NCBI GenBank assembly: GCA_041674405.1
Contig: JBAYVT010000001.1
Coordinates: forward strand, 120,001 to 152,000
Direction of reading: 5' to 3'
DNA from: Patescibacteria group bacterium
GTDB taxonomy: Bacteria > Patescibacteriota > UBA1384 > XYA2-FULL-43-10
Length of the DNA stretch: 32,000 nucleotides
Shown: positions 1 through 32,000 of the stretch, piece after piece
Numbering within the stretch: the stretch's first letter is position 1
Layout: the number at the start of each line of letters is the position of its first letter
Notes under the pieces: generated by a model
The model's input: only the letters and a program-made list of their open reading frames with translations
What the model was told of the DNA's origin: nothing
Database searches by the model: none
Made by a program: the position numbers and the translations under genes

Positions 1-176
1 AAACTGCCAGATTGCTTCGAAAACAACACAGAAACAACCCTTCTTTAAAAATAATTGCCATAAGCGGATACGGAACAAGCGAGGATAAAAAGAAATCAAA
101 AGAAGCAGGTTGTGACGCGCACATAACCAAACCGGTTAATGCTAACAAGCTCCGTGAAATTATTGAGGCTATATAA
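1..176 (+). CDS. Response-regulator receiver domain protein, C-terminal fragment (5' part lies upstream of the window)
   Basis: My translation from nt 3 gives TARLLRKQHRNNPSLKIIAISGYGTSEDKKKSKEAGCDAHITKPVNANKLREIIEAI*, with stop TAA at 174-176. A hydrophobic strand plus S-G, then the invariant Lys-Pro ('ITKPV') and a terminal helix, match the beta4-to-alpha5 part of CheY-like receiver domains. Confidence 0.7.
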   Translation, partial: TARLLRKQHRNNPSLKIIAISGYGTSEDKKKSKEAGCDAHITKPVNANKLREIIEAI

Positions 177-205
177 ATCTTTGAGATTATTTACTAAATA
201 GTGTT

Positions 206-241
206 CTCGGGCGCGCTCTCCGGCGCGCCCGAGTGGGTTTT
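206..241 (+). terminator. Candidate intrinsic terminator downstream of the response-regulator gene
   Basis: There is a perfect 11-bp GC-rich inverted repeat, CTCGGGCGCGC (206-216) / GCGCGCCCGAG (223-233), with a 6-nt loop, followed by TGGGTTTTCC. It starts 30 nt after the stop codon. The U-tract is only 4 T, so confidence is moderate. Confidence 0.45.
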
Positions 242-377
242 CCGGCTGCCGCTCCGGCGCCGGTTTCGGTTTGCTGGCTTATTAAGGCTTTTAAGCCGCA
301 CTTGCCTCTCGGAGAACCGCTTGCTGCTCTCCCAACCCCCAGGAACATCCCGAATGTCTGGAAATGATTGTGCTTGC

Positions 378-581
378 CTAGCTGATGACATTGCTCTCAG
401 CCTCCTCATAAGCGAAAGAGCAAAGCCCTCCATTTACGGCTACCATCCGCGCTCTCTTTATCCCAGACATCGTCAGCGCAACAAGAATGGTGCCAGCGCT
501 CTCTCGCTTGACAACCACCCTCTGCCCTTTCTTGTCCACGATCACTCCATCCTTAGCAATCAAAGTTCCATCACAAGCCAT
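378..581 (-). CDS. Hypothetical small protein (67 aa) inside the GC-rich island
   Basis: The ATG at 581-579 has GGGAGGA ending 6 nt upstream, the strongest SD-like match I saw in the window. The sense strand is purine-rich. The product is MACDGTLIAKDGVIVDKKGQRVVVKRESAGTILVALTMSGIKRARMVAVNGGLCSFAYEEAESNVIS*. I recognise no family. The ORF track starts it one codon earlier, at TTG 584. Confidence 0.35.
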   Translation of the reverse strand: MACDGTLIAKDGVIVDKKGQRVVVKRESAGTILVALTMSGIKRARMVAVNGGLCSFAYEEAESNVIS

Positions 582-640
582 CAATCTTCCTCCCTGTTTG
601 TTCTGGATGCCAGACCTTCAATCGCTCGAAAATCTGGCAC

Positions 641-667
641 AAAAACAAAAACCGGCCAATGGGCCGG
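641..667 (-). terminator. Intrinsic terminator (minus strand); weaker bidirectional potential
   Basis: Stem CCGGCC (652-657) / GGCCGG (662-667) has loop AATG. On the minus strand the hairpin is followed by TTTTTGTTTTT (complement of 641-651). On the plus strand it is followed by ATTTCTTC. Confidence 0.5.
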
Positions 668-777
668 ATTTCTTCAAAAAATATTTAGTTAAGCTTTTAC
701 ATTAAAAATCACGGCCCTGGTGGTCATGTGTAAAATAAAACCAAAAATTTCTTGTGATATTATTCATGCTACTTCAA

Positions 778-806
778 ATATTATCAACAAATTTAAAACA
801 AGTCAA
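778..806 (-). promoter_or_regulatory. Candidate sigma70-type promoter (minus strand)
   Basis: On the minus strand this reads TTGACT (806-801), a 17-nt spacer, then TAATAT (783-778). The -35 element abuts the TAA stop (809-807) of the upstream membrane-protein gene. In AT-rich DNA such matches can arise by chance. Confidence 0.3.
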
Positions 807-1772
807 TTATCGTCCTCTGGCTCTTAGATCTTTGTATGTCAAAGTAAGAATTGAGGAAAAAAATCCGCTGGTAATTCCGGAAATAATCAAGAACACAACA
901 AGTGCAGCACATCCAAATATTATCCAAAAAGCTATTCCCAAGAAATGTGCGACAATATACAGTAAATATCCAATTCCAACAACAAATAATCCAAGAAGAG
1001 TGGTTACGATCGCGATGGCAATCCCAAGGCCGATGCAAAACCCAAAAACGATCAAATACGACAAAACAAAGTGCTGCCAATTTTTATTAAAATACTTACG
1101 TCCAACTGCAATTGCTTTGTCAGCAGGTAAATTTTCTAAAAACAAAGCTCTCTCAACAACCGGAAATATCAAGGCTAAATAAATAGTGTAAAAAATGAAC
1201 ACAAGGCCAAATAATATTCCAAAAACTATTGCCAGTGTCTTCATTTCGTATATCAAAAGCATGATGATTGGAATCAGAAGTACCAAAAAGGGAAGAATTA
1301 TAATAAAAAACCAAATTACCGAAAGGCTTAAGCGGCGCCAGAATAATTTGTGCCCAAGCAGCCACGAATCCTTCAATCTTAGATCTTTGCCATCATCAAG
1401 CTTTGGAATCGCTCGAATCAAGGCACCCCTTGAAGCTAGCGAGATATATATTAAGGCTGCTACTAAAACAATGGCCAATATCATAATCCCGACCCAAATA
1501 TAAATACTGTCAAAAATTTGCGGTCCCATAGAATCAACCAAGGCTTTACCGGCATCCTTAACTTCCGCTCTTGCCAAGCTGGCGATAGTTCCATTGTTGG
1601 GTACCAGCTCCTTTAATCTCTGGTAATCCGGTTGAGCGTTGTTATCGAATAAATAATTAATCTGGTTTGATCCGAAAGAAAATCCACCCGAAAGCAGACC
1701 AAGAAACCAGAGATATTTGTATTTTTTTATAAGGTTAAACGAGCGCTTTATAATACTTTCGAAATTTATCAT
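807..1772 (-). CDS. Polytopic integral membrane protein, function unknown
   Basis: This is a 321-aa ORF with multiple long hydrophobic segments (e.g. IWVGIMILAIVLVAALIYISL, LSVIWFFIIILPFLVLLIPIIMLLIY, FGFCIGLGIAIAIVTTLLGLFVVGIGYLLYIV). Its ATG overlaps the stop of an upstream mini-ORF (ATGA). Confidence 0.7.
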   Translation of the reverse strand: MINFESIIKRSFNLIKKYKYLWFLGLLSGGFSFGSNQINYLFDNNAQPDYQRLKELVPNNGTIASLARAEVKDAGKALVDSMGPQIFDSIYIWVGIMILAIVLVAALIYISLASRGALIRAIPKLDDGKDLRLKDSWLLGHKLFWRRLSLSVIWFFIIILPFLVLLIPIIMLLIYEMKTLAIVFGILFGLVFIFYTIYLALIFPVVERALFLENLPADKAIAVGRKYFNKNWQHFVLSYLIVFGFCIGLGIAIAIVTTLLGLFVVGIGYLLYIVAHFLGIAFWIIFGCAALVVFLIISGITSGFFSSILTLTYKDLRARGR

Positions 1773-1894
1773 CTGATCTCCTGATTTTGCCTTACCGGCT
1801 CACCATTCTTTGTATTTACAAAATTAAAATACGCGAACAGGGCAAACCCGATGATGATTACCAACAAAACTGAAAGCAATATCTTTTTTGACAT
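1769..1894 (-). CDS. Unlisted 41-aa single-pass membrane peptide, translationally coupled to 807..1772
   Basis: My codon-by-codon translation gives MSKKILLSVLLVIIIGFALFAYFNFVNTKNGEPVRQNQEIR*. The ATG is at 1894-1892 with AGGGA upstream. Its TGA stop (1771-1769) overlaps the ATG (1772-1770) of the next gene. It falls below the 60-aa cutoff of the ORF track. Confidence 0.5.
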   Translation of the reverse strand: MSKKILLSVLLVIIIGFALFAYFNFVNTKNGEPVRQNQEIR

Positions 1895-1906
1895 ATATCC
1901 CTAAGA

Positions 1907-2899
1907 TTAGAAAAGATTTACAATGATGCTTTTATTTTTTAATCCTGAAAGCCAGCTGTCAAAACTTTCGTCGATAATACCAGTTTTGCTTTCCACTTTG
2001 AGAATATGCCAGCCAAAGGATGTTCTGAACGGTTCTGAAACAACTCCGATCGGCTGGGTGAAAGCAACATCTTCAAACTCCGTGACCATATCTCCTCGTG
2101 CAAATGGATCCAAAAGCCCACCGTTAGTATTGCTGCCTACATCTTCTGAATATTTCGTCGCCGCTTCAGCAAAATCCAAGCCTCCGGCAATTTGTTTTAC
2201 AACATCGTCGACTTTTGCTTTTGCGGCATCTATTTGCTCCTGTGTTGCATTCTCGTCAACTCGTATCAAAATATGGCGGACAGTTACCCGTTCGATCATA
2301 TCATTGTTAAATTTATCACGTAGAAGCTGCGATCTGATGAGTTTTTTGAACTGAGCTACATCAAGGCCGTAAAGATCATTTAATACTTTTTCTACCGATT
2401 CGTTACCCCCATTTTGGTCTACAATGCTTTGGTAAGCATCATTTACATCTTTGTTTGAGACCGATAATTTATACTTAATTGCTTCATCCGCAATAATATT
2501 ATTTTCTGATAGCTGTGATAATATTTGCAGGGATAGTGCAGAATTATCGATGTTTTGTTCTCCTGTCGATGTGTAGAAATGAGTAATATAATTTTTTTCC
2601 TCAAAATACGAACTCGCTGTTACTACGCCATGAGACGAAAAGACAACCGGCATTGGAATAAATTTAACCGCATCTTGAACGAACTTTGTTTCGGACTTAA
2701 ATCCATAAAGCATAATTCCTAAAACCAATTCTGCTATGGCGACAACCAATACAACTGCGACTATTACGAAATTTACAACGCTTCGGATTTTGGGCGCATG
2801 CTTATACGTATGAATCGGCTTCATATTTGCCGCCCCATCCTTTATTTTCGATGCAAACTCTTTCGTTTTTTCATGAATCCGTAAAATTTTTTCTTTCAT
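1907..2899 (-). CDS. Membrane-anchored parvulin-type peptidyl-prolyl isomerase (PrsA/SurA/PpiD-like)
   Basis: It has an N-terminal TM segment (VVNFVIVAVVLVVAIAELVLGIMLY). The C-terminal parvulin signature is VRHILIRV...DFAEAATKYSED...GGLLDPFARGDMVTEFEDVAF...FGWHILKV. A strong SD (AAGGAG) lies 4 nt before the ATG. Confidence 0.85.
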   Translation of the reverse strand: MKEKILRIHEKTKEFASKIKDGAANMKPIHTYKHAPKIRSVVNFVIVAVVLVVAIAELVLGIMLYGFKSETKFVQDAVKFIPMPVVFSSHGVVTASSYFEEKNYITHFYTSTGEQNIDNSALSLQILSQLSENNIIADEAIKYKLSVSNKDVNDAYQSIVDQNGGNESVEKVLNDLYGLDVAQFKKLIRSQLLRDKFNNDMIERVTVRHILIRVDENATQEQIDAAKAKVDDVVKQIAGGLDFAEAATKYSEDVGSNTNGGLLDPFARGDMVTEFEDVAFTQPIGVVSEPFRTSFGWHILKVESKTGIIDESFDSWLSGLKNKSIIVNLF

Positions 2900-2917
2900 A
2901 TGTCTCCTTATAAAGAA

Positions 2918-2946
2918 ATTTTATACCTATTTGCACGCAAATTCAA
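2918..2946 (-). promoter_or_regulatory. Candidate promoter for the PPIase gene with an embedded 14-bp palindrome
   Basis: The minus strand reads TTGAAT (2946-2941), a 17-nt spacer, then TAAAAT (2923-2918). The spacer contains the palindrome ATTTGC-AC-GCAAAT (2929-2942). Confidence 0.35.
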
Positions 2947-2947
2947 A

Positions 2948-3511
2948 TTAGCTGCCCCATGACGAAGTTAGAAGAAGGACAGCGATCATCATCCAGAACA
3001 AGGTTACGTAGGTTGAAAATGAATTCGTTTTTTTATCCGGAATGATTGTAAAACAAAAACCGGATAAAAGATAAGCCGCGAGGGCAATTATCAAGCTTCT
3101 ATTGAGCGGGTTGATTAAAAAATAACTTAATATTAAAAAAAGCTCCAGTATAAGCAGGGAAAATAGCAAAAGATAAACCAGTCTTTTTCGCCCGAGAATT
3201 CCCAATTTTTGTTCCAAGTATGTAAATAAAAATCCATAAATCAAGACCGAAGCAAGCATAATAATCCATAGCGGCAAATTAAAATAGAATAAAAATCCGT
3301 ATAGAGCAAAGGCAGAGACAAACGATAAGAATATTAAAACTAAGTTTGTGCTTTTTTCTGCCCACACTAAATATAGGATTGGCAATGAGATAACCGAGAC
3401 AAGAATATTTATAGAAAAAATATCATTTAAAAACCAAAAAGCTATAGTAGCCCACAACAATATCAGAGTAAGAATAATTCTCCGGAGAAGTTTGCTTTTT
3501 AAAAATGCCAT
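2948..3511 (-). CDS. Polytopic membrane protein, function unknown
   Basis: This 187-aa ORF is almost entirely hydrophobic helices (about 6 predicted by eye). I recognise no motif. Confidence 0.6.
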   Translation of the reverse strand: MAFLKSKLLRRIILTLILLWATIAFWFLNDIFSINILVSVISLPILYLVWAEKSTNLVLIFLSFVSAFALYGFLFYFNLPLWIIMLASVLIYGFLFTYLEQKLGILGRKRLVYLLLFSLLILELFLILSYFLINPLNRSLIIALAAYLLSGFCFTIIPDKKTNSFSTYVTLFWMMIAVLLLTSSWGS

Positions 3512-3570
3512 AAATTTTGGTCTAAAATCCTATTTTCTAAATCCTAAACAATTATAAATGTTCAAAATCC

Positions 3571-3603
3571 AAAATATCAAATAATTTCCGTTTTTGATAT
3601 TTT
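3571..3603. repeat. Perfect 11-bp AT-rich inverted repeat in the intergenic spacer
   Basis: AAAATATCAAA (3571-3581) and TTTGATATTTT (3593-3603) are separated by 11 nt. The same spacer carries AAATCC three times (3525-3530, 3539-3544, 3565-3570). Confidence 0.6.
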
Positions 3604-3647
3604 AAAATTGGAATTTTTGAATTTATTTAGAATTAAGAGTTTCTGAT

Positions 3648-5006
3648 TCAAGGATTTTTATTAAATCCTTGGTAGTTGTCACCAATGATAACATCTATAT
3701 CAACATTATTTCCCGGCGATGTTTTTTGGACCACTTCACAGCTAAGTCTGTTTTTCAAAAATTGTAAAGTGATTTTCTTTGCCCCGTTTGTATAATCATA
3801 TATTATCGTCTTCGGATATTTACTTTTGGCCGTGTCGACATTTATGACATTATAGCTATAGCTTTTAAGAACTTCTGAGAGTTGGCTCCCAAGACCGGCT
3901 TTGTTTGATCCATTTAGCACTTCTATTTTTGCATTTTCTTTAGTCAAGTTGGGATCAGTAAATATTTCATGAGCGATCATCTGAATTTGTTCCCAGTTTC
4001 CGGTTTTTGGTTTTAGTATGTATGCCCCATTGGCAGTGCTATCGACAAGCTCACCATCGGATCCATTAGTCAAAACCTTGGAAATTATCTTCGATGTATC
4101 TACATCTTTTATCAATTTTGCCATTGCATATAATTCATTTGGGGTAAAATCGGTTCTAACATGGTCGCCAACAACATTTACCAAATCAACAAGCTTTTTC
4201 GGATTAGCAAGGAAGCCCAAATTGAAAATCTTATCTTTAACTGCGGCAATTACTTTTTGTTGCCGGAGCGCGCGGTCGAAATCAGATGTAGTCTCTCTTG
4301 ACCTTGCATATTTTAATGCGGTCGTGCCGTCCAGATGGTGCTGGCCAGCTTTGATATTGAACGGAGAATACGATTTCATATCGTCAGCAGGAAAAAAAGG
4401 ATCGTAAAGATTTTTGTCGACATTTACATCGATTCCACCAATTTGATCAACTAGTTTTTTGAATCCATAAAAATCAAGCGAAACGTAATAATGTATTGGT
4501 AGATCAAGTATATTGCCAACCGTTTCTTTAACCAGTGCGGCGCCACTGCCTTGCTTTTGCTTTTCGCCAACGGTATAAATTTCATTAATTTTTACATTGT
4601 AATTCTTCTTTCCAGGAACCGGAACGTATAAATCGCGCGGTACCGAAAGCATGGCAACGGTTTTATTATCTGGATTGATCGACACAACCATCATTGAGTC
4701 TGTAAGTTCCCCACCAGGATGGCCAGAGCCGCCTTTTCCCATCACAAGAATATTTATCCTTCCATCCCCCTCTCCCTTCAACTCATAATTACTCCCCTTG
4801 GCAAAAAACGGAGAGCCGGTAAGATTATTGGGATCAAAGATTTTTTTACCCGATGCTATCAAATACGAAAGATATGATCCTGAAACGATAAGAATTGCAA
4901 GAACAATCAAGAAAGTAATTTTCCAGCCTTTTTTCTGATAAAAGTATTTAGGCCCAACTGTATGAAAGTTTTTGTCGTCTCTTTTAGCTTTTCTTCGTAG
5001 GAACAT
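3648..5006 (-). CDS. LytR-CpsA-Psr (LCP) family cell-envelope glycopolymer transferase
   Basis: It has an N-terminal TM anchor. The LCP core reads INILVMGKGG...ELTDSMMVVSINPDNKTVAMLSVPRDLYVPVPG...ALKYARSRETTSDFDRALRQQ. There is also a C-terminal LytR_C-like region. Confidence 0.85.
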   Translation of the reverse strand: MFLRRKAKRDDKNFHTVGPKYFYQKKGWKITFLIVLAILIVSGSYLSYLIASGKKIFDPNNLTGSPFFAKGSNYELKGEGDGRINILVMGKGGSGHPGGELTDSMMVVSINPDNKTVAMLSVPRDLYVPVPGKKNYNVKINEIYTVGEKQKQGSGAALVKETVGNILDLPIHYYVSLDFYGFKKLVDQIGGIDVNVDKNLYDPFFPADDMKSYSPFNIKAGQHHLDGTTALKYARSRETTSDFDRALRQQKVIAAVKDKIFNLGFLANPKKLVDLVNVVGDHVRTDFTPNELYAMAKLIKDVDTSKIISKVLTNGSDGELVDSTANGAYILKPKTGNWEQIQMIAHEIFTDPNLTKENAKIEVLNGSNKAGLGSQLSEVLKSYSYNVINVDTAKSKYPKTIIYDYTNGAKKITLQFLKNRLSCEVVQKTSPGNNVDIDVIIGDNYQGFNKNP

Positions 5007-5054
5007 AAAAAAATCCGATTAAGGTAATAAGTTAATTTTACCAGAAATTGTTTA

Positions 5055-5462
5055 TTAAGTTCTAGTGCTTTGGGTAATTTTCGGAGGATACTTATACTTC
5101 GGCAATACCGGACAATCAAATATTGATCCCTTTATCTGTGAAAACGCTGAAATAATTTCTTTCTTTCCACCCGGTGATTCGACCCCGACAATTGGTATGT
5201 TTAGGGCAAAGGCCATGGAGTTAAGAGTGGCAAGCCCTATTCTAAGCCCAGTATATGAACCTGGGCCAGGAACCGCCATAATAATTTCAATATCTTGTTT
5301 GCTAATCGCGTGTTTTTTTAACAATTTATCAATCGAAAATATTAAAAGCTCAGATTGCATCCCCTTGCTTTCAAACTTAATTTCGTCGATTTTGACAAAA
5401 TCTTTCTTGCAAAACAATGCAATGATGGTTTGGTCAGAGGTTGTATCAGTAAATAGGATCAT
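5055..5462 (-). CDS. tsaB: tRNA t6A37 biosynthesis protein TsaB (YeaZ-like), unusually short
   Basis: The motif MAVPGPGSYTGLRIGLATLNSMAFALNIPIVGV is the TsaB/YeaZ N-terminal ASKHA signature. The gene lies 3 nt downstream of tsaE. At 135 aa it is short; from memory, characterised TsaB proteins are about 220-230 aa. Confidence 0.72.
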   Translation of the reverse strand: MILFTDTTSDQTIIALFCKKDFVKIDEIKFESKGMQSELLIFSIDKLLKKHAISKQDIEIIMAVPGPGSYTGLRIGLATLNSMAFALNIPIVGVESPGGKKEIISAFSQIKGSIFDCPVLPKYKYPPKITQSTRT

Positions 5463-5465
5463 GGT

Positions 5466-5882
5466 TTAATCGTTAATAATAATTTTGCGTTCATTTTCTG
5501 AAATATATTCAAATGAAACTTTTTTTGAATTTTTAGGTAAAATTTCTTCAATATTTTCAGGCCACTCAATTACAATAATCTCATCGTTTTTTGCTAAATC
5601 TTCCAAAAGACCTATCGATTCCGCATCTTCTTTTGAACCGATGCGATAGCAATCAAAATGAACTAAACTCCCTGATTCCATCGGATATTTTTTACAAAAA
5701 ACAAAGGTTGGGCTTGTAATTTCCTCCTTGATTCCAAGGGCCTGCGCCAAACCTTTAGTAAAGGTTGTTTTGCCTGAACCAAGATCGCCAAAAAGCAGGG
5801 CGACATCGCCAGGCTTTAAGCTTTTTCCAAATTGATAACCAGCTCTTCTTGTTTCATCGGCTGATTTTGCTGCAATCTCCAT
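5466..5882 (-). CDS. tsaE: tRNA t6A37 biosynthesis ATPase TsaE (YjeE)
   Basis: It shows SADETRRAGYQFGKSLKPGDVALLFGDLGSGKTTFTKGLAQALGI...SPTFV...H.D.YR (Walker A plus TsaE motifs). Confidence 0.9.
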   Translation of the reverse strand: MEIAAKSADETRRAGYQFGKSLKPGDVALLFGDLGSGKTTFTKGLAQALGIKEEITSPTFVFCKKYPMESGSLVHFDCYRIGSKEDAESIGLLEDLAKNDEIIVIEWPENIEEILPKNSKKVSFEYISENERKIIIND

Positions 5883-7429
5883 TTTTGACTAAGCTCCAGA
5901 TAATTAATCGGCTGGTCATATCCCGAAGTTGGCAATCTTCCTGAAGTCAAAATTTTAACACCATCCTTAAAAAAAGGCAATATTCTATACTCATTTTTAT
6001 ATTGCGATACAATTCCGGAAATTCGAACTTTGTCACCTTTTTTCATCTTAGGTTTCTTAATTCCGGTCGACTTTCTAATCAATACCTTTAATTCTGCCCC
6101 ATCAGAAATAATAAATGTGCTGCCAGATGTTTGCACAACAATCCCCTCCGTTGTAATTATTTTACCTTCAAATTTTTCTCCCACATCGGCAATATTTATA
6201 AATTGCGGAGTCACTGGTGAGAGCGCGTAATCGATTATAATGATATCGGCTGGGTTAGAAATTTTAATTCTTCTTTCTGAGCTTGTTTCCAAGAGAACAC
6301 CAACTACTGAAACCCTCAAGCCACTTTGTAAATTTGGAAACGATTTATCGCTTGAATAAACCTGGATACCGGCAGTATCATCTTCTATATAAAACGAATT
6401 AGAAGAAAGTACACCCGGCGACGCAGTAACAACACCGGAAATTGTAACCTTATCTTCGTTCTCCATTTTTCTGGCCTCGGATATCGGAATAATCTCCTGG
6501 GCGATGTTTAAAAATGAAAATCCAATATTTTCTCGTCCTGGCGTAACATTATTTGTCCAGTCAAATATTCCGGAAATTTTTGAAAAACTTTGGCCAATTT
6601 TCGCTTTTAAATAATCTACATTTGATTTGATCGTATTATCGGGATCTAGAAGTAAGACTCTGTCACTATCATCGTTTAAAGATATACCCGTAGTAAAATT
6701 ATAGAATGCTAAATATTGCGTTGGCAGAAGGATTGTTCCTGGGGGAATTTTAAATTTTTTTACTGATCCAAGGGTGTCTTCAAGGCTCCAGCCGCCGATA
6801 TCTACAGGATCGCTACAATAATTGTAAATCTCAATAAATTCATTCTTGGCTCCATTCTCGGGGTGTGGTAAAATTTCTGAAATTTCCACACAATCAGGGG
6901 AAGGAGTCGGTTCGACCAATAAATTTTCACCACCTTTTGTTAAGGGGATTATTCTAAAGTCTGAAAAATCTAAATCAGAATCGTAGCCGTTTGGAATCCT
7001 TCCAATCGATTCTCCCTTCGCTGGAACCGGTGCATTATTCGAAAGTGGTCCGAAGGTTACGCGATCAATTTCCAAATCTTTATTTTTCAAAACCAAGGTC
7101 GAACCGCTATTTGCTAGCCAATTTGTGCCAAGATTACAAACATAATAATTACCGGAAACAGGACACATTGTTTCCGTAAGCTGTTTTTCATATTTGCTTC
7201 CGCTATTGGTAATTTTAACAAGGAAGTAGTCAGATAAATTTATCGGAAGATTAATTGGATTAAAAATTTCTGCCCATTCAGTATCCGCACCATCTGAAAT
7301 TTGATTTGGATAAACTTCATTGATAATCAGATGCTCCTCGGCTTTTGCATTGCTTGGTAACATAAAAATAACACAGACAATAAACATGAAAGTGCCCATG
7401 ACGAATTGAAACAACACCCCTCTTCTCAT
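5816..7429 (-). CDS. Secreted protein with two lamin-tail domains and C-terminal OB-fold-like repeats (ExeM/NucH-type DNA-binding architecture without a recognisable nuclease domain)
   Basis: There is a signal/anchor MGTFMFIVCVIFMLPSNAKA. The LTD-like segments are LIINEVYPNQ...EWAEIFNP and VEISEILPHPENGAKNEFIEIYNY...IGGWSLED. The OB-like segments are VTISGVVTASPG...FYIEDDTAGIQVY and KIITTEGIVVQTSGSTFIISDG...KGDKVRISGIVSQY. The 3' end overlaps tsaE by 67 nt. Confidence 0.7.
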   Translation of the reverse strand: MRRGVLFQFVMGTFMFIVCVIFMLPSNAKAEEHLIINEVYPNQISDGADTEWAEIFNPINLPINLSDYFLVKITNSGSKYEKQLTETMCPVSGNYYVCNLGTNWLANSGSTLVLKNKDLEIDRVTFGPLSNNAPVPAKGESIGRIPNGYDSDLDFSDFRIIPLTKGGENLLVEPTPSPDCVEISEILPHPENGAKNEFIEIYNYCSDPVDIGGWSLEDTLGSVKKFKIPPGTILLPTQYLAFYNFTTGISLNDDSDRVLLLDPDNTIKSNVDYLKAKIGQSFSKISGIFDWTNNVTPGRENIGFSFLNIAQEIIPISEARKMENEDKVTISGVVTASPGVLSSNSFYIEDDTAGIQVYSSDKSFPNLQSGLRVSVVGVLLETSSERRIKISNPADIIIIDYALSPVTPQFINIADVGEKFEGKIITTEGIVVQTSGSTFIISDGAELKVLIRKSTGIKKPKMKKGDKVRISGIVSQYKNEYRILPFFKDGVKILTSGRLPTSGYDQPINYLELSQKWRLQQNQPMKQEELVINLEKA

Positions 7430-7432
7430 CGG

Positions 7433-8404
7433 TTATATCCCCTTATAAAAAATCTCATTATTGCGAATAAACGATTGCATCAATCGTTTTAGAAAAGGAT
7501 CAGAGATTTGGCTCTTGTATTTATTGATTGCAGACTCCTTGGAATCGATTTGCCCGCGCGTAAGGTTAAATTTATACCAAATTCTCGCACCAGAGGTAAG
7601 CCTTACTGGTGGTGTAATTGATTTATCCTTATGTAGACCCGAATCACTGGGAAAATTTCTGTAGTGGACAAGGTAGCTAAAATATGCCGCATTCGATCCT
7701 GTCTCTCCCACCCCTTTCATAACAAATTCCCCCGTTGCCCGATGGTCGGAATGCCGATCATAAATACTGGTCGCAAGAACAATTGTTGGTTTATAATTTT
7801 CGATAATATCTTTAATATTTTTATCAAGGTTTTTGCCGGTATACGATACATTTGGTAAATAAGAATTATTATAAGGGGTCGAGCTGGTGTGGGTATATGG
7901 TGACTCATAGGGCCTAGACCAGTTTTTCACAAACAAACTGTAGATACCGCGGTCAGGATAACCCAAAAAAATTATATTATCGTTGTGTACACCGAGGACC
8001 GACAGAGCGTTTTTGCTTTCATCCTGACGCTTATAACCCGATGAAATATAATCAGATGCGCTGGGATATAATTTTCTAAATTCTTCAGCAGTCGTGAAAT
8101 GATGGCCATCACCATTGGTTATAAAAACGACAATAACTTTTGCCCCATTTTGTACTGCTTGAGCAATATATCCTCCGGTACCCAAAATCTCATCATCATT
8201 GTGCGGAGCAAAGATGAGGATTGTATCATTCTCTCTCGGGTCCGGCATGTTTGGCATAAAATTAAGAGATGCACTAGGGGCTGAAGCATAACTGCGCAGA
8301 AAAATTATATTGCCAATAAAAATCAAAACAAGAGCCGCAAGAACCCAGAACCACCTGGCCTTATAAATTCTTTTGAAATCTTTTTGGTTTTTTACCTTAA
8401 ACAT
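7433..8404 (-). CDS. PIG-L/LmbE family N-acetylglucosaminyl deacetylase with N-terminal membrane anchor
   Basis: It has a TM segment WFWVLAALVLIFIGNIIFL. The family motifs are ILIFAPHNDDEILGTGG, VVFITNGDGH and HSDHRATG. Confidence 0.82.
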   Translation of the reverse strand: MFKVKNQKDFKRIYKARWFWVLAALVLIFIGNIIFLRSYASAPSASLNFMPNMPDPRENDTILIFAPHNDDEILGTGGYIAQAVQNGAKVIVVFITNGDGHHFTTAEEFRKLYPSASDYISSGYKRQDESKNALSVLGVHNDNIIFLGYPDRGIYSLFVKNWSRPYESPYTHTSSTPYNNSYLPNVSYTGKNLDKNIKDIIENYKPTIVLATSIYDRHSDHRATGEFVMKGVGETGSNAAYFSYLVHYRNFPSDSGLHKDKSITPPVRLTSGARIWYKFNLTRGQIDSKESAINKYKSQISDPFLKRLMQSFIRNNEIFYKGI

Positions 8405-8406
8405 AT

Positions 8407-9462
8407 TTAAATTATTAACATTGCATCACCATAAGAATAAAAACGATATTTTGAATTGATAGCAAATTCATACGATTTCTTTATATTTTTTTCTCCAGCA
8501 AAAGCCGACACGAGCATAAGTAGGGTTGACTTTGGTAAATGAAAATTGGTCACCAATGCATCAATACTTTTAAATTTATAGCCTGGATAAATAAAAATGT
8601 CGGTCCAACCGGAAATTGCTTCGCTTTGGCCTTTTACTTCGTGCTTTTCGCTGTTAATTTCAATTTGGCCGAACGCTGTTTCAAGCACTCGAGCCGTAGT
8701 CGTGCCCACTGCAATAATCCTGCCACCATTATTTTTTGTCTGTAGAATTTTTGAGATCAGTTTTTTACTAATCTCAAAATATTCGCTATGCATTTTGTGG
8801 TCTTTAATGTCATCAACTTTCACCGGTGCAAAAGTCCCCAGCCCAACATGAAGCAAAACAAATTCAACATCGACACCCTGTCCTTTGATCTGTTCGAGAA
8901 GTTCTTTTGTAAAATGTAGCCCGGCGGTTGGAGCTGCCACACTGCCTTTGCGTTTGGCAAATATTGTTTGGTAGTTGTCTCTATCGGGGGCCTCGCTTTT
9001 ACCTTTTCGAATATATGGCGGAATTGGAATAAGGCCAATTTTTTCTATTTCAGAGATAAACCGGTCTCCGCCCAAATTAAACCTCACGATATACATGTCA
9101 TTCTTTTTTTCTTGTACAATTGCTTCCAATTTGGAGCTTTCAAAAACTACGCGTTTTCCAGATTTTAGCCTTTTACCTAGTATCTCCCATTCAAAATTAT
9201 TAATTTGCTTATGTAGAAAAATTTCCACACTTCCGTGAGTCAAATAATTTTTACCGAGAAGCCTAGCCGGAATTACTTTAGTATTGTTCAAGACCAACAA
9301 ATCACCAGGTTTGAAAAATTTTGTAATATTTTTGAAAATATCAGATTGTATCTCGCCAGATTCCTTGTCCAGAACTAAAAGACGCGAGTGGTCCCGCGGC
9401 TCTGCCGGAGATTGTGCAATCAACTCCGAAGGCAACTCATAATCAAAGTCTGATAATTTCAT
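8407..9462 (-). CDS. queA: S-adenosylmethionine:tRNA ribosyltransferase-isomerase
   Basis: It shows MKLSDFDYELPSELIAQSPAEPRDHSRLLVL...VAAPTAGLHFT...GTTTARVLE...FHLPKSTLLMLVSAF, which is full-length QueA-like (351 aa). Confidence 0.93.
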   Translation of the reverse strand: MKLSDFDYELPSELIAQSPAEPRDHSRLLVLDKESGEIQSDIFKNITKFFKPGDLLVLNNTKVIPARLLGKNYLTHGSVEIFLHKQINNFEWEILGKRLKSGKRVVFESSKLEAIVQEKKNDMYIVRFNLGGDRFISEIEKIGLIPIPPYIRKGKSEAPDRDNYQTIFAKRKGSVAAPTAGLHFTKELLEQIKGQGVDVEFVLLHVGLGTFAPVKVDDIKDHKMHSEYFEISKKLISKILQTKNNGGRIIAVGTTTARVLETAFGQIEINSEKHEVKGQSEAISGWTDIFIYPGYKFKSIDALVTNFHLPKSTLLMLVSAFAGEKNIKKSYEFAINSKYRFYSYGDAMLII

Positions 9463-9531
9463 ATTTTTAACTTAAATGTAATTACTAACACTCACTGGTT
9501 TTAAGTTTTCAGTTATTAGATATTAATTAAA

Positions 9532-10413
9532 CTATAAGTCGATTTCTTCATTTTCGCGTAATTCTTTTTCATCTTTTAAATCTTTGAAATTTTTATTCTC
9601 AACTTCATTTTTTTTAGCAGGCTCGCCCTCCGCTTGTTCATTCAAGTCGGAATGTGAAGATTGGTTTTCAGTGTCATTCTCTTTTTTTGAAGATTCTATG
9701 CCGGAAATAATGTGTGAACTATGGCCTCTTTCAGATATTTGTTTAAGATCATTAGCACTAACTCCGGTATCAAGCGGTTCTCGCCCCCTAAAGAAATCTT
9801 TTGTCCTTTTCCTTGCCAGATCCAGGACTTCCGGATGGAAAGTTTCATTAAAATCCCCCTCTCCCAATTCCAACTCTTCGCGCTGGCTTTCTTCAAGTTG
9901 GGCTTCATGAAGATCAACAATCTTTTTCGAAATGATATATGGGTGGGGAACCGACCGAAATACGAAGTTTTCGCGCTCTCCTGCCGTCTGAATTGTCACG
10001 TCCCCGTAATGAAACATAGTCGAAAAAAAACCTTCCTCTTTTGCACTCACATCCTGTACCTGATGAAGATGAAGTTCGGCAATATCTCGCTTAAAAAATC
10101 CATTTTGAGAAATGTCCACAATTCTTTCATTCGTCACGATATATACGTCCAGATAATAATCTACAAAACCAAAAAGCATGGTGCCTAAAATTATCAGGAG
10201 GTATGCGGGAATGACCAAATAAAACAAATCCACAACTTGCGGAGAAAATATCACAGACGGGCTCGTCGCATATACCAGAAAAATAATCAATGGAATTAGC
10301 ATAAACACAAATAGCGCCACAAAAATTCCATATGTAACCCAGTGCCTTCGAAGCAGCAAAAAAACTTTTTCTTCAGATTTTTGTCCCGGAAAATATCTCC
10401 CCGTGATTGGCAT
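9532..10413 (-). CDS. Membrane protein with bacterial PH (YdbT/bPH_2-like) domain and acidic tail
   Basis: Two N-terminal TM helices are followed by YIVTNERIVDISQ...DVSAKEEGFFSTMFHYGDVTIQTAG...FRSVPHPYIISKKI. The C-terminus is rich in E, D and K and of low complexity. Confidence 0.6.
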   Translation of the reverse strand: MPITGRYFPGQKSEEKVFLLLRRHWVTYGIFVALFVFMLIPLIIFLVYATSPSVIFSPQVVDLFYLVIPAYLLIILGTMLFGFVDYYLDVYIVTNERIVDISQNGFFKRDIAELHLHQVQDVSAKEEGFFSTMFHYGDVTIQTAGERENFVFRSVPHPYIISKKIVDLHEAQLEESQREELELGEGDFNETFHPEVLDLARKRTKDFFRGREPLDTGVSANDLKQISERGHSSHIISGIESSKKENDTENQSSHSDLNEQAEGEPAKKNEVENKNFKDLKDEKELRENEEIDL

Positions 10414-10429
10414 AGTTCTCCTTTTAAAT

Positions 10430-10669
10430 TCAAGTTAGGCTAATGCTTGCCGGCCAAGACCTGGTTAAAATAAGAATTAAGGAAACTACAATAATAGTTG
10501 TTGTAAATACAGAATATATGATTATCACAGGCTTTGTGAGATCTCCCACATACCCGAAACGCCATAAGTGATAAACACCCATTATGCTATAGACGATGAA
10601 CAGGACTATAAAGATAAGGTAAGTGATTAACAAGTAAAGCATGGCGAAATTCCTGATTACAAATGACAA
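10430..10669 (-). CDS. Small two-helix membrane protein, unknown function
   Basis: This 79-aa ORF has two hydrophobic spans (LYLLITYLIFIVLFIVYSIMGV; IIIYSVFTTTIIVVSLILIL). It sits in the operon between queH and the bPH protein. Confidence 0.5.
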   Translation of the reverse strand: MSFVIRNFAMLYLLITYLIFIVLFIVYSIMGVYHLWRFGYVGDLTKPVIIIYSVFTTTIIVVSLILILTRSWPASISLT

Positions 10670-10695
10670 AAAACTAAGTTATTTGATATTTGATA

Positions 10696-11295
10696 CTATT
10701 CCAATATTCCTTCTTCTGATGAATAAACACAACCGCAGTAATTTGGAATATGCATATTGTGATTCTTTGCGTAGTTTCTGCCGTTCCAATATCCTTTACG
10801 GAAATCTTGGTAGAAAAACAGCGGTCCAGAATTTCGTTCTAACTCAAGACCGATATTCCAAATTTCATCGTGATCTTTGTATGGAGATACCAACATCGTA
10901 CTCACAAAGTAATCCATTTTTAGCGCCTTAGCTTCGTTATATGTTCTAGTAAGCACTAATAAATTGCATAACTGGCATCTCTTAGTTTTCCAACGCTTTT
11001 TGTCGGTGATATATTTTATTGAATTTTTATCCTGATATGGCATAATTGGCTGAAAAAAATCCTGAATATCGTACTCTGGCGCAATTAATTTAATGCCATT
11101 TTCTTTGCAAAATTTTTCTACATCGGATTTTCGCCGGAGATATTCTGCCCTGCCATGAACTTGCGGATTATAGAAAAAGCCGGTAACTGCAAAATTCTCT
11201 TTTTTTAGTAGCTGATAAACATAGCTAAAGCAAGAAGAACAACAAATGTGAACCATGATCTTTTTTGACTTTTCAGTTTTTTTCTCCCCCATCAA
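10696..11295 (-). CDS. queH: Epoxyqueuosine reductase QueH (DUF208 family)
   Basis: It carries HICCSSC near the N-terminus, KRCQLC, and a C-terminal NYCGCVYSSEE. This is the Cys pattern I associate with DUF208/QueH. The true start may be the internal MVHICC Met. Confidence 0.82.
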   Translation of the reverse strand: MMGEKKTEKSKKIMVHICCSSCFSYVYQLLKKENFAVTGFFYNPQVHGRAEYLRRKSDVEKFCKENGIKLIAPEYDIQDFFQPIMPYQDKNSIKYITDKKRWKTKRCQLCNLLVLTRTYNEAKALKMDYFVSTMLVSPYKDHDEIWNIGLELERNSGPLFFYQDFRKGYWNGRNYAKNHNMHIPNYCGCVYSSEEGILE

Positions 11296-11312
11296 AACTC
11301 CTTTGCCCTCCG

Positions 11313-12359
11313 CTATACCAAACTTTGTTGCCCAGAATATTTTTTATTCATGTGCGCGTAAGCTAATTCAGTTGCAACCCTCCCCTTTCTTGTTCTGTCG
11401 ATGAATCCAAGCTGCAAAAGATAAGGTTCAACCACATCTTCAATGGTATCTTTGTCTTCCGAAATTGAAGCAGAAATTGTATCTAACCCGACCGGGCCAC
11501 CTTTAAATTTATCAATTATTGCAGATAAATATGCGCGGTCATTTTTATCCAACCCCAACTGGTCTATCTCTAGTGCTAAAAGGGCGCTGTTAGCGATTTC
11601 GGCTGTAACGTTACCTTTATGTTTCACCTCAGCAAAATCTCTGACTCTTTTTAAAAGTCTATTTGCAATACGCGGGGTTTTTCTCGCTCTTTTGGAAATT
11701 TCAGCGATACCTGATTCGTCGATATTAATTTTCAAAATTTCCGCTGATCGCCTGATAATCTCGGAAAGTTCGGCTTCGTTATAAAAATCCAAACGATGTG
11801 ATACGCCGAATCTATCACGAAGCGGAGAAGAAAGCGAACCGATTTTTGTAGTTGCGCCAACCAGCGTAAAACGCGGCAAATCAATTCTCATGGTTTTGGC
11901 CGAAGGACCCTTACCAAGGATTAGGTCTATTGCGTAGTCTTCCATTGCGGGATAAAGAACCTCCTCAATGTTTCGGTTCAAACGATGAATTTCATCAATA
12001 AAAAGGACATCGCCAGGAGAAAGATTAGTGAGAATACTCGCCAAATCCCCGGCTCGTTCGATTGCTGGTCCCGAAGTTACCCTGATTCCCGAACCCATTT
12101 CATTGGCAATAATGTGCGCAAGCGTAGTTTTACCGAGACCGGGTGGTCCGTACAGGAGAACGTGTTCTATTGATTCGCCGCGTTTTTTTGCTGCCTCGAT
12201 AAAGATTGAAAGGTTATATTTTATTGGTGCTTGCCCGACATAATCATCAAGGATTTTCGGCCGTATGGTAATTTCAAAATCATCATCCTTGGAAACTTCA
12301 GGATCCAGCGCATTGTGGTCTCCAATATTTTCGTCTTCGTAATTTTCTTCCATATGCAA
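11313..12359 (-). CDS. ruvB: Holliday junction branch-migration ATPase RuvB
   Basis: It shows [12 protein letters not shown]..., Walker [18 protein letters not shown] and [16 protein letters not shown]. The track start at 12359 is TTG; the ATG at 12353 (MEENYED...) is more likely. Confidence 0.95.
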
Positions 12360-12419
12360 AAATTAGCCCTTTACCTAGGCTAATAATATCATAGGGATTG
12401 GACGAAAACTAGTTCAATG

Positions 12420-13466
12420 TCAGTTGTGAGGAGGATTTTCATAACACAACCATTCGGCCTCCGTCTCGCCCTGATTAATCACCTGGTGGCTGGCTCCCGG
12501 TAAAATTGTAATGGAAGGAAGACGATTAAAAAAACTTTTAGTTATGATTGGTGGGCATTTCTTACCAGATTCAAATTTTTTCTTTTTGCCATTGACAATC
12601 ACTTCCAATGTTCCTTTTATGACAGCAATCCGATGTTCAGTGAGGGGATGTTTGTGCAAATCGGTTTTTGAGCCCGGCTGCATAATCATATAGGCCAAGG
12701 ATGATTTACCTCTAAATGGACACGTTTTTAATCCTGAGATTTTTTTATATTTGATGGCGTTCGATCGATTTGGCGAACATTCGATGATCCTTGGCTTAAA
12801 TCCCCATGACCAGACTCGATATTGTTTGCCTTCGATTGGCCTAAGGTATGGGATTTTTATATAACCTGTCGCCTCAAACCCTGCATTTGTCAACCTATTA
12901 GATAAAAATTTTCCAGAAGTAAAATAATAATCTGCTCTTCCAATATATTCGAGATCTTTTTTGTTTCTCGGCTCTTCATTGCCGATCATAATTATTCCTC
13001 CACTTTCCAGGGTAGTGTACGACTGGCACAAAAAATTTTCCAGAAGCAAACTTTTGCCTACAAGATGGCCAATAAGACCGTCAGAAAATATAACGTGAAA
13101 TTTTTCTTTCAGTTTGAATGGCTTAGAAACATCTAAAATTTGGGTATTAAGGCCTTTTTGACGAGCATATTCAAGGGCTGAATTACAAAGATCAGTCGCC
13201 AGAATATTGTAACCTGCATCAGCCATATCTTTTTCCAAAAAAGCATTGCCGCAACCGCAGCTTAAAACATTTTTCTTGTTAGATGGTAAATATGAGGAGA
13301 GCTCAGAGACCAATCTCATGACAGTTCGGCGATATGATTTGTGTGAGGTGGACGGAGTCATCGATTGTTTTATGGCTCCACCCTTTTCCCAGACATCAAG
13401 ACGACTTTGCCCATTTTCAGCGGCATTTTCATAGTAATTTTTGACCTGTGCCTGAAATTTGCCCAT
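12420..13466 (-). CDS. Fusion protein: class I SAM-dependent methyltransferase (N) + cupin domain (C)
   Basis: The SAM motif I is VLSCGCGNAFLEKDMADAGYNILATDL. The cupin motifs are HKHPLTEHRIAVIKGTLEVIVNG and PGASHQVINQG. The gene sits between ruvA and ruvB. Confidence 0.72.
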   Translation of the reverse strand: MGKFQAQVKNYYENAAENGQSRLDVWEKGGAIKQSMTPSTSHKSYRRTVMRLVSELSSYLPSNKKNVLSCGCGNAFLEKDMADAGYNILATDLCNSALEYARQKGLNTQILDVSKPFKLKEKFHVIFSDGLIGHLVGKSLLLENFLCQSYTTLESGGIIMIGNEEPRNKKDLEYIGRADYYFTSGKFLSNRLTNAGFEATGYIKIPYLRPIEGKQYRVWSWGFKPRIIECSPNRSNAIKYKKISGLKTCPFRGKSSLAYMIMQPGSKTDLHKHPLTEHRIAVIKGTLEVIVNGKKKKFESGKKCPPIITKSFFNRLPSITILPGASHQVINQGETEAEWLCYENPPHN

Positions 13467-13483
13467 AAAACCCTGATAATTAA

Positions 13484-14047
13484 TTATTTAAGGCGTTTCA
13501 AGCACCATTTTATTTTTTCTTGCCCCGATGTGTAATCTTTGGGGATTGAACGAACGATCAAGACAACGTCTGATTTTTTATAACCAAGCGATATCAGTGC
13601 TTCAAGAATATCGTCATCCTCATTCTGAAGGGAAATCACACCTGAACCATCCAATCCAGATAGTTTGGGTTTCAAATCAAGAATGATCTTAGCCGCAACT
13701 TTCTTGCCTATTCCAGAAATCGATGTGAAAAATCCTAGATCGTCGGAAATAATCGCCTGAATAATTTTATCCGATCTTGATGCCGACATTATCGCCATCC
13801 CAGCTTTCGGCCCGACGCCATTGACCGAAATTAACTTTTCAAAAAGTTCGAGTTCTTCCCATGTCTTAAATCCGTAAAAATCATCCGCATCTTCTTTGAT
13901 ATGTTCGTGGATAAATATCTCGATTTCTTCGTTTTCTTTAGCAATATAATTTTGGCCAATAGAAATTCTGAAGCCAACTCCAGCCACATCTAAGATAATT
14001 ATCCCATTTTGAATTAATTTAATTTTTCCTGACAAATAGCTGATCAT
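13484..14047 (-). CDS. ruvA: Holliday junction DNA helicase subunit RuvA
   Basis: It shows MISYLSGKI...VAGVGFRI (OB domain), HhH motifs LISVNGVGPKAGMAI and SISGIGKKVAAKII, and a C-terminal domain III. Confidence 0.93.
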   Translation of the reverse strand: MISYLSGKIKLIQNGIIILDVAGVGFRISIGQNYIAKENEEIEIFIHEHIKEDADDFYGFKTWEELELFEKLISVNGVGPKAGMAIMSASRSDKIIQAIISDDLGFFTSISGIGKKVAAKIILDLKPKLSGLDGSGVISLQNEDDDILEALISLGYKKSDVVLIVRSIPKDYTSGQEKIKWCLKRLK

Positions 14048-14101
14048 AGCTCAGTCCTTGGTTATTGGTGTGTAGTCCATAGGAGATTCTGTAAAATGAA
14101 T

Positions 14102-15487
14102 TTATTCATCAACGATCACTCCCCCGTTATTCTCAATAATTTTAATAACCTGATCGCGCTTTTCTTCGATAAGTTCAGGATCTGTTCCTTCTAAATTTAG
14201 CCGGACCAGTGGCTGGGTTGCAGACGGCCGCAAGTTGAGATGCCACTCGTTGTATTCAACAGACAACCCATCTTCTTCGTTCGTTTTTCCATCGTTAAAT
14301 TTATTTTTCAACGTCCGAATGACATTGTCAATGTCTTTAACTTGAAAATTTGTTTCTTCAAACATAAAAATACTCTCTCGATATTCTTCCAATGCTTCTG
14401 ATAACTTAATATTGTTTTCAGATAAATATTCAACAATTAAAAGCAAGGTAATCATTGACGAATCAGCAAAGAAAAAATCCCGATAAATGTTGTGAGCGGA
14501 CGCTTCACCGCCAAAAATCGCGTTAACTTTCTGCATCTTTTCACGAATAAATGGATAGCCCGATTTAGATGGAAGATATTTTGACCCAAGGCTTTCAACT
14601 TGATTTTTAACCGCCCAACCGCGGCGCATGTCAAAAACAACTGTGTTTGCGCCATTCTTTGTGATTAAGATTTTAGAAATAAGTGCGCTTAAATAATCTG
14701 TGTCAACAAAGTCTCCATTCTCATCCAAAAGAGCGATCCTGTCAGCGTCGCCATCAAAGATAGCCGCAAATGACAGGTCGTCAATTTTTTTGCATTCCTC
14801 GATAAGTTGATTCCTATTTTTGGAAAGCATTGGATTTGGCCCATGGTTTGGAAAGTCGCCATCAGGAACAAAATTGATTTGAGTCATTTTGATGGGTAAA
14901 CCTCTGGTAATTTTGGTAAGGACATTCCCCGCGACACCATTTGAAGCATCACAAACAAATTTGATTGGTTTAATATTTTTAATATCAATAAATGAAAAAA
15001 TTTTTTCTAAATAATCCGGCCAAATATCAATTTTTTTAATTTCTCCGCGTTTCGATTGTGTCTCCATATTTCCATTTTCGGACAATGCAATGTTTTTAAT
15101 CTTTTCAAGGCCATAACCCATGCTTACCGGAAGCACTTCAGAATCAATAATCTTTATCCCATTATATTCTCTTGGGTTGTGTGAAGCAGTGATCATAACA
15201 CCAGGCACTTTAAGATGACCGCAAGCAAAATAAACTACCTCAATCGGCACCATGCCAAGATCAAAGACATCAACTCCGGCATCCAAAAAAATCTCCTTTG
15301 CTTCAGCGGCAAATTCAGGCGATGAAAGCCGGGAATCAAAACCAAGAACAACACTCTTTGGTTCAAGATATTTGATGAGGGCGGCAGCAATCTTTTTAAT
15401 TGCTTCCACACCTAATTCCTCCGGCACAACCCCGCGAATATCATAAGTTTTAAAGATTGACGGATTCATTGCTCCACACTCCTTCAT
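14102..15487 (-). CDS. Phosphomannomutase/phosphoglucomutase (alpha-D-phosphohexomutase family)
   Basis: It shows FKTYDIRG, the active-site loop TASHNPREYNGIKI, the metal loop FDGDADR, and GGEASAH. An alternative start at 15469 (MNPSIF...) would shorten the overlap with the upstream gene. Confidence 0.9.
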   Translation of the reverse strand: MKECGAMNPSIFKTYDIRGVVPEELGVEAIKKIAAALIKYLEPKSVVLGFDSRLSSPEFAAEAKEIFLDAGVDVFDLGMVPIEVVYFACGHLKVPGVMITASHNPREYNGIKIIDSEVLPVSMGYGLEKIKNIALSENGNMETQSKRGEIKKIDIWPDYLEKIFSFIDIKNIKPIKFVCDASNGVAGNVLTKITRGLPIKMTQINFVPDGDFPNHGPNPMLSKNRNQLIEECKKIDDLSFAAIFDGDADRIALLDENGDFVDTDYLSALISKILITKNGANTVVFDMRRGWAVKNQVESLGSKYLPSKSGYPFIREKMQKVNAIFGGEASAHNIYRDFFFADSSMITLLLIVEYLSENNIKLSEALEEYRESIFMFEETNFQVKDIDNVIRTLKNKFNDGKTNEEDGLSVEYNEWHLNLRPSATQPLVRLNLEGTDPELIEEKRDQVIKIIENNGGVIVDE

Positions 15488-16643
15488 TATTTAACGCTTC
15501 AATCAGAAGCCTCTTGTTTGCTTCTAATCCTTTTTTAGCATGGTCTATTTCTTCCGTTGTTGTTAAATTTCCATTCTTTAGTCTTAGCCAATAATACATC
15601 ATTGGCACTCTGGCAAAACGATAATAAATCAATGCTAATCGAAATAATTCTTTAAAATCCGGATTTTCCGAATTCTCCTCCAAAACTTCCGAAAACATTT
15701 CTTGCTGTCTTTCCGGATACATCCAGTGAGTGGCTGGAATATACGAAAAAGCAGCGGCTTGGTTGTCGAGTAATTTTAATCTTTCCCAGTCAATTATCGT
15801 CATTGAACCATCGTCTGATTTTATTATGTTGCTCATATTTATATCAATGTTAGTAAATACTGCGCCAGAATTTCTTACAAATTCTTCCTTTTCGTCTAAA
15901 AGAGCCATCATTCTGTCAAAAACATCATCACCAAGCCACTCCCTATATTCAGATTCATGCTCGTGCATCATTTCTCGATTTCTTTTGTGGGTCGGGCAGG
16001 CTCCCTCAGAATTCATTGTTATTTCTGGGTGCTCGGCTGCAATTTTTTCCGGATTCATTGCCTTTTGCATCGCTTTAATAAACTCGACTAAATTCTTAAA
16101 ATCCTCTATTGGCATTGGCCCATCGGCAGCTTCGAACCACACGTGGCTCATGGGCTCCCCTTCGGCATATTCATACTGAACAAAACCATTGCCATTTTCC
16201 TCGGATTCACTTGCAAGATATTTGGGAATATTGACGCGTCCTCTTATATTTTCGGGAATTTCTTCTTCAATATCACTCGCGATATCCTCATAAAAAATTC
16301 TTTCGTTTCTGGCTTCACCCCTAGGATCTTCGCCGCTTAAACGCATTTTAGTAATAACAATCTTGTGTTCAGGGTGTGCGCCTTCAAATATCCAAAATGG
16401 ACGAGTGACTTTATTTTCTCTTATATAATTCAGAACCGCCTCGTCCCCCTCCAAATTTAGATCAATATTTTCATGTACGCCATAAAATCTTACTGGCCTA
16501 ACTTCCTGCACACCTCGGCTTTTCAAACACTCAAGTACCTGTTGCCAAAGCTTATTAAGCTCATCCCCAGATTCAATTTTTTCTTTCCAACTCAATCCCT
16601 CGATTGGCTCTTCGTGGCTTGAGGAATTAATTCCATCTCTCAT
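15450..16643 (-). CDS. Putative phosphotransferase, APH/CotS/choline-kinase-like fold (divergent)
   Basis: The C-terminal half contains FTNIDINMSNIIKSDDGSMTIIDWERL. This is the Brenner-type xxD-x4-N catalytic loop followed by the IDWE metal-binding motif of APH-like kinases. The usual His is Asn here. I do not recognise the N-terminal 200 aa. Confidence 0.5.
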   Translation of the reverse strand: MRDGINSSSHEEPIEGLSWKEKIESGDELNKLWQQVLECLKSRGVQEVRPVRFYGVHENIDLNLEGDEAVLNYIRENKVTRPFWIFEGAHPEHKIVITKMRLSGEDPRGEARNERIFYEDIASDIEEEIPENIRGRVNIPKYLASESEENGNGFVQYEYAEGEPMSHVWFEAADGPMPIEDFKNLVEFIKAMQKAMNPEKIAAEHPEITMNSEGACPTHKRNREMMHEHESEYREWLGDDVFDRMMALLDEKEEFVRNSGAVFTNIDINMSNIIKSDDGSMTIIDWERLKLLDNQAAAFSYIPATHWMYPERQQEMFSEVLEENSENPDFKELFRLALIYYRFARVPMMYYWLRLKNGNLTTTEEIDHAKKGLEANKRLLIEALNNEGVWSNESVNL

Positions 16644-16647
16644 ATTT

Positions 16648-17619
16648 TTACCTCACATGCAAAATTGCTTCGAAAGAATCGCCGGCAGCAGCAAGATACC
16701 TTGCCCATATATGAGTCCTGTCGATTTTTTTTGATTCCTCAGTCGTTTTGATCTTTAAACTAATGGATGGCCATTTGTGCATATGAAACAAAATTCTTAT
16801 GATACTGGACCGAAACATTTCTTCTAACTTTTCGTTTGTAATAAATAGTTCTATCAGCACCTTCTGCCAATTTTCGTATCTCCACAGAAATAACCAGAGG
16901 TATGTAAAATCAATTGTAAGGTTATCAAAACAAAATTGCTCGAAATCAGAAAATATTATATTATCTCCCGGGCGAACAATAATATTAGCCGGGCTCATAT
17001 CACTATTACATGCTTTAATATTTTCGTTTGAATAGTATAATTTTTTATTATTCGCAAAGAAATTCTGCTGATTTATCAGTGATAGACCTAGATATTTACC
17101 AATATTTTCCGGATTGTAATCTTCCAAATCTTCGAAATATTTTTGTTGAAAATTCTTTTTCAGGTTATTTAATTCATGAGATTCTACGGATATTTTTTGT
17201 AAAGATTCCAAGTTGTCAATAATTTTTGGAACAATAATTTTGTCCTTGTCTATAAACTCATTTCTTAAAATATCATATCCCATAAGCGATTCATTTGGCA
17301 GGAGCATTGAAAGGGAGTTCCCTGGATAATATTGGCGAATAGACCAAAAATATTTACCACTAATTCCTGTTTCTATAATTTTCGCTCTTGCAAGGCCAAA
17401 ATTCTTGTTGTGTTTATCAATATATTGGTCGACGGCTTTTTCTTTCTCCATATTTCTAACCCGGCCGGTAGAGCTTTTAGGAAAAATTTTTAGCACCACT
17501 TCATTGTTATTGATCAGCCCAACAAAAATATAACTTTCCCTTTCGTAGTCCTTTTTAATAGCCAATTTTTCATTAAAATGCAAATCCACAAAGAGATCTG
17601 CGAGTTCTTTTTGATACAT
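16648..17619 (-). CDS. Putative phosphotransferase, APH/CotS/choline-kinase-like fold (second, non-identical copy)
   Basis: It shows CNSDMSPANIIVRPGDNIIFSDFEQFCF (D-x4-N loop plus a DFE motif). Upstream is a VVLKIF...-type Lys strand. It lies 4 nt downstream of the other kinase-like gene. Confidence 0.55.
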   Translation of the reverse strand: MYQKELADLFVDLHFNEKLAIKKDYERESYIFVGLINNNEVVLKIFPKSSTGRVRNMEKEKAVDQYIDKHNKNFGLARAKIIETGISGKYFWSIRQYYPGNSLSMLLPNESLMGYDILRNEFIDKDKIIVPKIIDNLESLQKISVESHELNNLKKNFQQKYFEDLEDYNPENIGKYLGLSLINQQNFFANNKKLYYSNENIKACNSDMSPANIIVRPGDNIIFSDFEQFCFDNLTIDFTYLWLFLWRYENWQKVLIELFITNEKLEEMFRSSIIRILFHMHKWPSISLKIKTTEESKKIDRTHIWARYLAAAGDSFEAILHVR

Positions 17620-18702
17620 CTAGCTAATCCTTTCGTACAAATTCATGTATTTTTCCGCCACCGCATCGAAAGAATATTTTTCTTCAACCGTTTTCCGACA
17701 ATTTTTTCTCATTTCCTGGTACTGCTTTTCGGGCAGTGACAATATTTTATTGGCTGCCTCCTCAAAAGCGCGGATATCTCCTTGTTCAACCTTATATCCG
17801 TTTACCCCGTTTTCAATTATTTCATCCACCGCTCCCGTTTTGTAGGCAATAACCGGAGTTCCACATGCCATCGCTTCGATTACCGTGAGGCCAAAAGTTT
17901 CATTCGAAGAAGGAAACAATAAGGCCTTGGCGCTATAAAAACCGGGCCTTTTTTCTTTATCCACAAAACCAACAGCTGTGATTTCATCGTTTAAGCTTGG
18001 TAATATATCGCTCCTAAAATATTTTTCATTTTCACCGATTGGCTTTCCCCCAATCTCGAGTTTATAGTGCAATTTACTGGCAACCTTGATTGCGTGAGTG
18101 GCTCCCTTGGGCTCGATCATGCGCCCAATCCAGACGAAATTATCTTTAGCGCTTTCAGAAAAAGGAAAGTCGCCAAGATACACCCCATTGGGTATTATTT
18201 CATGTTGGCGTGAAAAGTCTTTCATTTGGAAACCTGAAACACCAACAAAGGTAATCAGGTTAATTTGTTCGGGCGTTAATAGATCAAATAATATTTTGTA
18301 ACTAAAATTTTCTATTCCCATATGCATGGTAAGAATAGATTTTTTACCATTTTTGGCCGCCAGATATACAGGTAAAAAATTCACCATACTAAAATGAGTC
18401 ATCCTATCTTCGCACATCACTCTGTCAATTGCTTTTGCATAAACTGCAAATTCTTCAAACGCTGTAGTGCGATAATTCCAGCCAGTATTGAAAAAATCTG
18501 CTCGCTTCGAATATCCTAAAGATTTTTCTACTATGGGTATCAGAGAATTTAATTTTTCAGAATCTCCAGTCGCCAACAATTCAAAGTTGTCCAATTTCTG
18601 TTCCAATGTTTTGGCTAGGTAATAATTAAAAACCTCTAAGCCTCCGGGCACGGCAGGACCGGTTGGCATAAATATGTTAGAAAATAAAGAAATTTTTTTC
18701 AT
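17620..18702 (-). CDS. GT4-family (GT-B) glycosyltransferase
   Basis: The C-terminal signature is LLFPSSNETFGLTVIEAMACGTPVIAYKTGAVDEIIENGVNGYKV (the E-x7-E region). Confidence 0.85.
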   Translation of the reverse strand: MKKISLFSNIFMPTGPAVPGGLEVFNYYLAKTLEQKLDNFELLATGDSEKLNSLIPIVEKSLGYSKRADFFNTGWNYRTTAFEEFAVYAKAIDRVMCEDRMTHFSMVNFLPVYLAAKNGKKSILTMHMGIENFSYKILFDLLTPEQINLITFVGVSGFQMKDFSRQHEIIPNGVYLGDFPFSESAKDNFVWIGRMIEPKGATHAIKVASKLHYKLEIGGKPIGENEKYFRSDILPSLNDEITAVGFVDKEKRPGFYSAKALLFPSSNETFGLTVIEAMACGTPVIAYKTGAVDEIIENGVNGYKVEQGDIRAFEEAANKILSLPEKQYQEMRKNCRKTVEEKYSFDAVAEKYMNLYERIS

Positions 18703-18703
18703 C

Positions 18704-19825
18704 TTAACCCAAAAATTTATTATATGCAGCTAGGTAATTTTGCGCCATTTTAACAAGGCTAAATTCCTTGATGATCCTATCGCGTGGAGCAGATGGCTTT
18801 ATGAAAGACGCTTTTTTAAGAGCTTCTCGAATCTCATTTTTACCAAAACTACTAATCAAGATTCCGTTCTCGCCATTATTGATCACATCTTTAATACCCC
18901 CGATCGGTGACGCTATCGGAACAACCCCCGAAGACATCGCCTCCAGAAGGACCATGGGCATACCTTCTCTTTCAGTTGGCATAAATATCAACTTTGCGTT
19001 TTGATAAATCGGAATAAGCTCATTTGGAGTTTTGTACCCCAAATAATCCACGTTATCTTTTCCAAAATATTGTTTTTCTAATCTCTCAAAATATTTAATC
19101 TCATTCGGAGACGAACCTCTTGGCCCGATTATAGAAAGTTTTTGCCCGGATTCTTTTACGGATAATATCAACTCCTCAACTTTTTTTTCGGGCACAATTC
19201 TCCCAACAAATATCACTCCTTGTTTTTCAGAATTTGCCTGAAAATTATATTTGTCTGTATCAACCCCATTGGGAGTGTAGCCGAAATTTTTGATGCTATT
19301 TTTTTGGCAAAATTTCTCATTGTCGTGGCTTATGCAAGTCATACCAGATGATGATTTTGACAATTCACGATAACGATATTGATCATAAGCGTGAAAAATA
19401 CTAGCTAAATCACCATGGATCGTATACAAAACCGGAATCTTTGCAGCCAAGAATATAAAGAAATTTGTCCTCATATCATGAGAATTAATAAGATCAATTT
19501 TACCCGCCCTATAGGCTTTTAAGGCTTCATTGGCAGCAAAAAGATCGCTCTCTACCCTTCTTTGTGTATATTCAATCGGATTTTTTGTGTCTGGCCCGAA
19601 TTCCCTCCACGCAGATGGCAGATCCGCCCCGCTGCAAGTAATTTCATTACTGCTGTCCCTGGAAGTAAAAACCATATTCTCACAATTAAGATCGGACAAT
19701 TTTTTTGATAATTCGAACACTAGAGAGTTTGGTGCGCAAATAACGTCTGGGTCGGGTGGCACCGGTTTCGAGCTAAGAGGAATGATTCCAACTCTAATTT
19801 TTTTTGATCGCCTTTTGAACAACAT
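18704..19825 (-). CDS. GT4-family (GT-B) glycosyltransferase
   Basis: It shows LIFMPTEREGMPMVLLEAMSSGVVPIASPIGGIKDVINNGENGILI. There is a 1-nt gap to the next GT4 gene. Confidence 0.8.
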   Translation of the reverse strand: MLFKRRSKKIRVGIIPLSSKPVPPDPDVICAPNSLVFELSKKLSDLNCENMVFTSRDSSNEITCSGADLPSAWREFGPDTKNPIEYTQRRVESDLFAANEALKAYRAGKIDLINSHDMRTNFFIFLAAKIPVLYTIHGDLASIFHAYDQYRYRELSKSSSGMTCISHDNEKFCQKNSIKNFGYTPNGVDTDKYNFQANSEKQGVIFVGRIVPEKKVEELILSVKESGQKLSIIGPRGSSPNEIKYFERLEKQYFGKDNVDYLGYKTPNELIPIYQNAKLIFMPTEREGMPMVLLEAMSSGVVPIASPIGGIKDVINNGENGILISSFGKNEIREALKKASFIKPSAPRDRIIKEFSLVKMAQNYLAAYNKFLG

Positions 19826-19897
19826 TATGTTATAGTTTTATTAAGTTAATCTATTCCATTATGTTTCAATTTGGACAATTAATCAAATAGAGGGATT

Positions 19898-20683
19898 ATG
19901 AAAATATCTATCGTCATGCCTGTGTATAATCGTGAAGATTTCTTACCAGAAGTCTTGCAAAGCTATTTCAACCAAACGGATAAGGACTGGGAACTAATAA
20001 TTGTCGATGATTGCAGCATAGATTCGAGTTTCACAATCTGCCAAGATCTTGCCAAAAAAGATGATCGAATAAAATGTTTTCGCCTGAAAAAAAATTCTGG
20101 TGTTGCCATCGCAAGAGATTATGGCAACAAAAAAGCGAATGGAGATATTATTGTCGTTGCGGACTCTGATGATTTTGCCTATCCCGATAGAATCAAAATA
20201 ATTAGAGAGTATTTTGAAAAGAATCCTGATGCTGACATCTTCTATACCAATATGGATCTAAATTACATTGACGATGGAATAGTAAAACCTAGATTTTTTC
20301 AGCCTTATGTCAAAGATTTATTATATAACATAAATTTTGTGCCTAACGCATCTTCGTCTTATAAGAAATCGGCCTACGTCAAAGTAGAGGGCTACGATAG
20401 CGAGCAAAAGATTGGAGAAGACTACGATCTCTGGCTTCAGTTTTCTGATAAAAACATGAAGTTTGGTTATGACCCTCGGCCAACAGTAAAAGTTACTATG
20501 CATAAAAAAAGTATTCGTTCAGAAGAGCAAGATAAACACCGCTCATATATTGAGCGAGTTTGGAAAAAACATAAATCAGCCGGAGCTGATCTAACTCAGG
20601 TTAAACAATTGGCAAATAAAGAAACATATGACTTTTTCAGCCAACCAAATAAATTAGAACTATGGTTCAATATTAAGAATTAG
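19898..20683 (+). CDS. GT2-family (GT-A) glycosyltransferase
   Basis: It shows MKISIVMPVYNREDFLPEVLQSYFNQT...LIIVDDCSIDSS...VADSDDFAYPDR (DxD). An SD (GAGGGA) lies 2 nt before the ATG. This is the only plus-strand gene in the cassette. Confidence 0.88.
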   Translation: MKISIVMPVYNREDFLPEVLQSYFNQTDKDWELIIVDDCSIDSSFTICQDLAKKDDRIKCFRLKKNSGVAIARDYGNKKANGDIIVVADSDDFAYPDRIKIIREYFEKNPDADIFYTNMDLNYIDDGIVKPRFFQPYVKDLLYNINFVPNASSSYKKSAYVKVEGYDSEQKIGEDYDLWLQFSDKNMKFGYDPRPTVKVTMHKKSIRSEEQDKHRSYIERVWKKHKSAGADLTQVKQLANKETYDFFSQPNKLELWFNIKN

Positions 20684-21803
20684 CGATCAATCTTTTATAT
20701 AAACTCTCATATTGTGGAACAATTTTTCCAACAGAGAAATTTTCTTCAACTTTCTTTTTTGCATTTTCTGAAATTTTCTTGTACTCCCTTTCATCTGTTA
20801 GGACCTGAACAGCATATTCAGCCATTTTTGAAGTCTCACCAACCTCTACCAAAAAACCATTCTTTTGATGATCAATCATCTCGCTCATTCCGCCCACCCT
20901 GGTAGAAATGACCGGGACCCCCAAAGACATCGCTTCCAAAGATGACAAGCTAAAGTTCTCTTTTTCCGAGGGCAAAAGAAATAAATGAGAAATCGACAAT
21001 AGTTTTTCTATTGAGCTTTGCAAACCCAAGAAATGAATTTTATTTATCAGCCCGCGCTTGGACGCCAATTTATATGCCGTACGCTGTTCTGGCCCGTCGC
21101 CAATTAACAATAATCTGGAATCAACCTTCTTCTGAACTTCTTCAAATACTTTTATCACGTCTTCAATTCGTTTAACAGCGCGGAAGTTGGACATATGGGT
21201 AATGATCTTTGCATTATTGGTTCCAAAAACCTCTTTTAAATCCTCGGGTATTTTCTTAGGCGGTTTTATATCCACAAAATTGTAAATTACATCGATCTTT
21301 TCTTCTAATTTATATGCTTCTTTCGCTTCATCCACCATGGCTTTTGAAACAGAGGTAATTGCATCTGATTTGGAAATGGTAAAACCAACCGCATCTTTAA
21401 TTATTGGATCATGCCCAATAATTGAAACATCCGTCCCATGCAAAGTAGTCACGACTTTAACTTTTTTCCCGGCCCTCTCCACCATTTCTCGAGCAATGTA
21501 TGCAGACAGCGAATGGGGAACAGCGTAATGGCAATTGATAACCTGAATATTGTTCTGCATTACAACATTGTATATTTTATTTGCCAGAGTTAATGAATAG
21601 GGAGCAGTATCAAAAAGCGGATATTCAAATTGTTCAACTTCATGATAGAAAACATTTTTTTTCCACGGACCAATAAGCTTGAAAGGTACTTCGGATGCAA
21701 TAAAATGGACCTGGTGGCCCCTTTTTGCTAATTCGAGACCAAGAGAGGTACCGACAATTCCACTCCCGCCGCTTGAAGGATAACATATTATTGCAATTTT
21801 CAT
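20673..21803 (-). CDS. bshA: BshA-like GT4 glycosyltransferase (N-acetyl-alpha-D-glucosaminyl L-malate synthase family)
   Basis: The N-terminus MKIAIICYPSSGGSGIVGTSLGLELAKRGHQVHFIASEVPFKL, then TTLHGTDV and the length (376 aa) closely parallel Bacillus BshA as I remember it (KIGITCYPSVGGSG...GHEIHFITS..PFRL, TTLHGTDI). The substrate assignment is unverified. Confidence 0.6.
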   Translation of the reverse strand: MKIAIICYPSSGGSGIVGTSLGLELAKRGHQVHFIASEVPFKLIGPWKKNVFYHEVEQFEYPLFDTAPYSLTLANKIYNVVMQNNIQVINCHYAVPHSLSAYIAREMVERAGKKVKVVTTLHGTDVSIIGHDPIIKDAVGFTISKSDAITSVSKAMVDEAKEAYKLEEKIDVIYNFVDIKPPKKIPEDLKEVFGTNNAKIITHMSNFRAVKRIEDVIKVFEEVQKKVDSRLLLIGDGPEQRTAYKLASKRGLINKIHFLGLQSSIEKLLSISHLFLLPSEKENFSLSSLEAMSLGVPVISTRVGGMSEMIDHQKNGFLVEVGETSKMAEYAVQVLTDEREYKKISENAKKKVEENFSVGKIVPQYESLYKRLIANS

Positions 21804-21834
21804 ACTACTCTCCTGAATTTATTGATATGGTGAT

Positions 21835-22833
21835 TTAGTCCTTTTTTGCCGGCTTACGCAAGTACTCTGCTGCCTCTTCCGGAGACATTATATCGATTAT
21901 GACGCCGCTTCCAAGTTCGTATCCGCCATAATTGGCGAGGCGTGGTGTAATTTCGAGATGCCAGTGGTAAGAGGCAGAATTTTCGAAAGTATTTGGCAGT
22001 GAATGAATATAAAAGTTAAGCGGTATATTTTTAACATTTTTTTCCATTTTTTGCAAGACACAGTGGAGCGATTCACCCAAAGATTTCATGTGCGATTTAG
22101 GCGTATTTTCAAATTCGCTTTCATGGTTTTTGGGCAAAATCCAAGTTTCCATTGGGAATCTGGCAGCAAAGAACGTGATCGCAATAAAATTATCATTTTC
22201 ATAAACAATGCGAATTTTTTCTTTCTTTTCATGCTTGATAATGTCGCAAAAAACACAAACGCCGTTAATGCCATAATACCGCTCTGCGCCGTCCATTTCC
22301 CGCCCGACATTATTTGCTACAATTCCCGAGGCAAATATTTGCGCGTGGGGGTGTTCGATTGATGCAGCGGCCTCTGCTCCCTGATTGTATATTGGCATCA
22401 CAGAAACCACTCCTTCTACATTTTTCATATCTATATACCGGTCCTGGATGACTTCAAGCATTTCTGTGATTTTTGAACTATCGAAGGCGATCAAGTTTTC
22501 GTCGTGATTTTTTGCAATTATAACTTCGTGATCGCCGACAGCCGGCCTTGCCCTGTAAAAACCTTCCTCGGGATAGAAACTGCGGAGTTGCGTCTTGGAT
22601 TCTTTTTCGACGAATGCCGGGAACTTGTTCTCTATAACATAAAAATTTGTTGTTGCGGCTCTGCGAACTTTTTCATTTTGTTTGTATCCTTCCGATCCCT
22701 CGCAAAACGGGCATTTGGACTTATCAGAAACTTTGACGCTTGGTGGAATTACAAAATCCTGCGGCCTCTTTGCTCGCTCCGGAGCAATAACAACCCACTC
22801 TCCGGTTATAATATTTTGTCTTAACTGAGGCAT
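21835..22833 (-). CDS. galT: Galactose-1-phosphate uridylyltransferase-like (GalT/HIT class) nucleotidyltransferase
   Basis: It shows N-terminal ITGEWVVIAPERAKRP, a zinc motif CPFCEG, and the catalytic SIEHPHAQIFA (H-x-H-x-Q). An SD (GGAGGG) lies 7 nt before the ATG. Confidence 0.78.
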   Translation of the reverse strand: MPQLRQNIITGEWVVIAPERAKRPQDFVIPPSVKVSDKSKCPFCEGSEGYKQNEKVRRAATTNFYVIENKFPAFVEKESKTQLRSFYPEEGFYRARPAVGDHEVIIAKNHDENLIAFDSSKITEMLEVIQDRYIDMKNVEGVVSVMPIYNQGAEAAASIEHPHAQIFASGIVANNVGREMDGAERYYGINGVCVFCDIIKHEKKEKIRIVYENDNFIAITFFAARFPMETWILPKNHESEFENTPKSHMKSLGESLHCVLQKMEKNVKNIPLNFYIHSLPNTFENSASYHWHLEITPRLANYGGYELGSGVIIDIMSPEEAAEYLRKPAKKD

Positions 22834-22918
22834 CTTAAACCCTCCGCGACACCTTAATTATTCAGATAGTTTGTCGCGCCCCTCGTAGCTCATAGAGCGA
22901 AGTGGGGCAAATTTAATT

Positions 22919-23425
22919 CTATTTTTTTAGATTGATGTTGGTTTGTGCATGCGTGATTGCAACCGCCAACGCATCTGCCGCATCATCTGGTTTGGGGCAT
23001 GATTTGAGTTTGCAAATAATTTTAACCATCTCCTGAATTTGGGATTTTTCCGCTCTGCCATATCCCGTAAGCGCTTGCTTAACCTGCAACGGCGTATATT
23101 CATAAACCGGAAGATTCGCGCCTTTTGCACACACTATGGCCACACCCCTAGCCTCAGCTACCGAAATGACAGTTTTTTGGTTCTTGAAAAAAAACAGGCT
23201 CTCAATTGCTACTTGGTCTGGTTTTTCCTTTTCAATTATATCAGACAGGCTTTTGTAAATAAAATTCAATCGGTCAGGCTGGTTGAGATTGGCGCGGGTG
23301 CGAATACAACCATATTTAACAGGTCTTATGCCACCTGAAGCCTTCTCTATAACCCCATAACCCATAATCCCAGTACCCGGATCGATGCCTAAGATCTTAA
23401 TTGTTTCATTGCTAAATTGTTTCAT
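22919..23425 (-). CDS. ruvC: Crossover junction endodeoxyribonuclease RuvC
   Basis: It shows ILGIDPGTGIMGYGVIE..., VAIESLFF, and PDDAADALAVAITHA (the catalytic acidic residues). Confidence 0.93.
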   Translation of the reverse strand: MKQFSNETIKILGIDPGTGIMGYGVIEKASGGIRPVKYGCIRTRANLNQPDRLNFIYKSLSDIIEKEKPDQVAIESLFFFKNQKTVISVAEARGVAIVCAKGANLPVYEYTPLQVKQALTGYGRAEKSQIQEMVKIICKLKSCPKPDDAADALAVAITHAQTNINLKK

Positions 23426-23429
23426 TGCT

Positions 23430-23460
23430 TCCGCGTTTATCCGCGCAATTCAATCCGCGG
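23430..23460. repeat. Three direct copies of TCCGCG plus a 5-bp GC hairpin in the yebC-ruvC spacer
   Basis: TCCGCG occurs at 23430-35, 23440-45 and 23454-59, and two copies extend to ATCCGCG. CCGCG (23441-45) pairs with CGCGG (23456-60). A T7 run follows on the plus strand after TTGGAA. Confidence 0.55.
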
Positions 23461-23476
23461 TTGGAATTTTTTTAAC

Positions 23477-24202
23477 TTAAAGATTTACATTGATGTAAAT
23501 CTTACTCACATCATCCAGGTCATCAAGCGCATCCATTAGCTTCATCAAAGATTCTTTTTTGTCTTCAGCAATATCTATAGAAGTATTCGGTTTCATCGAA
23601 GGTTCAGCTGATTCTAGCACAATTTTTGCACTCTCCAGGCTGGTTTTCACATTATTTAGATCAGAAAAATTGGTGTATATATAGTACATACTATCATCTT
23701 TTTCGAAATCCTCGGCTCCTGAGTCGATTATCGCTTCCTCAAGTTCTTCATCTTTTAAATTGTTTTTAGTCTCATCGACTATGATCTCACCAACTTTTTT
23801 AAATTGATAATTTACGCTACCCGGCCCAGCAAGGGACCCACCGTTTCGATTTAATATTGCTTTGATATCGGCGACTGTACGATTTTTGTTGTCAGTAAGG
23901 CATTCTACTAAAAGTCCAGCCCCACCAGAACCATAAACTTCATATACAACCTCTTCAATAGCCGCTGCATCTCCTCCGCCTGAACCTCGCTGTATGGCCC
24001 GCTCGATGTTTTCTTTTGGCATGCTTGCTGCCTTGGCGTTATCGACAGCCATACGGAGTGTCGGATTAGATGCTGGATCCCCCCCACCATCGCGCGCAGC
24101 AATCGTGATTAGTTTACCGAGCTTGGTAAATATTTTGCCGCGCTTGGCGTCAATCACTGCTTTTTTTCTTTTAGTCGTTGCCCATTTGCTATGTCCGGAC
24201 AT
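23477..24202 (-). CDS. yebC: YebC/PmpR family DNA-binding transcriptional regulator
   Basis: MSGHSKWATTKRKKAVIDAKRGKIFTKLGKLITIAAR... is the canonical N-terminus. I place the start at ATG 24202. The track's 38-codon N-terminal extension (to 24316) overlaps the preceding gene and is not YebC-like. Confidence 0.9.
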   Translation of the reverse strand: MSGHSKWATTKRKKAVIDAKRGKIFTKLGKLITIAARDGGGDPASNPTLRMAVDNAKAASMPKENIERAIQRGSGGGDAAAIEEVVYEVYGSGGAGLLVECLTDNKNRTVADIKAILNRNGGSLAGPGSVNYQFKKVGEIIVDETKNNLKDEELEEAIIDSGAEDFEKDDSMYYIYTNFSDLNNVKTSLESAKIVLESAEPSMKPNTSIDIAEDKKESLMKLMDALDDLDDVSKIYINVNL

Positions 24203-24266
24203 ATCGAAATCTCCAAATAATTTTACCCTTGCATGATACTTGAAAACGGCCCTGATTTCAATCTTG

Positions 24267-25127
24267 TCAGTTTGGAGAAATACCTCCAGGGGTAAGAGAA
24301 AACCCGATTGTGCCATCTCGGTCGGTGCGGTAGTCTTGGATATTTCGGGAATTTAATAAATCAAGAGTTGCTGCATGCGGATGGCCATATTTATTCTCCA
24401 CGCCAACCTCAATAACTGCCACCTGAGGATTGATTTCGTTCAGTGTTGTGGCATTTGTCCCGTTTGTCGAGCCATGGTGAGAAATTTTCAAAAGATCGGC
24501 AGAATAATCTACATTATTTGCTTTTAACTGAGCATATGCAATTGCCTGTTCGTCGGTTTCCATATCGCCGAGAAAATCGGCGCAATGAGAAAATTCGCAA
24601 AAACGGACAAATTCCGAAGTATTGTTCAGGTTATCTCCTGAGATTCCCAAATATTTCTTGCCCGGCCAAAGAAATTGCAATTCAGCATCGCCAAAAACAG
24701 AAATCTTGTCTCCAATTTCCGGAATGGACATTGGGATATTTTTAGATGTAACAGCGTTCAAAAAATTAAGATATTGATCACTTGTTGTGATAGAACCGGA
24801 TGAATAAATCTGCCCAACCTCATATCTTTGAATGATTTGATTAATTCCAGTTAAGTGGTCTGCATGAGGATGAGTCAAAATGACGATGTCAATTCTTCGA
24901 TCAGTGATCGGCATGATTTTTCCAATTTCTGAAAGGATGCTGTCATCCGGACCGCCATCGATAAGAATTTGATAATCACCTTTTTGTATCAGTTCCGCAT
25001 CCCCTTGGCCAACATTTAAGAAATATATATTGAGACTATCTGTTGTGGGGCTTTTGGCGATTGTAACCCAAAGAAAAATCAAAATTATTATCAAAACCCC
25101 CAATATAATTTTTGTGATTCTTCTCAT
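24267..25127 (-). CDS. Membrane-anchored MBL-fold metallo-hydrolase (the ComEC C-terminal beta-lactamase-like domain, encoded as a separate ORF)
   Basis: It has a TM anchor ILGVLIIILIFLWVTI. It then shows YFLNVGQGDAELIQ, ILTHPHADHLTG and KISHHGS (MBL motifs as in the ComEC C-terminus). Its ATG (25127-25125) overlaps the TGA (25126-24) of the upstream ComEC ORF. Confidence 0.8.
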   Translation of the reverse strand: MRRITKIILGVLIIILIFLWVTIAKSPTTDSLNIYFLNVGQGDAELIQKGDYQILIDGGPDDSILSEIGKIMPITDRRIDIVILTHPHADHLTGINQIIQRYEVGQIYSSGSITTSDQYLNFLNAVTSKNIPMSIPEIGDKISVFGDAELQFLWPGKKYLGISGDNLNNTSEFVRFCEFSHCADFLGDMETDEQAIAYAQLKANNVDYSADLLKISHHGSTNGTNATTLNEINPQVAVIEVGVENKYGHPHAATLDLLNSRNIQDYRTDRDGTIGFSLTPGGISPN

Positions 25128-26668
25128 AAAATTATTCTAAATTTTCTAATACCAAAAAACAAAAAAATTATTATGCAAGAATAAAGAAATAAAACTAAAA
25201 CAATTGAATTTTGGCCAAATTCGAACGATGAAAACGGCAGCACTGAAGCGATTTCAGTAGCCTTGATAACATATGTTAAAACTGGCCAAGCGAGTAATGC
25301 AAGAATTTTTCCCAAATAATAGTATATTATTCCTGATAGGCCAGCAATGAACGAGACCAGCATGGCAAGTGGCAGAATCCAAAGAACCAGAAAATTAGCA
25401 ATCGGAGCAATCAGCGAAAACCTACCAAAAACATAGATAATGAGTGGAAAAACAGCGATTTGTGCCGATAGGGTTTCAACGAATGGTAATTTTATCCAAT
25501 CGGGCCAGTTTCGAAATCTTGATGAATCAAATAGCCTTGAAATGATAGGAGAGAAATAAATTAGGCCAGCAAATGCAAGAAACGAAAGCTGAAAACCAAT
25601 ATCATTTGTAAGAATAAAGGGATTTGCAAGAATCATAATTATTGCCGCAAGCAACATCATATTTGTCTGATCTGCTTTGCGGCCAACTGTCGACCCATAA
25701 ATTACCAACGTTGAAAATATTCCCGCCCTTATCACACTTGAGGCAGCACCAGTCATGATCACAAACAATGTTACAAGCACGACTCCGGCCCAGAAAGTTT
25801 TTCTTTTTCCTAGATGCTGGACAAGTAATTGTGAAAAAACCAGCATGATTATTGTCACGTTATATCCAGAAAGTGCAACAATATGGGTTAGGCCGGTTCT
25901 GTTTAAATCATCGGTTAAATCGGCTGGAATATTTCTCTTGATTCCAAGAACAAGTCCCGCGGCAAGCGATGCTTGGGGTTCCGGGAGAATACTATTGATC
26001 GACTGCTCAAAGTATGATGATATCATATACAATATCCTGATTGAATGCGTAATCATACTCTGATTTTTTCCACTTTTAAATACTGAATCAGGATTTTGAA
26101 TAATCCCCGAAACCAGATTTTTCTTAAGAAATTTTTTATACGATGGATCAATGCTGCTACTCGTGCTTGACTCCACATTTCCAGATAGCTCGACATAATC
26201 GCCATATTCAAGAATTGGAATTTTTGGCAAATCGGCCTGAATTCTTGGTTCGGAACTTGAAATAGTCGTGCCATCGACATTTTTTACTGAAATTTCGACG
26301 CGTTGTTTTTCATAATCAACTTGCGGGTTATTTGCTATCATTCCGACAATTTTCACATCGCCAAATTTTGGCATCTCGGCCACCCGGCTCGAAAACAAGG
26401 AATAAAGCAATAAAGCTAAAAAAATTATTACAAATGACCAAGCAATGATAGTTAAAAGGCGATTTTTAAGTAGAAAATTTACAAGTGTGAAAAATATTAG
26501 AGATATGATGGTAAATAAAATAATTTGCCATGATCGAGCAAAATCAACAGCAGTGTATGACGAGATAAAAATCCCTACAATAAATACTAGAGCATAAATT
26601 GTAAACACTCGATATGGCGGAATCATTTTTGATTGTAATGTTTTCATCGCTGTTGAAAACCCATTCAT
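25124..26668 (-). CDS. comEC: ComEC/Rec2 DNA internalisation channel, N-terminal OB (DUF4131-like) + competence domain only
   Basis: It has a polytopic membrane part. An OB-like soluble loop (VKIVGMIANNPQVDYEKQRVEISV...GDYVELSGNVE) is followed by the competence-domain core LAAGLVLGIKRNIPADLTDDLNRTGLTHIVALSGYNVTII. Confidence 0.85.
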   Translation of the reverse strand: MNGFSTAMKTLQSKMIPPYRVFTIYALVFIVGIFISSYTAVDFARSWQIILFTIISLIFFTLVNFLLKNRLLTIIAWSFVIIFLALLLYSLFSSRVAEMPKFGDVKIVGMIANNPQVDYEKQRVEISVKNVDGTTISSSEPRIQADLPKIPILEYGDYVELSGNVESSTSSSIDPSYKKFLKKNLVSGIIQNPDSVFKSGKNQSMITHSIRILYMISSYFEQSINSILPEPQASLAAGLVLGIKRNIPADLTDDLNRTGLTHIVALSGYNVTIIMLVFSQLLVQHLGKRKTFWAGVVLVTLFVIMTGAASSVIRAGIFSTLVIYGSTVGRKADQTNMMLLAAIIMILANPFILTNDIGFQLSFLAFAGLIYFSPIISRLFDSSRFRNWPDWIKLPFVETLSAQIAVFPLIIYVFGRFSLIAPIANFLVLWILPLAMLVSFIAGLSGIIYYYLGKILALLAWPVLTYVIKATEIASVLPFSSFEFGQNSIVLVLFLYSCIIIFLFFGIRKFRIIL

Positions 26669-26712
26669 TTTGTTATATTATCTATGATTGATGGTAAATA
26701 AGAAATACGACA

Positions 26713-27198
26713 ATGAAAAAACGAGATAAACAAATTGACGAGGTCAAGGAGCTGGAAGCCAAAGTCGCCGAACTCACAGCCGGTTGGCAGAGGACACAAG
26801 CCGATTTTATGAACTATAAAAAACAGGCTGCTGAAGACCGGGCAAAATTGATCGAATCTGCATGCTCTGCACTTATTTATGATATTCTGCCGGTCTTGGA
26901 TCACTTTCAACTCGCAGCTAGACATCTACCAAAAGATCTTGAAAATAATGACTGGGCAATCGGAATCAAGCATATAGAGAAACAATTCGAGACTATACTC
27001 TCCGAGAATGGTCTGACAAAAATCGAAACTGTCGGAAAACAATTTGATCCTCACTTACATGAAGCTGTGGAAGAGGTCGAATCCGACGAGCCAGAAGGAA
27101 CTATTGCCGAAGAAACTTTGGCAGGATATGCATTCAATGGATCTGTGCTGCGTGCAGCCAAAGTAAAAGTTGTAAAAAATATTCCACCAAAGAGCTAA
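26713..27198 (+). CDS. grpE: Nucleotide exchange factor GrpE
   Basis: It has a coiled-coil N-terminus. It then shows WQRTQADFMNYKKQ, ILPVLDHF and GKQFDPHLHEAV...GYAFNGSVLRAAKVKV. Confidence 0.93.
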   Translation: MKKRDKQIDEVKELEAKVAELTAGWQRTQADFMNYKKQAAEDRAKLIESACSALIYDILPVLDHFQLAARHLPKDLENNDWAIGIKHIEKQFETILSENGLTKIETVGKQFDPHLHEAVEEVESDEPEGTIAEETLAGYAFNGSVLRAAKVKVVKNIPPKS

Positions 27199-27208
27199 GA
27201 GCCAATAC

Positions 27209-27242
27209 CCGCAATGAGGTTAATTTTGCGGACATATTTTTT
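27209..27242 (+). terminator. Weak candidate terminator after grpE
   Basis: The stem is CCGCAA (27209-14) / TTGCGG (27226-31) with an 11-nt loop. After a 5-nt spacer there is a T6 run (27237-42). The stem is short and the spacer is atypical. Confidence 0.3.
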
Positions 27243-27317
27243 CGTGGTGAAGCTGATGAATAGGATATCAGCACCCATACGGGAAGTCAGCCGGTTCGAT
27301 TCCGGCCACCGCGACCA
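27243..27317 (+). ncRNA. tRNA-like RNA lacking an anticodon arm (degenerate tRNA or novel tRNA-like ncRNA)
   Basis: The acceptor stem is CGTGGTG (27243-49) / CACCGCG (27307-13): 7 bp, one U-G. It is followed by discriminator A and an encoded CCA (27315-17). The T arm is GCCGG-TTCGATT-CCGGC (27290-306). The D-like arm is GCTG(AT)...(AT)CAGC (27252-72) with GG in the loop. Only 16 nt lie between the D-like arm and the T arm (a CCC-ATAC-GGG mini-hairpin plus AAGTCA), where a 17-nt anticodon arm plus a variable loop is expected. Confidence 0.6.
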
Positions 27318-27375
27318 TTCGACTCGTTTCACTCGCTCATGGCAAGCCAAAACGAAAAGTGAATCCATTCGACTC
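27315..27375 (+). repeat. 11-nt direct repeat CCATTCGACTC (two copies, 50 nt apart); the first copy begins at the CCA end of the tRNA-like RNA
   Basis: There are exact copies at 27315-27325 and 27365-27375. GCTCATGG is also duplicated (27335-42, 27407-14). Confidence 0.8.
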
Positions 27376-27396
27376 TCTTTGCTCAGCCCAAATGGT

Positions 27397-27448
27397 CCCC
27401 TTCGGGGCTCATGGTAAACCGTCTGCCTCACCGATTATGGTGGGGCAG
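27397..27448 (+). other. Two stable hairpins in the non-coding spacer upstream of the RNHCP gene
   Basis: The first is CCCC-TTCG-GGGG (27397-27408, a UUCG tetraloop). The second is a 10-bp stem CTGCCTCACC / GGTGGGGCAG (27423-32 / 27439-48, one U-G) with loop GATTAT. Confidence 0.5.
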
Positions 27449-27473
27449 AATCCTAATAAGGTATAATGAAGCC

Positions 27474-27941
27474 ATGCAACAAAAAACGAAAAAAGATACT
27501 ATTGAAGAACGCAATGGCGGATTCGCCTGTGCGCATTGTAAGAAATGGGTAAATTTTTCTGACACGATCGGAACACATCATAGAAATCATTGCCCCTATT
27601 GCCTCTGGTCCCTGCACGTTGACGACAAAGTTTCCGGCGACCGCAAGGCAGACTGCCATAGTAGCATGGAGCCGATTGGATTGACGCTCAAAGAGGAAGG
27701 AATCGACAAATACGGGAACAAGAAACAGGGTGATGTGATGATTATTCATCAGTGTAAAAAATGTAGCAAAATTTCAATCAACCGCATCGCCGCCGATGAT
27801 GGCAATGAAAAAATATTAGATCTATTGAACTATAAAATTGATTCTAAAACAAAAAAAGATCTCAGGGACTCTTCTATTGTTGTACTCAATCAATCAAATT
27901 ATCCAGAAATTAAAACAGCTCTAATCGGTAAGAACATTTGA
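27474..27941 (+). CDS. RNHCP-domain zinc-ribbon protein, function unknown
   Basis: It shows CAHCKKWV...HHRNHCPYCLWSLHVD...IHQCKKCSKISINRIAADD; the literal RNHCP motif defines this Pfam family as I recall it. I place the start at ATG 27474 (MQQKTKK). The track's upstream extension (27411-27473) runs through the hairpins. Confidence 0.78.
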   Translation: MQQKTKKDTIEERNGGFACAHCKKWVNFSDTIGTHHRNHCPYCLWSLHVDDKVSGDRKADCHSSMEPIGLTLKEEGIDKYGNKKQGDVMIIHQCKKCSKISINRIAADDGNEKILDLLNYKIDSKTKKDLRDSSIVVLNQSNYPEIKTALIGKNI

Positions 27942-28541
27942 GGGAGTTTCTTCTAGGTGTTTGATGTCGTTAATAGTCTTTATGGAAATTTTTTTGTTTT
28001 CATCAATCAGTACGACACTAATGCTGGTATTGGCAATTTCTGTAAGCTTGCTGCCAATTTCTTGATCAATGTAACAAAATAAATTCTTGAGCCAAATCCC
28101 GTGTGTTACAGCTAAAATTGTTTTATCCGAATAATCATTTGCGATCATCTTAATAAATTTCTTGACACGTATAAGCACGTCAGTGTCATTTTCGCCTCCC
28201 TCTGGGCAAAAATCTTCCTTAGACAGGCCCGAACTTAATCTCGCCTCCTCACGCAGCACCGACAATTTACCTTCAAATATTCCGCTTCCTTTCTCTCGAA
28301 GCAAAGGCTCGTAAATAACCGGAAGGTCTGAGTGATATTTCAAAATTTCTTTAATAGTATCTTTGGTCCTTTTTAGATCGCTACAAAAAGCGATGTCAAA
28401 GTGTTGGTCTTTTAATCTCTCTCCAACTTTTCTCGCTTGTTCGGCTCCGATTTCGGAAAGTGGGTTATGGGAATGTCCCTGAACAATTTTTTGGTCATTG
28501 TAGCCAGTATGTCCATGGCGGACAAATACGAGATTAATCAT
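27921..28541 (-). CDS. Histidine phosphatase superfamily protein (PGAM/branch 1-like)
   Basis: It shows MINLVFVRHGHTGYN (RHG catalytic motif), a SDLKRTKDT region, and AVTHGIWLKN (second catalytic His). Its start overlaps the GNAT stop by 8 nt. Confidence 0.86.
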   Translation of the reverse strand: MINLVFVRHGHTGYNDQKIVQGHSHNPLSEIGAEQARKVGERLKDQHFDIAFCSDLKRTKDTIKEILKYHSDLPVIYEPLLREKGSGIFEGKLSVLREEARLSSGLSKEDFCPEGGENDTDVLIRVKKFIKMIANDYSDKTILAVTHGIWLKNLFCYIDQEIGSKLTEIANTSISVVLIDENKKISIKTINDIKHLEETPSNVLTD

Positions 28542-29007
28542 TGAGTTCCTTAATATATTTCACCAGCCAAAAGGTTTCGTCTGATTTGTTAGTAATTTTG
28601 CGATCGCTCAAAAATTTAAACCCGTTTTTTAGATAGAAGGCCCGTGTTCTATTATATGGTTCCCAATCTTCTTTGTCAGATAACGTTTCCACAGTAATCT
28701 TTTTGACTTCCAGATTTCGCGCTGCCTTCTCAACCTTTTCAAGTAATTGCCCACCTACTCCCTTACGATGAGAATTCAAGTTGACACCTAGCCAGGTAAT
28801 TTTAATATCCCCCTCCTCGGATGAAAAAGTAATAAATCCAACAATTTTGCCATCATTTTCGGCAGCAAAACCATGATGCAATTTTAGATCAAGCGGAATT
28901 TCGTTCGAGATTGCATAATCATCAAACCAACCGGGATTTAGGGATTTTACAACCTTCATTACTCCGTCATGGTCGATTAGCTCAATCGGCCTAATTTTTA
29001 TAGTCAT
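28534..29007 (-). CDS. GNAT family N-acetyltransferase
   Basis: It shows ...GFITFSSEE...WLGVNLNSHRKGVGGQLLEKVEKAARNLEVKKI...AFYLKNGF (the acetyl-CoA binding R-x-x-G-x-G motif). Its ATG (29007) directly follows the ileS TAA (29010-29008). Confidence 0.85.
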   Translation of the reverse strand: MTIKIRPIELIDHDGVMKVVKSLNPGWFDDYAISNEIPLDLKLHHGFAAENDGKIVGFITFSSEEGDIKITWLGVNLNSHRKGVGGQLLEKVEKAARNLEVKKITVETLSDKEDWEPYNRTRAFYLKNGFKFLSDRKITNKSDETFWLVKYIKELND

Positions 29008-32000
29008 TTATTTAATCCTCGAGATTCCGATCCAAATTTTCTCACCGTCGATACAGAATTCTTCTGAACCTTCCGGGTTTTCGATTTTTCCGTCAGTGCT
29101 TTCTTTCGCTAGTACTTCTTTGGCAATAATTTCCGACATTGATTTCATCACTTTTTTCAATACCTCTCCCGATGTAGCGTAATTTACAACTATCCTGTTC
29201 TCAACTTCAAACCCGGACTTTTTGCGTAGCGATTGGATGTTGCGGATGAGTTCCCTGGCAACACCTTCGGTTTTTAATTCGTCAGTTAATACCGTATCAA
29301 GCTCGACGCCTGTCTCCCCTACTCCGGAATTCTTATCTCCTTCGTCAATATGAATATCTCGTGCGTCGACATAAACTACTTTTTTCACATTTACTTCTTC
29401 AGCAATGATTGTTTCCAAATCTTCAGACAATTTTTTACCGGAATATTTTAGAAGAGCTAAAGGCTGGCGAACTTTTATTCCCGCTTCCGATCTTTTGGCT
29501 AAGCCAGCTTCAACAATCTGCCGTGTTTCTGCCATCTCATCCAGAACAGAAAGATCAAATTCTTCCGGTGCGGGGAAATCGGCCAAGTGTACCGATTCCG
29601 GATCACTTTCTTGCTTTAGGCCCTGATACACGGTTTCGGCGAACATCGGAGTAAACGGCGCCAAGAGTTTCGATAAGCCGATCAAAACTTCATACAAAGT
29701 ATGATATGCCGATTCTTTATCGCTGTCAGACTCCGATTTCCAAAATCTGCGGCGTGAGCGGCGGACATACCAAGTAGAAAGTTCGTTTATAAAATCAAGA
29801 ATCGTATTTGCCGGTCTGTAGGTATCATAGTTATCCAATGATTCGGTGATGGTTTCGGTAAGTTCGTTAAACTTCGCAAGGATCCATTTGTCTAGAATGT
29901 TTGTAGCTTCTGTTTTTCCGCTCGGCTTCCAACCGTCGATTGATGCGTACATAGAAAAGAATGAATAAACATTCCAAAGCGTGATAAATAGGTTGCGGGA
30001 AACAGACAAAACTTCTTTTTCTGAAAAAAGCTTCGGCTCACCGGGCTGATTCACAGAATAAAGGAAGAAGCGGACGACATCGGCGCCAACTTTCTCAAAT
30101 TCAGCCATCGGCTCGACAATGTTTCCCTTCGACTTCGACATTTTTTGCCCTTTTTCGTCTAGAATATGTCCTGTCGAGATAACATTTTTAAAACAAGAAT
30201 TATTTTTTACAATCGTCGAGATCGCGAGAAGCGTGTAAAACCAGCCTCGGGTTTGATCGATCGCTTCGCAAATGAAATCAGCCGGGTACTGCTCAGCAAA
30301 GAGTTCGCTGTTTTCGAATGGATAGTGATATTGGGCGTATGGCATGGAGCCGGAATCGAACCAGACATCCATCACTTCTGGAGTTCGTTTCATCGTTCCG
30401 CCGCATTTGCAGGTGAATTCAACCTCATCAACAAATGGTTTGTGAGGATCGAAGGCAGTACCGTCAGAATTTAGATAAAATTTATGAGATAATTCATGAT
30501 CAGGGCGTTCGTGTTGGAAGTATCCAGAATAATCCAAGTTCCCTAAAATCATGTTCAATGCACCATTAATGGCCCCGTGTGCAACAATAACGATTGTCTT
30601 ACCAGGATATTCTTTTCCAATCTTGGCTAAAAATTCTTTGACCCTTTCTACAACATCAGCTCTCGTTTCCCCCGTGGTGCCAAGCTTAAAATTAAATCTT
30701 TGTTCAGGAATTTTCTCAGTCACCAAATAATCTTGAAAATCTTTCCTGTCAAGTCTTTGTTCGGGTGTAAGCTCATTCCATTCGCCGGAGTCCAGCTCAA
30801 TGATTCTGTCGTCGAATATCAATTCCGCATCTACATGTTTCTTAACGATTTCTGCGGATTGCTTTGCTCTCAACACCGGAGAAGATATTATTATGTCAAC
30901 TTTGTCCTTTATTTTTTTTGCGGTTGTTTCCACCTGAGTCACACCCTTCTCTGTAAGAGGCCATTTATCAAGCGCTTTTGAATCAATATCAAGAATGTTT
31001 CTCTCCGTTTCACCGTGTCGGACAAAGATCAATTTCGTTACCTTAGTATTGCTCTCGTTGAAATCCATAAAATTGCCAACGACTTTTTTCTCGTCACACT
31101 TGTCGCAAGTCCAGACCGGGAGCGGCGTCCCCCAATATCTGTCACGGGAAATTGCCCAGTCATTGATATTTTCGAGCCAATTGCCAAAACGGCCGTGCTT
31201 TAAGTAGGCTGGGTTCCAGTTGATTGTCTCATTATTTTCAAGAAGCTCATCTCGAAGTTTCGACATCGCGATATACCAAGAATCCTTGGCAAAGTAGAGA
31301 AGCGGTGAGTCACAACGCCAGCAGAACGGATAATCATGGGCGAACATCTCTTTTTTAAATAATATTCCACGTTTTTCAAGATCGAGTTTCACTTCTTTGT
31401 CGGCGTCTTTGACAAAGCTTCCTTTGCCAGCGCCGGCAAGCTCCGTCCCCTTTTCATCAACGGTCTTTAAAACCTTGATGCCGTTCTTGCGAAAACCAAA
31501 TTCGTAATCATCCTCACCAAATGCCGGGGCAATGTGGACGATGCCGGTGCCGTCTGAATCGGTGACAAAATCGGCGACAATCAGCTTGTAAACTTTCTCT
31601 CCACCTTCAGAAAATTTATCTCCGTCCGGATAAATCGCTTCGTAATCCGGTTTGTCGGTGAAAGATGGGGCAGCAATTTCCGAACCGGTCAGCTCTTTAA
31701 TGACATTTGCACCAGGCAAAACGGCATCGAGACGGCTTTGCGCAAGTATATACTTCTCTCCGTCTTTTTCTGCCAAAACGTATTTGATATTCGGGCCAAA
31801 TGCTAGAGCGGCGTTGCCTGCGAGCGTCCAAGGCGTTGTCGTCCAGACAAGAAAATACGCATCTTCATGATTTGATTTAACCTTGATATAGACTGATTCC
31901 TCTTCAACATTCTTGTATCCCTGGGCAACCTCATGAGAAGATAACGCCGTACCGCAGCGCGGGCAATATGGCACGACTTTGTGGCCCCTGTAAAGCAAAC
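29008..32000 (-). CDS. ileS: Isoleucine--tRNA ligase, type 2 (5' end outside window), carrying an inserted domain
   Basis: It shows LYRGHKVVPYCPRCGTALSSHEV. The editing-domain motifs are WTTTPWTLAGNAA and GTGIVHIAPAFGEDDYE. Further motifs are FCWRCDSPL, WAISRDRYWGTPLPVW, DQTRGWFYTL and KMSKSKGN. The 'M' at 31998 in the ORF track is an internal TTG Leu (..GLLYRG..), so the gene continues beyond nt 32000. Confidence 0.95.
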   Translation of the reverse strand, partial: LLYRGHKVVPYCPRCGTALSSHEVAQGYKNVEEESVYIKVKSNHEDAYFLVWTTTPWTLAGNAALAFGPNIKYVLAEKDGEKYILAQSRLDAVLPGANVIKELTGSEIAAPSFTDKPDYEAIYPDGDKFSEGGEKVYKLIVADFVTDSDGTGIVHIAPAFGEDDYEFGFRKNGIKVLKTVDEKGTELAGAGKGSFVKDADKEVKLDLEKRGILFKKEMFAHDYPFCWRCDSPLLYFAKDSWYIAMSKLRDELLENNETINWNPAYLKHGRFGNWLENINDWAISRDRYWGTPLPVWTCDKCDEKKVVGNFMDFNESNTKVTKLIFVRHGETERNILDIDSKALDKWPLTEKGVTQVETTAKKIKDKVDIIISSPVLRAKQSAEIVKKHVDAELIFDDRIIELDSGEWNELTPEQRLDRKDFQDYLVTEKIPEQRFNFKLGTTGETRADVVERVKEFLAKIGKEYPGKTIVIVAHGAINGALNMILGNLDYSGYFQHERPDHELSHKFYLNSDGTAFDPHKPFVDEVEFTCKCGGTMKRTPEVMDVWFDSGSMPYAQYHYPFENSELFAEQYPADFICEAIDQTRGWFYTLLAISTIVKNNSCFKNVISTGHILDEKGQKMSKSKGNIVEPMAEFEKVGADVVRFFLYSVNQPGEPKLFSEKEVLSVSRNLFITLWNVYSFFSMYASIDGWKPSGKTEATNILDKWILAKFNELTETITESLDNYDTYRPANTILDFINELSTWYVRRSRRRFWKSESDSDKESAYHTLYEVLIGLSKLLAPFTPMFAETVYQGLKQESDPESVHLADFPAPEEFDLSVLDEMAETRQIVEAGLAKRSEAGIKVRQPLALLKYSGKKLSEDLETIIAEEVNVKKVVYVDARDIHIDEGDKNSGVGETGVELDTVLTDELKTEGVARELIRNIQSLRKKSGFEVENRIVVNYATSGEVLKKVMKSMSEIIAKEVLAKESTDGKIENPEGSEEFCIDGEKIWIGISRIK
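30454..31047 (-). other. Histidine-phosphatase domain inserted within IleRS (residues ~318-515 of the listed ORF)
   Basis: The segment VTKLIFVRHGETERN...SSPVLRAKQSAE...IVIVAHGAINGALN lies between the knuckle WTCDKCDE and the motif DPHKPFVDEVEFTCKCGGTMKRTPEVMDVWFDSG. It is in frame and has no stops. Confidence 0.8.

Follow-up and report, generated by a model that had tools for sequence, protein, structure and literature searches.

What is the short GC-rich island at positions 194-640 of the window, which is the whole stretch of 32,000 nt analyzed here from a Patescibacteria group bacterium? The initial annotation had described it as an unassigned island in an AT-rich genome and considered two options, structured RNA and recently acquired DNA. 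By direct count, the GC content is 54.4% for the island and 59.5% for positions 201-400, against 38.8% for the window and 42.1% for the genome. The per-line counts given before (36, 36, 28, 33, and 34 G+C per 60-nt line across 241-540) were reproduced exactly, as were those of the comparison lines (21/60 at 8461-8520 and 12/60 at 3541-3600). The term "AT-rich genome" is appropriate for the local backbone and the genes flanking the island (36-39% GC), but not for the whole genome, which shows a heavy GC-rich tail. Between the two options, foreign or accessory DNA fits better than structured RNA. We favor, with moderate confidence, the interpretation that the island is a lineage-specific single-gene GC-rich islet in a variable slot, composed of a probable ORFan gene and an untranslated GC-rich tail. 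The features of the island and its surroundings are as follows.

206-233, no strand assigned: GC hairpin of 11-12 bp, 30 nt past the stop codon of the 969-aa hybrid histidine kinase gene on the plus strand.
234-377, minus strand: GC-rich (~60%) tail, 3' of ORF67, with no coding or structure signal.
378-581, minus strand: ORF67, an open reading frame of 67 codons in the ORF list, with ATG at 581-579 and TAG at 380-378.
586-594, minus strand: Shine-Dalgarno (SD) sequence GGGAGGAAG, with the core GGAGG at 593-589, 7 nt before the ATG.
605-640, minus strand: hairpin with a stem of 12-15 bp, between the upstream terminator and the SD, present in both the minimum-energy and centroid folds (inverted repeat I7).
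641-667, minus strand: intrinsic terminator CCGGCC-CAUU-GGCCGG followed by a U-tract, 3' of the membrane-protein gene, found by the terminator scan.
702-806, minus strand: leader preceding the terminator, consisting of the promoter-like TTGACT-17-TAATAT (806-778) and an aromatic-rich mini-ORF of 21 codons (767-702).

The genome is 0.93 Mb in seven contigs, 98.7% complete, and of the Patescibacteria type. The 400-nt windows that are at least as GC-rich as the island constitute the top 4-5% of the genome. With the definition of at least 54% GC over 300 nt, 124 GC-rich islands were counted. They are mostly gene-sized and occupy ~90 kb, or ~9.6% of the genome length. The island was initially regarded as exceptional, a premise that finds no support; similar islets make up about a tenth of the genome, and the ones that were tested are protein genes. 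The longest overlapping ORF is contained to at least 80% within the island in 58 of the 124 cases. Twenty of the larger ORFs from such islands were sampled for Pfam domains. Domains were found in nine and none in the other 11. The genes with domains include a 1298-aa PurL, a PurM-like protein, a PurC-PurE fusion, an aminotransferase, a methyltransferase, an M48 peptidase, and proteins with HD and CSD domains. Another such GC-rich gene, UbiA, lies immediately upstream of the window. Many islet ORFs bear G-rich SD sequences resembling that of ORF67. These results indicate that GC spikes in this genome usually correspond to protein genes of foreign-looking composition, often orphans, rather than to structured RNAs.

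The purine-synthesis genes among the islets (the 1298-aa PurL, the PurC-PurE fusion, and the PurM-like gene) show 56-60% GC in a backbone of ~40%. Examples of islets are C1:90132-94031, C3:109215-110591, and C3:4109-5227.

The coding capacity of the island was evaluated with a six-phase codon model trained on nine Pfam-verified GC-rich genes of this genome (~4,100 codons). In the leave-one-out evaluation with 68-codon windows, the in-frame phase wins in 98.6% of the windows from real genes vs. 1.4% of the windows from spurious ORFs. For ORF67, the in-frame model beats the five other phases, and both halves of the frame are positive. Its six-phase profile is correlated with that of real genes at 0.97. 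Among random open frames with the dinucleotide composition of the island itself, 1.1% score as high as ORF67 (p = 0.011). At 0.034-0.059 per codon, the in-frame score is low for a real gene, around the 5th percentile. GC1, GC2, and GC3 of ORF67 are 0.54, 0.43, and 0.57. An open frame of 67 codons arises by chance in 7% of sequences of the same composition.

The strong SD reported in the initial annotation for this minus-strand ORF is present, with GGAGG, a 7-nt spacer, and ATG. The 16S rRNA of this genome has the canonical CCUCC anti-SD at its 3' end. Genome-wide, there are 135 GGAGG-N5-9-ATG sites, and 45% of them open ORFs of at least 60 codons, far above the chance expectation. In this genome, most of the ORFs of at least 60 codons behind such sites are real genes. 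ORF67 has both characteristics expected of a protein-coding gene: a start codon with an SD at the proper spacing, and a gene-like codon phase.

No other frame in the island behaves in this way. The initial annotation had noticed that several frames are open on both strands and ascribed this to composition, with the 67-aa frame as the only protein-like reading. The codon-phase model agrees on both points; only ORF67 looks coding, and the remaining open frames score as non-coding. The 163-aa plus-strand ORF was rejected as a gene, having a codon score of -0.12, no SD, and a GTG start inside a hairpin. The 79-aa minus-strand frame (433 to 194) was also rejected, with no coding signal. A longer gene that extends beyond the TAG by read-through or frameshift was considered and rejected, as the extension scores -0.217 per codon and shows no coding signal. 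No frame in 234-377 has a positive codon-phase score. Searches against Pfam, PHROGs, and NCBIfam returned no match for the 67-aa ORF, the 79-aa minus-strand ORF, or the 163-aa plus-strand ORF.

The predicted product of ORF67 is 7.0 kDa with a pI of 8.7. It is predicted to be all-beta, with no signal peptide and no membrane segment. The AF2 model contains five strands with a pLDDT of 52.6, and the ESM Atlas model, also of low confidence (0.44), is a small all-beta structure like that of AF2. These predictions suggest that the product is probably a mildly basic, all-beta cytoplasmic protein of 67 residues. Exactly the same protein is recorded from two contigs, the longer of which is 395,669 bases, although only one distinct sequence is known. 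Its occurrence on two contigs argues against an assembly artefact.

ORF67 has no relative in any collection searched. No homolog was found in 5.8 billion protein clusters. The exhaustive HMMER search of 1.84 billion representatives returned only one match (P0002), which is a low-complexity repeat protein with no local alignment to ORF67, and was rejected as a homolog. Six-frame searches of 400 genomes of the phylum, searches of viral contigs, and PADLOC found nothing for ORF67. At the DNA level, no match of the island to the 44 genomes of the order exceeds 35 nt, and phage and plasmid collections gave no blastn match. The genus is represented by one genome, and scans with the neighboring membrane-protein gene gave relatives at 25-28% identity only. 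In line with what had been stated from the sequence, no catalogued family of RNAs or proteins matches the island.

Two similarities to known folds were considered. A faint likeness to ThiS/MoaD-type beta-grasp proteins had been proposed for the middle of the protein. It finds no support in Pfam or NCBIfam (no match at E<=1) or in PDB, and the C-terminus of ORF67 is ...SNVIS, not Gly-Gly. The phmmer search against PDB hit the designed Pizza6 propellers with an E-value of 5e-4 for the whole chain, in which residues 13-53 of ORF67 align to one blade. This score is the sum of weak matches to near-identical blades; the best three are 6.8 bits each, and the individual E-values are 130 or more. The Pfam NHL model PF01436 detects nothing in the island at E<=1, while it recognizes 20 blades in other parts of the genome. 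Nor is ORF67 similar to the NHL proteins of its own genome. On these three grounds, the identity of ORF67 as an NHL-repeat beta-propeller was rejected.

The possibility of a structured RNA was examined with Rfam models and folding. The window contains no Rfam match at the gathering score. When the threshold is relaxed to E<=10, 194-640 yields nothing meaningful, only a 10-bit RRE match and a match to a human lncRNA. The initial failure to recognize RNase P, tmRNA, SRP, 5S, or riboswitches in the island is in agreement with the Rfam check. RNase P RNA is located at C1:230619-230938 and tmRNA at C1:250435 on the same contig, and a divergent copy of either was rejected as the identity of the island. 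Neither the small and large models of SRP RNA nor the 6S RNA model matched anywhere in the 98.7%-complete genome. The undetected SRP RNA is presumably too divergent or unassembled. The missing SRP and 6S matches are a gap in the models and no pointer to the island; they neither support nor exclude an RNA there. The size and shape of the island do not fit 6S or SRP RNA.

The fold of the whole island is more stable than those of shuffled sequences, with z-scores of -5.2 for the minus strand and -3.6 for the plus strand. These values are due to the two end hairpins at 206-233 and 605-640, as z-scores in the interior are only -0.6 to -1.6. With dinucleotide shuffles, 234-380 shows -1.28 for the minus strand and -0.57 for the plus strand, and 378-600 shows -1.58 and -0.61. 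The structured-RNA reading is not supported: there is no meaningful Rfam match, and no folding in excess of chance once the end hairpins are removed. All hairpin sequences listed in the initial annotation are present, but besides 206-233 they are at the chance level for GC-rich sequence. The strong stem at 605-640 was absent from that list. The word GCGCTCTC occurs three times, at 213, 449, and 496, as had been noted. An 8-mer occurring three times is seen in 2.4% of Markov-1 simulations. The two copies of GCGCTCTC within ORF67 sit in different codon phases.

The hairpin at 206-233 has 12 pairs, 10 of which are GC, and is followed by TGGGTTTTCC on the plus strand in the terminator scan. Its inverted repeat is 100% complementary. 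On the minus strand, there is no clean U-run after the hairpin. It is terminator-like, reads as the terminator of the convergent kinase gene, and would probably serve the ORF67 transcript too. The 145-nt stretch between this hairpin and ORF67 had been left unexplained; an untranslated tail of the insert is its most plausible reading. At the other end of the island, the base of the 605-640 hairpin is extendable, with the terminator U-tract pairing with the A-rich stretch that precedes the SD.

The genome contains a single copy of the island, and no second copy of 234-377 exists. There are no direct repeats flanking the island. There is an imperfect 16-nt inverted repeat, with 81% identity, at 190-205 and 677-692, which brackets the island and both terminators. 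A MITE or another repeated mobile element is unlikely, as the unit is single-copy. The 21 nt at the terminator of the membrane-protein gene (642-662) are 81% identical to a sequence just 3' of tRNA-Asp, 6.3 kb away (L016:4356-4376; AAAACAAAAA..GGCC.A.TGG). This likeness could be either the chance similarity of two terminators or a trace of ancestral adjacency.

The island is located in a slot whose content differs between relatives. A comparison of the orthologous locus had been suggested in the initial annotation, and we compared the genome under study (G000) with two relatives of the family, G005 and G003. The PPIase gene and the membrane-protein gene are conserved; the membrane protein, 320 aa in G000, is 38% identical in G005 and 41% identical in G003. 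In these relatives, tRNA-Asp follows on the same strand, after ~0.5 kb in G005 and after ~1 kb in G003. The slot in G005 (L011:1012-1447) contains a GIY-YIG gene and a 12-nt copy of the 5' end of the tRNA. The slot in G003 (L012:2470-3576) contains an unrelated GC-rich (54-58%) 228-aa orphan gene with a 247-aa antisense open frame. In G000, the slot is filled with 6.3 kb of lineage-specific DNA (window 1-806 plus L016:4390-10176), including two orphans, an EEP-family nuclease, the GC-rich UbiA gene, the 969-aa hybrid kinase, and the island. Blastn and tblastx revealed no homology of the island to the GC-rich insert of G003 or to the slot of G005. The 969-aa hybrid histidine kinase (window 3-176 and L016:7267-10176) lacks a full-length ortholog in the seven other genomes of the family, where matches are confined to its HisKA-HATPase core, at ~30% identity. 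The gene is AT-rich like the backbone, yet lineage-specific. The different cargo in G005, G003, and G000 indicates that the island lies at the conserved edge of a slot that has been refilled in each lineage.

In this respect the locus resembles tRNA-linked variable slots, since three genomes of the family carry different cargo between the membrane-protein gene and tRNA-Asp. It differs from tRNA-linked islets in three points: the island has no flanking tRNA fragment, the slot of G000 contains no integrase, and tRNA-Asp is 5.7 kb away, with the island on its 5' side. No fragment of tRNA-Asp was found near the island. An 18-nt copy of the 3' end of the tRNA is present downstream of tRNA-Asp in G000. 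As expected of a horizontally acquired islet, the island deviates in composition and is missing from the corresponding position in relatives; neither a donor nor scars of mobility were found, and phage, plasmid, and viral collections yielded no donor.

The abundance of islets in this genome agrees with a study in which up to 13% of the genome length in Patescibacteria was attributed to horizontal gene transfer (PMC12455944, mSystems 2025). The island is similar to the transferred genes and islands in that study, being a gene-sized deviating segment in an ultra-small CPR genome, and the ~9.6% share of such islands is within the reported range. Genes of unknown function are also common among the reported segments. 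Unlike in those cases, no donor, integrase, repeat scar, or relative could be found for this islet. Its transfer is inferred only from the composition and the variability of the slot among relatives.

Another comparison is with phage "morons" or single-gene cassettes. They are extra genes with their own promoter and terminator inserted between conserved genes. ORF67 is similar to them as a small gene of foreign composition between conserved or unrelated neighbors, with a strong ribosome-binding site and a GC-rich hairpin at the 3' side. It is different from them in that it has no promoter of its own and lies behind the terminator of a neighbor, with no prophage context and no match to phage or viral sequences.

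How ORF67 could be expressed is therefore a matter of the region upstream. The promoter scan found no sigma-70-like promoter between 652 and 585. The promoter-like site nearest to ORF67 is that at 806-778, directly after the stop codon of the membrane-protein gene. As ORF67 lies behind the terminator at 667-652, its transcription from there would need read-through. We suppose that ORF67 would be transcribed on the minus strand from the site at 806-778 by such read-through, that translation would start from GGAGG-N7-ATG, and that the transcript would end at or near the hairpin at 233-206, which could serve the convergent kinase gene too. The tail at 234-377 would be an untranslated sequence that arrived with the insert.

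In all three genomes, a promoter-like -35/-10 pair is observed within ~50 nt past the stop codon of the membrane-protein gene: TTGACT-17-TAATAT (window 778-806), TTGATT-17-TATTGT (G005, L011:1455-1485), and TTGACA-17-TATGTT (G003, L012:2490-2518). These pairs may represent the ancestral promoter of tRNA-Asp. Downstream of the pair, the sequences of G005 and G003 align (p = 0.002), and the leader segment of G000 aligns marginally with the promoter-like region of G005 (p ~0.04).

The order of elements upstream of ORF67 (promoter, short aromatic-rich ORF, intrinsic terminator, SD, and gene) is like that of leader-peptide attenuators (Phe_leader RF01859; the pheA, trp, and his type). Folding with a masked ribosome also switches between antiterminator and terminator as in those systems. 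With the ribosome masked at the aromatic codons, an antiterminator is formed, in which GGGCCG at 717-712 pairs with CGGCCC at 666-661; with the ribosome masked at the stop codon, the terminator is favored. The resemblance is limited in several points. The Rfam match to Phe_leader is weak, 35.4 bits vs. the cut-off of 55, with many non-canonical pairs in the model. The mini-ORF at 767-702 has no SD and would be nearly leaderless. Shuffled sequences lose the terminator from the minimum-energy fold likewise in 77 of 1000 cases, and the antiterminator is no better than this 7.7%. The downstream gene is an ORFan, unlike the biosynthetic enzymes of known attenuators. The segment 702-806 and the terminator may form an attenuator-like leader of ORF67, at a low probability, and read-through is taken as the default. 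A functional leader-peptide attenuator, with ORF67 as its cargo, that would sense the supply of aromatic aminoacyl-tRNAs by means of the promoter at 806-778, the F-W-F-Y-F mini-ORF, and the terminator at 667-652 is improbable.

Three other explanations of the island have to be weighed against the favored one. It is possible, though on the unlikely side, that the island is inert acquired or junction DNA at the edge of the 6.3-kb lineage-specific insertion, and that ORF67 and its SD-like motif are chance products of a GC-rich composition. This would account for the several frames open on both strands, including the 163-aa plus-strand frame, for the absence of homologs, for the low confidence of the structure models, for the lack of an own promoter and the position behind a terminator, and for the location at a synteny break. 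The 0.07 probability of an open frame of 67 codons is compatible with it. On the other hand, just 1.1% of random open frames exceed the codon-phase score of ORF67, and the in-frame phase is the best in both halves. GGAGG is at the ideal spacing, and most ORFs of 60 codons or more that follow such a site in this genome are real genes. Streamlined small genomes would also seldom retain 450 nt of useless DNA. It is improbable that the island represents a novel structured or regulatory RNA, which could be the whole 234-640 transcript, an sRNA derived from the 3' UTR at 234-377, or an antisense RNA on the plus strand, with ORF67 being incidental or dual-function. Structured RNAs typically stand out by their high GC content in an AT-rich backbone, the z-scores of the whole island are low on both strands, and the highest GC content (~60%) is in the non-coding 234-377. 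Rfam models locate SRP RNA and 6S RNA nowhere in the genome, and the triple occurrence of GCGCTCTC has a p of ~0.02. These points are countered by the lack of a meaningful Rfam match at E<=10 inside 194-640 and by the origin of the z-scores in the two end hairpins. The island also offers no homolog for covariation, with no DNA match over 35 nt in 44 genomes of the order, and the other GC-rich islets tested in the genome are protein genes.

Very improbable is a decayed remnant of a longer foreign gene, such as an NHL-type beta-propeller gene, of which ORF67 would be the 5' piece and 234-377 the scrambled remainder. The phmmer match of residues 13-53 to one blade of the Pizza6 propellers (E-value of 5e-4 for the whole chain) and the 79-aa frame continuing from 433 to 194 are in line with it. 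However, the Pizza6 score is composed of weak blade matches, each with an E-value of 130 or worse. The Pfam NHL model is silent in the island at E<=1, yet finds the true NHL proteins of this genome, to which ORF67 is dissimilar, and neither the frame read through the TAG nor the 79-aa frame has a coding signal. The single-gene islet remains the explanation we favor. Several points count against it as well. ORF67 has no homolog that could show purifying selection. The codon score is low, the structure models are of low confidence, ORF67 has no promoter of its own and a terminator upstream, an ORF of this length has a 7% chance, and no donor was found.

The locus itself matters little. It would be one more ORFan gene, which is ordinary for a genome in which about a tenth is GC-rich gene-sized islets. 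If the leader were a real attenuator, it would be a rare case of amino-acid-sensing control in CPR; a CPR bacterium unable to make amino acids would induce a lineage-specific small protein at the shortage of Phe, Trp, or Tyr. More generally, the locus is a clean example of a GC spike that, in this genome, signals an accessory protein gene rather than a structured RNA. The locus also marks the slot that separates the conserved membrane-protein gene from tRNA-Asp and that each lineage has refilled with cargo of its own. The rule on GC spikes and the refilled slot both bear on how ultra-small symbionts gain genes.

Follow-up and report, generated by a model that had tools for sequence, protein, structure and literature searches.

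A candidate non-decoding RNA element of tRNA origin behind grpE in a Berkelbacteria-like bacterium

Main

RNA elements that retain the 'upper half' of a tRNA are known from organelles (t-elements), from eukaryotic nuclei (mascRNA) and as modules within bacterial RNAs (tmRNA and YrlA). Among the tRNA-like elements of MALAT1 and NEAT1 (mascRNA and MEN-beta), RNase P cleavage on the 5′ side of mascRNA generates the 3′ terminus of the RNA that precedes it; tmRNA, too, is processed by RNase P. In M. smegmatis, RNase P cuts YrlA, which also gains a CCA (PMC4201824). In plant mitochondria, t-elements undergo cleavage by RNase P and RNase Z, receive a CCA tail and base modifications, and are not aminoacylated (PMC1920247, PMC11658184).

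Here we describe a 75-nt tRNA-like element on the plus strand of the window (the whole 32,000-nt stretch of DNA that was analysed), from an uncultivated Berkelbacteria-like bacterium of the CPR. Like the t-elements, it appears to derive from a tRNA gene, sits where a protein-coding transcript ends, keeps the parts on which RNase P, RNase Z and the CCA-adding enzyme act, and is non-decoding. The t-elements are organellar and lack an encoded CCA, whereas this element is bacterial and encodes its CCA; it also has a conserved, capped stub of 3–4 bp, a 6-bp D stem and an adjacent upstream terminator. Cleavage is documented for the t-elements, whereas processing here is predicted from sequence features. 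With mascRNA and MEN-beta the element shares a small tRNA-like fold, a shrunken anticodon arm and a released piece ending in CCA (here a candidate product), but those RNAs come from eukaryotic nuclear long non-coding transcripts, acquire their CCA post-transcriptionally and have no sequence kinship to the element.

Two bacterial RNAs bear comparison. The tRNA-like domain of tmRNA is also an 'upper half', with acceptor stem, T arm and CCA and without an anticodon, but tmRNA is a molecule of ~350 nt with its acceptor strands at two ends, pseudoknots, a tag reading frame and the G3:U70 alanine identity. In YrlA-type Y RNAs a module of acceptor-like, D and T arms mimics a tRNA, but there it is part of a longer RNA with a Ro/Rsr-binding helix (GNCGAAN0-1G) and an rsr neighbour, both of which the element lacks. 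In our literature search we met no account of such an RNA from bacteria that stands alone, is conserved, is 75 nt long and combines an encoded CCA with a capped anticodon stub. If real, the element would be a case of a redundant tRNA gene being re-used, not lost, in a streamlined CPR genome, and it would offer a natural minimal substrate for the study of what RNase P, the CCA-adding enzyme, EF-Tu and synthetases accept in CPR organisms.

Results

A tRNA-like fold with a stub in place of the anticodon arm

The element folds as a four-way junction of a 7-bp acceptor stem, a 6–7 bp D-like hairpin, a mini-hairpin and a T arm, followed by a discriminator A and CCA (Table 1). Its MFE fold was identical to this junction (−30.8 kcal/mol, 71% of the ensemble; z = −3.8), and was equalled by 1 of 200 shuffles. 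All four divergent copies (those of the window and of lineages L005, L008 and L023; 75, 72, 77 and 75 nt long) gave the same junction as their MFE fold. The L005 copy is weakly folded (z = −1.3) and departs from a canonical upper half in having one G·A mismatch and a T stem of 4 bp, the result of a matched 1-nt loss on both strands; to judge from its predicted fold, this copy could be decaying. An earlier note, made by eye on this DNA, had listed a 7-bp acceptor stem with a U–G pair (3:70), the T arm, the A plus CCA, the D-like arm and the stub; sequence and MFE fold place each of them where it had them, and its central description, of a tRNA-like RNA gene in which acceptor stem, T arm, elbow and CCA remain while the anticodon arm is gone, stands.

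The upper-half features of a canonical tRNA are present, namely the 7-bp acceptor stem, the discriminator base, and the 5-bp T arm with a T-loop of the form UUCRANN that differs among copies at positions 59–60 only. The C1:G72 pair, A73 and CCA are invariant in the four copies; positions 68–70 vary, with the 3:70 pair being U–G in the window and U·G, U–A or G·G across copies. The anticodon arm of a canonical tRNA (5-bp stem, 7-nt loop and U33) is missing from all four copies, each of which has instead a 3–4 bp stem with a 4-nt loop (CCCC-AUCC-GGGG in L005, UCCC-AACG-GGGA in L008 and UCC-GAAA-GGA in L023). The D-like stem is invariant in three copies and has one U·U mismatch in L023; its loop is variable (9, 8, 10 and 12 nt across the four copies), with GG in three of them. 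Position 8 is U8 in real tRNAs. The element has A8 instead, and the rest of the tRNA core is likewise altered, with 6 bp in the D-like stem and A14 paired inside it.

Table 1 Features of the element and its surroundings (window coordinates).
Feature	Position	Strand	Basis or conservation
grpE, upstream gene	26713..27198	+	Pfam GrpE, E = 6.7e-42; gene calls in identical contigs
Terminator-like grpE hairpin CCGCAA/TTGCGG, then ACATA and T6	27209..27242	+	Read from sequence
tRNA-like element, CGTGGTG AA GCTGAT(G) ... (T)ATCAGC A CCC-ATAC-GGG AAGTCA GCCGG-TTCGATT-CCGGC CACCGCG A CCA	27243..27317	+	
Acceptor stem, 5′ strand CGUGGUG, beginning with C1	27243..27249	+	MFE fold; same in L005 and L008, CGGGGUG in L023
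Connector A8 A9	27250..27251	+	Invariant in 4/4 copies
D-like arm, stem GCUGAU/AUCAGC of 6 bp plus a seventh G-U pair, GG in loop	27252..27272	+	Folds
Mini-hairpin in place of anticodon arm, CCC-AUAC-GGG, 3 bp and 4-nt loop	27274..27283	+	Folds
Variable-region linker AAGUCA	27284..27289	+	AGUCA invariant among copies
T arm GCCGG-UUCGAUU-CCGGC, canonical T-loop	27290..27306	+	Fold, alignment of copies
Acceptor 3′ strand CACCGCG, discriminator A, encoded CCA	27307..27317	+	Sequence, fold, alignment
Direct repeats from the element CCA on, CCATTCGACTC.., at 27315 and 27365	within 27315..27420	+	Repeat search
Direct repeats GCTCATGGYAARCC at 27335 and 27407	within 27315..27420	+	Repeat search
11-bp hairpin GUCUGCCUCACC / GGUGGGGCAGA	27421..27449	+	Fold centroid
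TATAAT, putative −10 box (27462-27467), 6 nt before RNHCP ATG (27474)	27462..27476	+	Sequence

Comparison with known RNA classes

ARAGORN found no tRNA or tmRNA gene across the whole window and rejected all four copies, and Rfam at gathering thresholds gave no match for the element and left the other three copies uncalled. In a permissive Rfam search the top tRNA-clan match was to tRNA-Sec and reached 18.2 bits, where the cut-off is 47; real tRNAs of related loci scored 56–66 bits with the same tool. These results bear out the earlier reading that no standard cloverleaf is present, and neither program revealed a hidden cloverleaf, a tmRNA or a member of another Rfam family. All of these standard tRNA and RNA-family finders miss the element, which is a warning for annotation.

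The topology can be redrawn as that of an aberrant decoding tRNA without a D arm, in which the long hairpin is the anticodon arm and the stub the variable arm. The weak Rfam alignment to tRNA-Sec agrees with such a drawing, and the long-hairpin loop of the window can be drawn with 7 nt (AAUAGGA). Against it, that loop differs in length in every copy, has no U33 and shows no triplet that keeps its place from copy to copy, and all four copies fail with tools that recognize the nearby real tRNAs. The variation in loop length effectively refutes this reading, to which we give almost no weight; with no anticodon in any copy, decoding is excluded.

The features of tmRNA (RF00023) are absent, as the acceptor closes within 75 nt and there is no G3:U70 pair. 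For YrlA and other bacterial Y RNAs Rfam gave no match at E ≤ 10, and the 75 nt contain neither the GNCGAAN0-1G motif nor such a helix; nor does a TROVE/rsr gene lie beside the element, whose neighbours are grpE and RNHCP.

Several other readings were rejected. Two small open reading frames span it, one on the plus strand (27214-27417) and one on the minus strand (27195-27431), but copy lengths vary and the shared TCAGC is out of frame between the window and L008, so that no peptide is conserved. An RNA from the minus strand is disfavoured by G–U pairs, a UUCGA T-loop and a CCA that are specific to the plus strand, and by pairing in 79 of 85 alignment cells on the minus strand against 82 on the plus strand; the 23-bit match to Plastid-ycf2 on that strand (cut-off of 65.7 bits) arises as a mirror-image artefact. 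The CUGAUGA in the D-like stem recalls a hammerhead or kink-turn, but by eye there is no GAAA/helix III layout and the stem is fully Watson–Crick.

Conservation in divergent lineages

The same odd architecture was found, directly past the grpE terminator, in three more divergent lineages (L005, L008 and L023), whose GrpE proteins are 68–75% identical to that of the window. This is the conservation in relatives that the earlier note had called for, and it holds despite saturated neutral sites: between lineages the element is 78–90% identical, compared with 23–39% at four-fold sites of grpE from the same lineages and 41–50% over the 58 nt downstream of the element. Sequence changes among copies fall mainly in loops (variable columns, 15 of 36 unpaired versus 11 of 44 paired), and in the mini-hairpin C–G pairs are swapped for U–A in a compensatory manner. 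The 19-nt 5′ half, CGUGGUGAAGCUGAUGAAU, is shared unchanged by three lineages, and the fourth agrees with it at 18 of 19 positions.

In a structure-guided alignment of the four copies, 82 of 85 cells were standard pairs, the three broken pairs being G3·G70 and U·U in L023 and G5·A68 in L005; in a MAFFT alignment 95% of cells paired, versus 26–55% when the partners were slid. Formal covariation tests on these n = 4 independent sequences gave no signal, and the RNAalifold covariation term for the four copies was +0.94 kcal/mol, that is, no stabilizing contribution, as most stem pairs never vary. The element is rare: degenerate pattern scans of 185,579 species genomes (GTDB) and of JGI metagenomes returned chance matches only. 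The assemblies in which it occurs are SRR6484325, ERZ27247358, JGI 3300037067, SRR22315508, ERZ27297473/ERR6862853, SRR30681577 and SRR30681611.

A non-functional tRNA relic would account for the lost anticodon arm and promoter, for the three broken pairs and the weakened T stem of L005, and for the complete deletion of the element in some lineages, its similarity among copies then reflecting slow decay, a constraint at the DNA level or hitch-hiking. If tRNA-Pro(CGG) was the parent (see below), such a relic would also come from a gene that is redundant and easy to lose. Yet the element is far better preserved than either neutral sites or the adjacent spacer; conservation extends to what is novel in it, a long stem in the D-like arm and a capped stub, the latter maintained through compensatory changes; and CCA, A73 and T-loop are intact in all copies. 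Since both the sequence and the odd architecture have outlasted saturation at neutral sites, a plain decaying pseudogene is improbable, and the element looks like one kept by selection in related lineages, no neutral relic. The earlier note had weighed a pseudogene against a tRNA mimic; plain decay now recedes, and a functional tRNA mimic or a processing element agrees better with the conservation.

Probable parent tRNA

The place behind grpE is occupied by tRNA genes elsewhere. In Berkelbacteria relatives the order is grpE, terminator, promoter (TTGACA-17-TAGATT, upstream of the first tRNA), tRNA-Pro(CGG) and tRNA-Ile, and another distant lineage has tRNA-Thr there. A covariance model (R1) scored tRNA-Pro, tRNA-Thr and tRNA-Ile at an indistinguishable 28–32 bits each, so the parent was assigned from acceptor stem and synteny only. 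Acceptor stem and discriminator match the post-grpE Berkelbacteria tRNA-Pro(CGG) at 12–14 of 15 positions, and the L023 acceptor 5′ strand, CGGGGUG, is that of this tRNA. The parent was most likely an elongator tRNA in the post-grpE 'tRNA slot' of an ancestor, and the acceptor stem suggests that this was probably tRNA-Pro. C1:G72 together with A73 is the acceptor identity of bacterial tRNA-Pro, and tRNA-Pro(CGG) is a redundant C34 isoacceptor that is easily lost. The element and bacterial tRNA-Pro have in common C1:G72, A73, an encoded CCA, G10–C25, C11–G24 and the D-loop GG; the element differs in lacking the anticodon stem-loop and a promoter, in having A8 in place of U8 and a 6-bp D stem, and in scoring under every tRNA threshold.

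The 3′ half had previously been likened by eye to a Met/initiator tRNA, an origin that the comparison does not support. The initiator (here that of E. coli, not a CPR one) matches the acceptor at 9–11 of 15 positions, fewer than tRNA-Pro(CGG). Initiator tRNAs carry a C1×A72 mismatch, whereas C1:G72 is paired in the element, which also has C11:G24, not A11:U24, and CCC on the 5′ strand of the stub, where an initiator anticodon stem has three G:C pairs with the G strand 5′. None of the E. coli tRNAs resembles the element. A phage or plasmid origin was also set aside, the only matches to phage tRNAs being short ones in the T arm and the viral contigs yielding none.

The grpE neighbourhood and predicted processing

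The element always lies right behind the 3′ end of grpE. In the window, the T-run of the terminator-like hairpin ends at position −1 of the element, and the L005, L008 and L023 copies are preceded by an equivalent GC hairpin and T6–7, 0–9 nt before the element; a strict terminator consensus scan did not call the hairpin in the window. Position −1 is T in 4/4 copies. As no promoter-like site was found just upstream and the element begins 0–9 nt past the grpE T-run, it seems to have no promoter of its own. A tRNA-derived fold at the end of another transcript is the placement seen for t-elements and mascRNA, and the features that RNase P recognizes are visible: the 7-bp acceptor stem, U at −1, the RCCA end and the T-loop/D-loop elbow.

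Sister lineages without the element have a grpE that overlaps RNHCP, and in the GrpE tree the carriers are paraphyletic to these lineages, in which the element has been lost with no visible replacement. These losses make the element, to judge from the genomes, dispensable and untied to RNHCP or ileS.

We tentatively prefer to read the element as a selectively maintained, tRNA-derived, non-decoding RNA gene that has no promoter of its own and is excised by RNase P from grpE read-through transcripts. The parent tRNA would have lost its promoter and anticodon arm and kept the parts read by the maturation machinery, which are the 7-bp acceptor stem, U at −1, the discriminator A with CCA, the canonical T-loop, and the GG-bearing D-like arm for the elbow. 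Read-through of a weak grpE terminator would yield transcripts that contain the element, which would fold as an L whose lower limb is a stub. RNase P may then cut at C27243, right behind the terminator U-tract, giving the grpE mRNA a hairpin-protected 3′ end, cutting off the downstream RNA and releasing a stable, CCA-ended RNA of 75 nt that could not read codons, along the lines of plant-mitochondrial t-elements and mascRNA. We infer the read-through transcription, the RNase P cleavage and which of the products matters. Several observations weigh against this reading: the element is rare, its four copies include three broken pairs and the weakly folded L005 copy, and covariation tests gave no signal; the adjacent upstream terminator makes an RNase P 'back-up' seem partly redundant and limits expression of the element; and the invariant 19-nt 5′ half suggests a sequence-specific recognition that pure processing does not need.

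Possible action in trans

That conservation is what would be expected if the released RNA were itself a tRNA mimic acting in trans, matured as tRNAs are and then either charged by way of its acceptor-stem identity (C1:G72, A73) for a non-ribosomal use or binding and titrating a protein that normally binds tRNA, for instance EF-Tu, a toxin or a modification enzyme. Here CGUGGUGAAGCUGAUGAAU is conserved beyond structural need, C1:G72, A73 and CCA are invariant, the elbow is retained (the T-loop, plus GG in 3/4 copies), and there are precedents in tmRNA, YrlA and B. cereus tRNA-Other (as cited in PMC5389517). Against a trans role, an RNA without its own promoter and with a terminator right upstream would probably be of low abundance, and the sister lineages have lost it with nothing visible in its place. 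The identity sets of several synthetases are also missing: 3:70 is never G3:U70, which argues against AlaRS; U at −1 and A at 73 argue against HisRS; and the lack of a long variable arm argues against SerRS. Bacterial ProRS depends strongly on G35/G36, which went with the anticodon. Moreover, the similar plant t-elements are not aminoacylated (PMC11658184). We regard a trans-acting mimic as possible but unlikely. In a related form, the element would be the first stand-alone bacterial 'half-tRNA', a CCA-ended mimic with no anticodon whose ancestor was a redundant tRNA-Pro and whose maturation follows the tRNA pathway. In trans it would either be charged through its invariant C1:G72/A73 acceptor end and donate an amino acid off the ribosome, or serve as a decoy that titrates a toxin or a tRNA-binding enzyme in CPR bacteria; this, too, we consider doubtful.

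Downstream spacer, integration and the RNHCP–ileS operon

One further locus, L009, has only the 3′ part of the element, GTTCGATTCCGGACACCGCGACCA. Before it stands unrelated DNA whose last feature is a terminator hairpin, and behind it come the usual spacer and RNHCP. In L023, which is from the same sample as L009 (SRR30681611), grpE and the full element are followed by unrelated DNA, so that the two loci together look as the two borders of an insertion into the 3′ end of a tRNA would. With the direct repeats beginning at CCA downstream of the element in the window and in L008, this raises the question of whether the element is a tRNA-type attachment site, a target or by-product of mobile-element integration whose 3′ part is re-supplied by the integrating elements. 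In the window, however, the element is no remnant and is full length, and conservation is highest in its 5′ half, a part that integrating elements would not supply. No integrase or other mobile genes were found in the 32-kb window or the 20-kb loci, and neither the 3′ nor the 5′ part had a match in 2.9 million viral contigs. Use as an attachment site would also leave the conservation of the sequence in the host unexplained, and we give this origin little credence.

Between the downstream direct repeats lies a predicted CCCC-UUCG-GGGG hairpin; similar repeat units occur in L008 (three copies) and L009, and not in L005. Descent of the spacer from the Berkelbacteria tRNA-Ile, or from the spacer of that tRNA, was also considered, but local alignments were no better than those of shuffles.

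The distances given previously are right: the RNHCP start codon lies 156 nt downstream of the element, and the stop side of ileS (29008) is 1.7 kb off. The functional link to RNHCP and ileS that these distances had suggested does not survive comparison, as sister lineages retain grpE-RNHCP-His_Phos-GNAT-ileS without the element and L023 has a different sequence downstream of it. A leader or riboswitch for RNHCP was rejected in view of an apparent −10 box of its own near the ATG and of RNHCP genes that occur without the element in sister lineages; a link to the ileS/His_Phos/GNAT operon was rejected as the operon is found both with and without the element.

The 11-bp hairpin, whose site is taken in L005, L008 and L009 by a hairpin of different sequence, probably terminates transcripts that arrive from upstream or serves as an operator immediately ahead of the apparent −10 box of RNHCP. 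The box itself is conserved in these three loci, where TTGGTATAAT is followed by 6–7 nt and then ATG; this arrangement suggests that the RNHCP transcript is independent and probably leaderless.

An anticodon-less tRNA-like element follows grpE

Directly after grpE lies a 75-nt gene that was confirmed as a tRNA-like structure without an anticodon, reading CGTGGTG-AA-GCTGAT(G)...(T)ATCAGC-A-CCC-ATAC-GGG-AAGTCA-GCCGG-TTCGATT-CCGGC-CACCGCG-A-CCA; a lengthened D hairpin (the D-like arm) is followed by a mini-hairpin stub in place of the anticodon arm. Its minimum free energy structure was a four-way junction (−30.8 kcal/mol, 71% of the ensemble; z = −3.8 against dinucleotide shuffles), the same fold that an earlier note had drawn from sequence. 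Standard finders all miss the element: ARAGORN returned 0 tRNA or tmRNA genes across the 32-kb window, and Rfam gave no match to it at gathering thresholds. Permissive Rfam searching yielded only a tRNA-Sec alignment of 18.2 bits (cut-off 47) and a minus-strand match, rejected as a mirror-image artefact. The note's observation is thereby confirmed; its reading by eye had not missed a cloverleaf whose anticodon loop has 7 nt.

The spacer is 100% identical in four assemblies from different samples, which rules out an assembly artefact; these four copies are uninformative on evolution. Public records label the same proteins Patescibacteria, and the closest named GrpE relatives are Candidatus Berkelbacteria.

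Positions of the element, its copies and neighbouring features (L-numbers, retrieved contigs)
Feature	Sequence	Position	Strand
grpE	window	26713–27198	
grpE–RNHCP spacer, containing the element (275 nt)	window		
Element	window	27243–27317	+
Element copy	L005 (and L006)	884–955	
Element copy	L008	691–767	
Element copy	L023	1217–1291	
Direct repeats starting with the element's CCA (CCATTCGACTC...)	window	27315–27334 / 27365–27384	
Direct-repeat GCTCRTGGYARRCC units	window	27335–27348 / 27407–27420	
Direct repeats downstream of the element	L008	776–861	
Hairpin 5' of RNHCP −10 box	window; L005; L008; L009	27421–27449; 974–1003; ~897–925; ~116–142	
(TTGG)TATAAT box	window; L005; L008; L009	27462–27476; ~1016–1031; ~940–955; ~158–171	
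RNHCP-domain gene	window	27474–27941	
grpE–RNHCP overlap	L007; L024; L025	617–631; 655–669; ~1185–1195	
Stand-alone His_Phos_1 gene	window	27921–28541	−
GNAT gene	window	28534–29007	−
ileS	window (entire gene: L001)	29008–31998 (12296–15817)	−
LeuRS-like gene, ~4 kb past window end	L001/L002	19398–20486	
queA	window	8407–9462	−
queH	window	10696–11295	−
tRNA-Pro–tRNA-Ile spacer	L026 (same in L027–L035)	3706–3870	
tRNAs after grpE	L039	2932–3080	
Unrelated DNA, then element 3' part	L009	1–61	
Full element, then unrelated DNA	L023	1217–1349	

The element is conserved in divergent lineages and lost from others

Contigs of relatives, retrieved via RNHCP and GrpE homologues, carried the same odd architecture in the same place in three additional and clearly divergent lineages (L005, L008 and L023). 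Each copy, folded separately, gave the same junction, and neither ARAGORN nor Rfam called any of them a tRNA; true tRNAs of related loci score 56–66 bits with the same tool that misses the copies.

Between the four carrier lineages GrpE proteins are 68–75% identical. Four-fold degenerate sites of grpE are 23–39% identical (saturated) and the 58 nt 3' of the element 41–50% (about random for a global alignment), whereas the element itself is 78–90% identical; its 5' 19 nt (CGTGGTGAAGCTGATGAAT) are the same in three lineages and match at 18/19 in the fourth. The earlier note had allowed for a decayed tRNA. These identities contradict a functionless relic, which we consider unlikely; a neutrally decaying pseudogene we judge very unlikely.

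Variable sites cluster in the distal D-like loop (8–12 nt), the stub loop (AUAC, AUCC, AACG or GAAA) and T-loop positions 59–60, where an RNA would tolerate change; columns vary at 15/36 unpaired versus 11/44 paired positions. An aberrant tRNA that still decodes is barely credible, as it is refuted by the variation in loop length between copies. Standard pairs filled 82 of 85 cells when the alignment was guided by structure, the three broken pairs being G3·G70 and U·U in L023 and G5·A68 in L005. C–G to U–A exchanges occur at two stub pair positions, the L005 T stem has lost one nucleotide per strand, and one double-sided change was also reported by RNAalifold. Shuffle-based covariation measures gave no signal, because most stem pairs are invariant among the four sequences; the L005 copy folds barely better than shuffles (z = −1.3). 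Selection on an RNA structure is likely, short of statistical proof.

The element is dispensable. It is missing altogether from three sister lineages (L007, L024 and L025) because grpE there is slightly longer (GrpE of 168–170 aa), its final codons overlapping the RNHCP start by ~11 nt, and the whole spacer is gone. Carriers are paraphyletic to non-carriers in a neighbour-joining GrpE tree, a pattern most simply explained by an old element with one or more later deletions. Degenerate pattern scans, run over JGI metagenomes and one genome per GTDB species, gave only chance matches, so the element is confined to a small clade.

A tRNA-Pro gene is the likely parent

In Berkelbacteria (loci L026–L035) the order after grpE is terminator, TTGACA-17-TAGATT promoter, tRNA-Pro(CGG), 165-nt spacer, tRNA-Ile(GAU) and dnaK; in L039, a contig of another CPR lineage, grpE precedes a promoter, tRNA-Thr(CGU) and then a further tRNA truncated by the contig end. 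Having a 'tRNA slot' behind grpE is therefore the ancestral state, and the slot's occupant is variable. The first tRNA was a C34 isoacceptor in both lineages examined (Pro-CGG, Thr-CGU). The Berkelbacteria spacer is GC-rich, longer than is usual in tRNA operons, and without an Rfam match even at E ≤ 1.

Across the 15 positions of acceptor stem and discriminator, the element matched Berkelbacteria tRNA-Pro at 12–14 (the L023 5' strand, CGGGGTG, being identical), E. coli initiator tRNA at 9–11, tRNA-Thr at 6–8 and tRNA-Ile at 4–6. Bacterial tRNA-Pro acceptors bear the signature C1:G72 with A73, and initiator tRNAs a C1×A72 mismatch and A11:U24. The element has C1–G72 and C11:G24, and with its lower acceptor match to initiator tRNA this makes the Met/initiator guess of the earlier note probably wrong. 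The T arm and overall identity do not discriminate between parents. We regard a tRNA-Pro origin as likely and an initiator origin as possible at a much lower probability, the remainder falling to some unspecified parent. CGGGA precedes AGUC in three copies; it is only a suggestion that this string is what remains of C34-G35-G36-G37-A38 once the 3' strand of the anticodon stem had been lost.

Proposed read-through from grpE and RNase P excision

In 4/4 carriers the grpE stop codon is followed by a GC hairpin and T6–7, and the element starts 0–9 nt further on, with U at position −1 in every copy. This leaves no space for a promoter between T-run and element, and a promoter scan at the element's start detected none; the real tRNA-Pro of Berkelbacteria has a good one. 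As 5 nt separate hairpin and T-run in the window, and a strict terminator scan did not call the hairpin there, read-through from grpE into the element seems plausible.

The features read by RNase P and by the CCA enzyme are all conserved (7-bp acceptor stem, U−1, RCCA end and T-loop), the D-like arm has GG in 3/4 copies, and the decoding-centre features are all gone. We tentatively favour, at slightly short of an even chance, a non-decoding tRNA-derived RNA that read-through from grpE would transcribe and that the machinery maturing tRNAs would recognise. Cleavage by RNase P at C27243, directly after the terminator U-tract, would sever the downstream RNA and release a 75-nt CCA-ended tRNA-like RNA; the 3' ends of cleaved read-through grpE transcripts would then be protected by the same hairpin as those of terminated transcripts.

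A trans-acting tRNA mimic, possibly charged, would suit the invariance of the 5' half and of C1:G72/A73/CCA. However, expression is likely to be low, the anticodon-independent identity sets for Ala, His and Ser are absent, the ProRS anticodon determinants are lost and sister lineages have lost the element, and we hold this reading possible, if doubtful. Cis-processing and trans action taken together make a selected, non-decoding tRNA-like RNA probable.

Among the closest working analogues are mascRNA and plant mitochondrial t-elements, the latter being cleaved, CCA-tailed and modified, and not aminoacylated (PMC1920247, PMC11658184); within bacteria the closest is M. smegmatis YrlA, which is RNase P-cleaved and CCA-tailed (PMC4201824). 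tRNA-derived 'upper-half' elements are already known as a class; a free-standing, conserved bacterial one with an encoded CCA and a capped anticodon stub appears to be undescribed in the literature searched. Known from four metagenomic sequences, this clean and conserved oddity comes from a phylum that has been little studied, and the mechanism proposed for it can be tested directly.

A possible insertion, the downstream spacer and neighbouring genes

The first part of L009, a contig from sample SRR30681611, is unrelated DNA with a terminator hairpin at its end, followed by the element's 3' 23 nt only, the usual spacer and RNHCP; in L023, from the same sample, the full element after grpE runs into unrelated DNA. 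Together they have the look of two borders left by DNA inserted into the 3' end of the element. Such integration may well have taken place in this tRNA-like gene, but a mobile-element attachment site leaves the 5'-half conservation unexplained, and a search for mobile genes and viral matches found none; we give it a slim chance.

Downstream of the element come, in order, direct repeats, two stable hairpins, TATAAT and the RNHCP ATG. Among them, the GCTCRTGGYARRCC units are similar to the 5' start of the element itself (TCGTGGTGAA versus TCGTGGTAAA). The repeats, absent in L005, recall 'tRNA-linked repeats' or integration scars. The second hairpin is conserved among relatives in position, not in sequence. 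Strong (8–13 bp) and with no T-run after it, the hairpin before the RNHCP −10 box could be a U-tract-less terminator or an operator. TATAAT lies 6 nt 5' of the ATG in the window and is kept as TTGGTATAAT in relatives. Because this conserved (TTGG)TATAAT box lies 6–7 nt before the start codon, where there is no Shine–Dalgarno sequence, the RNHCP mRNA is probably leaderless, and the arrangement suggests that it is independent.

The window also holds the queuosine tRNA-modification genes queA and queH; both have housekeeping roles, and nothing evident ties them to the element. Downstream of RNHCP, on the opposite strand, lie genes for a histidine phosphatase and a GNAT protein, then ileS. The operon, in the order ileS, GNAT acetyltransferase and stand-alone His_Phos_1 protein, is conserved in relatives, and in its 1173-aa IleRS an inserted His_Phos_1 domain separates the catalytic core into two halves. 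A foreign hydrolase insert also occurs in a second synthetase of the same genome, a 1145-aa LeuRS-like class I enzyme with an inserted NUDIX domain, and a separate NUDIX gene lies near its gene.
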